Shown here: positions 1 through 64,000 of the stretch, one piece after another
How the letters are laid out: each line of letters begins with the position of its first letter
Position numbering within the stretch: the stretch's first letter is position 1
DNA from: an uncultured bacterium
GTDB lineage: Bacteria > Krumholzibacteriota > Krumholzibacteriia > LZORAL124-64-63
Direction: 5' to 3'
DNA: 64,000 bases
Assembly: GCA_963732385.1 (NCBI GenBank)
Contig: CAVSZB010000007.1
Location: 1,344,001 to 1,408,000 of the forward strand
Translations under genes and position numbers: made by a program
The notes under the pieces: generated by a model
What the model was told of the DNA's origin: nothing
Databases searched by the model: none
The model's input: only the letters and a program-made list of their open reading frames with translations

Positions 1-60
1 AGGCGGAAAGAACGAAGCGATGGCGTCCCATTGTTCATCCGTCAGTTCGTAGCGATGCAT
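1..60 (-). CDS. IS5-family transposase, N-terminal 20 aa (partial)
   Basis: Translates MHRYELTDEQWDAIASFFPP, the LTDEQW..I...P start typical of IS5/DUF4096 transposases; strong SD upstream. Too short for the ORF track. Confidence 0.8.
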   Translation of the reverse strand, partial: MHRYELTDEQWDAIASFFPP

Positions 61-141
61 CCTTGCTGGCCTCCTTTGAGGACCGCCTTCCGTGGCGGCC
101 GGAGGCCAGCTTATCAGATCAGAAGCTTTTCAGACAGAACC
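1..141 (-). mobile_element. IS5-family insertion sequence, transposase-proximal end (continues beyond the window start)
   Basis: Minus strand reads TTA|GGTTCTGTCTGAAAAG from 144, resembling an IS5-type terminal inverted repeat after a TA/TTA target. It is followed by SD AAAGGAGG and a transposase-like start at 60. Confidence 0.75.
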
Positions 142-333
142 TAATAGGCGTATCAGCCCATAGACGATGAGCCAGATCGAAATGGAGGCAAGAATAATGA
201 GCACCGAATCGATCTGTTCCGCCCATACGCGACGCCAGAACCCCACGTACGCCAGGTCAGATCCTGTAACGGTGGCACACACCTGTCGCTGGAGGTGGGA
301 TCTCCCATCAGCATGCATTCCGGGCCACAGCAC
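130..333 (-). pseudogene. RDD-family membrane protein, 5' fragment truncated by the IS (start uncertain)
   Basis: YVGFWRRVWAEQIDSVLII matches the RDD N-terminal motif (YAGFWRR..A..ID). The frame runs into the IS end at 141 and stops at 130. Confidence 0.65.
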
Positions 334-350
334 CTTTCAAAACAGGCGGC

Positions 351-1769
351 CTACTTCAACATCAGCGCTTCCTTCATTATGAGTTCGCCACCCACCTCGA
401 TCCGGAAGAAGTACTGGCCTGAGGGTGCCGATTGTCCCGCGGAACTCCGGCCATCCCAGGTCACCGCGTGCTCGCCGGCCGGGAATACGCGGTTCGCGAG
501 TTCGGCCATCCGCCGTCCGCGGACGTCGAAGACCTCCACGCGCACGGCCTGCGTCTGCGCCAGCGAGAGGTGCACCGTCGTTCGCGGATTGAACGGGTTG
601 GGGGAGATCCGGACCTGCGGCGACGCGATCGACTTGTCGGCGGGGCACGACGCCTCGATCAGGTCCGTGCCGCTGACCGGCTGTCCTGAGAAGGTCTCAC
701 CGATCAGCGTGGCCTTGGTGTCGCCGGACTCGATCCCGGTCCCGGCAAGCAGAAAATGGAACATCAGGTCGAGGTCCCCGTCGTCGTCGACGTCCTCCTC
801 GTGCCTGGTCAGGCCCGCCAGATCGGTGTGGGCCTCGGGAGCTTCCGCCGGGCCGAACCGCACCGTGGTGTGATCGACCGTCGTCGCGTCGAATTCGTCG
901 GTGGTCAGCAGCACCACCGGGACCACGCCCTGGGCGGGATCGGCACAGAGGCTGATGTGGTTCTCCTCGCTGCCGGGCTTCACATCGATCCGTACCTCGA
1001 TGACGCACTGCGGGACCTGCGCGGCGAGCCACCTGGGATCCGCGTCGTCCGCTTCCGGCAGGCTGCCCAGCCGGGCGTCATTCCCGTTGGGCGACAGGTC
1101 GGCCGCGACCTGCCCGGAGCCTTCGTCGAACTTCCAGCAACCCAGAAGACCGGTCTCGTCGCCGTGCAGCCGGACGCACATCATGTCCCGGAGCTGCTCC
1201 GGCGTGCGCGCAACGTTCCACAGGCGGGCCTCGTCGATCAGGCCGACGATGCCGTCGGAGAAGTTGGTGAAGCGCCCGATGAAGAGGTCGGTGCCGTACG
1301 CGCTGAGCGGGCCGGTCATCGCGCGCCGGCTCACCTCGATGCCGTTGACGTACAGGCGCATCATCGCCCCGTCGTAGGTGCCGGCGACATGCACCCACTG
1401 GCCGTACGGCAGGACTGCGAGGGGCGACCGCAGCAACTGGCGCGAGCCGTTGACCGCGAGGTCGAACAGGAATTCCTGCGTCGATGAGTTGACGCCGAGA
1501 TGGTACTGGTAATAGGGAGGATTGTGGTTGTAGTAGGCCTTCTCGATGAGCGGACAGTTGCCCAGGTCGTAGAATCTGCGGGGGATCAGGCACCACGCCT
1601 CGATGGTGATGGCGTTCGCGGGATTGAGGGACGCGTTGTTCGCGGCGCGCAGGTAGTCGTGGCCATCGAACTCGAGGGCCGAGCAGACCGCACCGGCGGA
1701 CACCGCCGGCAAAAGAGCCAGGGCCAGAAAAAGGGCCGCGCACCTGAATGGACGCCGGAACGGGTGCAT
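351..1769 (-). CDS. Secreted LamG-like jellyroll protein with C-terminal FlgD Ig-like domain
   Basis: Signal peptide; LamG motifs ITIEAW, WVHVAGTYDG..MRLYVNG, GLIDEARLWN; IDVKPGS...DVDDDGDLDL module; C-terminal PNPFNPRT...VFDVRGR...WDGR...SGQYF. Confidence 0.85.
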   Translation of the reverse strand: MHPFRRPFRCAALFLALALLPAVSAGAVCSALEFDGHDYLRAANNASLNPANAITIEAWCLIPRRFYDLGNCPLIEKAYYNHNPPYYQYHLGVNSSTQEFLFDLAVNGSRQLLRSPLAVLPYGQWVHVAGTYDGAMMRLYVNGIEVSRRAMTGPLSAYGTDLFIGRFTNFSDGIVGLIDEARLWNVARTPEQLRDMMCVRLHGDETGLLGCWKFDEGSGQVAADLSPNGNDARLGSLPEADDADPRWLAAQVPQCVIEVRIDVKPGSEENHISLCADPAQGVVPVVLLTTDEFDATTVDHTTVRFGPAEAPEAHTDLAGLTRHEEDVDDDGDLDLMFHFLLAGTGIESGDTKATLIGETFSGQPVSGTDLIEASCPADKSIASPQVRISPNPFNPRTTVHLSLAQTQAVRVEVFDVRGRRMAELANRVFPAGEHAVTWDGRSSAGQSAPSGQYFFRIEVGGELIMKEALMLK

Positions 1770-1928
1770 GATCGTACTCCATCCTGCGAGGCTGATTTGA
1801 AACTGGCGGCCGTTCTCAGGGCGAAATGAGCGGTATTCACATTATCATATTTTGCCTCGCTGGTGAATATATTCTCCGCTGCGGCGACCTGGCGTACCTG
1901 TAACAACAAGGTAATCGGATCTCAGTTG

Positions 1929-3941
1929 TCAGGATACGGCCGGCGCCGGCCGTGAATCCGCGGGGGTCGGAAACCGCCGCAGCAGACAGTCGTGCAGCGC
2001 CTCGGGCGAGTCGAAGTCGGAGGCGCGCAACCTCCACTCCGTCGGTGCGACGAGGAACGGCTCGGTCTGACGTCCACCGAGACCACCGTGGCTGCTGAGC
2101 TGTTCCTCGAAGACACAGACCTGGCCGCCAGGCAGGAGGGCCCCGTTGACGAGGAGATCGCCGGAGAGCGGAGAGGCGAGGATCCGGGCGATTTCGCCGG
2201 CCCAGCGGTCGGGGTCCCCGTAGACGGCGAGCGGATCGCAATCGCCGTGCAGCTCGCCCGTGGCCAGATCGCGGGCGCCGCGGGGACCGATTACGACGCC
2301 GCCGGCGTAGCCGCGGCGGGCGGCGATGAAGGCGACGCCGTCGTGCCGCACCAGCCCTTCCACCAGGCCGGGGTGCTCGGCCTCGACCTCGGACAGCACG
2401 GCCGCCCGATCCCAGCCGGCCAGATAGATGTGCGCGAGGCAGCCCGACACGCAGACCCGCGGACCGGGCGACGGCAGCCCGCTACGGTCCTGGCCGTCGA
2501 ACGACCAGCGGCGCAGCCGGTCGAGCGTGCGGCGGCTGCGCGCGGCGACCGGCCGCCGCTCCTCGGCCTGGCTTGCCGCCATCTCCGCCAGCAGCGCCGC
2601 CACGAAGGTCGGAGTGGAGGCGCCGTCGTCCGCGACGACCGCCTCGCTGCCGACCAGGCCGGCCACCATTTCCTCCAGCGTGCGGCCGTCGAGTCTGGCG
2701 AACGGAACGCTGGCCGACTGCCCGTGATCCGAGAGCAGGACCACATCGTAGGCGATCGGCGCCCCGGTGCGCAGGAGGCGCAGGAGGCGGCGCAGCTTGC
2801 GGTCGAAGGCCGACAGCGAGACGAGCGCCTCGTACGAGTCGGCGCCGCCGTAGTGCGCCACCTCGTCGTAGCCGACGAAGTTCGTGTAGATCACCGGCAC
2901 GCCGCGCATGAGGTCCTGCTTGATCAGGAAGTGGGACGTCTCGCGCAGGAGCGAGTTGGCCACGGCGCGCATGGCGGCCTGCTTCAGGCCGCGGTGCACG
3001 CGCGCCCGGCGCCGGCCGAGCCGTCCGATCAGCGTCCAGCCGAAGGCGGCGCCGAAATCGACCACCGCCGCCAGCAACGCCTTCGTGTACTCGAACGGGC
3101 TGAGCCAGAAGAGCGAAAGATCGGTCAGCTCGGCGCGACGCCGGGCTTCGTCGGGATCCCCCTGGGCGCTCAGGGTGAAGAGTCGCTTCGTCGCTCCGCC
3201 CGACAGGAAGCTGGTGATGCAGGAGCCGCCGGCCAGTAGCGGAACGCCGTCGGCTGCGGCCAGCGCCTCGAGCCGGCGCAGATCGGCGCTGTCGCTGGCG
3301 GCCCGCAGACGGCCCTCCGCGCGATCGTACCAGCGGTAGCCGGGCGTGTGGCGGCGCGATCCGAACAGCAGACCGGCCTGCACGGCGGGGGTGTTCGACG
3401 GGATACCGCAGTGCCAGCGGTGCAGCGTGTGACTGCCGCGCGCCAGCAGCGCGGAGATCGCCGGCACGCGCCCCCGCAACAGCGCGCGACGCAGGCTGCC
3501 GTGCGAGAGCCCGTCGATCTGCAGCAGAAGCAGTCCGCGCCGCACCGCCGGCGAGCGGGGCGGACCGAACCGCCGCCCGAGCCGGTGCAGCATCGATTGG
3601 AAGAACGGGTAGGTTTCGTCAATGCCGAGCCAGCCCACGAGGGCGGAGTTGATCACGCTAAGGATGGCCAACCCCGCGATGGTGTCGAGGAGGCGGTCCA
3701 TGACGAGAGGATGTCCGAGCCGCGCGGCGAGGTACAGCAGACCACCGTTGATGAAGAGGGTCGGCAGCCCCAGCGTCACGATGTTGAGCGGCAGGGTCGC
3801 CAGGACGAGCAGCGGGCGCAGGACGATCATCAGGAGCGCCATCTCCACCGGCAGGATCAGCGCGCTGGCCCACCAGTGCGGCGCGGAATGGTCGAAACGG
3901 AAACCGGGCAACAGGGAGGTGGCGAGCAACAGCGACAGCAC
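1929..3941 (-). CDS. 4-TM phage-holin-like domain fused to an alkaline-phosphatase-superfamily (NPP-type) domain; true start may be upstream (about 4058)
   Basis: Holin-like RPLL..ATLPLNIVTLGL..LFING; AlkP ligands IDGL, PSNTP, DEVAH, SDHG, SHGG. Confidence 0.8.
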   Translation of the reverse strand: MLSLLLATSLLPGFRFDHSAPHWWASALILPVEMALLMIVLRPLLVLATLPLNIVTLGLPTLFINGGLLYLAARLGHPLVMDRLLDTIAGLAILSVINSALVGWLGIDETYPFFQSMLHRLGRRFGPPRSPAVRRGLLLLQIDGLSHGSLRRALLRGRVPAISALLARGSHTLHRWHCGIPSNTPAVQAGLLFGSRRHTPGYRWYDRAEGRLRAASDSADLRRLEALAAADGVPLLAGGSCITSFLSGGATKRLFTLSAQGDPDEARRRAELTDLSLFWLSPFEYTKALLAAVVDFGAAFGWTLIGRLGRRRARVHRGLKQAAMRAVANSLLRETSHFLIKQDLMRGVPVIYTNFVGYDEVAHYGGADSYEALVSLSAFDRKLRRLLRLLRTGAPIAYDVVLLSDHGQSASVPFARLDGRTLEEMVAGLVGSEAVVADDGASTPTFVAALLAEMAASQAEERRPVAARSRRTLDRLRRWSFDGQDRSGLPSPGPRVCVSGCLAHIYLAGWDRAAVLSEVEAEHPGLVEGLVRHDGVAFIAARRGYAGGVVIGPRGARDLATGELHGDCDPLAVYGDPDRWAGEIARILASPLSGDLLVNGALLPGGQVCVFEEQLSSHGGLGGRQTEPFLVAPTEWRLRASDFDSPEALHDCLLRRFPTPADSRPAPAVS

Positions 3942-4065
3942 GCCGATCGCCCAGACGAGGAAATAGCGCAGGAGGATGCCCAGCGCCGTCCTGATACCGG
4001 CCTCCTTCCGCGAACCGTGCGAATCGCGGGCGCGGTCGTGGCGATGGACCGGCGCCAGCCCCCCG

Positions 4066-5562
4066 TCAGTCGGCCGCCGCCGCGCGCCGCAGGCGCGCGA
4101 TCACCCGGGGCGCGCCGATCAGCTCCATCACCGGGAAAATCCGGGCGTTGGCGTTCTGCCCGGTCAGGGCGACGCGGCACGGGTGGAGCAGCGCGCCCGG
4201 CTCCACGCCGAGATGCGCGGCCGTCCCGCGCGCCACCTCCTCGAAGAGTGCCGCGGGCGCGGCGACGACGCCATCGTCCACCGCCGCCAGCGCGTCGGCG
4301 AGTCGGGCAAGCCGCAGCCTGGCGTCGGCGACCGCCAGGTCCGCGGCCACGGCCGCCGCATCGACGGGGTAGTCCTCGGTGAAGAAGAAGGCGATCTGGT
4401 CAGGCACGCGCACCAGGTCGCTGAAGCGGTTGCCCAGAGCGCGCAGGACGGCGTCGAGGTAATGTGACGTGTCGCCGCCGGCCGGCGTGCGCCAGGTCGG
4501 ATCGACGGACCAGCCGCGCTCGGCGAGCCGCGGCAGCACGAGCGCGAGGCGCCGCGCGGGCGACAGCCGCTTGATGTGCTCGCCGTTGATGTAGGCGAGC
4601 TTGTCGTAGTCGAACGCGGCCGGTGCGCTCCCCACCCGCTTGAGCGTGAATTTCTTCACGAGCTGGTCCCGCGCGAGGACCTCCTCGCCGCCCGGTCCGG
4701 GCGACCAGCCGAGCAGCGCGAGGTAGTTCACCATGGCGTCGGGCAGGATGCCCCGGGCGGCGAACTCCTCCACGCTGGTGGCGCCGTGCCGCTTGCTCAG
4801 GCGCTTGCGATCGGGGCCGAGGATCATGGGCAGGTGACCGAATTTGGGCCGCGGCCAGCCGCAGGCATCGTAGAGCAGGAGCTGCGCCGGCGTGTTGCTG
4901 ACGTGGTCGTCGCCCCGCAGCACGTGGCTGATCCCCATCAAGTGGTCGTCCACCACGACCGCGAAGTTGTAGGTCGGAAAATCGTCGGCCTTGACCAGCA
5001 CGCGATCGGTGAGTCCGGCGTTCTGGAACTCGCGTCTGCCGTAGACGATGTCGTTCCAGACCGTCGATCCGTCGTCCGGCGTGCGCAGGCGCCAGCTCGG
5101 GCGGATACCCCGCGCCTCCAGGTCGCTGCGGTCGGCATCGGTGAGGCGGCGGCAGCGGCCGTCGTAGCCGGGCGTCTGACCGGCGGCGAGCGCCGCCTCG
5201 CGCCCCCGCTCGAGTTCTTCAGGATCGCAGTAGCAGGGATAGGCGTGGCCCGCCTCGCGCAGGCGGTTCAATTGCTCGCGGTAAAGGTCGAGCCGCTCCG
5301 ACTGCACATACGGCCCCCGATCCCCGCCGACGCCCGGGCCCTCGTCCCAGTCGAGGCCGAGGAACTCCAGCCCGCGCAGGATGGCGGCATACGACTCCTC
5401 CGTGCTGCGCACCTGGTCGGTGTCTTCGACGCGCAGGATGAACCGGCCCCCCTGGCCGCGGGCGTAGAGCCAGTTGAAGAGCGCCGTGCGCGCTCCGCCG
5501 ACATGCAGGAAGCCGGTCGGGCTCGGCGCGAAGCGGACACGGATCGCGGGCGGGTCGGTCAT
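4066..5562 (-). CDS. gltX: Glutamate--tRNA ligase
   Basis: RFAPSPTGFLHVGG (HIGH), LSKR (KMSKS), CYC...YDGRC, full C-terminal anticodon-binding region; ATG at 5562. Confidence 0.96.
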   Translation of the reverse strand: MTDPPAIRVRFAPSPTGFLHVGGARTALFNWLYARGQGGRFILRVEDTDQVRSTEESYAAILRGLEFLGLDWDEGPGVGGDRGPYVQSERLDLYREQLNRLREAGHAYPCYCDPEELERGREAALAAGQTPGYDGRCRRLTDADRSDLEARGIRPSWRLRTPDDGSTVWNDIVYGRREFQNAGLTDRVLVKADDFPTYNFAVVVDDHLMGISHVLRGDDHVSNTPAQLLLYDACGWPRPKFGHLPMILGPDRKRLSKRHGATSVEEFAARGILPDAMVNYLALLGWSPGPGGEEVLARDQLVKKFTLKRVGSAPAAFDYDKLAYINGEHIKRLSPARRLALVLPRLAERGWSVDPTWRTPAGGDTSHYLDAVLRALGNRFSDLVRVPDQIAFFFTEDYPVDAAAVAADLAVADARLRLARLADALAAVDDGVVAAPAALFEEVARGTAAHLGVEPGALLHPCRVALTGQNANARIFPVMELIGAPRVIARLRRAAAAD

Positions 5563-5587
5563 GGCGACGCCTTTGCCGGAACGCGGG

Positions 5588-6738
5588 TCAGGAGCCATCC
5601 GCGGCGGGGAACAGATGCGGCGAGCGCGGCTGAACGGCGGCGCCGATCGGTTCCGCGCCCGAGACCGGGTCGAGCCGGGCAGCCAGATCCGCGGGCGACA
5701 CGCCGTACACCCGGCTGCAGACGCGCGCCCAGCTGTCGCCGCCCGCCACGCCGGCAAGCGCCTCGCGCAGCCTGGGCAGGCCGCCGTGGTCCTCCACCAG
5801 CCGCCAGGCCATTACGAACGCGGAGTAGCTGGCGCAGCGAAAGCGCTTCTGGTCCTGCGCGCCGTCGGTGTCGGGCGGGCCGGCGAGGATCGTGTCGATC
5901 TCGACCGGCGGGAAGAACACCGGCCCCTCGGGTCGGTAGGGCGCCATGAAATTGGCGAGGTGCGGCCCCATGTCAGCGATGTAGGACGCCAGTCCCTGGC
6001 GCAGCCAGAGCGGCAGGCGGTCTTCCGTGGCGCGATCGAGCATCCAGAGGGTGGTCATTTCGACGGCGACATGCCCGGCGAGTGACCGCGCCAGGAGCGT
6101 CGGCACCGGCTCCACGAAACAGCTGTCTCCGTCGAGCCGGTAGAGACGCCAGGAACCGTAGCCGGTGCGCGCCGTGTAGTTCTCGAGGTTGTCGGGATTG
6201 ACGATCCGCAGCTGACCGTCCGGCGCCAGGTCGAGCAGATCGCGCGCGCGGTGCCGGGCCCAGTCGCACAGCTCGACGAACAGCATCAGATCGCACGGCG
6301 CGTATTGGGGCGAACAGGCAAAAGTGAGCCACGGCAGGGCCAGACGGCCGGGATCCACCGTGAGACCGTCGCGCGGAACCAGTTGCCCGCCGCGACAGAA
6401 ACTGCCAACGCCATAGGGTCGACCGTCCGCCGCGAGCGGTGGCTGCCAGTCGTGCCAGAAGAATGCGTGCATGTGATCGGGGTAGCCCGAGGCCGCCAGC
6501 TGCGCCGCGGTGAAGCGGGGGAAAGGGCCGGCCGGTGTGAGATCGGCCAGGTGGTGGGGATGCGCCGCCGGCGACGGCGTGGCGGCCGCTTCCGGCGGCG
6601 GTGCAGCCGCTTCCGGCGGCGGCGCGCCCCCCCGCCCGTCGCGTGGGCACAGCCCGGCGCGGGGACGTACAGCGCGAGAGCGGCGGCGATCGCTACGACC
6701 GCCAGGGCGGCGGAGCGGACCGGGCGCGCCGCAATCAC
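5588..6738 (-). CDS. Exported hypothetical protein, frameshifted at a G7 tract (6627-6633)
   Basis: GTG at 6738 overlaps the upstream stop and encodes a signal peptide. One extra G joins it to the 5588-6472 ORF. PLWLRQGLA resembles a degenerate peptidase-MA-like P.WL.EGLA motif. Confidence 0.6.
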
Positions 6739-8609
6739 TTTCCCGCCGCCTTCAGCTTCTTCGCTTCGGTGTAACATTTGGCCGCCTCGCTCTTCTTGCC
6801 GAGTTTGTCGTACGCCAGCCCCATGTTCTGCAGGGCCTCCGACGTCTCCTTCAGAGCGAGCGCCTGGTTGTAGACGTCGATCGCCTTCTGGTACTGACCC
6901 TGATGGTACCGGCAGAGCCCCAGGGCAAACACCGTGGGATAAGCGGTCGGATCGAGCTGCTGTGTCGATTCCAGCGCCGCGACGGCGTCATCATACCTGC
7001 CGGCCTCAAGCATGGCCCGGCCGAGGCTGTAGAACGCCTCCTTGAATTTCGGATCGAGCGTTACCGCCTCCTGGAAGGCAACGATCGCCTCATCGCGTCT
7101 GGCCACCCGGTTCAGACAGTAGCCGAGGTTGTAGTTCAGCTTGGCGTCGGGAACCAGCGCGATGGCCTGACGGTACGCCTCGGCCGCCTCCGCGTACTGC
7201 TCGAGCTGCCGCAGGCTCGAGGCCAGCGCGGACCAGGCCGGAGCCATGCCGGGATCGACCTTCACCGCGCGCCGCAGGGGGCCGATCGCCAGGTTGAATT
7301 TCTGCTCGCGAATGAGGCTGACGGCGTAGTTGTAGAGGGTCGCCGGCGACGTGTCCGGGTCGGCCACCACGTCGGAAAAGTAGCGGCGCGCCGCGGCGCT
7401 GTCGCCCGCCCTCAGGCAGAGATTTCCGAGCCGCGCCTTCAGATCGGACCGGGTGGAGCCGGCGGCGAGCGCGCGCTCGTAGGCGCGGATCGCTTCGGGC
7501 ACGTCTCCGGTGTCCTCCGCGACGCGGCCCATGGCGAGCCAGGCGCCGGCGGCCTGGGGATGGTCCCGCGTGGCGCGCTGCACGACCTCGCGCGCCTTGT
7601 CTCTCTCGCCGGCCGCCAGATAGGCCCCCACGATTCCCACGAGCACCTCGTCCCGCTCGGGTGCGAGGGCGAAGGCTTTGGCGTAGAGAACGGCCGCTTC
7701 GGCCGGCAGATCCGACTCGGCCAGCATGTTCGCGTCGGCGATGTAGCCGGCGAGCAGGCGCGCCACCAAAGCGCGGGCGGGGGCCGCGGCCGTGGAATCC
7801 TCGGCCTGCGCCGCGGCGGCGATCAGCCGGCGAGCCTCGGCCAGATGCTGTTCGAGCGCCGTACGGGCGGCGGCCGGTTCAGCGGCGTCGTCGGCCAGTT
7901 GCGCGAGCGCGAGCGCGGCGCGCATCCGCTCGTCCCCCTTGTCCGACGGAAGGGTCGCCAGCGCCGAAGCGAAAGCCTCCTTCGCCTTCTTCGGCTGACC
8001 AGCCTGGCGGTACGCCTCGCCCATCAACCGGGCGGCATCGGAACCGCCCTCAGGGTCGAGCTTCTGGTAGGCGGCGAATTCCGAAACCGCCAGTTCGTAC
8101 GCCTCGAGATGCACGAAAACCAGCGCGAGATTGCGGTGATAGTCGCCCTGCCGGGGGTCGGCCTGCACGGCCGAGATGAACGCGTCGCGCGCCAGCAGCC
8201 ACTCCTGTCGCTCGGCATAGATGACGCCCAGGTTGTTGTAGAGCTCGGGGTCGCGCGGATTGGCCAGGATGCGCGAGTTCAGATCGGAGATCTGCTGCTC
8301 GATCGTGAGTTCCTGATGCTCGTAGCGCCACGCCGCCGCGTCGGCCGCGAGGCTGTCGCGGACCGCGGCCTGACGCGCGTTGAAGCGCCGCGCCCATTCG
8401 TTGTGGCGCGCGATCGAATCGACGGCGGCCGAGCCGGCCGCGCTGGAGTCTGCCGGAGTGGCGACGGGATTCGACGCCGCCGCCGCTCCGCACGGAGCGG
8501 TCAGCAGGACCCCGACGATCGCCATGACAGGCAGCGGAAAGCGTTTACGAAGCGTCAATGCCGGCCTCCCCAGGCTCGCCGCGGACGGTTGTCCGTCGAG
8601 GCGCGCCAT
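6735..8609 (-). CDS. Exported tetratricopeptide-repeat protein (start uncertain, 8525-8609)
   Basis: Many TPR units (YNNLGVIY...A...DP; YNLGYCL; LQNMGLAY); N-terminal signal-like segment. Confidence 0.9.
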   Translation of the reverse strand: MARLDGQPSAASLGRPALTLRKRFPLPVMAIVGVLLTAPCGAAAASNPVATPADSSAAGSAAVDSIARHNEWARRFNARQAAVRDSLAADAAAWRYEHQELTIEQQISDLNSRILANPRDPELYNNLGVIYAERQEWLLARDAFISAVQADPRQGDYHRNLALVFVHLEAYELAVSEFAAYQKLDPEGGSDAARLMGEAYRQAGQPKKAKEAFASALATLPSDKGDERMRAALALAQLADDAAEPAAARTALEQHLAEARRLIAAAAQAEDSTAAAPARALVARLLAGYIADANMLAESDLPAEAAVLYAKAFALAPERDEVLVGIVGAYLAAGERDKAREVVQRATRDHPQAAGAWLAMGRVAEDTGDVPEAIRAYERALAAGSTRSDLKARLGNLCLRAGDSAAARRYFSDVVADPDTSPATLYNYAVSLIREQKFNLAIGPLRRAVKVDPGMAPAWSALASSLRQLEQYAEAAEAYRQAIALVPDAKLNYNLGYCLNRVARRDEAIVAFQEAVTLDPKFKEAFYSLGRAMLEAGRYDDAVAALESTQQLDPTAYPTVFALGLCRYHQGQYQKAIDVYNQALALKETSEALQNMGLAYDKLGKKSEAAKCYTEAKKLKAAGK

Positions 8610-8712
8610 GATAACGGCCCTGCCGGCGCCTGTCCAGCGCGGCGGGCCGGTCGGACAATTCCAACCCCCGCCGGAACTTGACGTTCCCGTCCGATAGTGT
8701 TACCCCGGCTCC

Positions 8713-9582
8713 ATGCTGTCGTGTCTACTGCTCGGATCGGGCGGCGCCGTGCCGACCCCGGAGCGCATGCCTGCCGCCTACTGGGTGACGGTGGACGGAC
8801 TGGCGCTGCTTGTCGATCCCGGCCCCGGCGCGCTCGTGCGCCTGCTGCGCAGCCCGCACGGACCCCCCGGTGTGGACGCCATCAGCGGCCTGCTGCTCAG
8901 CCATCTGCATCTCGATCACTGCGCGGACGTGGCGCCCCTGCTGTTCGCGCTGCACTCGCCGATCCCGGCCGGGACCGACCCGCTGCTGATCGCCGGTCCG
9001 CCCGGCACGGCCCGCTACCTCGAGCGGCTGCGCGACCTCTACGGCGACTGGATCGCCCCCGCCCGGCGGGCGGTGCGGGTGGAGGAACTGGCGCCGGGCG
9101 AGTCGCTGGCGCCGGACGCGGCCGGCCAGTGGCGGCGCGCCGCCGTGGACCGGCCGGGTCCGACCGTGACCGCGCACGAGGCCAATCATGGCGAGACCCG
9201 CTTCAGCGACCTGAATCTCTGCTTCCGCTTCCGCGACGCCTCCGGCCTGACCCTTGCCTACTCGGGCGACGGGGAGAACTGCGACGGCCTGCGCGCTGCC
9301 GCCCGCGATGCCGACCTGCTGATCGTGGAGTGCTCCACGCCGGATGCGTGGTACACTCCCGGCCATCTGACGCCGTCGGCGGTGGGGGAGTTGTGCGTCG
9401 CCTCCGGACCACGACGAGTCGTGCTGACCCATCTCTACCCGCCGGCCGCGGCGCTCGATCTGCCCGCGCTGGTGCGGACGATCTGGAGCGGCCCGGTCGA
9501 AACCGCCCGTGACGGTGTGCTCTACACGGTGGGCGCCCCCCCCGGCGTGGATCCGGAACCTACCGCAGCCGACCCGCGTTGA
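8713..9582 (+). CDS. MBL-fold metallohydrolase, RNase Z/BN-like
   Basis: LLGSGG..P, VDPGPG, SHLHLDH, YSGD, IVECS, GHLT, LTHLYP motifs. Confidence 0.85.
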   Translation: MLSCLLLGSGGAVPTPERMPAAYWVTVDGLALLVDPGPGALVRLLRSPHGPPGVDAISGLLLSHLHLDHCADVAPLLFALHSPIPAGTDPLLIAGPPGTARYLERLRDLYGDWIAPARRAVRVEELAPGESLAPDAAGQWRRAAVDRPGPTVTAHEANHGETRFSDLNLCFRFRDASGLTLAYSGDGENCDGLRAAARDADLLIVECSTPDAWYTPGHLTPSAVGELCVASGPRRVVLTHLYPPAAALDLPALVRTIWSGPVETARDGVLYTVGAPPGVDPEPTAADPR

Positions 9583-9620
9583 AACGGGCGGTCCACCCCG
9601 CCCGCGAAAGGACGATCCTG

Positions 9621-10544
9621 ATGCGCCGCTGCCCGCGTACCGTTCTGGCGCTGCTCGCCATTCTCTGCCTCGCCCCTCTCCTCGCCCGGGGCGCGCCCGC
9701 CGGACCGTCCGACAGACCTGCCGTCGCCGACACGACCACTCTGCGGCCGCTGCCGGAATACGGGCGAGGCGCGGCGACCCCACGACCCGACCCCGCAACG
9801 CCCGGCGACGAACGCGAGAGGCGCGGCGAGCGGGAGATGGTGCTCATCCACGGTCTCGGCTCCGACGCCGGGGTCTGGACGCCGATGGTGGCGACCCTGT
9901 CGCGGACGTACCGGGTCCGACTCTACGAACTTCCGGGCCATGGCCGCACCCAGCCAGTGCCGAACCTCACGATCGTCTCGGCCGCGGCCGACCTGGAGCG
10001 CTTCCTGAAGGAGCGCGACATCGTGCAGCCGGTGCTGGTGGGACACGCCATGGGAGGGCTGGTCGCGATGCGGTACGCGTTCGACCATCCCGCGGCGATC
10101 AAACGGCTCGTGCTGATCGACGCAGCGCCGAAGCAGCTCGCCACGCCGGAGCAGAAGTCGCTGATCACCGACCGGCTGCTGACCGACTACAACCGATTCG
10201 TGGCTGAAACCTACGCCCGGATGAGCCCCGACCCGGAAATCACCCGCCGCATCGTCGACCAGGCGCTCAAGACCGACCGCCCCAGTTTCACCTCGATGCT
10301 TTTGAGCAGCTTCTCGTTCGACCTCACCGAGGAGCTGCCCCGCCAGGCGGTGCCGATACTGCTCGTGGGCAGCGGGATGCTGCTGCCAACCGACCAGAAT
10401 ATCCCGGCACAGCTCGACGCGCTCGGCTACACCAACGCGCGCACGATAAGCTTCAAGCGGATCGACCGGACCGGCCACTTCGTCATGCTCGAGCAGCCGG
10501 ACTTCCTCGCGAGCGTCATCGTGGCCTGGTGCGATCTGAACTGA
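9621..10544 (+). CDS. Exported alpha/beta-hydrolase-fold protein with Ala at the nucleophile position
   Basis: SD GAAAGGA; signal peptide; LIHGLG, ELPGHGRT, GHAMGG, TGHFVMLEQP. Confidence 0.85.
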   Translation: MRRCPRTVLALLAILCLAPLLARGAPAGPSDRPAVADTTTLRPLPEYGRGAATPRPDPATPGDERERRGEREMVLIHGLGSDAGVWTPMVATLSRTYRVRLYELPGHGRTQPVPNLTIVSAAADLERFLKERDIVQPVLVGHAMGGLVAMRYAFDHPAAIKRLVLIDAAPKQLATPEQKSLITDRLLTDYNRFVAETYARMSPDPEITRRIVDQALKTDRPSFTSMLLSSFSFDLTEELPRQAVPILLVGSGMLLPTDQNIPAQLDALGYTNARTISFKRIDRTGHFVMLEQPDFLASVIVAWCDLN

Positions 10545-10650
10545 CCGGTCCGTGGCGCCGCGCGGGTTGCCGCCGCGACGGTTTCAGCGGATATTTGATA
10601 GTCTTTATCAGATGACGTCGTGGTCCCCCTTCAATCGCCACGGTCTGCCG

Positions 10651-12819
10651 ATGCTGATGCCTCTTTTCCAACTCCTTCACCTGCCCCGCCTCCGGCCGGG
10701 CGTACGGACGGCCGCGCTGGCCGTGGCGATCCTGTTGGCGGCCGCGGCGAACCCGGCGGCGGCGTACATCGGGCCGGGCGCCGGCTTCGCGCTGGGCGGT
10801 TCGTTCCTGTTCGCGCTGATCGGCCTGCTGGTCGCGGCGGCGGCGGTTGCGCTCTGGCCGCTGCGCGCGCTGACGCGGGCGGTTCGGCAGCGTGGGCGGA
10901 GCCGCCGGGCGACCGTCGGGCGGGTGGTCGTGCTCGGGCTCGACGGCCTCGATCCGGAGCTCACCGCGCGCGGGATGGCGGCGGGCGAGCTGCCGCACCT
11001 TGCCCACCTGCGTGATACCGGCGCCTTCCGGCGGCTGGCCACCACGACCCCGCCGATCTCGCCGGTGGCCTGGTCGGGCTTCGCCACCGGGGCCGACGCG
11101 AGCCGGCACAACATCTTCGATTTCCTGGGGCGCGACCCGGCCACCCACCTGCCGATCCTCTCCTCCACGCGCCTGACGGCGGGCCGCCCCGGCTTGCGGA
11201 TCGGGCCGTGGACGCTCGGCGGACGGCCGCCGCGCCACGAACTTCTGCGGCGCAGCCGCACCTTCTGGCGCATCCTCGGCGAGCACGGGGTGCGCAGCGC
11301 CATCCTGCGGGTGCCGATCACCTTCCCGCCCGAGAAGTTCAACGGCCTGATGCTGGCGGCCATGTGCGTGCCGGATCTGCGCGGCACGCAGGGCACGTTC
11401 ACGCACTACTCCAGCGCACCGCCACCGGCCGGCGAGACGACCGGCGGCACCCGCGCCCCGCTCCGTCCCGACGGCGACGGCGCCTGGCGCGGCGAGATCG
11501 TTGGTCCGGACGACCCGCGCGGCCACGGCCGGCCGCCACTGGCGCTGCCGCTGCGGCTGACCGTCGACCCGGCGGCGGGCCTCGCCCTTCTCGACCTGGA
11601 CGGTCAGAGCGTGGAGCTGCGCGCCGGCCGACAGAGCCCCTGGCTGCGCCTCGCTTTTGGCGCCGGACGCGCCCAGGTGCACGGTCTCTGCCGGGTCCGT
11701 CTGACCTCGTTCGCCGATCCGGTGTCGTTATACATGACACCGCTGCACGTCGACCCCGAGCACCCGGCGTTGCCGCTCTCGCACCCGGCCCACTACGCCA
11801 TCGCCCTGGCGAAGCTGCACGGTCCGTACGCCACGCTCGGCCTGGCCGAAGACACCTGGGCGCTGAACGAAGGGGTGCTCGACGAGAGCGCCTTCCTGGA
11901 GCAGGCGTGGGCGGTGCACGCGGAGCGCGAGCGGCAGTTCTTCCACGCCCTCGACCGGCAGCGCGACGGCGTCGTGGCGGCGGTCTTCGACGCCACCGAC
12001 CGCATCCAGCACATGTTCTTCCGTCATCTCGACCCGACGCACCCGGCGAACCGCGGGCGGGCCCCCTCGCCCCACGCCGACGCCATCGGCGACCTCTACC
12101 GGCGCGCCGACGACCTGGTGGGCCGCACCGTGGCGCGCCTCGGGCCGCGCGACCTGCTGTTCGTGATCTCCGATCACGGCTTCAAGTCGTTCCGACGCGG
12201 CGTCAACCTGAACGCCTGGTTCCGCGCGCACGGCTGGCTGCGCGTGAACGGGGATCCCGCCGACGGCCCGCTGCCGCCGCTCGGACGCGCCGTCGAACCG
12301 TCGGAGATCGATTGGACCCGCACGCGGGCCTACGCGAGCGGCCTGGCCGGCTTCTATCTCAACCTGGCCGGACGCGAGCGGGACGGCCTCGTCACGCCGG
12401 CGGAGGCGCCGACCCTCAGGGCGGAGATCCTGGCGCGGCTGCGCGAGCTGCGCGATCCGGCGCAGGGCGACGAGCCGGTCGTCAGCGCCGCCTGGGATGC
12501 ACGCGACATCTACAAGGGGCCCTACCGCGACAACGCGCCCGACGTGGTGGTCGGCTGGCGCGTCGGCTGGCGCGCCGGCTGGGACGCGGCGGTGGGACGG
12601 GTCACCGACGCGGTGATCGAGGACAACACCCGCGCCTGGTCCGGCGACCACTGCATCGACCCGTCGCTCGTGCCGGGGGTATTCTTCTCCACGCGCCGTC
12701 CGCGCCGCGAGCATCCGGCGCTGATCGACCTCGCGCCGACCATCCTGCGCCTGTTCGGCATCGACCCGCCGGGCCACATGACCGGGCGCGACCTTTTTGA
12801 GGAGAACGTGACGGTATGA
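10651..12819 (+). CDS. Alkaline-phosphatase-superfamily (type I phosphodiesterase/NPP) protein with N-terminal AYIGPG + TM segment
   Basis: LGLDGLD, PPISPVAW, DRIQHMF, SDHGF, WSGDH; start uncertain (10651/10657). Confidence 0.88.
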   Translation: MLMPLFQLLHLPRLRPGVRTAALAVAILLAAAANPAAAYIGPGAGFALGGSFLFALIGLLVAAAAVALWPLRALTRAVRQRGRSRRATVGRVVVLGLDGLDPELTARGMAAGELPHLAHLRDTGAFRRLATTTPPISPVAWSGFATGADASRHNIFDFLGRDPATHLPILSSTRLTAGRPGLRIGPWTLGGRPPRHELLRRSRTFWRILGEHGVRSAILRVPITFPPEKFNGLMLAAMCVPDLRGTQGTFTHYSSAPPPAGETTGGTRAPLRPDGDGAWRGEIVGPDDPRGHGRPPLALPLRLTVDPAAGLALLDLDGQSVELRAGRQSPWLRLAFGAGRAQVHGLCRVRLTSFADPVSLYMTPLHVDPEHPALPLSHPAHYAIALAKLHGPYATLGLAEDTWALNEGVLDESAFLEQAWAVHAERERQFFHALDRQRDGVVAAVFDATDRIQHMFFRHLDPTHPANRGRAPSPHADAIGDLYRRADDLVGRTVARLGPRDLLFVISDHGFKSFRRGVNLNAWFRAHGWLRVNGDPADGPLPPLGRAVEPSEIDWTRTRAYASGLAGFYLNLAGRERDGLVTPAEAPTLRAEILARLRELRDPAQGDEPVVSAAWDARDIYKGPYRDNAPDVVVGWRVGWRAGWDAAVGRVTDAVIEDNTRAWSGDHCIDPSLVPGVFFSTRRPRREHPALIDLAPTILRLFGIDPPGHMTGRDLFEENVTV

Positions 12820-14831
12820 AGCAACCTCGCCCACGGTGCGTTCTGCTGGTGGCCTGCGGCCTCGTGCTGCTGGCCGCAGCCGCGCCGCCCCCCGCCCTCG
12901 CCGCCACCGCCGGCGACGCCAAGGTGATGGTGATCGGCTTCGACGGCATGGACCCGCAGCTGCTGGCGCGGTTCCTCGCCGCAGGAACCATGCCCAACTT
13001 CGCCCGCTTCAGGCAGGACGGAGGCTACGCGCAGCTCGGCACCGCGGTGCCGCCGCAGTCGCCGGTGGCGTGGGCCGACTTCATCACCGGCCAGGACGCC
13101 GGCGGGCACGGCATCTTCGATTTCATCCACCGCGACCCGCAGACGCTCATTCCCTTCCTCTCGACCTCCGAGGCGACGCCGGCCGCCGACTACTTTCGCC
13201 TCGGCAAGTGGAAGTTCCCCCGCGGCGCGGCCGAAGTGCAGCTGCTGCGGCACGGCACGGCGTTCTGGGAGCTGCTGGCCGACGCCGGCGTCGACGTGAC
13301 CATCTTCAAGATCCCGTCGAACTTCCCGCCGGTGGAATGCGAGGCGCGGCAGCTGTCGGGCATGGGGACGCCCGACATCCTCGGCACGTACGGCGTCTTC
13401 ACCTACATCACCGACGACCCGCCGGCCGACACCGACCTGGCGGGCGGCCGCGTGGTGGTCGTCAGCACTGACAGCGGGCGCTTCAGCGTCGACATTCCCG
13501 GCCCGCTCAACACCTATCGCGAGGGTGATCCCGAGGCGCGGGTGCACCTCGAGGCCATGCTCGATCCGGGGAATCCGGCGGTCGCTTTCCGGGCCGGCGA
13601 CACGCGGTTCGTCCTCCAGCCTGGCGAGTGGAGCGACTGGGTGACGCTGCGCTTCCCGCTGGTGCCGTGGCTGCGGCACGTGCCGGGGCTGTCGGACAGG
13701 GCGGAGGTGACGGGGATCTGCCGCTTCTACCTGATGGAGACCCGCCCCTCGTTCCGCCTCTACGCGACGCCGATCCAGATCGACCCGCGCCAGCCCGCCA
13801 TGCCGATCAGCACGCCGCGCGACTACTCCCGCGAGCTGGCCCGAACGATCGGTCCGTTCTACACGCAGGGACTGCCGGAGGACACCAAGGCGCTCGAAGC
13901 GGGAGTGCTGGACGACGACGAATACATCTCGCTGTCCGGCAACGTCCTGCAGGAGCGCCTGGCGCAGCTGCGCCACGAACTGGCCCGTTTCCACGACCTG
14001 CGCAGCGGCTTCCTCTTCTTCTACTTCAACAACCCCGACCAGAACTGCCACATGTTCTGGCGGGCGATGGATCCCTCTTCGCCGCTGCACGCCGAGTCGG
14101 TGGCACACAACGGCCGGATCCGCGACGTCTATGCCGCCATGGACGCCGCCCTCGGCGAGGCGTTGGCCGCGACCGACGACCGCACCACCGTCATCCTCAT
14201 GTCCGACCACGGCTTCGCCCCGTACAACCGTTCGTTCCACGTCAACAGCTGGCTGCTGGAGAACGGCTACCTGGTGCTGCAGCCGGGCGTGGACCGCGCG
14301 TCGGTGAACTACCTCTCCGGCGTCGACTGGGCCCGCACGCGGGCGTACGCCCTCGGCATCAACGGCCTGTACCTCAACCTGCGGGGACGCGAGTCGCGCG
14401 GCTCGGTCGAGCCTGCGCAGCGAGAGGCGCTGCTGGCCGAGCTCGAGGCGAAGCTCGAGACGGTCGTCGACCCGGCGGACGGACAGCGCGCGATCAAGTA
14501 CGCCTATCGCGCCGACCGCATCTACCACGGGCCGCACGCGGCTGAGGGGCCTGACATCATCCTCGGCTACTACCGCGGCTTCCGCGGCTCGAACGAGTCG
14601 GCGCTGGGGGCGATCCCCGACGGGATCTTCGCCGACAACCGGCTCAAGTGGAGCGGCGACCACTGCATGGCGGCCGACGAGGTGCCGGGCGTGATCCTGG
14701 CCAACCGCCCGATTCTGAAAGACGACCCGACGCTGCGCGACCTCGCCCCCACGCTGCTGCGCCTCTTCGGCGTCGCGCCGACCCCCGAGATGACCGGCGG
14801 CGACATCTTCGCCGTGAAAGGAGCCCGCTGA
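12816..14831 (+). CDS. Second alkaline-phosphatase-superfamily protein with signal peptide (paralog of the upstream gene)
   Basis: IGFDGMD, PPQSPVAW, DQNCHMF, SDHGF, WSGDH; ATGA overlap with the upstream gene. Confidence 0.88.
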   Translation: MKQPRPRCVLLVACGLVLLAAAAPPPALAATAGDAKVMVIGFDGMDPQLLARFLAAGTMPNFARFRQDGGYAQLGTAVPPQSPVAWADFITGQDAGGHGIFDFIHRDPQTLIPFLSTSEATPAADYFRLGKWKFPRGAAEVQLLRHGTAFWELLADAGVDVTIFKIPSNFPPVECEARQLSGMGTPDILGTYGVFTYITDDPPADTDLAGGRVVVVSTDSGRFSVDIPGPLNTYREGDPEARVHLEAMLDPGNPAVAFRAGDTRFVLQPGEWSDWVTLRFPLVPWLRHVPGLSDRAEVTGICRFYLMETRPSFRLYATPIQIDPRQPAMPISTPRDYSRELARTIGPFYTQGLPEDTKALEAGVLDDDEYISLSGNVLQERLAQLRHELARFHDLRSGFLFFYFNNPDQNCHMFWRAMDPSSPLHAESVAHNGRIRDVYAAMDAALGEALAATDDRTTVILMSDHGFAPYNRSFHVNSWLLENGYLVLQPGVDRASVNYLSGVDWARTRAYALGINGLYLNLRGRESRGSVEPAQREALLAELEAKLETVVDPADGQRAIKYAYRADRIYHGPHAAEGPDIILGYYRGFRGSNESALGAIPDGIFADNRLKWSGDHCMAADEVPGVILANRPILKDDPTLRDLAPTLLRLFGVAPTPEMTGGDIFAVKGAR

Positions 14832-15025
14832 TGTTCGGGTCGAAGATCGCCATCGACAAGGACCTGCTGTTGCGGGTGAAGAAGTGCGCCGCGATCGCCG
14901 GCTACGCCTCGGCGGAGGAGTTCGTGCAGCACGTGATCGAGCGGGAGCTCGCGAAGTTCGAGGCTGGCGGCGACTCCGAAGAGGAGATCCGCCGGCGGAT
15001 GCAGGGACTCGGGTACATCTCCTAG
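14831..15025 (+). CDS. 64-aa ribbon-helix-helix-like protein with a C-terminal EEEIRRRMQGLGYIS tail
   Basis: SD GAAAGGAG, TGATG coupling; strand-helix-helix pattern KIAIDKDLLLRVKKCAAIAGYASAEEFVQHVIERELAK. Confidence 0.8.
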   Translation: MFGSKIAIDKDLLLRVKKCAAIAGYASAEEFVQHVIERELAKFEAGGDSEEEIRRRMQGLGYIS

Positions 15026-15045
15026 GGACCGGGAGCGCCACAGCT

Positions 15046-15870
15046 GTGAACCTGATCGCCACCGCGATGAATCGCCTCTGCGACCTGCTGGTCGCCCCGT
15101 TCGGCGGGTCGGCCGCATGGGCGGTAACGGTGCTGTCGGCCCTGGCGGGCGTCGGCCTGCTGGCGCTGTTCAAGGTGACGACACCCCAGGCGCGCCTGCG
15201 CGACGTGCGCGCGCGCCTGTTCGGCCACGTCTACGAGTTGGGCCTGTTCCAGGATGACCTCGTGGTCATGCTGCGCATCCAGCGCGATCTCGCGGCGGCG
15301 AACCTGCGCTCGCTGGCCCTCACCCTGCCGGCCCTCGCGGCGATGATCCTGCCGCTGGCTCTGGTTTTGCCGCAATTCGAGGCCCGCTTCGCCCACCGCC
15401 CGCTGCGCCCCGGCGAGGCGGTCGTGGCAACCGCCACGCTCGCGCCGGGCCACGCGTCGCTTCTCGAAAGCCTGCGCCTGACCGGCGACGACGGCGTGAC
15501 CGTCGAGACCCTCCCCGTCCGCGACCGCCAGGCCGCCACCGCGCAGTGGCGAGTCCGCGTAAGGACCCCCGGCCGCCACGAACTGACCGTGCACGCCGAC
15601 GGCGGCCTGTCCTGGACGAAAAGGCTCGAGGCGGGCGGCGGGCTGCCGGCTATGGCGACCGGGCGCGAACGCGGCGGGCTGCGCGCGTCCCTGCTCAGCC
15701 CCGCCGAACCGCCGCTGCCGCGCGACGCCGCCCTGGCCGCCCTCGCGATCGAATTGCCGGCGCGCGAGACCCGCTACGCCGGCGCGCGTCTCTCCTGGCT
15801 GGCGGCGTTCTGCCTCTTCTCTCTCGCGGCCGGTCTGGCGGTCAGACCGCTGCTGCGGGTGGAGGTCTGA
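15046..15870 (+). CDS. Membrane protein, DUF106/EMC3-TMCO1-like layout with an inserted beta-rich domain
   Basis: TM1, helical hairpin, TM2, beta-rich insert, C-terminal W..FCLFS....RPLL TM; GTG start after GGGAG. Confidence 0.6.
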   Translation: MNLIATAMNRLCDLLVAPFGGSAAWAVTVLSALAGVGLLALFKVTTPQARLRDVRARLFGHVYELGLFQDDLVVMLRIQRDLAAANLRSLALTLPALAAMILPLALVLPQFEARFAHRPLRPGEAVVATATLAPGHASLLESLRLTGDDGVTVETLPVRDRQAATAQWRVRVRTPGRHELTVHADGGLSWTKRLEAGGGLPAMATGRERGGLRASLLSPAEPPLPRDAALAALAIELPARETRYAGARLSWLAAFCLFSLAAGLAVRPLLRVEV

Positions 15871-15986
15871 GGTCGGCGACAGCGTTCCGTCCCGCCAGAA
15901 CCCTTCCTTTCCGCGGCCAAAAACGGCGCGGCGCCCCCACCGGGGAGCGCCGCGCCCGACCGCACCGCGAAGTCTGCCCACACCCG

Positions 15987-18455
<2,469 letters not shown>

Positions 18456-18480
18456 GACGACCCCTCTCTTGCAGGATGAC

Positions 18481-18677
18481 GAACAGACGGAATGCCAGCA
18501 GCCGGGCGCTCCCTGTCCGCGACGGACGAGGCCCGGTTGAAAACCAAGTTTCCGCAGTCCATTTGTGCCGCGAAGCGACAACTTGTCAAGACGCGATGCG
18601 TGTCCGAGGCCGGCGGAAACACCCGCACGCGTCCGAAACGACGCCACATGTTAGCCATGAACAGCCGGAGTGCCAGC
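18481..18677. repeat. 19-bp direct repeat pair (18481-18499, 18659-18677) in the hppA / GT intergenic region
   Basis: GAACAGACGGAATGCCAGC vs GAACAGCCGGAGTGCCAGC, 17/19 identical. Confidence 0.75.
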
Positions 18678-18782
18678 CTGAAATGAAGGCCCCCGGAGCG
18701 CGCGAGCCGGTTGCCCCGCTCCGCTCCCCCTGCTAGGCTGCGCTCCGCTCCCCAGAGCCAGGGGATGGAGGTGATTCCTGAC

Positions 18783-20420
18783 ATGGAACACGCGAACGGG
18801 TGGCGGGCATGCTGGCTGCCGGCCGGTCTGGGCCTGCTGGCCGCCCTGCTCATCTTCCCCGGGCTGGGCGCCGGCAGCCTGCACAACCGCGACGAGGCCC
18901 GACACGCGCTCGTGGCCGAGAACATCCTGGGTGACGGAGACTGGCTCACGCTCCACCACGAGGACGCGCCGTACTTCAACAAGGCGCCGCTGAAGTTCTG
19001 GCTGACCGCGCTGACCTTCCGCCTCGGCGGCGTGAACGCCTGGACGGCCCGTCTCTGGTCGGCGTTGTTCGCCTGGGGCGCTGTCGTCGTGACCGGCCTG
19101 CTCGGCGCGCGCCTGTACGACCGGCGCACCGGGCTGCTGGCCGCGTTCATCCTGGCCACCTCCACGCAGTTCCTCTACAGCCACTGCGCCCGCACCGGTG
19201 AACTGGACTCGGCGCTGCTCTTTTTCTGGACGCTGGCCTGTCTGCTCGTCGTCGCCGGGACACGCCACCGCCTCCTCTTCTATCTCGGCTGCGCCGCCGT
19301 GGGCCTGTGTGGGATGGTCAAGCACCTCGGCTTCGTGCCGGAGTTGCTGCTGATTCTCGGGTTGTGGCTCGGCCTGGGGGGGCACTGGCGCGCACTCGGC
19401 GCGACCACCCTGCTGCGCGGACTGGGGATCGTGCTGCTGGTCGCGCTGCCGTGGCACGCCTGGGAGTATGTGCGGCACGGCGCGGCGTTCATCGACACCT
19501 ACTTCGGGCGCGAGATGATCTACCGCAGCATCGAATACGGCAACACGCGGCCTGACGAACGCTTCTTCCTGGTCGTGCTCAAGGATGGGCTCTTCCCCTG
19601 GTCGCTGCTGCTGCCCCTGGCGATCTGGCGGCTGACGCGCACGCGCGCCCCGCTCGCGCTGCGGCCGGCACTGCTGCCGGCCCTGTGGAGCGCGATCGTC
19701 ATCGTCCTGATCACGGCCAGCCGGGTCAAGCTGCCGTGGTACGTGCTGCCAGCCTATCCGGCCCTCGCCCTGCTGTTGGCCCGTTTCGTCTCCACGGAAT
19801 GGGTCCTGCGCCCGACGCGCACACTGGACACGCTGGTGGGCGCCACCTGGCTCGTGATTGCGCTCTCCCCCGTCAACGTCGGGCGCTTCAACCCGTTCGC
19901 CGTGCCGGCCCAGGATGGAATGGTCAAGGCGGATCTGCTGGGACTGCTCCAGGGGGGCGGAGTCGGGCCGTGGCCCGCATCGGCGCTGACCGGGCTCGCG
20001 GCCCTGGGCGCTTTGGCAGCCACGGCCGCGGCCCTGCTTTCGGCGCGCGGCCCGGTGACGAATCCGCGGGCGGCGCTCGCCAGGCGGATGGCTTTCGCGG
20101 TCCTCTGCGTCCTGGCGCTGGGGACGGCCGCGGCGCCGCTGCGCTTCGCCACGACGCGGTCGCCGCTGGACCTGCTGGTCGCGCGCGCCGGCGCCTTCGT
20201 CTCCCCCGCGGACACCGTCGCCGTCGACCTCGACGCCGACCTCCGGTCCGACGACCGGGCCGAATTCTCCCTGCGGCGCCTGCCCGGACAGCGCGTAGCC
20301 GCGCTCGCGCCAGGCACGCGCTGGCTGTTGACGTCGCGGACGGAGACGTCCCCGCGTCACCGCGCGGACTGGCGGGAGGTCCTGCGCCAGGGCGACCTGG
20401 TGCTGCTGCAACGGCGCTGA
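18783..20420 (+). CDS. ArnT/PMT-like GT-C glycosyltransferase
   Basis: DEARHA...GDWLT...YFNKAPLKFWL...ARLWSA, KLPWYVLPAYP; multi-TM; SD GGAGGT. Confidence 0.88.
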   Translation: MEHANGWRACWLPAGLGLLAALLIFPGLGAGSLHNRDEARHALVAENILGDGDWLTLHHEDAPYFNKAPLKFWLTALTFRLGGVNAWTARLWSALFAWGAVVVTGLLGARLYDRRTGLLAAFILATSTQFLYSHCARTGELDSALLFFWTLACLLVVAGTRHRLLFYLGCAAVGLCGMVKHLGFVPELLLILGLWLGLGGHWRALGATTLLRGLGIVLLVALPWHAWEYVRHGAAFIDTYFGREMIYRSIEYGNTRPDERFFLVVLKDGLFPWSLLLPLAIWRLTRTRAPLALRPALLPALWSAIVIVLITASRVKLPWYVLPAYPALALLLARFVSTEWVLRPTRTLDTLVGATWLVIALSPVNVGRFNPFAVPAQDGMVKADLLGLLQGGGVGPWPASALTGLAALGALAATAAALLSARGPVTNPRAALARRMAFAVLCVLALGTAAAPLRFATTRSPLDLLVARAGAFVSPADTVAVDLDADLRSDDRAEFSLRRLPGQRVAALAPGTRWLLTSRTETSPRHRADWREVLRQGDLVLLQRR

Positions 20421-20427
20421 GCCGCGC

Positions 20428-21678
20428 CTACTCGTAGCGGAGCGCCTCCACCGGATCCATCCGCGCCGCGCGGTTGGCCGGGTAGACGCCGAAGATCACC
20501 CCGATCGCGACCGAGAAGAGTACGGCGCCAAGGGTGACCCAGGGGGAGATCGCGAACGGGAAGTGCAGCAGTTTCGTGGTGCCCCAGGAGAGCAGATAGC
20601 CGAAGACGATGCCGACCATGCCACCGATTCCGGTCAGCGTACCGGCTTCGATCAGCACCTGCGTGAGCAGGTCCTGGCGGCGCGCGCCGACCGCCATGCG
20701 GATGCCGATCTCCCGCGTGCGCTCCGTCACCGAGATCAGCATGATGTTCATCACCCCGATGCCGCCGACCATCAGGCCGATCGACGACAACACCACCAGG
20801 ACCAGCGCCACCGCCTGGGTCACCTTGTCCACGAGCTCGCCGTAGGTTTCCGAGGCGACGACCTCGAAATCGTTCGACTCGCCCGGCGCGAGCCGGCGCA
20901 CCTGGCGCAGGGCGCCGATCAGGTCGGTCTGGACGGCATCGGTCTCGAAACCTTCGGCCACCGTGGCGGCCACGTTCCGGTCCTCCTGGTTCTTGTCGGC
21001 GAAGTCCTTTTCGAAGGCGGTCCACGGCACCGCCACGAAGTTGTCGCCGAACGACCCCATCAGCTGTTTGCGCGCCTCCATGGCCCCCACGATCTGGTAG
21101 GGACGGCCGTAGAGGTTGAGCACCTTGCCAATGGGATCCTGGCGCGGGAAGAGATCGGAGCGCGGGCCATTGCCGAGCACGCAGACGCGCGAGCGCGATG
21201 CGACCTCGCCGGCGGTGAAGTAACGCCCGTCCTCGAGCGTGAAGGAGAAGAGATAGGGGAAGTTCTCGCTGGTGCCGAAGACCTGCACGAAGTTCGTGCG
21301 CTCATCCTCGTAGTGCAGGACCGTGCCATCGTTGTTGCTGATGAAGTAGTCGACCCGGTCGACCCCCTCCACGCCGCGCGCCGCCTCGATGCACTCCGGC
21401 TCGATCTGCGGCCGGCGCAACAGCTTCTCGATGTCCTCGCCGCCCATGCCGGTAAAGCGGGCCACGTACAGGTACGGGCGGCCGGCCGACACGATGTCGT
21501 TGCGGATCTTGTTGCTCAACCCGCCCACGATCGTCACGATCGCCAGCAGGGTGGCCACGCCGATCGCCACGCCGAGGATCAGCAGGCCGCTGCGCATCCG
21601 GTGGCCGCGCATGGTGTGCGCGGCCTGTTCGAGGCTCTCCCGGAAGTGCGGAGAGACGCGCTCGTGCAGGTCACTCAT
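20428..21678 (-). CDS. MacB/FtsX-family ABC transporter permease
   Basis: RSGLLILGVAIGV, VGGIGVMNIMLISVTERTREIGIRMAVGA, YPANRAARMDPVEALRYE. Confidence 0.93.
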   Translation of the reverse strand: MSDLHERVSPHFRESLEQAAHTMRGHRMRSGLLILGVAIGVATLLAIVTIVGGLSNKIRNDIVSAGRPYLYVARFTGMGGEDIEKLLRRPQIEPECIEAARGVEGVDRVDYFISNNDGTVLHYEDERTNFVQVFGTSENFPYLFSFTLEDGRYFTAGEVASRSRVCVLGNGPRSDLFPRQDPIGKVLNLYGRPYQIVGAMEARKQLMGSFGDNFVAVPWTAFEKDFADKNQEDRNVAATVAEGFETDAVQTDLIGALRQVRRLAPGESNDFEVVASETYGELVDKVTQAVALVLVVLSSIGLMVGGIGVMNIMLISVTERTREIGIRMAVGARRQDLLTQVLIEAGTLTGIGGMVGIVFGYLLSWGTTKLLHFPFAISPWVTLGAVLFSVAIGVIFGVYPANRAARMDPVEALRYE

Positions 21679-22900
21679 AGCGCAGCGCCTCCACCGGGTC
21701 GAGGCTGGCCGCCTTCCAGGCCGGGTAGGTGCCGAAGAACAGCCCGATCAGCAATGTCACGCCGACGCCCAGGCCGATCGCCCAGGCGGCGAACGCGAAC
21801 GGCAGGGGCGACAGCAGGGTGACCAGGCCGGCCAGGCCGAAGCCGAGCGAGATGCCCAATATGCCCCCCACCAGCGAAAGCGTCATCGCCTCCACCAGGA
21901 ACTGCCACAGCACGGCGCCCCGCGTGGCGCCCAGCGCCTTGCGCACGCCGATCTCGCGGGTCCGCTCGGTGACCGCGATCAGCATGATGTTCATGAGCAC
22001 GATGCCGCCGATGACCAGGCTGATGCCGACCAGCGGCGTGAGAGCCCCGTAGATCGCCTTCGAGATGCCGGCCCACAGGCTGAGCAGCTGGTCGGGCGTC
22101 TGCACGGCGAAATCGTCCTCTTCGAGCGGGCGCAGCCGGTGGCGCATCCGCATGAGAAAGCGCGCCTCGTCGCGCACGTCTTCGATCGTGCGCACGTCGC
22201 CGGCGGCCACCTTGATGTCCACCGACTCGCGCGCACCGAACACCTTCTCGTAGGTCGTGATGGGGATCACCGCGAACTGGTTGCGGTTGTTGCCGAGCAC
22301 GGTGCCCCGGTCCTCCGCCACCCCCACGACCTCGAAGTGGCGTGCCCCGATCTTGATCGTGCGTCCGGTGGGGTCGACGATGCCGGGGAACAGGTCGCGC
22401 GCCACATCCCAGCCGATGACCGCCACCGGGCGGCTCGCCGCCACGTCCTGCCGCGCGATGTGGCGGCCGAGCGCCAGCGGGATGTCCTCGAGCAGCGGGT
22501 AATCCTCGGTCTTGCCGCGCACCTGCGCGCGGCGGAACGACCGTGAGCCGGCGCGCAGATTGGCCTGCGTTTCGAGAGCGGCGCCTATCGCGCGCGCCCC
22601 CTCCATCTTGTCCTGAAGCCAGTCGCGGTCGGCCACGGTCAGCTCCGGGTTGTTCAGCGAGCGCAGGAACGCGTCAAAGTCGGTCAGGAACTGCAGACCG
22701 TTGACGCGGGTGATCGTGAAGACGTCGGTGCCCTCGTCGAGCACCTTCTGGCGGGCGTAGGTGTCGATGCCGTTGATCAGCGATACGACCGCGATCACCG
22801 ACATCGTGCCGACGATGTTGCCGAGCAGCGTCAGGAACGTTCGCAACTTGTTCGTGCGGAGGCTCAGCAGGGCGATGCGCGCCCCCTCGAGCAGGTTCAT
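21671..22900 (-). CDS. MacB/FtsX-family ABC transporter permease
   Basis: NKLRTFLTLLG, MNIMLIAVTERTREIGVRKALGA, YPAWKAASLDPVEALRYE. Confidence 0.93.
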   Translation of the reverse strand: MNLLEGARIALLSLRTNKLRTFLTLLGNIVGTMSVIAVVSLINGIDTYARQKVLDEGTDVFTITRVNGLQFLTDFDAFLRSLNNPELTVADRDWLQDKMEGARAIGAALETQANLRAGSRSFRRAQVRGKTEDYPLLEDIPLALGRHIARQDVAASRPVAVIGWDVARDLFPGIVDPTGRTIKIGARHFEVVGVAEDRGTVLGNNRNQFAVIPITTYEKVFGARESVDIKVAAGDVRTIEDVRDEARFLMRMRHRLRPLEEDDFAVQTPDQLLSLWAGISKAIYGALTPLVGISLVIGGIVLMNIMLIAVTERTREIGVRKALGATRGAVLWQFLVEAMTLSLVGGILGISLGFGLAGLVTLLSPLPFAFAAWAIGLGVGVTLLIGLFFGTYPAWKAASLDPVEALRYE

Positions 22901-22945
22901 GCCGCCGCCCCCCCAGCCGTACGCGGGTTCATCGTGGTCACGCCG

Positions 22946-24283
22946 TCAGTCCCCGCTGCGGCTGTCGTCGCGCCCGCCGCTGCCCGAACCCCTGCCCTTG
23001 GCCTTGACCTTGACCGCCTTGACCTTGTCGCCGTGCTGGAGGTCGCGCAGCCTGCGGAACGGTCCGGTGACGAGCGTTTCGCCCCCCGAGAGGCCCTCGA
23101 TAACCTCGAAGGCGTCGTCGCCCGCGATGCCGAGCTTGACCGGCCGGAAGCTGGCCAAGCCGTTCTCGACCACGAACACCCCCTCCTTCTCCTTCTCCTT
23201 CTCCTTGCCCTTGCCCTTGCCCTTGCCGGCCTTCGCGGAGCTGTCAGCCGCTGCGGGCGCGGGGGGGGTCTTCGCACCGCGACGGCCGCTGCGCGCGAGC
23301 TTGGGGTCGGGCGGCCACTTGCGCGCCGTCACCGCGCCCATCGGCGCGGCGACGACCTGCTTGCGCTCCGCGGTGGTGATCTCGGCTTTCGCCGTCAGAC
23401 CGGGCCGCACGTCCGGCACGCGGTTGTCGAGTGCGATCTTGACCTCGAAGTCGACGGCCTGCTGGCCGGTGCCGGACCCGGTCAGAATGGGACTGTTGCC
23501 GATCTCGGAGACATGGCCCACGAACGAGGTGTCGGGAAAGGCGTCGATCTCGATCTTCGCCAGCTGCCCCACCGCCACTTTCACCACTTCGGTCTCGTCG
23601 ACCTGCACGCGCGCCTCGAGCAGGCCGAGGTCGGAAATGACCGCGAGCACGGTGCCCGGATTGTTGATCGTGCCCATGATCGCGCTCTCCCCCTCCTTCA
23701 CGTTGAGCCGGGTGACCAGCCCGGCCATCGGCGCGGTAATCGTGCAGCGGCTCAGGTTGTGGCGCGCCTGTTCGAGACCGGCCACCTGCTGGTGCAGGCG
23801 GCTGCGCGACGCCTCGACCGTGGCGCGCTGCACCCGATCGGCCGTTTCGGCGATGGTCAACTGTTCCTGCGACTGCAGGCCCTCCTGGAACAAGGCGCGC
23901 ATCCGCTCCAGATCGAGCGTCGCCTTGTCGACCTGCGCCTCGGACAGTCGCAGGTCGGCCTGCGACGTCCGCACGGCCGCTTCGTAGCTGCGGACCGTGG
24001 AGGCATACTCCGTGGGATCGATCTCCAGCATGAACTGCCCCGGCGTGACCGTGTCCCCCTCCGCCACATCCAGCCGCGTGATCTTGCCGAGCACCGTGGC
24101 GCTGATGTTCACCGCCTCTTTGGCGTCGATCGTTCCCGAGGCCGTGACGACGGCGGTCAGGTCCTGACGCCCAACCTTCGCCATTTCAACCGGTGTGCCA
24201 CGCTCGCGCGTACGACCGAGATTCACCCCAACGAGGGCGATCAGCAGGACCGCGCCCCCTCCGATGAGCCAACCCTTCTTCAC
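22946..24283 (-). CDS. MacA/HlyD-like periplasmic adaptor (membrane fusion protein)
   Basis: N-terminal TM, V.EGD.V..GQ lipoyl half, coiled coil, ITAPMAG, VDETE, RPGLTA. Confidence 0.92.
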   Translation of the reverse strand: MKKGWLIGGGAVLLIALVGVNLGRTRERGTPVEMAKVGRQDLTAVVTASGTIDAKEAVNISATVLGKITRLDVAEGDTVTPGQFMLEIDPTEYASTVRSYEAAVRTSQADLRLSEAQVDKATLDLERMRALFQEGLQSQEQLTIAETADRVQRATVEASRSRLHQQVAGLEQARHNLSRCTITAPMAGLVTRLNVKEGESAIMGTINNPGTVLAVISDLGLLEARVQVDETEVVKVAVGQLAKIEIDAFPDTSFVGHVSEIGNSPILTGSGTGQQAVDFEVKIALDNRVPDVRPGLTAKAEITTAERKQVVAAPMGAVTARKWPPDPKLARSGRRGAKTPPAPAAADSSAKAGKGKGKGKEKEKEKEGVFVVENGLASFRPVKLGIAGDDAFEVIEGLSGGETLVTGPFRRLRDLQHGDKVKAVKVKAKGRGSGSGGRDDSRSGD

Positions 24284-24325
24284 TGAGACCTCCCCGCCGC
24301 GACCGGCTGGCGCCGGCCGCCGCGC

Positions 24326-25081
24326 CTAGAGAAACAACCGGCCGATACCGATCATGATCAAACTCATGAGCAGCCACGGCAGGACGGTGACCACGACGGC
24401 CTTGCCGCGAGCAAACCCGTGGATCTTCTCGAAACCGATGACCATGACCGCCACGGCCCAGATCGAGAACAGATCGAAAATGCTCAGGAGCTGATATCCG
24501 AGCGAGAGCGGATCCCCCGGTGCGAACGCGCCAAGACCGGTGCTGACCTCCATCACAGAATGCCTGGCGATGATCAGCGGCAGCTTCACGAGTGAGCCGA
24601 GGCCGTAGGAGATCAGGGCGGCCCAGAAAACGACGCCCATCACCTGTTTGAAGGTTCCGGTGCCGCCGGCCAGCTTGCCGAAGAGCAGGAAGACGAGACC
24701 CGATATGAACACCGCGATCCAGCCACCCGCGGCGGCCGAGATGGCGGTGGCGACACGCTTGGCCGGGCTCGGGTTGAGGGCCTGTTCCTCGGCCACCTGG
24801 ATCTGCTCCGGGGTCATCATGCGGCCGAGCTTCGTCTCCTTCATAATGTCGATCTGTTCCGGACCGGAGATGGTCGTGGTCAGGGCGGAGAAGAGCGCCA
24901 TCACAGCCATGATCAACAGCCCGGCGACCAGCCAGCGGGGATTGGCCTTCGCGGCCTCCATCGCCCGCCCGGGGGCCGTGAAGACCGCGATCAGACGCGC
25001 AAACAGTCCTGGCTCCGGACCCGTGGGCGAGGCAGGCTCGGGCGACGAAGGCATCGCCGGTTTCCAGGTCTCGTCCTGCAT
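24326..25081 (-). CDS. Yip1-family membrane protein (YknW-like)
   Basis: VFTAPG.AM...KANPRW, GG.GTFKQV, DLFSIW; multi-TM; first gene of the MFP-permease cluster. Confidence 0.8.
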   Translation of the reverse strand: MQDETWKPAMPSSPEPASPTGPEPGLFARLIAVFTAPGRAMEAAKANPRWLVAGLLIMAVMALFSALTTTISGPEQIDIMKETKLGRMMTPEQIQVAEEQALNPSPAKRVATAISAAAGGWIAVFISGLVFLLFGKLAGGTGTFKQVMGVVFWAALISYGLGSLVKLPLIIARHSVMEVSTGLGAFAPGDPLSLGYQLLSIFDLFSIWAVAVMVIGFEKIHGFARGKAVVVTVLPWLLMSLIMIGIGRLFL

Positions 25082-25194
25082 CGTACTCTCCTCCTGCTGG
25101 GGTACGGTCCGGCTCCGCGCGGGCGTCCATACGGAACACCGACCCGGCGGGTTGCGGCAAGGGTGCCGGGCCCTCTACCCGGCACGGTCGCACT

Positions 25195-26241
25195 CTATTC
25201 CAGACGCAGCGCCGCCAGCCGCGCGCGCAGCGCCCTCCCCGTCGATGCCAGAGGCGAATCGGGAGCGCCCGCGGGGCCGAGCCGCGGATCCGGGCTCCCG
25301 CCGGCACAGGCCGCCAGAAATTCGCGCGCGAAGGCGCCGCTCTCGATCTCGTCGAGCAGGTGCGACATCGCGGCCCGGCTTTCGGGGCCGATCACGCGCG
25401 GACCGCGCGTGGCGCCGCCGTAGGCCGCGGTGCGGCTGACCAGCCTCTGCAGGCCGTCGACACCGTGCCGGTGCAGCAGATCCGCGATCAGCTTCACCTC
25501 GTGCACGCATTCGAAGTAGGCGCCCTGTGCACTGTAGCCGCGGGCGGTCAGCGTCTCGAAAGCGGCCCGCACCAGCTCGATCAGGCCGCCGCAGAGAACC
25601 GCCTGTTCGCCGAACTGGTCGGTCACACACTCCTCGCGGAAGGTCGTGGCATAGCCGCCGCCGCGCAGGAACCCGGCCGCCTTCGCGTAGGCAGCGGCCA
25701 GTTCCCAGGTGCCGACGGGCGATCCGTCGGTCACGGCCAGCAGCCCCGGCAGGCCGCCTCCCGCGCGGTATGCCTCGCGCAGCATGTCCCCCTGCCCCTT
25801 GGGCGCCGCCAGGAAACAGGGGCGCCCCGGCTCCGGCGCGATCTGCCCGAAGGCGACGGCGAACCCGTGCGCGAAGCCGAGCGCCGCGCCGGGGCGCAGG
25901 GCCGGCCCGACCACGTCGCGATAGAGCAGGCCCTGCAGTTCGTCCGGCAGGAGCAGCATGACCACGTCACCGGCCATCGCGGCCGCCGACAGGGGCGCCG
26001 GCAGGAAACCGTCGGCAGCGGCGTAAGCGGCGCCCGCACCTCCGGCACGGGCCCCCACGACAACCTCCACGCCACTGTCGCGCAGGTTCAGCGCCTGGGC
26101 GCGCCCCTGATTTCCGTAGCCTATCACCGTCACGCACGCGCCGTTGAGCGGCGCCATCGACACCTCGTCCGGCTCGAAAACAGGGCGCGGCGGAGGAAAG
26201 GGGGCGAGGGGCATCCGGCTGACCTCCTGAAACCGGGGCAC
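25195..26241 (-). CDS. ilvC: Ketol-acid reductoisomerase (short form); start uncertain
   Basis: VIGYGNQGRAQALNLRDSG, LLPDE, FAHGF, APKG, TDQFGEQAVLCGG, AYFECVHEVKLI, S.TA.YG. Confidence 0.9.
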   Translation of the reverse strand: MPRFQEVSRMPLAPFPPPRPVFEPDEVSMAPLNGACVTVIGYGNQGRAQALNLRDSGVEVVVGARAGGAGAAYAAADGFLPAPLSAAAMAGDVVMLLLPDELQGLLYRDVVGPALRPGAALGFAHGFAVAFGQIAPEPGRPCFLAAPKGQGDMLREAYRAGGGLPGLLAVTDGSPVGTWELAAAYAKAAGFLRGGGYATTFREECVTDQFGEQAVLCGGLIELVRAAFETLTARGYSAQGAYFECVHEVKLIADLLHRHGVDGLQRLVSRTAAYGGATRGPRVIGPESRAAMSHLLDEIESGAFAREFLAACAGGSPDPRLGPAGAPDSPLASTGRALRARLAALRLE

Positions 26242-26266
26242 GCAAGTCTACGCGGGGCGCGCGATC

Positions 26267-26295
26267 TTGACAAGGCAAGGCTGCTCCTCTAGATT
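26267..26295 (+). promoter_or_regulatory. Sigma70-type promoter for the tRNA-tilS-ftsH unit
   Basis: TTGACA (26267-26272), 17 bp, TAGATT (26290-26295), about 60 bp upstream of the tRNA. Confidence 0.75.
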
Positions 26296-26353
26296 GAGCG
26301 GCCACGCTCGGTTAGCGCGGCCCCTGCCACGCGCCGGGCAGTTCCGACCGGGT

Positions 26354-26430
26354 GCCGGCATAGCTCAGCTGGTTAGAGCAGCGGAATCATAATCCGCGTG
26401 TCCGGGGTTCAAATCCCTGTGCCGGCACCA
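26354..26430 (+). tRNA. tRNA with CAT anticodon, probably elongator tRNA-Met
   Basis: Cloverleaf: acceptor GCCGGCA/TGCCGGC, D arm, anticodon stem GCGGA/TCCGC with loop ATCATAA, TTCAAAT T loop, encoded CCA. Paired 1:72 and no GGG/CCC run argue against fMet. Confidence 0.95.
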
Positions 26431-26490
26431 GCTTCTCCTTCGGTCCGGTCACCGGCGCCGCCGGCCGGCCGGCCGGCCCCGGAGACGCCT

Positions 26491-27891
26491 TTGCCTGAGC
26501 ACCCGTTCATCCGCCGTCTCCTGCCCCACCTCGACACTCTCGTTCGCCAGGCCGCGTCTGCCACCAACCCTGCGGCAACCGGACTGTTGGTCGCCCTGTC
26601 GGGCGGACCCGATTCCGTGGCGCTGCTGCTCCTCGCGCACGCCCGATCCACGGCGACCGGCGCGCCGCTGGCGGCGGCCCACCTCAACCACCGCCTGCGC
26701 GGAGACCAGTCCGAGGCGGACGAGGCGTTCTGCCGCGATCTGTGCGCCCGGCTCGCCGTGCCGCTGCATGTGGCGCGCATCGACCCGCGCGCTCTGGCCC
26801 GCCGGCGCGGCCTCGGGCTGGAGGAGGCGGGCCGCCGCCTGCGCCGTCGGCTGCTGGCCCGACTGCTCTCCGCCCAGCCGGACGACCTGGCCTGCGCCGC
26901 CACCGGCCACCACCGGGATGATCAGGCCGAAACCGTCATCATGCGCCTGTTCCGCGGCGCCGGGCTGGACGGGATGCGCGGCATCCGTCCGGTCGCCGGC
27001 CGCATCATCCATCCCCTGCTCGCCACCGACCGACGCGAAATTCTCGCCTTCCTCACGGACTGCGGCCAACTGTGGCGCGAGGACGCCACCAACGCCACCG
27101 GCGACGCGGTCCGGTCGCGCCTGCGCCGCGAGCTGCTGCCGCTGGTGCGCGACATCTTCGGCGCCGGCGCCGCCCGCGGCCCGGTGCGGCTGGCCGGCCT
27201 GCTCGACGCTGACGCCGGCCTGCTCGACCGGCAGGCCCGCGCCGCCCTCGCCGTCGCCACCGCACCCGGCGACGAGCCGGCGCTCACGGTGGCCGCGCTC
27301 CTCGCCCTGGAGACGCCGATCGCCCGCCGGGTCCTGCGGCTCCATCTGGCCGAGCACCATGGCCGGCGCCGGGACTTTGGCCAGGTGCACGCGGACGGCC
27401 TGCTGGCGTGGCTGGCCGGCGCGGTGTCGGGGCACGGGATCGACCTGCCGGGAGGCTGGCGCGCCAAACTGGATTTCGATCGCCTCCGCTTCCACCCCCC
27501 CGCCCCGGCCCACCTGCCGGAGAACGGGATTTTTCATATCTTGACGCTTGCCCCCGCTGAGACGCCGCCCCCTGCCGGCCCCGGCGAGGGACTCTGGACG
27601 CTGGACCTGCCGCCGGACACCCTGCGGGGAGCGCCGCATGTGCGCCCCTGGAGGCCCGGCGACCGACTGCGTCTCCCGGGGCTGGGAGGGCGCAGGAAGG
27701 TGAGCGACCTGCTGCGCGAACGGCGCGTGCCGGTGGGTCGGCGGGGCAATGTGCTGGTCGTTGAAGATGATGGCGGTCTTCTTTGGGTGGTCGGGCTGGC
27801 GTGTGACAGTCGCTGCGTCAGGTTGCCGGGAACGCAACCGGCCCTTACACTCGTCGTTCGTGCGCCCCGGCCCCGCGGGGACCGCCACTGA
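26491..27891 (+). CDS. tilS: tRNA(Ile)-lysidine synthetase
   Basis: VALSGGPDS PP-loop, HLNHRLRG, TGHHRDDQAET...RG.G, EDATN, TilS-C domain; TTG start after GGAGA. Confidence 0.93.
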   Translation: MPEHPFIRRLLPHLDTLVRQAASATNPAATGLLVALSGGPDSVALLLLAHARSTATGAPLAAAHLNHRLRGDQSEADEAFCRDLCARLAVPLHVARIDPRALARRRGLGLEEAGRRLRRRLLARLLSAQPDDLACAATGHHRDDQAETVIMRLFRGAGLDGMRGIRPVAGRIIHPLLATDRREILAFLTDCGQLWREDATNATGDAVRSRLRRELLPLVRDIFGAGAARGPVRLAGLLDADAGLLDRQARAALAVATAPGDEPALTVAALLALETPIARRVLRLHLAEHHGRRRDFGQVHADGLLAWLAGAVSGHGIDLPGGWRAKLDFDRLRFHPPAPAHLPENGIFHILTLAPAETPPPAGPGEGLWTLDLPPDTLRGAPHVRPWRPGDRLRLPGLGGRRKVSDLLRERRVPVGRRGNVLVVEDDGGLLWVVGLACDSRCVRLPGTQPALTLVVRAPRPRGDRH

Positions 27892-27918
27892 TCCGGTCAG
27901 GAAAGGACGAACCGCGCG

Positions 27919-29981
27919 ATGTCGATGAATCCCAATCCCCGGAACCAGACGCCCCAGGGCGACGGCCGCCCCCCCTGCCCCGCCCCGGCCGCCGAGGCCT
28001 CATCCCCAACCGCACGGCCGGATTCTGGATCCTGCTCCTTTTGCTCTTCTTCGTCGCCGTCAGGATGATGTACACCGACAAGCGCGTGGTCTACGAAGTG
28101 AGCTGGTCGGCGTTCCAGGAACAGGTGGAGGCCGGCAACATCGCCACCCTCACGAAGACGAACCTGCTCGTGGAGGGGGATTTCAAGAAGAGCACGCCGA
28201 TCACGCTCGACAACGGCTCCGTGCAGGGGGTCCAGAGTTTCAAGCTGATCCTGCTGACCGAAGACCCGCGCTTCCCCGACTGGGTACGGGAGAAGAACCC
28301 GCAGGCCAAGCTCAAGGGCGCCCAGCCGAAAATCAACTGGCTCTCCACGGTGCTGACATATTACCTGCCGTTCCTGCTCATCCTCGTGCTGTGGATCTTC
28401 TTCATCCGACAGATGCAGGGCGGCGGGAACAAGGCGTTCAGCTTCGGCAAGAGCCGGGCGAAACTCGTCAATATGGACAAGCCGACGATCACGTTCGAAG
28501 ACGTGGCCGGCTGTGATGAGGCCAAGGTCGAGCTGCAGGAGATCATCGAATTCCTGCGCTCGCCCAAGAAATTCCAGCGCCTCGGTGGACGCATCCCCAA
28601 AGGCGCGCTGCTGGTCGGCGCGCCCGGCACCGGCAAGACCCTGCTCGCTCGCGCCGTGGCCGGCGAGGCGGCCGTGCCGTTCTTCAGCATGTCCGGCTCG
28701 GATTTCGTGGAGATGTTCGTCGGCGTGGGCGCCTCGCGCGTGCGCGACCTGTTCGAGCAGGGCAAAAAGAACGCCCCCTGCATCATATTCATCGACGAAA
28801 TCGACGCCGTGGGGCGGCACCGCGGCGCCGGCCTCGGCGGCGGCCATGACGAACGGGAGCAGACGCTCAACCAGCTGCTGGTCGAAATGGACGGCTTCGA
28901 ATCGACCGAAGGCGTCATCCTCGTCGCCGCCACGAACCGCCCCGACGTGCTTGATCCCGCGCTGCTGCGCCCCGGCCGTTTCGACCGCCAGATCGTCGTG
29001 GACATGCCCGACCTGACCGGTCGCGAGGCGATCCTCAAGGTGCACATGCGCAAGATCACGGCCGACCCCGGCATCGCCCTGCGGGATCTGGCGGCCGGCA
29101 CGCCCGGCATGTCGGGCGCCGATCTCGAAAACATGGTGAACGAAGCGGCGCTGCTGGCCGCGCGCAAGAACCGCGAAGCCGTCACGACCGCCGATTTCGA
29201 GGACGCCAAAGAGAAGGTCATGCTCGGACCGGAGCGCCGCAGCCGCATTTTCACCGAGAAGCAGAAGCGCGAAACCGCCTTCCACGAGGCGGGCCATGCC
29301 GTGGTCGCCTACCAGTGCGAGCATGCCGACCCCGTGCACAAGGTGACGATCATCCCGCGGGGACAGGCGCTCGGCGTCACGTGGCGGCTCCCCGACGAGG
29401 ACGAGTACACCTGGGTCGAGCAGAAGTACCTCGACACGATCTGCGTCGCCATCGGCGGACGCGCCGCCGAGGAGATCTTCCTCGGCCGTTTCGGTTCCGG
29501 AGCCTATGACGACATCCGGCGCCTCACCCAGATGGCGCGCGCGATGGTCGCCAACCTCGGCATGAGCCGCAAACTCGGACCGATCTCCTTCGACGACGGC
29601 GCGGAGCAGGTCTTCCTCGGCCGCGATTTCGCGCGTCGCCGCACGATGAGCGAGCGCACGCTCGAAACCATCGACGAGGAAGTGGCGACGATCGTCCATA
29701 AGCAGCTCGATCGGGCACGGGCGATCCTGCACGAGTTCCACGACAAGGTCGAAGTCATGGCCGACGCACTGCTCGAGCGCGAATCGCTCAGCCGGGCCGA
29801 CATCAAGCTGATCATGACCGGCGAATCGCTGCCGCCGCCGCCGGTTCCGGACGCGACTCCCGCGCCGGCCGTCGTCGGGGACGCTGCCGCCCCCGACGAC
29901 GACCCGGACGCAAAGCCGCAGGACGGGACCGCCGACGCGCCGCCCGCCCCGCCGACGGATCCGGACGGGCCGACCTCTTGA
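27919..29981 (+). CDS. ftsH: ATP-dependent zinc metalloprotease FtsH; apparent frameshift at C7 (27969-27975)
   Basis: [19 protein letters not shown] ([10 protein letters not shown]), HEAGH; SD+ATG at 27919/27925 is out of frame with TM1 unless one C is added. Confidence 0.95.
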
Positions 29982-30877
29982 GCGCCCCGCCGGCCGGCCC
30001 GGCGCCTCCCCCCTTCACCGCCCCGACGTGGCGGCTGGGCGAACGGTGTCTTACGCCGCCCGGCCGCCCCCTCGTGATGGGCGTGGTCAACCTCACCCCC
30101 GACAGCTTTTTCCCCGCCTCGCGCCGCAGCGATCCCGGACCGGCGGTGGAGGCGGCCCTGCGCCTGGCCGACGAGGGAGCCGATCTGCTCGACCTCGGCG
30201 CGGTCTCCTCCCGTCCCGGCGCCGCGCCGGTGTCGGAGGCGCAGGAGCAGGCGCGTCTGCTGCCGACGCTGCGCGCCCTGCGCCTGCGCACGGAACTGCC
30301 GCTCACGATCGATACCACGAGCGCCGCCACCGCCCGCCTTGCGCTCGACGCCGGCGCCGACGGCATCAATGACATCACGGCCGGCCTGGGCGATCCCGGG
30401 CTGCTGCCGCTCGCGGCCCGGCGCGGCTGCGGTCTGGTCCTGATGCACATGCAGGGCGACCCGCGCACCATGCAAAACGACCCTCGCTACGGCGACCCGG
30501 CGGTCGAGGTGCGCGACTTCCTGGCGGACCGGGTCGCGGCCGCCCGCGCGGCGGGCGTCGATGGCGACCGGATCGCCGTGGACCCCGGCCTCGGCTTCGG
30601 CAAACGCCTGGCGGACAACCTGGCGCTGCTGGCGACGTTGCGGGATCTCGGGGGCGGACAGCCACTGCTGCTGGGCGCCTCGCGCAAGAGTTTCATCGCC
30701 GACCTGACCGGGGCGCCGGTGGAGGCGCGGCTGCCGGGCAGCCTGGCCGCCCTCGCCGCCGCCTTCGCCGGAGGCGCCGCCGTGGTGCGCATGCACGACG
30801 TGGCGGCCTCGCGGCAGTTCCTGACCGTCCTCGCCGCCATCGCGGCCGCGGGGCGATCCGCCACGTTCACTGGTTGA
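29978..30877 (+). CDS. folP: Dihydropteroate synthase
   Basis: MGVVNLTPDSF, S.RPG, TIDT, INDI, LMHM, DPGLGFGK, GASRKSF, RMHDV. Confidence 0.95.
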   Translation: MSAPPAGPAPPPFTAPTWRLGERCLTPPGRPLVMGVVNLTPDSFFPASRRSDPGPAVEAALRLADEGADLLDLGAVSSRPGAAPVSEAQEQARLLPTLRALRLRTELPLTIDTTSAATARLALDAGADGINDITAGLGDPGLLPLAARRGCGLVLMHMQGDPRTMQNDPRYGDPAVEVRDFLADRVAAARAAGVDGDRIAVDPGLGFGKRLADNLALLATLRDLGGGQPLLLGASRKSFIADLTGAPVEARLPGSLAALAAAFAGGAAVVRMHDVAASRQFLTVLAAIAAAGRSATFTG

Positions 30878-30946
30878 GCCGGCCCGGGCCGGCTGTTAAA
30901 CTGCCGCGGGGACCGTATGGGGCGGCCGCCGCGTGGGAGTGCGGAC

Positions 30947-31753
30947 ATGTGGCATTCCATCACCGGTTCGATCATCATCGACGTCCTCGACGTCCTGCTG
31001 GTGGCCTACCTGATGTACCGTTTGCTGTTGCTGGTCCAGGGCACCCGCGCGATCCAGATGTTCGCCGGTCTCGGCATCCTGCTTCTGCTCTCGTTCGCCT
31101 CGAGCGTCTTCGGCATGATCATGATCAATCGGATCATCGACACCCTGCAGACAGTGTGGGTGATCGCATTCATCATCCTGTTCCAGCCCGAGCTGCGCAC
31201 GGCGCTCACCCATCTCGGACGCAAGCGCGGCCTGAAAATCTTCGGCGGCGAGGAGGAGATCCCGGCTGAGCATGAGATCCTCACCGCGGTGGAGCGGCTG
31301 TCGCGACGGGGCCTGGGGGCGTTGATCGTCATCGAGCGCGACATCAACCTCGGACGCTGGATCCGCACCGGCACCCAGCTCAACGCCGACATCTCGGCCG
31401 CGACGCTGGAGTCCATCTTCACCGTGCCGGGACCACTGCACGACGGCGCCGTCATCATCAGCCAGGCGAAAATCACCGCCGCCGCCTGCATCCTGCCCAA
31501 CACCGAGCGCGAGGAACTGGGCTACGTGCTCGGCACGCGCCACCGCGCCGCGATCGGCTTGACCGAGGTTTCCGACGCGCTGGTAATCGTCGTCTCCGAA
31601 GAGACCCGCGCCGTGTCACTGGCGCACGATGGCGAGATCCGCCGCGGCCTGTCGATCGAGGACCTCACGACGGAACTCAATCGCGTCCTGCTCAAGTCCG
31701 GCTCCGGCCGGCGCCCGCGCAAGCGCCCCGCCCTGAAGACGACCCCGGCCTGA
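30947..31753 (+). CDS. cdaA: Diadenylate cyclase CdaA/DacA
   Basis: 3 TM, ILFQPELR, PLHDGA, GTRHRAA, VVSEET. Confidence 0.93.
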   Translation: MWHSITGSIIIDVLDVLLVAYLMYRLLLLVQGTRAIQMFAGLGILLLLSFASSVFGMIMINRIIDTLQTVWVIAFIILFQPELRTALTHLGRKRGLKIFGGEEEIPAEHEILTAVERLSRRGLGALIVIERDINLGRWIRTGTQLNADISAATLESIFTVPGPLHDGAVIISQAKITAAACILPNTEREELGYVLGTRHRAAIGLTEVSDALVIVVSEETRAVSLAHDGEIRRGLSIEDLTTELNRVLLKSGSGRRPRKRPALKTTPA

Positions 31754-32469
31754 TCGCCCAGCGGCAGACCCGCAGCCCCAGACCACTCTCCTGCGCCACC
31801 TCCACCAGCGCCGCGGCCAACGCCAGTTGCAGCCGCCGGCCCAGTCGGGGATCGCCCGGCAGGAGCGACCGGGGCAGACATGCGTGACCCGAGCCGTGCA
31901 GCAGCCGTTCGGCGGCCAGGGAGTCGTCCGGCGCCACCTGCCGGCAGCGCAGCCTCACCGTCCACCACTCGCCCCGCCGACTACAGATGCAATCTTCCAG
32001 CCGCAGGCCCGGCGCGAGCCGGCGGCGCAGCCGTATTTCGGCCGCCGCCAGGACCCGGCGCCCCCATTCTCCCCGTTCCACTCCACATTCCCTCCCGTGC
32101 GCGTGGAGATCGCGGCGTTCCGTGGCCAGGTGGGGCGGGAGACCGGCGGGGGGACGAGGGCGCCCTGTCCTCCCTGCCGGTCTCGCCGCGCGAAGTGACG
32201 AGTCCTCCCAGCCCCGTCCCTTCGCCCCCACATTCGCTTTGCAAACCGGGGACCAATCAGGGACAGGAGGCGCCCACCTGCTTATCTAATTATCCAGCAA
32301 CGAGTTATATATTTAACGAGTCTCCAGTATGGCCGCCGGGAGGTGTCATCCCCCGGAACCGACAACGACGCCTCGAAGCCGATTTCGCGGCAAAGCGAAG
32401 AACCCGAACCGTTTGCGGAGGTGTCAACCGGGGGTGGCAGGGTGCCCAGGGATGACAGGGGTCCGGGGG

Positions 32470-34044
32470 CTACGCGGAGAGGGCCGCAATCGCCTGGGAA
32501 TCCGTGGCGGCCGGTTCCCCGAGACGCAGACGCCCGTCGCGCAGCAGGCGGACGAAGGCTTTGACCACCTTGCCGTCGAACTGCGTGCCGGTCTTGCGCT
32601 CGAGGTTGTCGATCGCCTCATCGAGACCGATCGGATTGGAGTAGGTGCGGGTCGTGGTCATGGCGTCGAACGCGTCGGCCACGGCGACGATCTTGGCGAT
32701 TAACGGGATCTGGGCGCCGTGCAGACCGTCAGGATAGCCGGCGCCGTCCACCCGTTCGTGATGGTGGCGCACGGCCAGGCGCGCTTCGTGCAGGAAGTCG
32801 ATGTGCGCCAGGATCCGGTCCCCCATCGCGGGGTGCCGGCGGATCATGGCGAACTCCTCCTCGGTGAGATCGCCGTGCTTGTTGAGCACGTGCTCGAAGA
32901 TGCCAATCTTGCCGACGTCGTGCAGGGAGGCGCCGTACTCCACCTGCTGCAGGGCCGCCTCGTCGAGCCCCAGCTCGACCGCGATGGCGCCCGCGTACTT
33001 CGCCACCCGCGCCGTGTGACCGCGCGTGTAGCGGTCCTTGGCCTCGATGGCGGTCACCAGGGCCTCGATCGTGTTGACGTAGGTGCGCTGCAGCTTGCTG
33101 TACAGATTGGAGTTCTGCAGGGCGATGGCGAACGAATTGCCCATCGTTTCCAGCATCCGGATGTCGCCGGCGGAGTAGGGCTGCCCGGTGATCCGGGGGC
33201 CGAGGGCGACCGCTCCACCGATGCGGGTGCGATCGCGGATCGGGACCATCAGCGCGAATCCGAGCGCCGCCAGCTCCGCGGGCACGATCCCCTCCAGCGG
33301 CGAGGCGCCGGCCGACTCCAGCCAATCCCGCCAGCCGGCGCGTTCCGCCTCGGTGACGGCGAGGCAGACCTCGCGATCGATGCCCTTGACCGCGACCAGC
33401 GACATCGGAGCGCCGTTGCCATCGCCGGCGAAGAGCGCGGCGGACAGCGCGCCCACCTGTCCGACGATCGAGAGCAGCAGCACATTCGCCTGCTGACCGG
33501 CCTCGAGCGACGCGGCCATCTCCTGCGTCAGTTCGAGCAGGGTCTGCTGCTGACGCAGCTGCTGCTTCAGGTTGCGATTGACGCGGTCCAGTTCGCCCAG
33601 CCCGCGGTCCACGCGCCGACGGAGGTCGAGGTTGCGCCCACGCAGGTCGGCCGAGACGGCCCAGTCGCGCAGCGCATACGCCACGCGTCCGAGCAGCTCC
33701 TCCGGGCCGCAATCGCGGAAAAAGGCGTCGTGGACGCCGGCCGCGAAAACCGTCTCGCGGGTCGCCGGCTTGTCGTCGGGCAGCAGCATGAGCACGACCG
33801 TGTCGGCGATGGCGTCGGTTTCGAACAGATCGCGGCAGACGAGCAAGCCTCCGCCCGGCAGATCGAAGTCGATCAGCACGACCGGGGGCGCTTCGACACA
33901 GAAAAGGCTGATCGCTTCCGGTCCGGTGCCGGCGCGCAAACAGGTGTACCCCGCCTGGCGGAGCGTCGAACTGATCCTTTCGCACGCGCCGCCGGACGGT
34001 CCCGCCAGCAGGATACGGTGTCCCTCGCCGGGAACAACGTTCAT
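32470..34044 (-). CDS. Atypical REC - coiled coil - GAF - HD-GYP phosphodiesterase (catalytic motifs intact)
   Basis: KDRYTRGHTARV, LHDVGK, HP..G, HHERVDGAGYP, VADAFDAM..R.Y; REC lacks the N-terminal acidic pair. Confidence 0.9.
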   Translation of the reverse strand: MNVVPGEGHRILLAGPSGGACERISSTLRQAGYTCLRAGTGPEAISLFCVEAPPVVLIDFDLPGGGLLVCRDLFETDAIADTVVLMLLPDDKPATRETVFAAGVHDAFFRDCGPEELLGRVAYALRDWAVSADLRGRNLDLRRRVDRGLGELDRVNRNLKQQLRQQQTLLELTQEMAASLEAGQQANVLLLSIVGQVGALSAALFAGDGNGAPMSLVAVKGIDREVCLAVTEAERAGWRDWLESAGASPLEGIVPAELAALGFALMVPIRDRTRIGGAVALGPRITGQPYSAGDIRMLETMGNSFAIALQNSNLYSKLQRTYVNTIEALVTAIEAKDRYTRGHTARVAKYAGAIAVELGLDEAALQQVEYGASLHDVGKIGIFEHVLNKHGDLTEEEFAMIRRHPAMGDRILAHIDFLHEARLAVRHHHERVDGAGYPDGLHGAQIPLIAKIVAVADAFDAMTTTRTYSNPIGLDEAIDNLERKTGTQFDGKVVKAFVRLLRDGRLRLGEPAATDSQAIAALSA

Positions 34045-36416
34045 ACCGCCGCCTCCACGGGCCGTTCTGCTTCCGCGGATGACGGAGCGCGGCGCGTGAG
34101 CGACTCCTCGCGTGCCAGCACACGCAGGAACGCCTCGACGATATCCGGGTCGTAGCGCATGCCCCAGTTCTCGTTCAGGATGCTGATGGCCTCGGCATCG
34201 GACAGCGCAGTGCGGTAGGAAAGTTCCGACACCATCGCCACATAACTCTCGACCACGGACACGATGCGCGCGCTCAGCGGGATGGCGCGTCCCTGCAGGC
34301 CCCGCGGGTACCCTTCGCCGTTGAAACGTTCATGGTGGCAGAGCACGACCTCGTGGATCGTCGGAGGCAGTTGCAACGGCCCGAGCAGTTCCACGCCGGT
34401 TTCGGGGTGTCCCTTGATCTGTTTCCACTCGTTCTCGGTCAGCTTGCGGGGTGAGCGCAACACCAGGTCGCTGATCGGGATCATGCCGATATCGCGCAGC
34501 ACGGTGCCGTAGACGAGATCGCGCATCTTCTCGGACGGGAAGCTCATCTCTCGCGCCACCTCGGCCACCAGGCCCGACACCCGCTCGGTCACCGAACTGC
34601 CGGCCTGATGGCGCTGTTCGATAAGCGAGACGAGGGTACGGATCACGCCGATGTTCTGCTCATGCGTGTTCTGGAGCATGCGCGCGTTGTCCATCGCGAT
34701 GGCGGCCTGGTTGAGCAGCGTCGAAAGGAAATCGAGATCGAGATCGGGTCGGCTGCCCCGCACGCTGCCGCCGAGCAGAAGCACGCCGAGCAGCTGGCCC
34801 CGCGTGCGCAGAGGCGCCACGAAAGTGAAACCGGCCTGCTCCAGCGGGTCCCGGAAGCGGTGCAACAGCGGCGGCAGTTCCTCGACCGGAACCGGCAGCG
34901 GCTGCTCGGCGAACCACCGCTGCATCTGCACCCCGAAAGGGGTCAGCGGAGGCACCTGTTCGATCTCGATGCCGCGGCAGATGCGCGGCGTGAGCAGGTC
35001 TCCCTCCAGTTCCAGCACCGCCACGGCGCGCACGCCGAGCTGTGCCGTCACCGTCACGCAGAGCAGGTCCATCAGACGCGCGCCGTCACGCACCCGCGCG
35101 AAATCCTCGGAGAGCGAGAACAGTGCCTGCATCTGCTTGACCTTGCGGCGCAGTTCGGCAGACAGGTTCCGGCCGGTGGAGTCAGTGGCGTCGGTGGCGT
35201 CGGTGGCATCCGTCACGTCGCACGGCAGCGCCCCCGGAACCGGTGCGGCGGACGCGCCGTCGGCGACCGCCGGCGAGGGCGGCGCCGCGAGCCAGCGGGC
35301 CAGCAGCGAGAGGGCGAAGGTATCACTCACCCCGTACTCGCGCCCTTCGCCGCCCCGCCTCACCACGGCCGCGGCGACGAGCACACCGTCACGCAAGACC
35401 GGCAGCACCATGTCGGCGCGCAGTTCCGCCAGCAGGTGGACCTCGCCCTCGGCGAGCTCGAGATCGCCCGCGTCCAGCAGCGAGAGCGGGCGCCCGGACG
35501 CCGCCAGCGCGGAAGCCAGCCGTCCGGACGCCGGGAACGCGGCGCCGCTGTCAGGATCGACCAGCGCCTCGCCCTGCCGGACGCAGAAAGTGACCTCTCC
35601 CGCAAGATCGAAGCTGTGCAGCAGATCGCGTAGCGGACCCGCCATGGCCGCGGCGTCGGGCGCCTCGCGCAGCGCCTGCAGCGCGCTGTCGAGCGGAACG
35701 AACTTGGGGCGGGCGACCCCGCCGGCGCCGGCGATATCCGGACCGACGGAGGGGACGGCCGCCCGCCCCAGATTCTGATCGTGGCCGGGAACGGCTTCGC
35801 CATCGTGGGTCTCGGCGGCAGAATCGTCGCTGGTTCCTGTCGACGCGCCGGCGTGCGCCACGAAAGAATCGAGCAGCATGTCGAGCGTGCTGTCGGAACG
35901 CGGCGAAGCCCGGTCGGCCGGCGACACGCCGGGGTCGCCCCCGACGGGCTCAGTTGCCTGGTCGGGAGACGGCGCCGCTGACGCGGACCCGACCGGCGCG
36001 GCCTCCGGGGCGGCGGACGAAGTCGTCATTCCCGGCGCGCTCGGCGCCGCCGCCACTTCGTCGCGGACCGCCGCCAGCGCGGTTTCGGCGTCATCGATGG
36101 TAGGAAAGTTGCGGAAGGGGATCTCGCCGAACTGCAGCGTCAGGAAGCGCCGCACGACGTCGTTCACGCCGACGAACACCGCCTCGCCGCCACGCGCGGT
36201 CAGCTCGCGCTGGAAGCCGGCGAAAAGGGCCGCGGCGCCGCCGCCGACCGCGCCGAGCTCCGTCAGATCGAGAATGAGATACAGCTTGTCGTTGGCGAGA
36301 CACTTGTCAGCAAACTCGCGCAGCCGCTCTTTCTCGGCGCGTCCGACCGATCCGCTCAGGCTCACCCCGAACAGGCCGGGCTGCGCCAGTTTCAGCGACT
36401 CGAAGTTGATCGCCAC
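34041..36416 (-). CDS. STAS - linker - GAF - GAF - degenerate HD-GYP protein
   Basis: STAS-like LILDLTEL..V...; GAF ends (LLNQAAIAMDNARM); HHERFNGEGYP present but LRDIGM replaces LHDIGK; GTG start approximate. Confidence 0.82.
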   Translation of the reverse strand: MAINFESLKLAQPGLFGVSLSGSVGRAEKERLREFADKCLANDKLYLILDLTELGAVGGGAAALFAGFQRELTARGGEAVFVGVNDVVRRFLTLQFGEIPFRNFPTIDDAETALAAVRDEVAAAPSAPGMTTSSAAPEAAPVGSASAAPSPDQATEPVGGDPGVSPADRASPRSDSTLDMLLDSFVAHAGASTGTSDDSAAETHDGEAVPGHDQNLGRAAVPSVGPDIAGAGGVARPKFVPLDSALQALREAPDAAAMAGPLRDLLHSFDLAGEVTFCVRQGEALVDPDSGAAFPASGRLASALAASGRPLSLLDAGDLELAEGEVHLLAELRADMVLPVLRDGVLVAAAVVRRGGEGREYGVSDTFALSLLARWLAAPPSPAVADGASAAPVPGALPCDVTDATDATDATDSTGRNLSAELRRKVKQMQALFSLSEDFARVRDGARLMDLLCVTVTAQLGVRAVAVLELEGDLLTPRICRGIEIEQVPPLTPFGVQMQRWFAEQPLPVPVEELPPLLHRFRDPLEQAGFTFVAPLRTRGQLLGVLLLGGSVRGSRPDLDLDFLSTLLNQAAIAMDNARMLQNTHEQNIGVIRTLVSLIEQRHQAGSSVTERVSGLVAEVAREMSFPSEKMRDLVYGTVLRDIGMIPISDLVLRSPRKLTENEWKQIKGHPETGVELLGPLQLPPTIHEVVLCHHERFNGEGYPRGLQGRAIPLSARIVSVVESYVAMVSELSYRTALSDAEAISILNENWGMRYDPDIVEAFLRVLAREESLTRRAPSSAEAERPVEAAV

Positions 36417-36527
36417 GACACCCGCCCCCCTGGCGCCGCCGTGTCCGCCGGAAACAGTTTCCGAGGGACGCCCTGCCGACCGTCGCAACCAGGCCCCGCC
36501 AGGCCACGACGGTCGGCGCCATCCATG

Positions 36528-36752
36528 CTAAACGAGTTCCTCGGTGAGCCAGCGATCCAGCACACTGCGCAGGAACCGCCATTCGCTGCCGACCTTCTTC
36601 GCGGGGATCTTGCCTTCCTTGGCAAGCCGGCACACCGTCTTGACATGCATCTTCAGATAATCAGCCGCATCCACAGAGGTCATGACCTTGTTGGCGGCAG
36701 AGTCCTCCCCGCCGAGGTGGTTGATCGCGTAGTCCTTGAAACGGTCGTCCAT
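36528..36752 (-). CDS. Small HTH_17 (excisionase/BldC-like) DNA-binding protein, 74 aa
   Basis: VMTSVDAADYLKMHVKTVCRLAKEGKIPAKKVGSEWRF; SD-like GAGGAG/GGAG upstream. Confidence 0.9.
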   Translation of the reverse strand: MDDRFKDYAINHLGGEDSAANKVMTSVDAADYLKMHVKTVCRLAKEGKIPAKKVGSEWRFLRSVLDRWLTEELV

Positions 36753-36809
36753 GGCTCCGGCTCCTCTCGACCCCCGAGATGCACAAACGATGGGTGTGGC
36801 GGACTGAAC

Positions 36810-36825
36810 AGCAACTCCCATGCCC
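36810..36825 (-). promoter_or_regulatory. Putative sigma54 (-24/-12) promoter
   Basis: Minus strand GGGCATGGGAGTTGCT vs consensus TGGCACGNNNNTTGCW, exact GG-N10-GC spacing, 57 bp upstream of the HTH ATG. Confidence 0.6.
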
Positions 36826-36975
36826 GGGATAGACAACGGCCGGATCGGGCTCTCAGGGCCGCGGCGAGGGCTTTGGCTGGTGTTTAACGGTACGGAGAGA
36901 CAGCGCGCGACACGCTGCGGACGCGCGCGGCATTGCAAACCGCCACTCGAGCCGGGAAGGTTTCGCACCCGGAGA

Positions 36976-39069
36976 TCAGACAAGCTGGGACCGCAGTTCA
37001 TCCACGAGATAGGGGGGGGTCCAGACGCCGGCGGCCCCCAGACGCCGCGCGAGCCGGCGGGCCGGTTCGCCGCTGTTGCCGGTCGCCAGGATGACCGGCC
37101 CCGGCGCCGTTTCCCCGTGTTGCGCCAACAGGGCGAGGAGTCCGTCCAGACAGCGGTCCGGCTCGGCGTTGTCGCAGATGATCGCATCGATGCTTCGGGT
37201 CCGCAGGCACTCGCGCGCCTCCCCCGGTGCGGCACAGACAGTGACGGCGTAGCCGGACTTGACCAGCTTCTCCTCCAGGTCATCAGCGCGGAACCGGCTG
37301 GCCACCAGCAGGAGGATGCTCGCCTCGGGCGACCCGACCGGCACGCCCGTGGCGGCGGGGCTCGGCAAAGCGGGGGCGACGGGGGACCATTCGACCGTCA
37401 GATCCCCGCCGGCCCCGTCGACCGGCTCGACATGACTCAGCCGCAGCGACAGGACCTTCTCGATGTCCAGCAGCGGCAGCACGACCCCGTTCGCCGTTTC
37501 CACGCCGCTCCTGGCGACCGCCTCCCAGCCCACCGGTGTCTCCACGTAGCGGACTACGGCAACGCGCCGCGCCGTGCCCGTGGTGAGCAGCGCCACCCGC
37601 TTCTCGACCAGTCCGACGAGAGCCAGGTGGCCGCCCCCGTCGGCCGTGGAGGTCGGCATCAGCATGTCCACCCAGGACGCCAGGTCAATGGCGAGCAGGC
37701 TCTGGTTCTCGCGGACCAGCGTATCACCGTCAGGCGAGCTGCGACGTTGCCACCCCTGCGCCGACACGACCGCCTCCACGAGGTGCAGCGGCGCCGCCAC
37801 CTCCGCGTCCACCAGAGACAGGACGCACACTTCGGGAGCGCCGGCGAGGTGTAACGGCAGCACGACCTGCAGACAGCCCTCGCCATGCGATCCGAAATGC
37901 GCGTGCACGAGCGCACCGTCCTGCCGCAGCCGCCGCAGCGCGACGCGCAGGCTGGGGGACTCGATCAGGAAGTCCTCCTCGAGCAGGTGGCCAAGCGCCC
38001 GCGCCGCCTCGGCCGGCAGACGACCCGGAGGGCGGCGGAACTCGGCTGTCACCCGCTCGGCTCCCAGGTCCACCAGCAGCAGCCAGCGCGGAGCTCCGGG
38101 GCCGATCGCCTGGCAGAGGTCGGTCGCCATCAGCCCGAGCAGCCGCCCATAGCGGCTCTGCTCCTCCTCCGGGAACAGATCATCCACCCCGGGCGACCCG
38201 GGCGGCGCTCCCTCGACCGTCAGCCCCGGCACGCGCCAGCGCAGCGTCCACGGTTCGCGGCCCTCGCCACAGGCCCCCGGGTCCTCTTTCACGGCCGTCA
38301 GCCCCTCGCGCCACCCCGCTTTGAGCGCCTCCTGGAACAGCGTCCCGCCCGGCAACAGCGGCAGCGCCTCGTGGGGATCCTTGGTCTCCGCCTCGGCCGA
38401 CGCTGCGTCGCGTTCGTAGTCCTCCGTCTCGAACAACGCATCGCCGAGCGAACGTACCTCGCGCCAACGCTGTTGGCGCCGGGTGCGCTCCTCGTCGTTC
38501 CGTGACCCGTCGGTCGGCCGGGGATGAGGCACCTTGGTGACGAGCCGCTCGATGATCGCGAGCATCGATTCCCACGACACGACAGCCTGCGGGTCGTCGA
38601 GTCCCTCGAGACGCAGCTGGGCCGGCTCCGGTTCCGGACGCGGCGGCGCGCCGGACGCCGCCCGCGCACGCGCGGTGGCGTGCTCGCGCGCCGCGGCGGC
38701 GAAGCCCTGGCGCAGGCGCGCCACGCGCTCCGGAGCGACCAGTTCTTCCGGCGTGCGCCCGGCATCCAGGCCCTCGATGAGCACTTCCTCGAAGGCCACG
38801 ATCTCGCGCAACACCGGCTCGTAGGCGGCCAGGGCGCCGTGCGGGTTTTCGGCGATCCAGTTGAGGAGTTCGAGCAGGATGCGCAGCCAGTCGTGCAGCA
38901 CCGTCACGCCGAGCAGTTCGCTGCTGCCGGCGAGCAACCGCGTCGCGATGACCGCCCGGGGCAGCGAGGCGGGGGCCGGACCGTTCCAGCGGCCCTGCAC
39001 CGAAACCTCGCGCAGCCCGGCCAACTGCTCACGCAACTGCAGCGTAAAGAGCTGAATGAGATCATTCAT
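36976..39069 (-). CDS. Degenerate CheA-like protein: Hpt-like - divergent middle - CheW-like - atypical REC
   Basis: Hpt-like helix ATRLLAGSSELLG without the His; CheW-like APLHLVEAVV...LLAIDL...RVALL...GVVLPLLD; REC DAIICD...VILATG...GAAGVWTPP. Confidence 0.65.
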   Translation of the reverse strand: MNDLIQLFTLQLREQLAGLREVSVQGRWNGPAPASLPRAVIATRLLAGSSELLGVTVLHDWLRILLELLNWIAENPHGALAAYEPVLREIVAFEEVLIEGLDAGRTPEELVAPERVARLRQGFAAAAREHATARARAASGAPPRPEPEPAQLRLEGLDDPQAVVSWESMLAIIERLVTKVPHPRPTDGSRNDEERTRRQQRWREVRSLGDALFETEDYERDAASAEAETKDPHEALPLLPGGTLFQEALKAGWREGLTAVKEDPGACGEGREPWTLRWRVPGLTVEGAPPGSPGVDDLFPEEEQSRYGRLLGLMATDLCQAIGPGAPRWLLLVDLGAERVTAEFRRPPGRLPAEAARALGHLLEEDFLIESPSLRVALRRLRQDGALVHAHFGSHGEGCLQVVLPLHLAGAPEVCVLSLVDAEVAAPLHLVEAVVSAQGWQRRSSPDGDTLVRENQSLLAIDLASWVDMLMPTSTADGGGHLALVGLVEKRVALLTTGTARRVAVVRYVETPVGWEAVARSGVETANGVVLPLLDIEKVLSLRLSHVEPVDGAGGDLTVEWSPVAPALPSPAATGVPVGSPEASILLLVASRFRADDLEEKLVKSGYAVTVCAAPGEARECLRTRSIDAIICDNAEPDRCLDGLLALLAQHGETAPGPVILATGNSGEPARRLARRLGAAGVWTPPYLVDELRSQLV

Positions 39070-39120
39070 GGGTGATGGCGGGCCGCACGTCCGCCCGGAC
39101 GGACGCGCGGCCCGCGGCCG

Positions 39121-40986
39121 TTACCCGAGGGCGACGGCGCCAAGTTCGTTAAGGTCGTAAATGTGATCGTCCTCCTCCTTCGCCAGCGATGTCGCAGGCG
39201 CCGGTGCCGGTTCCGGCGTCGGAGCATCGAGCGCGACCGCGCCGAATTCCACCAGATCGTAGATCCGGTCCTCCTCCGTGGGCACGGCCGGAGCCTCCGG
39301 CTCAGGCGTCTCGCCAGCTTCGATCCGCGGTTCCTCCGGCGCGAAGATCGAGCCGCTGAGCGGCCGAACCGACGCGGCGGCCGCCGTTGCCGGCGCCTCG
39401 TCGGAAGCGAAGAGGCGGAAGGCCGCGGGCGGTGGTGACGCATCCGGCTCCGGCGACGCCGACGCCGACGCCGACGCCGGGGCCGGCTCCGCAGCCACAG
39501 TCTCCTCCGGGCCGAGAGCCGGGTCGCCGAACGAATCGATCTCGAAACCACCGGAGCCGGCGGCGGGCTCCGGATCGGCGCTCATCTCGCACGGAACGCC
39601 GGTCAGTTCGGACAGAGCCCCCGCGAGCGCCTCGAGACGCGTGCCCTGCTCCGCGAAGGTCTGCACGAGGGCATCGGCATCGGCGCCGACCCGCACCAGT
39701 GCGGTCCTGAGATCTCCGGCCCGCGCGGCGCCACGGCGCCACGCCTCCGGTTCCGGGATGTCGCGCCCGGAGGCCGCGGCAATCTCGTCCATCTGAGCCT
39801 GCGCCCGGGCCAGCGCCGACCCCGTCGTCTCCTGATCGCGCGCCGCATTCTCGAGACGGGTCGCGATGCCCTGGAACTCGGTGACCAGGCTCTTGAGGCT
39901 CTCGGTGAGCGGGAAGAGGGTCTCGCCCCGCTCGCCCAGCCGCGTCACCTCGAGGGCGGTCTGGATCGCCAGACTGCCACCGCGGGCGACCAGGTCCTTG
40001 ATGGCGTGCGCGGTCTGGATCAACTGTCCCGCCTGGGCGCCGGCGGCCGCCGCCGGCAGCGCGTCGCGGACATCGACCAGCGACGGCACCCCGCACCGCT
40101 CGATCTCTTCCAGCGCACGCAGCTTCTCCGCGAAGGCGCCGGCCAGCCGCTGGGTATCGCTCCCGACGCGCTGCACCGCGGCCTGCAGGGCGCCCAATCG
40201 CCCGCCGGCACGGGCCTGCCAGCTGCGCGCCTCGGCAGCGGCGGTCGTGACCTGGCCGCCAGCCTCATGCAACCGCGACTCCAGATCCGCCTGCGCCATG
40301 CGCAGCCGGTCGATCTCCTCGTGCAACAGCGCCGCGCCCGAAGCCGCGCGTCCCACCAGAGGCATCTCGTACACCTCTATCACGGCGGATCGCTCACCAT
40401 CGAGCAGTCCCTTGCCGAGCCGGGTCAGTTCCCCTTCCAGGACCGCGGCCCGGACCAACGCCAACCGCTGCATGCGTTCGCGGGCCCGCACCGCGTCGAG
40501 GAACCGCGACAGATCCCCTTCGGCCCGCAGCGAGGGATCCTGCCACCCGCTTTCACTGTCCAGGTCGAGGGCACCCAGCCGGGCCAGCAGCGCGCGGTGG
40601 CGCTGGTGCTCTTTCTGGTAGCGGGCTGCCAGGGTGCTGATGGCCCAGCCGGCGAACGACGCCAGCGCCAGCGCACAGCCCATGGCGAGACCAAGTCCGG
40701 TCAGGCCGCGCACATCGAGTGGCGTCTTGAAACCGCCGCGCGCCGCCACGAAAGCGGCTGCTGCCGCGAGCACGACGAGCAGGGCGCTCAGCGCGCCCGG
40801 CAACCACGGCGGCTGCAACCCGTCGAACAGCCCCTGGCGGGGAGGCGCCGGCGGTGCGACCGCACGTTCCGAGGTCGTGTCCCACGCTTCCCAGCCCGTG
40901 ACGACCGGCGAGTCCCCGGCAGCTGGCGAGGCCTTACTTACTTCGGCGTCGGCGTCCACGCCGAAATCGTCCTCTCGCTCGCTCAT
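39121..40986 (-). CDS. Divergent methyl-accepting-chemotaxis-like membrane protein
   Basis: 2 TMs, long coiled coil, hairpin-tip-like SLAIQTALEVTRLGERGETLFPLTESLKSL; SD GAAAGGA. Confidence 0.65.
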   Translation of the reverse strand: MSEREDDFGVDADAEVSKASPAAGDSPVVTGWEAWDTTSERAVAPPAPPRQGLFDGLQPPWLPGALSALLVVLAAAAAFVAARGGFKTPLDVRGLTGLGLAMGCALALASFAGWAISTLAARYQKEHQRHRALLARLGALDLDSESGWQDPSLRAEGDLSRFLDAVRARERMQRLALVRAAVLEGELTRLGKGLLDGERSAVIEVYEMPLVGRAASGAALLHEEIDRLRMAQADLESRLHEAGGQVTTAAAEARSWQARAGGRLGALQAAVQRVGSDTQRLAGAFAEKLRALEEIERCGVPSLVDVRDALPAAAAGAQAGQLIQTAHAIKDLVARGGSLAIQTALEVTRLGERGETLFPLTESLKSLVTEFQGIATRLENAARDQETTGSALARAQAQMDEIAAASGRDIPEPEAWRRGAARAGDLRTALVRVGADADALVQTFAEQGTRLEALAGALSELTGVPCEMSADPEPAAGSGGFEIDSFGDPALGPEETVAAEPAPASASASASPEPDASPPPAAFRLFASDEAPATAAAASVRPLSGSIFAPEEPRIEAGETPEPEAPAVPTEEDRIYDLVEFGAVALDAPTPEPAPAPATSLAKEEDDHIYDLNELGAVALG

Positions 40987-41160
40987 TCCGGCTTCCTTTC
41001 GTTGCTCACAGCCAGGACCGCAACGCGCGGCCACGCCAGCCGGACACACGATCCTGGCGCGACCGGGGCATCCCGGCTCTCCCTGCATTTCGACCGGGAA
41101 GCGGGGGACCGTAGCGGATTCTGTCGCGAAAAGAAGACGGGCCAGAGACGGCGGCCGGAC

Positions 41161-42066
41161 TCAGATCTCCCGCAGGAAATCGACGATCTCGGCATGAAGA
41201 CCGGCGGGACCGTGGATCTGGAGGATCCGGTGCCCCCCCTCGGGGTAGAGCCGGAAGCGCGAGGCCTTGTGCCGCGCCTTGCGTTGGACCATTCGCAGGG
41301 AGACGGCCGCAATGCGCTCATCGTCCTGGCACTGCGCCGCGTAGACCGGCATGTCGAGCCGGGAGAGCAGCGGCCGCGCCTTTTCCATCGCCTCGAGTAT
41401 TTCGAGGCTCCAGCCGTACTTGCGCCGCACCCACTGCAGGCGGTGCACATTCAACCGCAACAACAGGCGCACGAAGAGCGGGAGGCACGGTTCGAGGGCC
41501 GGCGCGAGCAGCACGACGCCCTGCGGTTTCTCCTCGCCTGCGAGATGGATGGCGATCGCCGAGCCGAAGCCCAGACCGACGACGTGCACACGCGGGCCCA
41601 CCTCGCGCAGGAACCTCAGCCGCAGCCGGGCCTCCTGCAGGCAGGCGCGCCAGAGAACATCACCCAGGCCAGGCGCAAGGTTGGCGCGGGTCGGCAAGAG
41701 AGGAGCGTAAACGCTGAAACCGGCGTCGTGGATCGCCTCGGCCAGCGGACGCATCTCGGCCGGCGTGGAGGTGGCGCCATGGAGGAGCAGGACCGCGTCC
41801 GCTCCCTCCGCTCCGCCGAGCATGATCGAACGGTCGACCGGCGGAATGCCCCGCCGTTCCTCCAGTTCCGCGCGCAGTTTCTGGTGGGCGCGCAGCAGAC
41901 TGGCGCGGGCGCGCGGCGTGTCGGGACGCTGCCCGCGGGTGGTTTCCAACTCCCAGGCGGTCAAAGCGTGCCGGATCGTCTCCGGCCGGACTGCCCGCTC
42001 GCGCTCCTTCTCATCCGCCGGAAGAGGGCCGCCGGACCGTGCCGTGCTGTCGCTTTCGCTCGCCAA
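41161..42066 (-). CDS. Carboxylesterase/monoacylglycerol-lipase-like alpha/beta fold protein lacking the catalytic Ser
   Basis: VLLLHGATSTP.EMR.LA...GFSVYAP.LP, VVGLGFGS, DDERI, GGH. Confidence 0.8.
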   Translation of the reverse strand: MASESDSTARSGGPLPADEKERERAVRPETIRHALTAWELETTRGQRPDTPRARASLLRAHQKLRAELEERRGIPPVDRSIMLGGAEGADAVLLLHGATSTPAEMRPLAEAIHDAGFSVYAPLLPTRANLAPGLGDVLWRACLQEARLRLRFLREVGPRVHVVGLGFGSAIAIHLAGEEKPQGVVLLAPALEPCLPLFVRLLLRLNVHRLQWVRRKYGWSLEILEAMEKARPLLSRLDMPVYAAQCQDDERIAAVSLRMVQRKARHKASRFRLYPEGGHRILQIHGPAGLHAEIVDFLREI

Positions 42067-42439
42067 ATCCTCATCCCCGTCCGCGGCGCGGGCCGCTCAG
42101 CCGATGTGCCCGGGCCGGTCGCAGATGACGTCCGGCCACGCTCCCGGTTCCCGACGAACCGACACCGCGTGATCCTGGTGCCTGCCGCTCAGGACGAAGG
42201 CCAGACCCCTGCCGGGCCGCTTCGCGGCCGGCAGGTCCGCCCCGGGATCATCTGAAATGAATAGGTCCTCCGGCGCGGTGACGCCAACCCTTTCCGGCGC
42301 TTCCCGGCAGATCAGCCCCTCCGATTTGCCGCTCGTGACCGCCACGCAGCCGGCGGCAGCCTCCCGGGCGGCTCTGCCGGCCGACCGGGCCGGGGGTCGC
42401 CCCGACACCCCCTCGACCTCAGGCGGGCTGGCGCGGGGC

Positions 42440-43615
42440 TCACGCAGAGGCGGCAGGCGGACCCTCCTTCCCACCGGATGCGGCGAGCGCGGCCAGCTCT
42501 GCATCGTAGCGAGGCGCCAGGCGCTCCCAGCAGAATGCGTCGCACGCGGGGGGCAGGCCGCAGACGTGCCCGCAGCGCCCCGCCAGAACGTCGCGCAAAA
42601 GCGCTGTCAGCCCCGCCTCGCCGTCGTAGAGATGCCGGCCCCGGCACTGGCGACCGTAGAGAGAGGGGTAGACCTGCTCACGCGGCAGCACGGCGAAGGC
42701 GCCGGCATGCACCGCTTCGGCGACCGCGATGCCAAAGTACTCCTGTGCCGCGCAACTGACGACCACATCCGCCCTCGCGAGCCAGGAATCGTAGCCCTGG
42801 CCCGCCGGCGCCTCCCCCCAGGCCACCACGCGCGAGCCGAGGCATTCGCGCAGCGGAGCGAATGCCTCCTCGCGGCCGCGCGGATCGCCGAGCAGGGCGA
42901 CCCGGAACGGCACCCCCTCGGCCGCAAGGCACCGCAGCGCGCCGACCAGCCACTCCGGACGCTTGTCGAACTCCCAGCGGTGGTTCCAGAGGATGAGCGG
43001 AGCTTCGCCATCGCGGGGCCAGGTCGGTCCGGCATCATCCGCGCACGGCCCGCCCAGATACGGCGCACCACCGTCGTCGGGACGACAGGCGCGGGCGAGG
43101 CCAACCGGCAAAACCGCACTTTTGGCCTCGATCCGGGGCCGCACGCCACGCGGGATCGCTTCGGGCATCCGACCGAGATAGGCGGGAATTCCATCCAGAA
43201 AAAGACCCCTGTGGTACTCGGAATTAAAGATCACGCGGTCGGCGGCCAGCGCCGACACGATGTTGGTGGCCCCGAAATGGAAGTCGAATTCCTCTTCCGG
43301 CGACAGGGGGTAGGTCAACTGGTTTTCGTGCATATAGAGTAGAAGGGGCTGGCGATCGTAGGGGGGATCGAGCATCCCGCGGAAGTCGGCCACGTTCAGG
43401 AAATCGGTGGCCAGGATCAGGTCGCACGGCGGCCGCGCAGCGTTGATCGCGTCGGCGAACCAGGGGGCGGCGCCTCGCAGGCGCCATTTCCAGAAGCGCG
43501 CCGGCAGCGTCCAGCCGTGGACCCGGTGGCCGGAACGGGCCGTTAATCCTTCCCGGAAGGCGCGATGCGAACCCCCGTCATACGGTTCTACGAACAGGAT
43601 ATCCAATGGTGACAA
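42440..43615 (-). CDS. DUF3524/GTDC1 (QTMAN-like) GT-B glycosyltransferase
   Basis: EPYDGGSH, LPARFWKWRLRG, YMHENQLTYP, NIVSALAAD...FNS.Y, ILWNHRWEFDK.P, EYFGIAVAEA, YP.LY: the motif series I recognise for this family. Confidence 0.88.
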   Translation of the reverse strand: MSPLDILFVEPYDGGSHRAFREGLTARSGHRVHGWTLPARFWKWRLRGAAPWFADAINAARPPCDLILATDFLNVADFRGMLDPPYDRQPLLLYMHENQLTYPLSPEEEFDFHFGATNIVSALAADRVIFNSEYHRGLFLDGIPAYLGRMPEAIPRGVRPRIEAKSAVLPVGLARACRPDDGGAPYLGGPCADDAGPTWPRDGEAPLILWNHRWEFDKRPEWLVGALRCLAAEGVPFRVALLGDPRGREEAFAPLRECLGSRVVAWGEAPAGQGYDSWLARADVVVSCAAQEYFGIAVAEAVHAGAFAVLPREQVYPSLYGRQCRGRHLYDGEAGLTALLRDVLAGRCGHVCGLPPACDAFCWERLAPRYDAELAALAASGGKEGPPAASA

Positions 43616-43676
43616 GGGGTTGTCCTCCCTGAACCCGTTCCGTAACGGCTGCGGACGCGGCGCGCAGTCCGCCGCG

Positions 43677-43706
43677 TTGATGCGGCCGGCCTCCTCATTA
43701 TATATT
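43677..43706 (+). promoter_or_regulatory. Possible sigma70 promoter for queF in the divergent GT/queF spacer
   Basis: TTGATG followed 16-18 bp later by TATATA/TATATT in an AT-rich patch. Confidence 0.4.
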
Positions 43707-43797
43707 AGCAGGGCGCGGCCCCGGTATCACCTCCACGGGCAGATCGTGAGCGCAGGTTGACGGTCTGTCTGTGGCCCGCCTGAAAGGACCCCTTCCC

Positions 43798-44178
43798 ATG
43801 CCATCGAGCCCGGCGCGTGAGATCGAGACCTTCCCCAATCCCAATCCGGAACGGGACTACGAAATCGCGTTCGACTGTCCGGAGTTCACCTGTCTCTGCC
43901 CGCTGACCGGACAGCCCGACTTCGCCCGCTTCCAGATCACCTATGTGCCGGACGGGACCTGCGTGGAACTGAAGTCGCTCAAGCTCTATCTCTGGTCGTA
44001 CCGGAACGAAGGAGCCTTCCACGAGGCGGTCACCAACCGGATCGCCGACGACCTGATCGCGGCCGTGCGGCCGCGGCGTCTCGCGGTCGCCGGAGACTGG
44101 TTCGTGCGCGGGGGAATCGCCACGCGGGTGCTCGTCACTTACGGACAGACCGACACCGGCGCTCAGGAGGCCCCTTGA
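43798..44178 (+). CDS. queF: NADPH-dependent preQ0 reductase (unimodular QueF)
   Basis: [24 protein letters not shown] (QueF motif), FHE, RGGI; SD GAAAGGA. Confidence 0.96.
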
Positions 44179-44247
44179 GCGTGACTCCCGGGGTCGACGC
44201 TTCGCCGCGCGACGTCACCGGCGCCGACCTCATCATCGACGGCAGCA

Positions 44248-45264
44248 TCACGACCTGAGCTCATCCGGCGGCACGACGAACGACAGCGCGCGTCCGCAGC
44301 CCGGACAGTGCGCGCCGTCGCGCAGCAGGACGCGCGTGGCGAACCCCTCGCGCGCGACACACAACTCACTGCAGTGCGGACAGACCGTGTCCGCGCCGCC
44401 GCGCAGCCGGACATTCCCCACGTAGACGTAATGCAGCTTCCGACGCGCGAACGCGGCGGCGCGGGCGAGCGTGGCCGACGGCGTGGGCGGCGCGCTGAAC
44501 TTCCAGTCGGGCCGGTAGGCGGAAAAATGCAGCGGCACGTCGCGCCCCACCTCGGCCACGAAATCGACCAGGCGCCCGATCTGCGCCGCCTCGTCGTTAC
44601 AGCCCGGGATGACAAGATTCGTCACCTCGAGATGCACGCCCAACTCCCGGCAGGTCCGGATCGTGGCCAGCACCGGCGCCAGGCTCGCCCCGCAGATCTG
44701 CCGGTAGAAGCCGTCGTCCATCGCCTTGAGGTCGATGTTCGCGGCGTCGACCAGCGGCAGCAGCTGGCGCAGTGGTTCCGGGTTGAGGAAACCGTTCGAT
44801 ACGATGACGTTGCGCAGTCCGGCCGCGCGGGCCAGCCGCGCCGTATCCCGTACGAATTCGTACCAGACGAGCGGCTCGCTGTAGGTGAACGCCACGCCGA
44901 TCGAATGGCGCGCCAGCGCGAGCGCGACCACCTCCTCAGGCGCAGAGACGGCGGCGGCCGCAGCGCGTCCCTGGCTGAGCGTCCAGTTCTGGCAGAACCG
45001 GCAGTGGAGGTTGCACCCCTGCGCGGCGATCGACAGGATCGAAGCCCCGGGGTGGAAATGGTAGAGCGGCTTCTTCTCGATCGGATCGACGGCGGTCGAG
45101 ACGATGCGGCCGTACTCCTTCGCGATCATGCGCCCACCGGCATTGGTGCGCGACCCGCAGGGGCCGTCGCGCCCGTCCGGCAGCCGGCAGCCGTGCGGAC
45201 AGAGCTCGCACTGGACCGCGCCGTCGGGCAGGGCGCTCCACCAGGCCGCCACGTGCGTCACCAT
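44248..45264 (-). CDS. amrS: AmmeMemoRadiSam system radical SAM enzyme
   Basis: CELCPHGC, DPIEKKPLYHFHPG, GCNLHCRFCQNW, AFTYSEP, NIDLK, PLHFS.Y.P, YVYVGN, two C-terminal CxxC. Confidence 0.93.
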   Translation of the reverse strand: MVTHVAAWWSALPDGAVQCELCPHGCRLPDGRDGPCGSRTNAGGRMIAKEYGRIVSTAVDPIEKKPLYHFHPGASILSIAAQGCNLHCRFCQNWTLSQGRAAAAAVSAPEEVVALALARHSIGVAFTYSEPLVWYEFVRDTARLARAAGLRNVIVSNGFLNPEPLRQLLPLVDAANIDLKAMDDGFYRQICGASLAPVLATIRTCRELGVHLEVTNLVIPGCNDEAAQIGRLVDFVAEVGRDVPLHFSAYRPDWKFSAPPTPSATLARAAAFARRKLHYVYVGNVRLRGGADTVCPHCSELCVAREGFATRVLLRDGAHCPGCGRALSFVVPPDELRS

Positions 45265-46352
45265 GGCGCCTCCGGCAACCGCCCGCCGTTGGCAACGACC
45301 GTGGCGGCGTTGCGCCGCAGGCCGTCGGGATGGGCGCGCCAGAGCGGCGACCGGCAAAAGCGCCGGCGGAACTCCTCCGCGTCGATTTCGAGCAGGTCGG
45401 CCAGGCTCGCCTGGGCATGCGCCGGATCGAGCCCGTACTCCGGACGGACCGCCCCGCCGAAACGCGCCGCCCGACGGTTCCAGGGACAGACCGCCTGGCA
45501 GATGTCGCAGCCAAACAGCCGTCCCCCCTGGCGGGCCGCCTCGCCCACCGGCAGACGGCCGTGCCATTCGATCGTCCAGGTGGAGATGCAGCGGTTGGCG
45601 TCGATCACGAACGGGATGTCGAGCGCTCCGGTGGGACAGGCGTCCTGACATAGCCGGCAGGAACCGCAGCGCGAGGCCGGTCCCGGCCCGGCCGTGCGGG
45701 ACGCCGAAACGGAGGCGGTTCGCGGCGTCGCGCCCCAGAGCGGGGCCGCCGCCGGCGCTCCCGCTGCCGGCAACCCGTCCACCGCCAGTCCGACTGCGGC
45801 CACGCCGAGGAACAGCCCCGATCCAAGCCGCTCATGGATCAGGCAGCTGTTGCGCCCGAAGAAACCGAGCCCGGCGAGCCAGGCGTACTCCCGCTCCAGA
45901 TAGGGTCCGGTATCGACCGCGGCGTGCGCAGGGAACGGGCCGAGCGCCCGACGCAGGTCATCGACCACCCCCTTCACATCGGAGAGCAGGAGGTCATGGT
46001 AATCGCGCCCGCGCGCGTAGCGGGCCACACCGTCGGTCCAGGGACGACCGGGCGCGGCGCCCTCCCACGGCGAGCGATCGTCGGGCGACCACCCGGCCAC
46101 ATAACGCTGCGCGAAGACGAGCAGCGCGCGCGCCCAGGGGCGCTGCACGGTCGGATCAACGCGCGCGTCCGGATCGCGGGCGAGCCAGGCGAGACCGGCG
46201 TGCCGGCCGTCCGCCAGCCAGGCGTGAAAGGTGTCGGCATGCGGCAGCGGACAGGGCAGCGCCACCGCACCGGCCAACGCGATCCCGCGCGGCGGGCAGA
46301 ACTCGCCCAGCAACCGGGCCAGGCGCTCCGACGTGACGCGCGGGTCCGTCAT
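45258..46352 (-). CDS. queG: tRNA epoxyqueuosine(34) reductase (cobalamin-dependent)
   Basis: VARYARGRDYH, VDTGP.LER..A..AGLG..G.N, CGSCRLCQDACPTGA, DANRCIS..TIE, FGCDICQAVCPWN. Confidence 0.94.
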   Translation of the reverse strand: MTDPRVTSERLARLLGEFCPPRGIALAGAVALPCPLPHADTFHAWLADGRHAGLAWLARDPDARVDPTVQRPWARALLVFAQRYVAGWSPDDRSPWEGAAPGRPWTDGVARYARGRDYHDLLLSDVKGVVDDLRRALGPFPAHAAVDTGPYLEREYAWLAGLGFFGRNSCLIHERLGSGLFLGVAAVGLAVDGLPAAGAPAAAPLWGATPRTASVSASRTAGPGPASRCGSCRLCQDACPTGALDIPFVIDANRCISTWTIEWHGRLPVGEAARQGGRLFGCDICQAVCPWNRRAARFGGAVRPEYGLDPAHAQASLADLLEIDAEEFRRRFCRSPLWRAHPDGLRRNAATVVANGGRLPEAPW

Positions 46353-46362
46353 GCCATCCACC

Positions 46363-47328
46363 TCAGGAACGCGCCGGCGGGACAAGCCGCGCCACCGCGT
46401 CGTCGTATCCGGCGAGCAGACGCGCCACGACTGCGGCCACGGTCGGCACGTCGTCGATCAATCCGGCCACCTGGCCGATCTCGAGCTCGCCCTCCTCCAG
46501 ATCCCCCTCGAGCATGCCGCGGCGCGCGCGCCCCTCGCCCAGCAACTCCGTCAGCGTCTCCCGCGACGCGCCGGCCGCCTCGAGCCGCATGATCTCGTCA
46601 CGGAAGCGGTTGCGCAACAGCCGCACCGGCACGAGCGGCTTGAGACAGAGCTGCGTGTCGGCCGGACCGGCCGCCACCACCGCCCGCTTCCAGTCCGGAT
46701 GCCCCGACGACTCCTCCGTGATCGCGAATCGCGACCCCACCTGCACCCCCTCCGCCCCGAGCGCCAGCGCCGCCGCCAGTTGCGCCCCGGTGGCGATCCC
46801 CCCCGCCGCGATGACAGGTATCTTCACGGCAGCGACGCACTGCGGCACGAGCACCAGCGTTGTCAGTTCCTCGCGCCCGTTGTGCCCCCCCGCCTCGAAC
46901 CCCTCGCACACCACCGCATCGCATCCCGCCTCCTCGCACTTGCGCGCCAGATCGGGATGCGCCACCACGTGCGCGCTGATGCAGCCCTCGCTCTTGAGCC
47001 GCCCCACGATCCGCTTCGGAGACCCGGCCGACGTGACGAAGATGCGCACCCCCTCCGTCAGCGCGACCTCGAGACACGCGGCGGCGTGAGGGTAGAACAG
47101 CGGCAGGTTCACGCCGAACGGGCGGTCGGTGAGCGCGCGCGTGGCGCGGATCTGCTCGTGCAGGAGATCGGGCCGCAGGGAACCGGCGCCGAGCAGCCCG
47201 AGACAGCCGGCCTCGGCCGCAGCGCCGGCGAGTCGCGCGCCGGAGTTATAGACCATGCCGGCCTGGACGATCGGATGGGCGATGCCGAACAGCTCGCAGA
47301 CGCGGTTGCGGGGCCAACGGGAGGTCAT
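46363..47328 (-). CDS. FabK / nitronate-monooxygenase-family flavoenzyme
   Basis: PIVQAGM, TDRPFGVN, EGFEAGGHNG, PVIAAGGI, GVQVGSRF, GQVAGLI. Confidence 0.9.
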   Translation of the reverse strand: MTSRWPRNRVCELFGIAHPIVQAGMVYNSGARLAGAAAEAGCLGLLGAGSLRPDLLHEQIRATRALTDRPFGVNLPLFYPHAAACLEVALTEGVRIFVTSAGSPKRIVGRLKSEGCISAHVVAHPDLARKCEEAGCDAVVCEGFEAGGHNGREELTTLVLVPQCVAAVKIPVIAAGGIATGAQLAAALALGAEGVQVGSRFAITEESSGHPDWKRAVVAAGPADTQLCLKPLVPVRLLRNRFRDEIMRLEAAGASRETLTELLGEGRARRGMLEGDLEEGELEIGQVAGLIDDVPTVAAVVARLLAGYDDAVARLVPPARS

Positions 47329-47560
47329 CGGGCTCCTTCCGGAAAGATAGCTACGAGCAGGGAGGACAGCGCCTCGGCCCCCTCCCGGGCCAGACTAGCA
47401 TGCCGGGAGCCCGGAACGGACTGCAGGATGGCGCCCGGCCCGAACCAGACACCACCCAGGCCTTGTTAAAATATTTTACGCCTTGGAGTTGCTGGATAAT
47501 CACGGGGCGCTGGCCAGGCCTCGTCCGGCGGATGATCGGAGTCGATAACGCGCCCCGCGC

Positions 47561-49228
47561 TCAGGCCTCGTCAGCTCGCCGCAGGAGCAGGAAGGTGACG
47601 TCGTCGTTGAGCGGCACCTCGCCCAGGAACGCGCGCAGGTCGCTTACGATCGCCTCGGCGACCGCCTCGATCGGCTGGGCGCGCGCCTGGCACAACGCGG
47701 TGATCAGGCGTTCTTCATCGTAGAACTCCTCGCCCAGCGTCGCCTCCGGAATGCCGTCGGTGTGGATGCAGAGCAGGGCGCCCGGCGGGAGTTCGACGTC
47801 GGCGCTCCTGTAGACGGCGCCCGGGATGAGTCCGAGCGGGAGACCGGTCGACGAAAGGCGGCGCGCCGCGGTTGCGTCGTGGAGCAGGATCGGCGGGTTG
47901 TGCCCGGCGTTGACGTAGGTCAGCCGGTGAGCACGCGGGTCGAGCACGCCGATGAACAGGGTGACGAAGTGCAGGTCGTCGGACGCGTGCAGCAGTTGGC
48001 GGTGCACGCGCTCGACGACGGTTTCGAGCGCGCCTTTCTCGGCGTAGAGCACACGCAGCGCGGCCAACGTGTTGGACATCAGCAGCGCGGCGCCCATCCC
48101 CTTGCCGGTCACGTCGCCCACGACCACCACGACGCGTCCGTCTTCGAGCACCGCCGTGTCGTGCAGGTCGCCTCCCACCTCGTAGCACGGGATCTGGCGC
48201 GCCAGGATGTCGTAACCCGGCACTTCGGGCCGCGTGGTCGGCAGCAGGTGGCGCTGCACCTGCGCCGCGGCCGCGGCCTCGCGCGACATCCGATCCTTCT
48301 CGGCCTTCAGCTCGAGCAGCCGAACGTTGGCGATCTTCACCGCGATCAGGTTGGCCAGGAACGAGAAGAGACGCAGCTTTTCGGCGTCGTAACGCGCCAG
48401 CGGGTCATCGCTGTCGGCGTAGAGCAGGCCGATCGCCTGTTCGCTGTCGACCAGAGGAGCGACCATCGCCGAGCGCAACCGCGAAGCCACGATGCTCTCG
48501 CGACCGCTGAATCGCGCGTCAGACGGCGCGTCGTTGAGAACCATCGCCTCCCTGCCCCCGAGCACGGTATCGAGAAGCGTTCGGCTGAGGATGAGATTGG
48601 ACGTGTCCACAGCCTGCGCCGGACGCGACGCGAAAACCGTGAAGTCCCTGCCATCCTCCCGCGAAAGCAGGAGCAGGTAGCGCCGCGCCGGCACCAGCTG
48701 TTCGACCAGGCCAAGCAATTGGTCGCAGGTCCCGTTCAGGGGGCCCGGCAGGACGAGAAACTGGCCGACCTTCTCCAGGGCGCTCATCAGCAGACGATCG
48801 CCCTCGGGCAGCGAGGCGGGCGACACGTTCACCTGGTCGAGGCTGACCCGCGAGGCGGCGATCACCGAGAGTTCCGAGCCCGGACCGGCCGGACCGGCGA
48901 GCGAGTCGGCGAAGAGAGTCCGGCCCAGGGTCGCCTCGCCGCCTTCTGACACCACCATCATCAGGACCGAGCCAAGGCTGAGGCGGTCCCCGCGTACGAG
49001 CGACACCGGATCGGTCACGAGAGCGTCGTTCAACCACGTGCCGTTCTTGCTGCCGAGGTCCTGCACGGCGACGCGGTGCTCCTCCACCGCGATCTCGGCG
49101 TGCTCCCGCGACACGGACCGGTCGTCGAGCACGACATCGTTGACCGGTGCCCGTCCGAGCCGGTGCCGGCCCGGTCGCAGCGGCACCCGGATCTCCCGGC
49201 CCGCGAGCGAGCCTCTCAATTCGAGCAA
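47561..49228 (-). CDS. FHA - GAF - SpoIIE/PP2C phosphatase
   Basis: FHA (LGR...VSREHA...DLGSKNGT), GAF (SAMVAPL...GLLYAD), PP2C (GGD, DVTGKG, AGHNPP, TDG, DDVT); TTG start after AGGAGG. Confidence 0.92.
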   Translation of the reverse strand: MLELRGSLAGREIRVPLRPGRHRLGRAPVNDVVLDDRSVSREHAEIAVEEHRVAVQDLGSKNGTWLNDALVTDPVSLVRGDRLSLGSVLMMVVSEGGEATLGRTLFADSLAGPAGPGSELSVIAASRVSLDQVNVSPASLPEGDRLLMSALEKVGQFLVLPGPLNGTCDQLLGLVEQLVPARRYLLLLSREDGRDFTVFASRPAQAVDTSNLILSRTLLDTVLGGREAMVLNDAPSDARFSGRESIVASRLRSAMVAPLVDSEQAIGLLYADSDDPLARYDAEKLRLFSFLANLIAVKIANVRLLELKAEKDRMSREAAAAAQVQRHLLPTTRPEVPGYDILARQIPCYEVGGDLHDTAVLEDGRVVVVVGDVTGKGMGAALLMSNTLAALRVLYAEKGALETVVERVHRQLLHASDDLHFVTLFIGVLDPRAHRLTYVNAGHNPPILLHDATAARRLSSTGLPLGLIPGAVYRSADVELPPGALLCIHTDGIPEATLGEEFYDEERLITALCQARAQPIEAVAEAIVSDLRAFLGEVPLNDDVTFLLLRRADEA

Positions 49229-49511
49229 GGTCCCTCCTGGTCGGACGGCGACGGAGCGGTCACGGGGGGAGCGGACAGGCGGCGCAACCCCTGAGCGCAG
49301 GCCTGATCCCACCACGCTACGGCCGACCCGTCAAACCGCAACTGAATTAGTCGTGGATCTGCTCTTCGCGGCAGGACAGCCCGCGTCGCCTGCCCTGGCC
49401 AGTTCGCGGGACGCGGCCAGATCGCACAAGCGGTGAGATGACGTGACCTGATTGAAAACTCGCTTGCAGTCGGCTGCACATCAGGAATCAAGCCGGTCTG
49501 ACGAGGGCCGG

Positions 49512-50075
49512 CTACAGCCCGAGTTCACCGGCGATGCCGGTCAGCGCCGCCAGCACATGCGCGATGACCTCCTCCACCTCGAGGCCGAGCGCGGCCGCCC
49601 CCTCGGCGATCTCCTCGCGATTGACCTTGGCGGCGAAGTCCTTCTTCTTCAGCTTCTTCTTCACCGATTCGACCTTCACCGCGGCGATTTTCCGGTCGGG
49701 CTGGACCATCGCGCAGGCCATGCAAAAGCCGCAAAGTTCGTCGACGGCGAAGAGCCACCGTGCACGATCGGTCTCACGCGGAACGCCGGTGTAGGAGGCA
49801 TGGGAGAGGATCGAGCGCACGAACTCCTCCGGATAGCCCCGCTCCCGGAGGATCTCGGCCCCCTTGTTGGCGTGGTCGGGAATGTCGGGCCAGCGCTCGT
49901 AGTCGAAATCGTGGAGCAGGCCGGCAGCGCCCCAGGTTTCCGGATCGTTGCCGGTGCGCGCGGCGGCGGCGCGCATGGCCGCCTCCACGGCATAGGCGTG
50001 GCGGCGCAGCGCCTCGCCGGAGGTGTATTCGTGCAGCAGGGCCAGGACATGATCGCGGGCGTACAATGCGGTCAT
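49512..50075 (-). CDS. HD-domain phosphohydrolase
   Basis: RRHAYAVE, GLLHDFDYE, ILSH, AVDELCG. Confidence 0.88.
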   Translation of the reverse strand: MTALYARDHVLALLHEYTSGEALRRHAYAVEAAMRAAAARTGNDPETWGAAGLLHDFDYERWPDIPDHANKGAEILRERGYPEEFVRSILSHASYTGVPRETDRARWLFAVDELCGFCMACAMVQPDRKIAAVKVESVKKKLKKKDFAAKVNREEIAEGAAALGLEVEEVIAHVLAALTGIAGELGL

Positions 50076-50109
50076 CGGGATCCTTCCGGACGGCGGCGCG
50101 ACCCCGCCG

Positions 50110-50844
50110 CTACAGCGTCAGTTCGCCGGCGTGGGCCCGCAGCCACGCGCGCTGCTCCGGGTAGTCCGGGCAGACCTCGCGCAGCAGGGCGTGGAAGCGC
50201 CGGCTGTGATCGAAGTGCACGAGGTGGCACAGCTCGTGCAGCACGATGGCGTCGATCACCCCGACCGGAGCCATCACGAGACGGTAGCAGAACGAGAGCG
50301 TGCCGCCGTGAGAGCAGCTGCCCCAGCGGGTGGCGCGCTCGCCGATCACGATTTTGCGCGGCGTCACGCCGACGCGTGGCCAGAGCAGCAGCACCCGCCC
50401 CGTGATCACCTCGCGGGCGAGGCCGCGCAGCCAGCGTTCGAGATCGGGCCGCGGGTCGAGCAGACGGGCGGCCGGCAGCCTGGCCTCGAGGGTGCCGCCC
50501 AACAGATCGATCCGCGTGCGGACCCGGCCCTCGGCAAGCGGGGCCACGACCAGACGGCGCGGCTCCCCGAGCACCGGGATCTCCCGCCCCGTGGCCACTT
50601 CGCGCCGCACCGGCCCCTGCCTCACGCCGTAGATCTCCAGTTGCCGATCAAGCCAATCCGCGTGTTCGCGCAGGGCTCGCGCCACCTCGGACCGACCCAT
50701 CCGGCGCGGCAGCACCACCACGAGCCCGTCGTCGTGCGTGATCCGGAGGGTGAGACGACGCGCCCGGTCGCTGCGCCGCACGCAGAAGCGGGCGGGGCGG
50801 CCGGCGATGAGCGTGACTTCGCTCTTCTCGGGGGCTCGGGGCAT
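50110..50844 (-). CDS. YgjP/DUF45-family zinc metallohydrolase
   Basis: RS.RARR..LRI, RWGSCS, LHELCHL..FDHS..F. Confidence 0.88.
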   Translation of the reverse strand: MPRAPEKSEVTLIAGRPARFCVRRSDRARRLTLRITHDDGLVVVLPRRMGRSEVARALREHADWLDRQLEIYGVRQGPVRREVATGREIPVLGEPRRLVVAPLAEGRVRTRIDLLGGTLEARLPAARLLDPRPDLERWLRGLAREVITGRVLLLWPRVGVTPRKIVIGERATRWGSCSHGGTLSFCYRLVMAPVGVIDAIVLHELCHLVHFDHSRRFHALLREVCPDYPEQRAWLRAHAGELTL

Positions 50845-50871
50845 GCGATCTTCTCTCTCGCCACGCCCGTC

Positions 50872-52365
50872 CTAGCGGTCCTTGCCGTAGTTGGGCGCCT
50901 CCTTGGTGATGCGGACGTCATGCGGATGGCTCTCGCGCAGCCCCGCTCCGGTCACGCGCACGATCCGCGCCCGTTCCTGCAGCTCCCCGATGGTGCGGCA
51001 GCCACAGTAGCCCATGCCGGAACGGACTCCGCCCACAAGCTGGAACAGCACCTCGCGCATCAGTCCCTTGTACGGCACCTGCCCCTCGATCCCCTCCGGC
51101 ACGAGCTTCTCGGGATCTTCGACCCCCTCCTGCCCGTACCGGTCGCGACTGCCGGCCTTCATGGCGGCGATCGAGCCCATGCCGCGGTACGACTTGAAGA
51201 CCCGCCCCTCGTACAACACCTTCTCACCCGGCGACTCCTCCGTGCCGGCGAAGAGCGCGCCGATCATGACCGCGTCGGCCCCGACAGCCAGCGCCTTGGT
51301 CACGTCGCCGGAGTACTTGATGCCGCCGTCGGCGATCAGCGACACGCCGCGCGGGCGCGCCACCGCCGCGACATCCATGATGGCCGTCACCTGCGGCACC
51401 CCCACCCCCGACACCACGCGGGTCGTGCAGATCGAGCCAGGCCCGATGCCGACCTTCAGCGCGTTCGCACCCGCGGCGATCAGCGCCTCGGCCGCCGCCG
51501 CGGTGCCGATGTTGCCCGCCATCAGGCGCGCCTTCGGATGCGCCTTGCGCACGGCCTTCACGACGTTGATCACGTTGCGCGAATGGCCATGCGCGGTGTC
51601 GATCACGATCAGGTCAGCCCCCGCGTCGAGCAGCAGCCCTACGCGCTCGAGCGTCCCCTCGCCGGTGCCGACGGCCGCCGCCACCCGCAGTCGGCCGAGC
51701 TTGTCCTTGCAGGCATTGGGATAGTCGATGCGTTTCTGGATGTCCTTGACCGTGATCAGCCCGCGCAGCTCGCCCTCCGCATTGACGACCAGCAACTTCT
51801 CGATGCGGTGGCGGTGCAGGATGCGCGCCGCCTCGTCGAGCGTGGTCCCCTCGGGCGCCGTCACCAGGCCCTTGCTGGTCATGACCGCCGACACCGGCTG
51901 CGTGGTGTCCTCGACAAAGCGCAGGTCGCGGTTCGTCAGGATGCCCACCAGCCGCCGGCCGCGCGTGATCGGCACCCCCGAGATCCGGAAGCGCTTCATC
52001 ATCTCCATGGCCTCGTGGATCGGCCGGTCGGGCCCGAGCGTGAACGGCTCGGTGATCATGCCGGACTCGCTGCGCTTGACCGCGTCCACGTGCTCGGCCT
52101 GCAGCGCCGCCGGCATGTTCTTATGGACGACGCCCAGCCCGCCGGACCGCGCCATGGCGATGGCCATCTCCGTCTCGGTGACGGTGTCCATCGCAGCCGA
52201 GAGCAACGGCACCGGCAGGGCGATGTCGCGAGCGACGCACGTGGAGGTGTCCACGTCGCGCGGCAGCACCTCCGAATAGTCCGGCAGCAGCAGGATGTCG
52301 TCGAAAGTAAGAGCTTCGCGGAGCGGCCCCCGCGGCGCGGCGGCCTTCTGCGGACGACTGGGCAT
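50872..52365 (-). CDS. guaB: IMP dehydrogenase
   Basis: [17 protein letters not shown] pair, [33 protein letters not shown]. Confidence 0.97.
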
Positions 52366-52404
52366 GCCTCGTCCCCTTGTGCTGGGCGGCGGACGCCGCC
52401 GCGG

Positions 52405-52959
52405 TCAGCCCTTCATGACGCCGATGAAGGGCAGGTTGCGGAATTTCTCGTCATAGTCCAGACCGTAGCCGATGACGAATTCGCTGGGGATTTCGAAGCC
52501 GCTGTAGGCGACCGTCACGTCCTTCGTGCGCGCGCGCGTCTTGTCGAGCAGGGTGCAGACACGCAGGCTGCGCGGCGAACGGGTACCCAGCATATCGAGG
52601 AGATAGCCGATCGTCAGACCGGTGTCGACGATGTCCTCGACGATGAGAACGTCGCGCCCGGTGATGTTCGTCTTGAGATCCTTCTCGATCTTGACCACGC
52701 CGGTGCTCTGCTTGCCGCCGTGATAGCTCGAAATGGCCATGAAGTCCACCTCGTGCGGGATCGTCAGGCAGCGGGTGAGGTCGGCCAGAAAGACATACGA
52801 CCCCTTGAGGATGCTCACGAGCACCGGAACGTCATCAGCGTAGTCGCGACTGATCTCGTTGCCGAGCTGGCGCACGCGCTTGTGGATTTCGTCTGACCGG
52901 ATCAGAATCCGCTCGAGTTGCGGATGTTTGCGCAGCAGGTCGTCGTCGTCCCAGGTCAC
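52405..52959 (-). CDS. hpt: Hypoxanthine phosphoribosyltransferase
   Basis: ILKGS..FLADL, SSY, VLIVEDIVDTGLT, LLDK, FVIGYGLDY...RNLP. Confidence 0.96.
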   Translation of the reverse strand: MTWDDDDLLRKHPQLERILIRSDEIHKRVRQLGNEISRDYADDVPVLVSILKGSYVFLADLTRCLTIPHEVDFMAISSYHGGKQSTGVVKIEKDLKTNITGRDVLIVEDIVDTGLTIGYLLDMLGTRSPRSLRVCTLLDKTRARTKDVTVAYSGFEIPSEFVIGYGLDYDEKFRNLPFIGVMKG

Positions 52960-53636
52960 GGCCGGCCTCCGGACTGCGGCGCGCGCAGACGCGTGCGCTC
53001 GCGGATAATGTCGGCGATCTTCACCGCGATCAGGTCGATGGCCACGCTGTTGTGGCCGCCCTCGGGGATAATAATGTGGGCGTAGCGCTTCGACGGTTCC
53101 ACGAACTGAAGATGCATCGGGCGCACGATCCCCAGATACTGCTCGATGACGGCCTGCACGGTGCGGCCGCGCTCGACGGTGTCGCGGCCGAGGCGTCGGA
53201 TGAAACGCTCGTCCGCGTCGACATCCACGTAGAGGCGGATGTCCATCATGTCGCGCAGCCGCTCGTCCTCGAGAACGAGAATTCCCTCCACGAAGACGAT
53301 GTCGGCCGGATCCAGGCGGACGGTGTCGAGCCGGCGCGAGTGCTGGGCGTAGTCGTAGGTCGGCACCTCCACCGGCTCACCGCGCTTGAGCGCCTGCAGG
53401 TGCGCCACCAGCAGCGACGTTTCGAAGGCGGCCGGGTGGTCGTAGTTGATGCGCGTCCGCTGTTCGAGGGGGAGGCGGGAATTATCGTGGTAGTAGGAGT
53501 CGTGGTGGATGATCAGCACAGTTTTGCCGGGCGCTGCTTCACGCACCCGGTGGGCGACCGTAGTCTTGCCCGAGCCCGAGCCGCCGGCGATCCCGATGAT
53601 GACCGGCGGCAGGTGGGCGCCTCCGTTGGCATCCAT
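52956..53636 (-). CDS. udk: Uridine kinase
   Basis: IGIAGGSGSGKTT, DSYY, NYDHP.A, VEGIL, RR..RD..ERGR, RPMH.QFVEPSKRYA. Confidence 0.95.
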   Translation of the reverse strand: MDANGGAHLPPVIIGIAGGSGSGKTTVAHRVREAAPGKTVLIIHHDSYYHDNSRLPLEQRTRINYDHPAAFETSLLVAHLQALKRGEPVEVPTYDYAQHSRRLDTVRLDPADIVFVEGILVLEDERLRDMMDIRLYVDVDADERFIRRLGRDTVERGRTVQAVIEQYLGIVRPMHLQFVEPSKRYAHIIIPEGGHNSVAIDLIAVKIADIIRERTRLRAPQSGGRP

Positions 53637-53769
53637 GGGGGCGAAGATACCCGGTCGTGTCTGACCTGTCAATCGGGCCGCCGACAGGCTAGAATACCGC
53701 CCCGGGCGGGGCTCCCCGGACCGGTCCGTCCCGCCCGGGCGCTTTCCCGAACTCCTCCGCGGAGGCTCC

Positions 53770-55062
53770 ATGCCTGTCAACAACCTGGTTTCATTGTTCG
53801 GCGTGGTATTCCTCGTCGGCGTCGCGTGGCTGCTCAGCAATGACCGCCGCCGGTTCCCGTGGCGCGTCGCGCTCTGGGGGCTCGGTCTGCAGTTCACGTT
53901 CGCGCTGATCCTGCTGCGCACCTCCTGGGGGCGCGTGGTTTTCGACGGGATGCGGGTCGCCATCAACCGGATCCTCGGCTTCACGGACGCCGGCAGCGCC
54001 TTCCTCTGGGGCAACCTCTTCCGCACCGGACCCGATCTGGTGCAGCACATCGGCTCCGGGCCGATGGGTCCCGGCTACTGGCAGGTCACCGACTCGGCCA
54101 CCGGGCAGCTCATCCCGCTCGGCACCGTTTTCGTGATCCACGTCCTGCCGACCATCATCTTCTTCTCCAGCCTGATGGCGGTCCTTTACCACCTCGGGAT
54201 CATGCAGCGCCTGATCGGCGGCGTAGCCTGGGTGATGCAGCGCACCATGGGCACGAGCGGGTCCGAATCGCTCTCCTGCGCGGCGAACATCTTCGTGGGC
54301 CAGACCGAAGCGCCGATGGTGATCCGACCCTACGTGGCCACGATGACGATGTCCGAACTGATGGCGGTCATGGTGGGCGGCTTCGCCACGATCGCCGGCG
54401 GCGTGATGGTGGCCTATGTGCGCTTCGGCGTCGATCCGGGCCACCTGCTGGCGGCGAGCGTGATGTCGGCGCCGGCGGCGCTCGTCATGGCGAAGGTGAT
54501 GTACCCCGAGAAGGAGAAGTCGCGCACGGCGGCCGGCGCCCGGCTCGACATCCCGCGCGAGTACGCCAACGTGATCGACGCGGCCGCCGGCGGCGCCGGC
54601 GTCGGCCTGCGCCTGGCGGTCAACGTCTCGGCCATGCTGCTGGCCTTCATCGCCCTGGTCGCGATGATGAACTACGGACTCGGCTGGCTGCACACCTCGC
54701 TCCAGCAGATCTTCGGCTTCATCTTCGCGCCGTTCGCCTGGGCGATGGGCGTGCCATGGGGGGAGGCCCGCGCCTTCGGCAACCTGCTGGGCACGAAGAT
54801 GGCCCTCAACGAGTTCGTGGCCTTCCTCGATCTGGCCAGGGCGACGGGCGACGGCACCCTGAGCCCGCGCAGCGTGGTGATCGGCACTTATGCCCTGTGC
54901 GGCTTCGCCAACTTCAGCAGCATCGCCATCCAGATCGGCGGCATCGGCTCGGTCGCGCCCGAGCGGCGCTCCGACGTGGCCAGGCTCGGCCTGAAGGCGA
55001 TGTTCGCCGGCGAACTGGCCTCCTGGATGACGGCCACGATCGCGGGGATCCTGACGAGATAG
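53770..55062 (+). CDS. nupC: CNT-family concentrative nucleoside transporter
   Basis: VLPTIIFFS, ANIFVGQTEAP, GFATIAG, NEFVA, LCGFANFSSIAIQIGG. Confidence 0.93.
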   Translation: MPVNNLVSLFGVVFLVGVAWLLSNDRRRFPWRVALWGLGLQFTFALILLRTSWGRVVFDGMRVAINRILGFTDAGSAFLWGNLFRTGPDLVQHIGSGPMGPGYWQVTDSATGQLIPLGTVFVIHVLPTIIFFSSLMAVLYHLGIMQRLIGGVAWVMQRTMGTSGSESLSCAANIFVGQTEAPMVIRPYVATMTMSELMAVMVGGFATIAGGVMVAYVRFGVDPGHLLAASVMSAPAALVMAKVMYPEKEKSRTAAGARLDIPREYANVIDAAAGGAGVGLRLAVNVSAMLLAFIALVAMMNYGLGWLHTSLQQIFGFIFAPFAWAMGVPWGEARAFGNLLGTKMALNEFVAFLDLARATGDGTLSPRSVVIGTYALCGFANFSSIAIQIGGIGSVAPERRSDVARLGLKAMFAGELASWMTATIAGILTR

Positions 55063-55195
55063 TATCGGGAGAAGGAGGCCCTGTCGGAGCTGACCTGGGT
55101 TGGGCGAGCCTGGGTTGGTGCTGGCGGGGCCTTCCGTCTTCCTGCGGGCGGACGACAACCACCGCCATTGCGACCGCCGGGCGTGACGGTCCGCC

Positions 55196-55669
55196 TCAGA
55201 TCTCCGTCAACTCCACGATCTGGGCCGTCACCGCGCCATCGACGATCCGCAGCCGCGCCACGGTCGCCGGCAGGGCGAAGCGACGCGGTCCGGCGCCGCC
55301 CGGATTGACGTAGAGCACGCCGTCCCGGCGCACGACCTCGGGCCGGTGCGAGTGGCCGCTGATCACCACCGCCACGCCGGCGACGACCGGGTCGAGGGTG
55401 AGCCGGGCGAGATCGTGGAGCACGTAGAGCCGCAGCCCGCCGACGACGACCGTCTCCTCCTCCGGCAGCTCCCGGGCCCAGGTCCTGTCGCAGTTGCCGC
55501 GCACCGCGTGGACGGGAGCGATCCGGCACAGTTCGTCGAGCAGCCAGCCGCCGACGATATCGCCGGCGTGCACGATCAGATCGCTGTCGGCAAGCGCCGC
55601 CACCGCCTCGGGCCGCAGCAGCCCGTGCGTGTCCGAAATCACCCCCACGACGGTCACCGCTCCGTTCAT
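55196..55669 (-). CDS. YfcE-like metallophosphoesterase
   Basis: ISDTH, HAGD, VRGNCD, LH, SGHSH, NPG. Confidence 0.92.
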   Translation of the reverse strand: MNGAVTVVGVISDTHGLLRPEAVAALADSDLIVHAGDIVGGWLLDELCRIAPVHAVRGNCDRTWARELPEEETVVVGGLRLYVLHDLARLTLDPVVAGVAVVISGHSHRPEVVRRDGVLYVNPGGAGPRRFALPATVARLRIVDGAVTAQIVELTEI

Positions 55670-57420
55670 GTTGTCCTCTCCGCGCGCAGGATGCGCAGGG
55701 CATCCGCCGCCGTGTCCGGCGTCACCGCGCCGGCCTGCCACACCAGGCGGGGCCGCAGATCCCAGCGGGCAGCTACGGCCTCGACCAGGCCGGGGCGCAC
55801 GGCCAGCACGACCAGCGCGCCAGCGCGCGTCCAGACCGGCGGCAGCACCGGCGCCCAACCCTCCCCACGCAGCTCCAGCGGACCGATCTCGTCGACCATG
55901 ACCACGTCGCACCGGTCCGACGCAGCCAGCGCCGCGCGCCCCAGCGCCAGCCCCTCCGCGCGGAACCGGAACGGTCCGACGGCGGGATCCCCCGCGCCAC
56001 CTTCCGTCCGGCAGAGCGGCGCCGTGGCGCCGGTGGTCAGGGCGACGATGTCGTAACCGACGCGGTCGCCGTCGACGCGAACGACCGGCGCCGCGAAACC
56101 GCCCACCGTCAGCCCCTCGGAGCGCAGGCGGTCGGCCAGGCCGAGGAGCAGCGTGGTCTTGCCCGCTCCGCTGCCGCCGGTCAGCACCACCACCACGGCG
56201 GCGGCTCGCGTCGGTCCGCCGGCGATTTGCTCCAGCCACGCAGCAGCGCCCGCCAGCACACCGCCGAGCACCCGCACGGGACGACGCAGCAGGCGCCGTT
56301 GATCGCCGAGCAGGGCGGTCATCACCGGCAGCGCCTGGAACGCGACGCCCAGCGCCTCCGGCAGGCGCCCCAGCGGCCCGCCCAGGCACCGCCTCAGGAC
56401 CGCCGGGTTGCGCAATTCGATCCCCACCGCGCCGAAAACGGTGACCACCAGCATCGCGCGCAGCGCCATGGCCGTACCGGTCGCCAGACCCGACCCGCCG
56501 CCACGGCCCGACAATCGGCCCAGCACGACACCGGCCAGCAGCGACACCGCCACGATCTCCACCCAGAGACGCGGCCGCGCCAGCCGCGTGCGCAGGCGCG
56601 GGTAGCGCACGAGGGCGAGCCCGAGGTAGCCGAGAATCGCGCCGGCCGCGACCGGCAAAGGCAGCCGCGCCAGCGCCGTGAGCCCGCCCGTCAGCGCCAC
56701 GGCGTGGCCCGCGAGCAGGAGCGGGGCGTAGCGCTGCTCGGCCGTGGCGAACGGATCGCGCGCGGCGCCGATCGCCGCCGGGAGCGCCGCGACCGGGGCC
56801 GCGGCGGCGCTGCGTCCGACCGCCATGCCGAGCCACGCCGCCAGCCCGCCAGCCAGGCCGCTCAATCCGGCCAGCGCGGCCAACAAGTTCACCGGCCCCA
56901 GCGCCTCGACCCGCAGGACGCGGGCGGCGAAGGCGCACAGCGCCACATACAGCCGCCCGGCGTCCGGCCCATAGGTGACGAGCAGACCGGCCGCCTTGTG
57001 AGCCAGCGGCTCGAGCGTGGCCAGGGCGCCGCCGACCAGCCATCCGGCGGCATTGCGGCCAAGCAGCCGCACCCCCCCCTCGAGCAGAAAGCCCTCAGCC
57101 ACGATGGCCACCATCGGACCGAGAATCACCGCGCTGGGCGAGAGCGACTTGAGCAGGGCGCAGACCACGCCGGCGCGCCAGATCAGGCCGCGATCCGGCC
57201 ACAGCCGGCTGCCCGAAACGCAGAGACAGACCCCGATCGCGGAAAGCGCCGCGCCGGTCAGCGGGAACTGCACGTTGTGCAGGAAGCTGCCCAGGACGAT
57301 CTCCACCGCCGCCCAGACGCTGCCGAGCACGGCCGCTCGCAGCCAGACCGCCGGCAGTGGCCGCGTCTCCCGCGGTGGCGCCACTTCAGCCGCCCCGCCG
57401 CCGCGACGGCGCGCGGCCAC
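55666..57420 (-). CDS. Multi-TM membrane domain fused to a C-terminal NTPase_1/THEP1-like P-loop domain
   Basis: About 10 hydrophobic segments, then LTGGSGAGKTT, VGGF, RVGYD, VGPFRF, VMVDEIGPLEL. Confidence 0.78.
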   Translation of the reverse strand: MAARRRGGGAAEVAPPRETRPLPAVWLRAAVLGSVWAAVEIVLGSFLHNVQFPLTGAALSAIGVCLCVSGSRLWPDRGLIWRAGVVCALLKSLSPSAVILGPMVAIVAEGFLLEGGVRLLGRNAAGWLVGGALATLEPLAHKAAGLLVTYGPDAGRLYVALCAFAARVLRVEALGPVNLLAALAGLSGLAGGLAAWLGMAVGRSAAAAPVAALPAAIGAARDPFATAEQRYAPLLLAGHAVALTGGLTALARLPLPVAAGAILGYLGLALVRYPRLRTRLARPRLWVEIVAVSLLAGVVLGRLSGRGGGSGLATGTAMALRAMLVVTVFGAVGIELRNPAVLRRCLGGPLGRLPEALGVAFQALPVMTALLGDQRRLLRRPVRVLGGVLAGAAAWLEQIAGGPTRAAAVVVVLTGGSGAGKTTLLLGLADRLRSEGLTVGGFAAPVVRVDGDRVGYDIVALTTGATAPLCRTEGGAGDPAVGPFRFRAEGLALGRAALAASDRCDVVMVDEIGPLELRGEGWAPVLPPVWTRAGALVVLAVRPGLVEAVAARWDLRPRLVWQAGAVTPDTAADALRILRAERTT

Positions 57421-58018
57421 CCAGCTCGGCGTGACGCGGGCAGTCCACGGTATGATCGTTCACCATGCCGACCGCCTGCATGTGCGCGTAGACGATCGTC
57501 GAGCCGACGAACTTGAAGCCGCGCCGGATCAGGTCGCGGCTCAGGGTGTCGGACTCGGCGGTGCGCGCGGGGACCTCCGCCGGCTCGCGCCAGGCATTCT
57601 GGCGCGCAACGCCGCCTGCGAACCCCCACTGGTACGCGGCGAAACCGCCGAACTCGTCCTGCACGCGCAGGAACGCGCGCGCGTTCGTGACCGCGGAGGC
57701 TATCTTGAGCCGGTTGCGGATGAGTCCCGGGTTGCCCAGCAGCGATTCCACCCGGCGGGCCGTGTAGCGCGCCACGCGCGCCGGATCGAAGCCGTCGAAG
57801 GCCTCGCGGTAGGCCGCGCGCCGGGAGAGTACGAGATCCCAGCTGAGCCCCGCCTGCGCCCCCTCGAGCACGAGGAACTCGAACAGCGCGCGTTCGTCGT
57901 GCAGCGGCACGCCCCACTCGGCATCGTGGTAGGAGGCGAGACGCTCGTTGCGCGCCCAGGCGCAGCGACCAACCGCCGGCGGGATCGCGGACCCGGTTGG
58001 TGCCGACCTGGCGGTCAT
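57386..58018 (-). CDS. tag: DNA-3-methyladenine glycosylase I
   Basis: RCAW, YHDAEWG, LEGAQAGLSW, IRNRLKI, GFKFVG, MQAVGMVNDH...C. Confidence 0.96.
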   Translation of the reverse strand: MTARSAPTGSAIPPAVGRCAWARNERLASYHDAEWGVPLHDERALFEFLVLEGAQAGLSWDLVLSRRAAYREAFDGFDPARVARYTARRVESLLGNPGLIRNRLKIASAVTNARAFLRVQDEFGGFAAYQWGFAGGVARQNAWREPAEVPARTAESDTLSRDLIRRGFKFVGSTIVYAHMQAVGMVNDHTVDCPRHAELGGRAPSRRRGG

Positions 58019-58033
58019 CGCGTCGCGCCCGTC

Positions 58034-58729
58034 CTATCTGGGGAAACCGACGGTCTGGGCCAGCGCTATGCGCTGAGAGGACCGCAGGTCGAAAGCCTTT
58101 GCCAGCGCCGGCCGGTCGATCGAAGCGCGCACGACAGTGGCCAGCCCTTCGGAGGCGCAGAACAGGTAGACGTTTTGCGCGATGAAAGCGGCGTCGGCCG
58201 CGGCGTAGGTGTCGAACAACTCCGGCTTCGCCCCCTCCATGCGGGAGGTTTCGGCCACGTAGACAAAGTTCAGCGGCGCCACGGCGACATACGACTGCGT
58301 GCCGGTCACGCCGCGCAGATCGCCCCCCATCACCGGCTCCAGGGCGTGAGCCGCGGCAGCATACAGATAGACGCCGTCCGGCAGGACGACATAGATGTCT
58401 ACCTCCTGCCAGTTGCGCGCCGAAGGGGCCGTGCGCTTGCCGGGCTCGGCTCGATTGATCCCGCAGGCGGCCCAGAGCAGGTCGGAGAGGAGTTGGGCCG
58501 GCAGCATCCGATCGCCAAAATCGCGGTCCGAATGGCGCCGGCGCAGCGCGTCGAGCAGCGGCAGGCCGCCGGTCGTGCGCGGCGCCGGCAGAACGATCCT
58601 CGCCGGCAGCGCCACGCGGGCCGTTCCGGAATCGGCCGGCGCTCCTGCACCGGCGCGGGAAGCTGCGGGCGCCACCAGCATCCCCGCAAACAGGATGAGC
58701 ACGAAGAGGCTGCGCGTCCCGATACCCAT
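58034..58729 (-). CDS. Nitroreductase (SagB/ThcOx-like) with signal peptide
   Basis: RHSDRDF, LLWAA.G.NR, RTAPSA.N.Q, QNVYLFCASEGL; hydrophobic N-terminus. Confidence 0.88.
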   Translation of the reverse strand: MGIGTRSLFVLILFAGMLVAPAASRAGAGAPADSGTARVALPARIVLPAPRTTGGLPLLDALRRRHSDRDFGDRMLPAQLLSDLLWAACGINRAEPGKRTAPSARNWQEVDIYVVLPDGVYLYAAAAHALEPVMGGDLRGVTGTQSYVAVAPLNFVYVAETSRMEGAKPELFDTYAAADAAFIAQNVYLFCASEGLATVVRASIDRPALAKAFDLRSSQRIALAQTVGFPR

Positions 58730-58832
58730 GGCTGACCGCCTCCAAGGCTGCGCAAGTCCAGCTTCCGGCGGAGCGTCCAGCCCGGCGCGCAACCCGCTCT
58801 CCGGAATGGAGCATGCCGGTTTTCGCGCCGGA

Positions 58833-61924
<3,092 letters not shown>

Positions 61925-61928
<4 letters not shown>

Positions 61929-62992
61929 CGCGTCTCTCCCCCGGCGCCGCCCGCCGGGATCGGCATGACCTTCGCCCCCGGGAACAGCTTCTGGTGCCCG
62001 GTGCGCACGATCATGTCGCCGACGGCGAGACCGTCGAGAACCTCCACTGAAGCCGCCTGGCGCAGACCGAGCGTGAGTGGCGCCGGCACGACGGTGCTGT
62101 CCGCCTTGATTACATAGACCAGCTGCCGTTCGCCCTGCGCGAAAACCGCCTCGCTCGGCACGACGAGGGCCTCCGGACGCTCGCTCAGCACGATCGACAC
62201 GTCGGCCGACATGCCGGGGCGCAACTGGCTTTCGGGATTGGCCACCTGCGCCACGATGCGCACGCTGCGCGTCCCCGCATCGACGATCGGATCGAGGACC
62301 TCTATCTCCCCCTGCAGCCTGGCGTCGGGAAACGCGGGCGAGGTCACCGTCACCGCAGCCCCCTGGCGCAGCTGGCCCAGGTAGCGCTCCGGCGCGGTAA
62401 ACCGGATGCGCAGCTGGTCGAGGCGCGCCAGTTCGGTGATGGCGTCGCCGGCGTGCAGATAATGTCCCACACTGACACGCCGGGAGCCGACGGTGCCGGC
62501 GAACGGGGCGGTTACGCGGGTCTTGGCCAGCCGGGACCGCGCCACCGACAGGTCCGCGTCCGCCACCCGGACGGCGGCCTGCGCGTCGTCGAGGTCCTGG
62601 GGGGAACCGGCGTTCTGCGCCACGACCGCCTGCACCCGCACGAACGCGGCGCGACGCTGGTCGCGCACCGCCTCCGCGCGGTCGGCCTCGGCCTTGGGCT
62701 GGACATCGTCGAGTTGGGCGATCAGCCCGCCGCGGTCGATCCTGCCCCCCTCCCGGAACGGCAGGCCGGTCACCTGCGCGTCGATTTCCGACACGACGAC
62801 AATCTGCTCCACCGCCTCGATGGTGCCCACGGCGGCAAAGCGGTCGGTCACGGTCTCTTGCGTCACGGTCGCGGTCTCGACCGGCATGGGCGGCATCTTG
62901 AACTGGCCCTGCTGCTGCTTGCGCGCGCAGCCGGACCCGATCGCGAGCGCCATCAGCGCCGCGAGAAAAATCGACTGACGAAGGTGGCTCAC
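61925..62992 (-). CDS. RND periplasmic adaptor subunit (probable lipoprotein)
   Basis: GTG overlapping the TolC stop; lipobox-like GSGC; TAPFAG, LRPGM. Confidence 0.9.
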
Positions 62993-64000
62993 TGCACCGT
63001 CTCCTTTCCAGGATACGCGTTGGCGGTCAGGCGGCGCAGTTGCGCCGCCGCCCGGGCCGCCCGCACGAGCGCCTGCGAGAAGCGCTGCTGGGCCGACGCG
63101 AGGTCGGCGCCCAGCCGGGCCAGTTCGAAGGCGGTCGTGCGCCCCGCGCGAAATTCCAGCACACCGATCCGGACCTGTTCCTGCGACGCCGCCACGCCTT
63201 CGCCCGCGACCTCCAGGCGCCGCCGGCCGTGCGCCAGTTCGCGGCAGGCGGAGCGCACCCGCTCCTCCAGCGCGCGCCGCTGCGCCTCGAGCCCGTGCTC
63301 GGCCCGCGCCACCTCGGCGCGCCAGACATCGCGCGCGCCGCGATCGCGGCGTCCGCCCAGCGGCAGTGAGAAACTGACGCCGACCGTCCAGTCGGGGTAC
63401 GTCCGGTCGAGCACCTGGCTCACGCTCTCGCCCCGGCCGCCGGTCGTGACGGTCTGCAGGGTCTCGGGCGGATCTCCGAACGGGATGACCACCTGGCGCC
63501 CTTCGCCAGCAAGGCCGCTGCCGCCGAAACTGCCGAACAGATCGAGTTGCGGCAGCACATCGCGCGCCGCGGCCCGTTCGCGGGCGCGCAGCGCCGCCAC
63601 CGACTGCGCCGCGGCGGCCAGTTCGAGATTCCCGCGCCCGGCGGCCGTCACGAGCAGTTCCTCGTCTGGCGCCACGAACGCGGCCGGCGGTTCGTCCACG
63701 GCCCGGAAGCGCCACGCTGTCCCCTCGGGCCGCCGCCCGAGCAGCGTGCCGACCCGGTCGGACGCCGCGTCGAGCGCCTCTTCGCGATCGAGCAACCCCT
63801 GTTCCTGCTCGGCCACGAAGACCCGCGCACTCGCCGTCTGGCCCGGCCCGACGAGACCGGCCTGCTCGCGCAGCTGCGTCTCGGTGAGGATCGACTGCGC
63901 GCGATCGCGGATCAGCGTCTGCACCGCGAAATCCCGCGTCGCCGCGTACAGCTCCCAATAGGCCACCTCGACCGTGGCGCGTACCCCGAGCAGGACGTCG
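62989..64000 (-). CDS. TolC-family outer membrane protein (5' part outside the window)
   Basis: VEVAYWELY, LPQLDL, W.VGVSFSLPLG, F.AG.TT..EL. Confidence 0.88.
   Translation of the reverse strand, partial: DVLLGVRATVEVAYWELYAATRDFAVQTLIRDRAQSILTETQLREQAGLVGPGQTASARVFVAEQEQGLLDREEALDAASDRVGTLLGRRPEGTAWRFRAVDEPPAAFVAPDEELLVTAAGRGNLELAAAAQSVAALRARERAAARDVLPQLDLFGSFGGSGLAGEGRQVVIPFGDPPETLQTVTTGGRGESVSQVLDRTYPDWTVGVSFSLPLGGRRDRGARDVWRAEVARAEHGLEAQRRALEERVRSACRELAHGRRRLEVAGEGVAASQEQVRIGVLEFRAGRTTAFELARLGADLASAQQRFSQALVRAARAAAQLRRLTANAYPGKETVQ

Follow-up and report, generated by a model that had tools for sequence, protein, structure and literature searches.

A catalytically degenerate MCP–CheA pair conserved beside two HD-GYP genes in Krumholzibacteriota, a candidate membrane scaffold

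Two adjacent genes in a 64,000-nucleotide stretch of DNA from an uncultured member of the Krumholzibacteriota (the window) derive from a chemoreceptor and from a chemosensory kinase. The first, at 39121–40986, encodes P0001, an MCP-derived membrane protein of 621 residues; the second, at 36976–39069, encodes P0002, a protein of 697 residues derived from a single-Hpt CheA–receiver (REC) hybrid. Both genes, like all other features described here, lie on the reverse strand, and both reading frames are long and uninterrupted, as an initial annotation of the DNA had reported. CheA-centered pathways are defined by histidine phosphorylation; to judge from its aligned residues, P0002 lacks those needed for ATP-driven histidine phosphorylation. 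At about even odds (roughly 0.5), we read the pair as a phosphorylation-independent, membrane-anchored scaffold for c-di-GMP turnover, acting via a pair of HD-GYP proteins, one dead and one intact, possibly for type IV pili. Our literature search found no paper on a pseudo-MCP/pseudo-CheA pair. Neither protein receives an NCBIfam or Pfam call above cut-off, and surveys of CheA diversity may therefore have overlooked such families.

The ancestry of P0001 was established by profile and structure comparison. The top PDB matches of the MCP-like family profile are solved MCPs (E 1.4e-12), and the sole match under E 0.001 in a Foldseek search with the P0001 model is a chemoreceptor chain. P0001 alone gave no MCP match against Pfam; its orthologues match PF00015 at E 1e-5, below the Pfam cut-off. 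The protein consists of a transmembrane hairpin, a helical, coiled-coil body, a degenerate signaling tip, a Pro/Ala linker, and two C-terminal repeats. Hydropathy and the model place the two predicted transmembrane helices at residues ~61–85 and ~95–120 (40627–40806), and because they are joined by a loop of ~10 residues (up to ~35 in relatives), P0001 has no periplasmic sensor domain, in keeping with the earlier remark that there is almost none. The MCP-like tip motif quoted in the initial annotation corresponds to residues 338–367 (39886–39975), which align with the tip region of a T. maritima MCP of known structure; every aligned homologue, like P0001 itself, has other residues in place of that receptor's GRGF stretch. 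The repeats, of the form YDLxExGAVxL, cover residues 574–586 (39229–39267) and 608–621 (39124–39165), and the GA of the second is invariant in 31 aligned homologues. Together with the transmembrane hairpin, this short C-terminal motif is the most constant part of the family. At residue 381 the sequence loosely matches a methylation-site consensus once, making this a possible methylation site, and CheR occurs in one of five carrier genomes.

P0002 keeps the order P1-P3-P4-P5-REC, in agreement with the Hpt…CheW-REC order first proposed for it. A profile–profile alignment of its family to seven intact CheA–REC hybrids covers 648 columns (P 100%, E 2e-46), and Foldseek relates the model to CheA at E 1e-12, so that the profile and structure searches suggested earlier as a check did find both MCP and CheA similarity. 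By domain, the model matches CheA P1 (1i5n; Z 14.0, rmsd 2.7, 127 aligned), CheA P4–P5 (6s1k_B; Z 15.3, rmsd 6.8, 265 aligned), CheW (2qdl; Z 14.1, rmsd 2.6, 132 aligned), and REC (Z ~15). Against Pfam, P0002 alone gave a sub-cutoff REC match only, and the best 60 matches listed for the CheA-like profile among PDB sequences are all receiver domains.

The P1/Hpt-like bundle (residues 1–135; 38665–39069) has Arg44 (38938–38940) aligned with the Hpt His and Ala47 with the following Lys. A P3-like dimerization hairpin is predicted at residues ~163–218 (38416–38583) with low to middling confidence, by model and profile alignment only. In the P4/HATPase-like fold (residues 243–407; 37849–38343), Asp317 falls on the N-box Asn and Arg346 on the G1 Asp, and the G2 box is deleted. 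The P5/CheW-like domain (residues 410–546; 37432–37842) is recognized by its structure match and by orthologues that exceed the Pfam CheW cut-off. In the pseudo-receiver (residues 582–697; 36979–37326), Val589 and Ala590 occupy the positions of the acidic pair and Pro685 that of the Lys; the phospho-acceptor Asp633 and Thr663 are still kept. The alignment thus agrees with the initial annotation, which had listed the Hpt His, the N and G boxes, the REC acidic pair, and the Lys as missing. P0002 fits the description of a histidine pseudokinase: a kinase fold that has lost its catalytic residues and is kept across a clade.

The long form is found in 103 of 105 genomes from seven Krumholzibacteriota families, usually at one locus per genome. 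In a tree built from search hits, the CheA-like proteins make up a single clade (SH-aLRT 100) that lies within the intact single-Hpt CheA–REC hybrids. Over eight pairs of sequences, dN/dS is 0.11–0.28 for the CheA-like and 0.19–0.39 for the MCP-like protein; in the window's own pair it is 0.09 for the Hpt region, 0.13 for the tip, and 0.85 for the linker. These ratios indicate that the genes are kept under purifying selection. Recent decay, for which relatives and dN/dS had been named as a check, is refuted by this distribution, by dN/dS values of 0.1–0.4, and by a His at the Hpt site in only one of the 75 rows that cover it. A dN/dS of 0.82 for the neighboring HTH gene (window pair) was discarded as an artefact of an over-long ORF call.

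The pair does not stand alone. It forms the upstream half of a module whose other genes encode an HTH protein and two HD-GYP proteins, and gene order is constant in 34 of the 40 loci fetched first, the remaining six being unrelated receiver matches. The HTH_17 (excisionase-like) protein of 74 residues (36528–36752; domain scan) is the most conserved of the locus (190/201 genomes). Domain scans and motif checks identified the other two products. An 815-residue STAS-GAF-(GAF)-HD-GYP protein (34041–36488) is degenerate, with RD in place of HD and further metal ligands altered; its best 120 listed homologues name Krumholzibacteria and one Deltaproteobacteria-labeled record only. A 524-residue REC-GAF-HD-GYP protein (32470–34044) has intact HD-GYP motifs and, in the window's lineage, a degenerate receiver. 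The HD-GYP family is associated with c-di-GMP degradation, from which we infer that c-di-GMP is the probable substrate of the intact enzyme. Upstream of the pair lies an alpha/beta-hydrolase gene (41161–42066; domain scan), a constant neighbor of the HTH gene whether the pair is present or not; the nucleophile Ser of its product is Gly in the window. No Rfam match was found in 28000–46000.

Domain losses within this module are nested. Co-occurrence was scored in 84 non-redundant loci, which represent few independent events. The membrane protein and the degenerate HD domain are both present in 67 loci and both absent from 16, with the membrane protein alone in one and the HD domain alone in none; where STAS-GAF survives the loss, the HD domain has been trimmed off. 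P4+CheW and the intact HD-GYP gene are both present in 38 loci and both absent from 41, the enzyme never occurs alone, and P4+CheW occurs alone in five, among them the truncated locus L043. The lost pieces flank the retained HTH gene on opposite sides and therefore went by separate deletions, and no relocated orthologues were found in 5 + 5 test genomes. The co-losses amount to two or three independent events only, a number at which a sign test cannot reach significance. An obligatory coupling of tip and CheW domain was rejected, as the tip occurs without P4+CheW in 24 of the 84 loci and P4+CheW without a detectable tip in seven. Genes of one regulon can also be co-lost without touching, and five loci keep P4+CheW without an intact enzyme.

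In the scaffold reading, the transmembrane hairpin would anchor the receptor-like protein and, because P0001 has no sensor domain, any input would be a membrane or protein cue. The C-terminal repeats, carried on a long flexible linker, would probably contact the degenerate HD-GYP domain, whose own part would be to bind c-di-GMP or to act as a docking subunit. Dimerization of the pseudo-CheA via P3 is predicted, and the P4/CheW part of this protein would link the receptor body with the intact REC-GAF-HD-GYP enzyme. With no phosphoryl group passed on by the pseudo-CheA, that enzyme would be governed allosterically or through its placement: the scaffold would place or toggle the two HD-GYP proteins, whose genes begin two genes downstream, and thereby control local c-di-GMP breakdown, possibly for type IV pilus behavior. 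The joint absence of the pair and pilM and the scarcity of FliG, both described below, also speak for this reading. Complex prediction for the P0001 tail (residues 566–621) with whole P0002 scored 0.00 in two runs, which is neither for nor against. Of the co-diverged scaffold without phosphotransfer in the initial annotation, the ancestry, the residue loss, and the long conservation hold; the implied tip–CheW contact is not obligatory. The pair may signal, and may do so as a complex. More tentatively, and at clearly less than even odds, a whole chemosensory core may have turned phosphorylation-free: a novel short motif in the tail would let a sensorless receptor and a dead CheA recruit a dead/active HD-GYP pair and adjust local c-di-GMP for pilus behavior in genomes without a working CheA, with each stripping step preserved in living lineages and the window's lineage the last of its family with all domains.

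The alternative that survives best, although we consider it unlikely, is that the pair marks the cell pole or a membrane site for the type IV pilus machinery itself and that the HD-GYP genes were co-lost only through shared behavior, without contact. One clade of family f1 (families are cited by our own labels) lacks all three of the pair, pilM, and the strong pilT copy, and pilM was not found in any of 23 genomes from seven f1 genera without the pair (11 of the 23 loci were read directly). No clade with the pair and without pilM was seen, and a long Pro/Ala linker ending in short repeats fits a recruiting tail. However, the f1 co-loss is one event, pilM is present without the pair in 7 of 12 f5 genomes, the pilus genes are unlinked to the locus (1.1 Mb away in the window's own genome), and the domain-precise trimming of the HD domain is left unexplained. 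The pilus link thus runs in one direction and reflects in part a single event, and 11 scattered genomes of pair-bearing lineages gave no pilM match. A flagellar output was rejected: outside f1, most carriers lack FliG (present in 2/23 f4, 1/13 f8, and 8/43 f3 genomes).

It is somewhat less probable still that the pair is not wholly dead, with P4 binding nucleotide or metal as a switch or the receiver taking phosphate from an unlinked kinase, in a DivL-like phospho- or nucleotide-sensing relay. Residue counts from 97 family rows bear on this in both directions. The N-box Asn is replaced by Asp in 81 of 82 rows and the G1 Asp is kept in 78 of 84; the receiver acceptor is Asp in 33 of 68 rows, P0045 has a complete-looking receiver, P0039 is the one row with a His at the Hpt site, and in families f3, f4, and f8 the intact HD-GYP protein has a receiver that seems complete. 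In the window, by contrast, Arg stands in for the G1 Asp, the G2 box is deleted, and each of the two receivers is degenerate. Across the family, the acceptor is Glu in the other 35 of 68 rows, the receiver is lost from three families, and P4 from most of f1. The G2 motif is absent from the printed family rows and the second REC acid is present in 1 of 67. Because the G1 Asp is kept in those 78 rows and a few family receivers keep Asp and Lys, some chemistry may persist outside the window's lineage.

We give little credence to the idea that the pair controls a sigma-54 activator driving the HTH/HD-GYP operon, in the way the Myxococcus Che3 system controls CrdA. A sigma-54-type −24/−12 site (36811–36825) lies before the HTH gene, and ~105 bases upstream of it is a conserved TTGCAA-containing element (36929–36941), recognized by eye in many spacers and a candidate activator site; both fall between the pseudo-CheA and HTH genes. 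The site was found at 29 of 34 loci and, in a larger set, at 64 of 79 against 0 of 79 control windows. It is kept, however, in all 10 pair-less loci scored and missing in f2/f3-type loci that have the pair, and the locus has no activator gene. In most lineages the HTH and HD-GYP genes are preceded by a sigma-54-type promoter of their own, and the pair may thus form a separate transcript, a point against the scaffold reading. A search of the 179 bases ahead of the membrane-protein gene gave no sigma-54-type spacing, and one of 32000–42600 gave no sigma-70-type site.

In a very improbable reading, the pseudo-CheA would join or inhibit an ordinary chemotaxis array, in the manner of the split CheA3/CheA4 kinase of Rhodobacter. 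As first noted, cheR, cheB, cheW, and cheY (a stand-alone receiver) were not found among the 44 window proteins scanned; genome-wide family searches place CheW, CheR, CheB, MCP, and Hpt matches outside the window, with an ordinary chemotaxis set, CheA included, at two other places. Against the array, CheW at E 1e-8 was not found in 22/23 f4, 11/13 f8, and 7/10 f6 genomes, nearly all of which carry the long form. Intact CheA is missing from five of five chosen carriers (95–98% complete), in which neither a CheA dimerization domain nor an MCP exceeded the Pfam cut-off and of which one has CheR. According to PMC10782961, CheA3 of Cereibacter (Rhodobacter) sphaeroides has retained a P1 His that is phosphorylated and acts together with CheA4, which is active; P0002 is like it as a CheA homologue whose non-functional kinase domain is kept in shape, but P1 in its family is without this His, and an active CheA is missing from many carriers. 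For CheW-less genomes this reading is largely refuted. Least likely of all is a decaying relic without function, which would suit the stepwise domain loss, the complete loss of the pair in two lineages, and the long branch of the window's lineage in the CheA tree, but not frames intact across seven families, invariant non-catalytic motifs, or dN/dS well below 1, the window's lineage included.

Among known systems, Wsp comprises the MCP WspA, the CheA–receiver hybrid WspE, and the c-di-GMP output WspR. As in this ACF class, an MCP gene lies beside one for a single-Hpt CheA–REC hybrid without P2, with a c-di-GMP enzyme in the cluster, and the nearest intact relatives of P0002 are hybrids of 730–780 residues with the same layout, as placed in the tree of search hits. 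Unlike ACF systems, P0002 has no Hpt His, N-box Asn, or G2, P0001 has no sensor domain, the locus has no cheW, cheR, or cheB, the output is a dead and an intact HD-GYP protein and not a cyclase, and a C-terminal repeat motif and an HTH gene are added. FrzE is, alongside ChpA, a CheA–REC hybrid of the Tfp-class type. P0002 shares with these the hybrid build and a possible type IV pili link, and ChpA, too, has His-less Hpt domains (PMC10782961). The P0002 family, however, has one His-less Hpt and branches away from the multi-Hpt hybrids included in the tree, whereas ChpA combines several His-bearing Hpt domains with an active kinase (PMC10782961). The same source gives the class definitions of ACF (Wsp-type) systems. 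DivL (PMC4211667) and PsmA (PMC12963549) are HisKA-type histidine pseudokinases repurposed for protein binding or polar organization. P0002 is likewise a clade-wide kinase scaffold, but it is of CheA type, and its receptor partner and a neighboring enzyme have degenerated along with it.

Retention of the pair across most families of the phylum, often as the sole Che-derived genes of a genome, suggests that the receptor–CheA architecture has a selectable role apart from phosphotransfer. Between them, the lineages offer a series of natural deletions (full form, receiver missing, P1+receiver alone, P1 alone, CheA missing, tip missing, pair missing) from which the parts that matter can be read, and YDLxExGAVxL is a short new candidate binding motif; the soluble domains are testable in E. 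coli despite the uncultured host. In two metatranscriptome runs of one study, whose libraries may contain DNA and offer no silent control, contigs of relatives at ~90% identity cover 30/30 bins. A metagenome scan with the divergent member P0096 returned no match. The Atlas clusters for P0001 and P0002 are rich in Eisenbacteria (0.93 and 0.91), a possible lead to relatives in a sister phylum.

The two genes of the pair run in tandem on the minus strand, separated by 51 bases, and encode the MCP-derived membrane protein P0001 (39121-40986, 621 residues) and the CheA-REC-derived pseudokinase P0002 (36976-39069, 697 residues); both are long intact frames, as first annotated. Pfam places an alpha/beta-hydrolase gene upstream and, downstream, an HTH_17 gene followed by STAS-GAF-HD-GYP and REC-GAF-HD-GYP genes. 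For the pair itself, Pfam returned nothing relevant for P0001 and only a receiver match under the cut-off for P0002, and NCBIfam at E 1e-4 gave no match for either; among 20 scanned CheA-like orthologues, five exceed the Pfam CheW cut-off and several match HATPase_c or Hpt weakly. We gathered orthologues from 201 genomes in the class and read the loci in genomic context. A membrane-protein profile of 31 rows ranked chemoreceptors first among solved structures (E 1.4e-12), and its alignment to them placed the motif proposed as an MCP-type tip on the receptor tip. The AlphaFold model of P0001 combines a TM hairpin, long helices and a disordered tail, and its best Foldseek match is a chemoreceptor chain (E 3e-4). 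That of P0002 (pLDDT 76) matches CheA in Foldseek at E 1e-12 and, taken by domain, CheA P1, P4-P5, CheW and REC (Z 14-15), in agreement with the Hpt...CheW-REC order originally read from the sequence.

Searching 1.84 billion representatives by profile recovered about a hundred family members, the near-full-length ones scoring at least 250 bits, followed by intact CheA-receiver hybrids of 730-780 residues at 150-180 bits; against seven intact hybrids of this kind, the family profile aligned over 648 columns (E 2e-46). A quick P4-P5 tree, built from 16 intact CheAs without names and 24 family rows, recovers the family as a single clade (SH-aLRT 100) that branches within the single-Hpt hybrids and away from both the multi-Hpt hybrids and the window genome's own CheA; the window lineage has an additional long stem. 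The pair descends from a Wsp-like chemosensory core; because the tree is quick and its references unnamed, the ACF class name for the ancestor would be a reading. P0002 falls outside active CheAs, P0001 outside sensing MCPs and the locus outside complete chemosensory systems. The pair is real and ancient, and it seems not to have been described in print: a literature search, with coverage mostly outside subscription journals, gave no description of such a system. In a survey of 13,673 CheAs (PMC10782961), "Krumholz" is absent from the main text, and the sections consulted describe dead kinase or His-less Hpt domains solely in proteins keeping a live His; those of PMC10936416 mention just flagellar chemotaxis genes for Krumholzibacteriota. 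DivL (PMC4211667) and PsmA (PMC12963549), as described in the portions consulted, are functional precedents for a pseudokinase role.

Gene order at the locus is constant (Krumholzibacteriota families are labelled f1-f9; the window genome belongs to f1): hydrolase, in some loci a nitrilase-like gene, membrane protein, pseudo-CheA, HTH, STAS-GAF-degenerate HD-GYP and REC-GAF-HD-GYP. The first HD-GYP protein has RD in place of HD in all full-length aligned rows; the second keeps its HD-GYP motifs in every row, with a receiver that is complete-looking in f3, f4 and f8 and degenerate in the window and f6. Stripped forms have lost the receiver (f3, f7, f9), the receptor tip (f2 and part of f6) or the whole pair (f5 and one f1 clade), and most of f1 has P1 plus receiver, P1 alone or no CheA-like gene. 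Nearly always retained, even where the CheA-like gene is lost, are the TM hairpin and the C-terminal DLxxxGA motif of the membrane protein, in one to four copies. We scored a non-random sample of 84 non-redundant loci, retained for having the hydrolase and 5.5 kb or more of sequence downstream of the HTH gene. The membrane protein and the degenerate HD domain are both present in 67 and both absent from 16, with one locus having the membrane protein only and none the HD domain only. P4+CheW and the intact HD-GYP enzyme occur together in 38 loci, neither in 41, P4+CheW only in five and the enzyme only in none. Tip and P4+CheW are not coupled (both 36, tip only 24, P4+CheW only 7, neither 17). 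The co-lost pieces flank the retained HTH gene and so represent separate deletions; the co-losses amount to two to three independent events on the hydrolase tree, and no test reached significance. Searches for relocated partners in 5 + 5 genomes gave just generic HD-GYP or MCP matches elsewhere. The HTH_17 gene (36528-36752, minus strand, 74-residue product) is also present at loci without the pair and without both HD-GYP domains, and its product, about 70-90% identical, occurs in 190 of the 201 genomes, including 124 of the 125 good ones. It seems to be the real hub of the locus and to mark the phylum.

Ancestry, catalytic-residue loss, selection, synteny and nested co-loss are documented. 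The pair would work like a pseudokinase scaffold. The specific reading that we favour, with a probability of about 0.5, is a scaffold anchored in the membrane and independent of phosphorylation: its tail repeats would dock the degenerate HD-GYP subunit, a dimeric pseudo-CheA would bridge to the intact HD-GYP enzyme, and the assembly would set c-di-GMP breakdown locally, perhaps in the service of pilus behaviour.

Flagella were rejected as the target, since FliG is nearly universal in f1 (82/83) and f5 (12/12) and present in few genomes of full-module families. As for pili, pilM occurs in 162 of the 201 genomes and in none of 23 from seven pair-less f1 genera. These 23 genomes mostly have only one weak PilT-family hit or none and form a single clade (93/96); in 11 of them, loci read directly have the hydrolase adjoining the HTH gene. 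Because seven of 12 f5 genomes have pilM and no pair, and pilM gave no match in 11 scattered genomes from lineages that carry the pair, the pilus link is a lead that depends on roughly one event. We consider it unlikely that the pair is itself a direct pilus landmark.

CheA autophosphorylation requires the Hpt His and the N-box and G1/G2 residues. Profile alignment of P0002 puts Arg44 in the position of the Hpt His, Asp317 in that of the N-box Asn and Arg346 in that of the G1 Asp, and the G2 box is deleted; the receiver has lost its acidic pair and Lys and retains Asp633 and Thr663. The initial annotation of P0002 as dead thus stands for every listed loss and does not extend to these two receiver residues. 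We extended the census to 97 family rows (93 of 150 search hits judged family plus four close homologues, gaps uncounted). The Hpt site, covered in 75 rows, is Arg in 49, Lys in 16, Thr in 3, Ser in 3, Asn in 2, Gly in 1 and His in 1. The N-box position is Asp in 81 of 82, and the G1 Asp is kept in 78 of 84, the five Arg rows being the window lineage; the P4 domain in the window is among the most degraded. At the receiver acceptor position, Asp (33) and Glu (35) share 68 rows, the second acid of the acidic pair is found in 1/67 and the Lys in 39/68. No family member examined therefore has the full set. Residual nucleotide or phospho-sensing is quite doubtful. A working Hpt domain is defined by its conserved His in the consulted sections of PMC10782961. 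There are two single exceptions: P0045 has a complete-looking receiver, and P0039 has His at the Hpt site, yet an N-box Asp and no G2. Since P0039 is nested inside the family tree, its His is probably a regain or local retention.

The start of the HTH gene is preceded, at a distance of about 60 bases, by a sigma-54-type site (36811-36825, minus strand), with a TTGCAA element upstream (36929-36941, minus strand). The site recurs in 29/34 and 64/79 related loci versus 0/79 control windows. All 10 pair-less loci that were scored still have it, whereas loci with a short spacer (f2, f3-type) lack it; its distance to the HTH gene is otherwise fixed. Control of a sigma-54 activator by the pair is very unlikely. 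As the site precedes the HTH gene, the pair may have a transcript separate from that of the HTH/HD-GYP genes in the window. Some relatives also have an AT-rich stretch that resembles the consensus of an IHF site.

Partnership of the pseudo-CheA with an ordinary array is highly improbable. The 44 window proteins scanned include no che genes beyond the pair, as initially noted, and genome-wide searches located the ordinary CheW, CheA, MCP, CheR and CheB away from the locus. CheW was not found in 22/23 f4, 11/13 f8 and 7/10 f6 genomes, and five carriers picked for missing CheW (95-98% complete, one a single contig) gave one CheR, no CheA dimerisation domain and no MCP over the cut-off. The pair does not lean on the ordinary Che system. 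In the window genome, ordinary chemotaxis genes form two clusters (G000:C7:887000-893000 and C8:329800-336700), with a CheA with two Hpt hits, CheX-/CheY-like genes, CheW, MCP, CheR, CheD, HDOD and CheB.

Least credible is that the pair is a relic, or the product of recent decay: it is maintained, with the long P0002-like form (E 1e-25) in 103/105 genomes of f2, f3, f4, f6, f7, f8 and f9, and dN/dS by a simple counting method of 0.11-0.28 (CheA-like) and 0.19-0.39 (MCP-like) over eight genome pairs. Within the window genus, the same method gave 0.09 for P1, 0.16 for P4, 0.13 for the tip and 0.85 for the linker. The long form is found in 0/12 f5 genomes and, besides the window genome, in 3/83 f1 genomes; a narrower profile found the membrane protein in 47 of those 83, with a shortened partner.

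The hydrolase (41161-42066, minus strand) has Gly at the expected nucleophile Ser position, a further pseudo-enzyme trend at the locus; among 100 distinct orthologues, 55 have Ser, 44 do not and one has a gap. A same-genus locus (L031) has the Ser, unlike the window copy. Between the hydrolase and membrane-protein genes of f2, f3, f4, f7, f8 and f9 (L039-L052, L068-L079) lies a carbon-nitrogen hydrolase, presumably nitrilase-like from its sequence, which is absent from the window locus. In f1 loci the hydrolase is preceded by a gene (here 42440-43615, minus strand) for a protein with GT1 and PF12038 domains (the latter E 2e-57; tRNA-queuosine mannosyltransferase N-terminal domain), possibly involved in queuosine glycosylation; queF (43771-44178, plus strand) is beside it, an arrangement not seen in other fetched loci, and queG (45258-46385, minus strand) is near. 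An FHA-GAF-SpoIIE (PP2C) phosphatase gene (47561-49315, minus strand) lies 6.5 kb upstream. On the other side lies a gene at 30917-31753 (plus strand) whose product we take from its sequence to be a CdaA-type diadenylate cyclase; at most loci, whether the pair is present or not, it converges with folP and ftsH on the HD-GYP genes.

Follow-up and report, generated by a model that had tools for sequence, protein, structure and literature searches.

Our analysis identifies the DUF3524 glycosyltransferase gene in the window, the stretch of 64,000 nucleotides analysed here, as a genuine, intact and full-length bacterial member of the QTMAN/GTDC1 family, as judged from the encoded sequence. The enzyme is predicted to glycosylate queuosine at position 34 (Q34) of tRNA, a plausible hypothesis that applies to the family as a whole and whose chances we regard as evenly balanced. 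The reaction would take a hexose from an NDP-sugar donor and attach it to the cyclopentenediol of the queuosine in tRNA position 34, probably in a retaining (alpha) linkage, and the position of the gene beside queF would play no part in this mechanism.

The Pfam profile QTMAN_N (PF12038, formerly DUF3524) matches the protein with an E-value of 2.3e-57 and 193.9 bits, and the domain is full-length, residues 6-173 corresponding to profile positions 2-168 of 168. The C-terminal half scores just below the gathering score of Glyco_trans_1_4 (25.9; gathering score 27) and below that of Glycos_transf_1 (20.8; gathering score 26.4). Sequence motifs are GGSH at position 14, WKWR at 42, HENQ at 96, NHRWE at 211 and E292-x7-E300; the basic R/K pair within NHRWExDK (R213 and K218) and the E-x7-E motif are, as in GT4 enzymes, presumably the donor-binding motifs. 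The gene, the only QTMAN-family copy in the source genome, starts with TTG, and GGGAGG is located 8 nt upstream. Structural modeling with AF2 yielded a confident GT-B fold (pLDDT 89.3, pTM 0.90) in which the interdomain linker, residues 182-191, is of low confidence. A full-length GT-B protein with DUF3524 motifs, as claimed in the earlier sequence-only reading of this DNA, is thus borne out by the end-to-end Pfam match and the modeled fold. In a Foldseek comparison, the nearest solved folds were those of retaining GT4, GT5 and GT20 enzymes (E down to 4e-14), the best matches being GlgM, MshA, BshA, PimA, SPS and OtsA, with further matches to SenB and a tetrahydrobiopterin glucosyltransferase. 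These matches to retaining GT-B folds fit the alpha-mannoside that QTMAN is reported to make from GDP-mannose (bioRxiv 10.64898/2026.06.28.735034).

The NCBI name of the closest relative already derives from the QTMAN domain, and the name assigned automatically by JGI, 'glycosyltransferase involved in cell wall biosynthesis', would imply a generic GT4 enzyme that acts in the synthesis of the cell envelope or of exopolysaccharide. The latter assignment would agree with the GT4-like C-lobe, with the sole NCBIfam match, a weak one to HpsP, with the presence of a classical second GT4 and a methyltransferase downstream of the gene in 5 to 7 Desulfobacterales loci, the sole loci with such a second GT4, and with the LysM domain in one family protein (P0288). 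However, the gene is single-copy and retains 33-45% identity across many phyla, and its invariant, family-specific N-lobe is common to the cytosolic animal tRNA enzyme. In addition, no glycan-synthesis genes adjoin it in the window, where the neighbors are queF, a HAD remnant and an alpha/beta hydrolase, and the compared loci have no conserved polysaccharide cluster in the surroundings of the gene. We therefore consider a generic GT4 function very improbable, and the clustering with generic GT4 cell-wall enzymes that had been named as refuting the proposed function was not seen.

A comparison with the animal enzyme, as had been proposed, revealed that signature residues of both the acceptor and the donor lobe are common to the window protein and the named animal QTMANs. 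BLASTP aligned residues 4-320 with Salmo salar QTMAN (P0330) at 31% identity (E 4e-51), and the identity to animal QTMANs overall is 29-31% at full length. Alignment A2, which comprises 12 bacterial and 11 eukaryotic rows, has 23 invariant columns across both lobes: 14 in the N-lobe (E10, S16, H17, W42, W44, Y94, H96, E97, Q99, Y102, P103, D111, D126 and N131), the remaining ones being P151, E215, D217, K218, G243, G267, G295, E300 and P311. The acceptor-side lobe is the best-conserved part between bacterial and animal members, and as this lobe, retained in the animal enzyme, is also what defines the family, the acceptor is predicted to be Q34-tRNA also in bacteria. In an unrooted tree of 82 rows calculated with FastTree, the eukaryotic clade (12 named eukaryotes, 4 low-complexity-rich and 6 unnamed rows) has a support of 100 and a branch of 0.61, and the window protein, grouped with P0121, lies among the bacterial rows and far from this clade, which holds the characterised vertebrate enzymes. 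Since the eukaryotic enzymes, the sole members characterised, form a separate clade from which the window protein is distant, a change of acceptor might have occurred on the eukaryotic branch.

The coordinates of the genes around the glycosyltransferase are summarised in Table 1.

Table 1. Features of the glycosyltransferase region (positions of the window).
Feature	Position	Strand	Remarks
alpha/beta hydrolase	41161-42066	-	conserved third gene of the glycosyltransferase-HAD-hydrolase string in the phylum
HAD-IIA hydrolase remnant	42103-42342	-	residues 185-264 of 272 left, 49% identity
Glycosyltransferase, QTMAN family	42440-43615	-	391 aa; DUF3524 and GT4-type C-domain; predicted retaining GT-B
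Divergent spacer glycosyltransferase/queF	43616-43797		155 bp to GTG 43771, 182 bp to ATG 43798
queF, preQ1 synthase type II	43798-44178	+	TIGR03139 QueF-II, 175.9 bits vs cut-off 86.9
amrS, AmmeMemoRadiSam-system radical SAM enzyme	44248-45264	-	TIGR04337, 326.7 bits vs 220
queG-like epoxyqueuosine reductase	45258-46352	-	TIGR00276, 194.1 bits, slightly under cut-off 200
NMO/FabK-like FMN oxidoreductase	46363-47328	-	first in NMO-queG-amrS string

The arrangement agrees with the sequence-only reading, in which the glycosyltransferase gene and queF were described as head-to-head with a spacer of about 180 bp, and queG and amrS as converging on queF. Of the two queF starts, ATG is more likely, with GTG as an alternative. 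The stops of amrS and queF are separated by 69 bp, the amrS start and the queG stop overlap in ATGGTGA, and the queG-like gene, for which TTG 46385 is an alternative start, also matches Pfam QueG_DUF1730 and Fer4_16. The NMO-queG-amrS string is retained in relatives, which also carry the HAD-IIA hydrolase gene intact and directly after that of the glycosyltransferase. Within the spacer, a single sigma-70-like site was found (43677-43706, plus strand; 0.2 expected by chance), which faces queF.

It might be speculated that the glycosyltransferase gene, queF, amrS and queG constitute a functional queuosine-glycosylation locus in which the glycosyltransferase gene and queF are co-regulated from their shared spacer. 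The adjacency and the spacer are real, as is a promoter-like site directed towards queF, and a looser association occurs in relatives: queF-amrS-queG is located 3.4-7 kb upstream of the glycosyltransferase gene in 7 of 8 Krumholzibacteria-type loci whose upstream flank measures 7.8 kb or more, and at least 45 of the 90 family f1 genomes have it 2-20 kb off on the same contig, a lower bound counted by eye from coordinates. However, this loose synteny is restricted to one family of the phylum, and in other families the genes are at least 1 Mb apart (G019, G200, G201) or on other contigs. Direct adjacency was observed only in the window and in one assembly of the same genus (G096); in a second member of the genus (G097), whose glycosyltransferase is 88% identical, and in a member of the same family (G144), an S8 subtilase gene of about 3 kb lies between queF and the glycosyltransferase gene, and queF was located within 1.5 kb in none of 30 loci of the phylum. 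Linkage of DUF3524 to que or tgt genes across phyla, which the earlier reading had suggested as a check and whose absence it had listed as refuting, was similarly absent: within the available flanks, none of 69 loci of other phyla has queF, queG, tgt, queA or queD near the glycosyltransferase gene, and one, from Desulfobulbia, has queC 2.4 kb upstream. The spacer itself contains no riboswitch of the preQ1 type or other Rfam family. These gene orders indicate that the queF adjacency is real but evolutionarily recent, the subtilase gene having been deleted within one genus. As such a recent deletion accident, it lends no support to the glycosylation of queuosine, and the data do not bear out the argument from gene linkage. 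A functional locus, largely refuted by the comparative data, thus appears highly unlikely.

The tgt, queA, queC and queD genes and a QueE-like gene (221 bits, cut-off 300), noted earlier as missing from the window, are located elsewhere in the source genome, and together with queF and the QueG-like gene (194 bits, cut-off 200) they make up its queuosine gene set. Judged from this gene content alone, the source organism has the queuosine pathway genes, so that the substrate base of the glycosyltransferase should be available. No GluQRS scored above the cut-off in this genome, the best match being gltX. Among 38 genomes of other phyla that bear the glycosyltransferase, 36 possess QueA, and the two misses are assemblies with glycosyltransferase contigs of 4.5 and 8.6 kb for which no completeness is given; the survey does not conflict with a need for queuosine synthesis alongside the enzyme. 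GluQRS was above the cut-off in three of the 38, both Geomonas genomes included, and given this co-occurrence the two enzymes are not alternatives for one site. In the Krumholzibacteriota, the phylum of the source organism, QueA is present in all of 125 high-quality genomes and the glycosyltransferase in 99 of them; genera g69 and g43 have a strong QueG and lack the glycosyltransferase, and in family f6 the glycosyltransferase occurs in 17 of 43 genomes whose QueG matches are weak only. Phyletic tests within the phylum carry no information on a link between the glycosyltransferase and queuosine.

The gene contexts of the family elsewhere provide mixed hints. An RsmB/F-type RNA m5C methyltransferase gene lies 0-47 bp downstream in five spirochaete loci, and in the metagenomic protein P0277 the glycosyltransferase is fused to a TrmO-like tRNA methyltransferase domain. 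Together with a phage deazaguanine cluster described below, these contexts point to RNA or deazaguanine; the HAD phosphatase and GT4 neighbors do not. The most conserved partner in the phylum is a HAD-IIA phosphatase, encoded 0-33 bp downstream in nine Krumholzibacteria-type loci and fused to the glycosyltransferase in P0122, and HAD_2 genes abut the glycosyltransferase gene in three spirochaete loci. Pairing of a glycosyltransferase with a HAD phosphatase is the classic signature of glycoside-phosphate pathways (SPS/SPP type) rather than of tRNA modification, and the classical ones use HAD type IIB. The bacterial DUF3524 enzymes might accordingly act on a small or phosphorylated acceptor, such as 7-deazaguanine in the form of a free nucleoside or nucleotide, or the precursor of a compatible solute, with the HAD enzyme dephosphorylating second, and the activity on tRNA-Q34 would then be a eukaryotic innovation. 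The nearest solved folds, which act mostly on small acceptors, the separate eukaryotic clade on its 0.61 branch and the joint occurrence of the glycosyltransferase and GluQRS in Geomonas are in line with this possibility. Against it, the acceptor-side lobe with its 14 invariant residues is what bacteria and animals share best, the HAD adjacency is essentially limited to one phylum and involves two different HAD types (IIA and IA), and RNA-modification neighbors and the TrmO-like fusion are found elsewhere in the family. Moreover, the glycosyltransferase in the window is intact, yet no intact HAD phosphatase adjoins it or is fused to it there, only a truncated remnant of what in relatives is type IIA. 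We consider an acceptor other than Q34 unlikely, though a serious contender.

To our knowledge, bacteria have been credited with glutamyl-Q only, and the literature searched yielded neither a paper describing a function for bacterial DUF3524 proteins nor biochemical or nucleoside data on any bacterial member. If the prediction of Q34 glycosylation is true, glycosylated Q34 would be a new bacterial tRNA modification, a widespread 'DUF' family, carried by several hundred bacterial species, would gain a function, and a bacterial origin of the animal enzyme would become testable. Sugar-modified queuosines have been reported to occur in vertebrate tRNAs (PMC10690763). Somewhat more tentatively, it might be hypothesized that many bacterial phyla put a sugar on Q34 with the ancestral version of an enzyme acquired later by animals, and that phages borrowed its donor lobe to glycosylate 7-deazaguanine in DNA. 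Glycosylated queuosine, reported so far from animal tRNA, would in that case be an old bacterial invention. As the queF adjacency is accidental, the window itself adds little beyond one more family member; the practical value of the comparison is that cultured carriers (Geomonas paludis, G. diazotrophica, Desulfatibacillum alkenivorans DSM 16219 and Desulfosarcina alkanivorans PL12) can be named.

The closest known system is animal QTMAN (GTDC1). Both proteins have the two-lobe architecture of QTMAN_N and a GT4-type C-lobe and share the motifs GGSH, WxWR, YxHENQxxYP, (W)xHRWExDK and E-x7-E, and the substrate base of the animal enzyme, queuosine, is one that the source bacterium has the genes to make. 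In contrast to the bacterial protein, which falls outside the eukaryotic clade, the animal enzymes contain a long low-complexity insert in the interdomain linker, and animals salvage queuine, whereas the source bacterium has genes for the de novo pathway. GluQRS (YadB), the known bacterial enzyme adding glutamate to Q34 of tRNA-Asp, acts on the same cyclopentenediol as proposed here, and its hypermodification is optional and patchily distributed, as that of the glycosyltransferase would be. Its fold and chemistry are, however, unrelated: it is a truncated form of GluRS and works with ATP and glutamate. It did not score above the cut-off in the source genome, and it co-occurs with the glycosyltransferase in three of the 38 other genomes. 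The retaining GT4 enzymes MshA, BshA, PimA and GlgM, which use small acceptors, have the GT-B fold and the donor-lobe motifs in common with the window protein, but the sequence match is limited to the C-lobe and the N-lobe is specific to the family. A phage relative is encoded on a viral contig (L119:2978-4057), where its gene immediately follows those for FolE, GATase-QueC and an oxidoreductase; with the query used, no such gene was found in GenBank phages. This phage protein carries the family's own C-lobe motifs (NHRWEFDKNP) and was aligned with the family by hhalign over columns 166-320 (probability 98.8, E 1e-16), but it shares the donor lobe only: its N-lobe is not alignable and has no Pfam match, and its acceptor is presumed to be DNA.

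The glycosyltransferase (GT) of the window matches the Pfam family QTMAN_N (PF12038, formerly DUF3524) over profile positions 2-168 of 168 (E = 2.3e-57), and its C-terminal half scores slightly below the thresholds of the GT1 Pfam models. Structural modeling with AF2, using 53 homologues, predicted a GT-B fold (pLDDT 89.3, pTM 0.90) in which the interdomain linker, residues 182-191, is the sole poor stretch. The nearest structures identified by Foldseek are the retaining GT-B enzymes GlgM, MshA, BshA, PimA, SPS and OtsA. A single-sequence search of the PDB with the protein gave no relevant match, and a profile search returned GT4 C-lobes only, with neither a sequence relative of the N-lobe nor a QTMAN structure among the entries. 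The family is a large one: 772 clusters at 50% identity are included at E ≤1e-30, and of 600 stretches inspected from species genomes, 595 encode a relative. Cultured carriers are Geomonas paludis Red736, Geomonas diazotrophica Red69, Desulfatibacillum alkenivorans DSM 16219 and Desulfosarcina alkanivorans PL12, and the Atlas names Actinomycetota among the common hosts. By its sequence, the window gene is a typical and intact bacterial member of this family.

As the sequence-only reading had described, GT stands head-to-head with queF, and queG and amrS converge on queF; this observation was right in all particulars. The divergent spacer measures 155 bp or 182 bp, depending on whether queF starts at the GTG or the ATG, and contains one promoter-like site. 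An Rfam scan of the entire window identified no family in the spacer; the sole match in the window is a tRNA, so that no preQ1 riboswitch is present in the spacer, and this tRNA is a tRNA-Met and not a GUN tRNA. The queG stop is overlapped by the amrS start, and both genes are preceded by an NMO/FabK-like gene. The GC content ranges from 0.64 to 0.75 across the window, and the names given to the closest proteins assign the genome to Krumholzibacteriota. The positions of these and further features are compiled in the table.

Features of the window and of the compared loci (window positions unless a locus or contig is named)
Feature	Position	Strand	Remarks
GT	42440-43615	-	391 aa; TTG start, GGGAGG upstream
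queF	start GTG 43771 or ATG 43798	divergent to GT	TIGR03139, 175.9 bits (cut-off 86.9)
amrS	44248-45264	-	TIGR04337, 326.7 bits (cut-off 220); convergent with queF
QueG-like gene		convergent on queF	TIGR00276, 194.1 bits (cut-off 200); DUF1730 and Fer4_16 domains
NMO/FabK-like gene
HAD-IIA remnant	42103-42342	-	residues 185-264 of 272 (final 80 codons); 49% identity
FHA-GAF-SpoIIE (PP2C-type) phosphatase	47561-49315	-	584 aa; multi-domain signalling protein, past the NMO gene
Large putative Ala/Glu/Arg-rich ORF	36976-39069	-	697 aa; very GC-rich DNA; no NCBIfam match
Large putative Ala/Glu/Arg-rich ORF	39121-41088	-	655 aa; very GC-rich DNA; no Pfam match
gltX	4066-5757		483.7 bits; best GluQRS-like match of the genome
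S8 subtilase gene of relatives	e.g. L036:6588-9746		between queF and GT in L032-L038, L120 and L122
amrS homologues, Geomonas loci	L069:11804-12799; L095:5743-5967
m5C methyltransferase, spirochaetes	e.g. L064:11085-11894		269 aa; loci L058, L063, L064, L066 and L089
Gene cluster on viral contig	L119:170-4057		FolE, GATase-QueC fusion, GFO/IDH-type oxidoreductase, 359-aa GT
AMMECR1 genes of the window genome	C7:931k; C8:102k

The direct contact between queF and GT is, judged from the related genomes, the product of a recent deletion. In G097, a genome of the same genus whose GT is 88% identical, NMO-queG-amrS and queF on the opposite strand are followed by an S8 subtilase gene of about 3 kb, GT, an intact HAD-IIA hydrolase gene and an alpha/beta hydrolase gene; the same order is found in G144, of the same family. 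Direct queF–GT neighbours occur only in the window and in G096, a further genome of the genus with an assembly full of frameshifts. The subtilase gene, which encodes about 1050 aa with a C-terminal FlgD_ig-like domain, is thus deleted in the window, where only a remnant of the HAD-IIA gene is left between intact GT and alpha/beta hydrolase genes; a second copy of the HAD-IIA gene was not found in the window genome. The FlgD_ig-like domain itself has dozens of matches in this genome and may thus be a sorting or adhesion tag common to many secreted proteins of one large family.

Linkage of GT to queuosine genes is similarly restricted. Within the phylum, none of 30 loci has queF, queG or amrS within 1.5 kb of GT. 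Among the 11 Krumholzibacteria-type loci of the species collection, the upstream flank extends over 7.8 kb or more in eight, and in seven of these queF-amrS-queG lies 3.4-7 kb from GT. In family f1, at least 45 of 90 genomes carry GT and queG 2-20 kb apart on one contig, as counted by eye from the coordinates of the matches listed; in other families of the phylum the two genes are at least 1 Mb apart (G019, G200 and G201) or on different contigs. The linkage to que and tgt genes across phyla that the sequence-only reading had named as a check is absent: queF, queG, tgt, queA and queD were found near GT in none of 69 loci from Desulfobacterota, Geomonas, Spirochaetota, Chloroflexota, Planctomycetota, Bacteroidota, KSB1 and TA06 (flanks of up to 10 kb, many shorter), queC in one, and an AmrS-like match, one of them weak, in three. 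Insensitivity is an unlikely cause of this result, since queC and amrS were detected across phyla at 39% and 40% identity. Taken together with the subtilase gene that separates the genes in relatives, these counts do not support the proposal of a que-linked queuosine-glycosylation locus. With respect to amrS, the gene lies between queF and queG throughout the Krumholzibacteriota family of the window (L032-L038), and Geomonas paludis has a homologue about 0.7 kb downstream of its QTMAN-like GT; on a contig of a Geomonas sp. MAG the corresponding distance is about 1.1 kb. No AMMECR1 partner gene was found near amrS; the copies of the window genome are located elsewhere.

The window genome, which is 95.8% complete and has GT in single copy, appears equipped for queuosine synthesis: tgt and queA adjoin each other, queC and queD are present, a QueE-like gene (221 bits, cut-off 300) lies immediately upstream of queC, and the window itself contributes queF and a QueG-like gene. 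GT was identified in 146 of the 208 genomes of the phylum (99 of the 125 of high quality), QueA in 200 (125 of 125) and QueG in 179 of the 208 at E 1e-15. Genera g69 and g43 have a strong QueG and no GT, and in family f6, with GT in 17 of 43 genomes, QueG-model matches are only weak; no coupling of GT to queuosine genes is visible among the 208 genomes. Of 38 GT-bearing genomes from other phyla, 36 have QueA, the two misses being assemblies with GT contigs of 4.5 and 8.6 kb for which completeness is not given. As far as gene content can tell, nothing in these data speaks against a queuosine requirement of GT; the co-occurrence with QueA is not counted as support, as queuosine is too common. 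GluQRS, the bacterial glutamyl-Q enzyme, is above cut-off nowhere in the window genome, the best match being gltX. Mutual exclusion of GT and GluQRS is unsupported, because both occur in 3 of the 38 genomes of other phyla.

Clustering of all genes within 5 kb of GT showed that its partners are lineage-specific. In Krumholzibacteria-type loci a HAD-IIA hydrolase gene follows GT at 0-33 bp (9 loci) and then an alpha/beta hydrolase gene (11 loci); in spirochaetes a HAD_2 gene abuts GT in three loci, and P0122 is a GT-HAD fusion. The main alternative to a role in tRNA modification is a different and possibly phosphorylated acceptor that would be handled together with the HAD partner. Downstream of GT, five to seven loci of Desulfobacterales encode a GT4 of the classical type together with a class I methyltransferase. 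Other contexts point to RNA: in five spirochaete loci a NOL1/NOP2/sun RNA m5C methyltransferase, consisting of the catalytic domain only and scoring below every NCBIfam equivalog cut-off, is encoded 0-47 bp downstream of GT, and the metagenomic P0277 (555 aa) combines GT with a TrmO-like tRNA methyltransferase domain in one chain (residues 423-545; TIGR00104, 75 bits, below the cut-off of 93). The crustacean QTMANs P0356, P0361, P0362 and P0367 bear RRM-type RNA-binding domains. The long family forms further include a LysM fusion (P0288) and several Amphi-Trp fusions; cluster look-up gave no informative name for ten long members. The viral contig L119, the sole locus from the scan of viral contigs, encodes the four proteins of its cluster consecutively. 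Its GT carries QTMAN-family motifs in the C-lobe (NHRWEFDKNP; hhalign probability 98.8, E 1e-16), and the N-lobe is unalignable to the family and has no Pfam match; a tblastn search of 50,697 GenBank phage records was negative. The gene content of this cluster would be in keeping with a phage DNA that contains a sugar-bearing 7-deazaguanine. The context evidence is thus mixed, with several independent hints to RNA modification or 7-deazaguanine chemistry and with phosphatase and GT4 partners that give none. Based on the scattered RNA or deazaguanine contexts and on the conservation of the acceptor lobe, we consider glycosylation of Q34 in tRNA the most likely function of GT, with a chance of about one half, and transfer to a different acceptor a possible but rather doubtful one.

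The closest characterized system is the animal enzyme QTMAN, which was reportedly identified by Zhao et al. in 2023 (Cell). The NCBI name of a protein 89% identical to GT already refers to the QTMAN domain; no paper on a bacterial family member was found in the literature searched, which did not include the founding QTMAN paper, whose figures or supplements may show bacterial homologues. Animal relatives were recruited by a search seeded with the low-complexity-rich family member P0301, which returned proteins named tRNA-queuosine alpha-mannosyltransferase or GTDC1 (NCBI/UniRef). In a FastTree phylogeny of 82 rows, 12 named eukaryotic proteins, four low-complexity-rich and six unnamed rows form one clade (support 100, branch 0.61), and GT branches together with P0121, deep within the bacterial part. 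The tree, which is unrooted, neither shows nor excludes that the animal gene came from bacteria, and the acceptor may have changed along the branch that separates the two groups. QTMAN uses GDP-mannose as donor and glycosylates the allylic hydroxyl of Q in tRNA-Asp in alpha linkage (bioRxiv 10.64898/2026.06.28.735034; PMC11755703). The Salmo salar QTMAN aligns with residues 4-320 at 31% identity (E 4e-51), and 23 columns are invariant when 12 bacterial members are aligned with 11 eukaryotic ones. Together with the end-to-end PF12038 match and the GT-B model, these columns bear out the view that the glycosyltransferase is a true QTMAN relative. The donor lobe holds ExDK of HRWExDK and E300 of E-x7-E, and 14 of the 23 columns are in the N-lobe (GGSH, WxW, YxHENQxxYP, D111, D126 and N131). 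In GT-B enzymes the acceptor site is usually located in the N-lobe, and its conservation from bacteria to animals is the strongest reason to expect that both act on the same acceptor.
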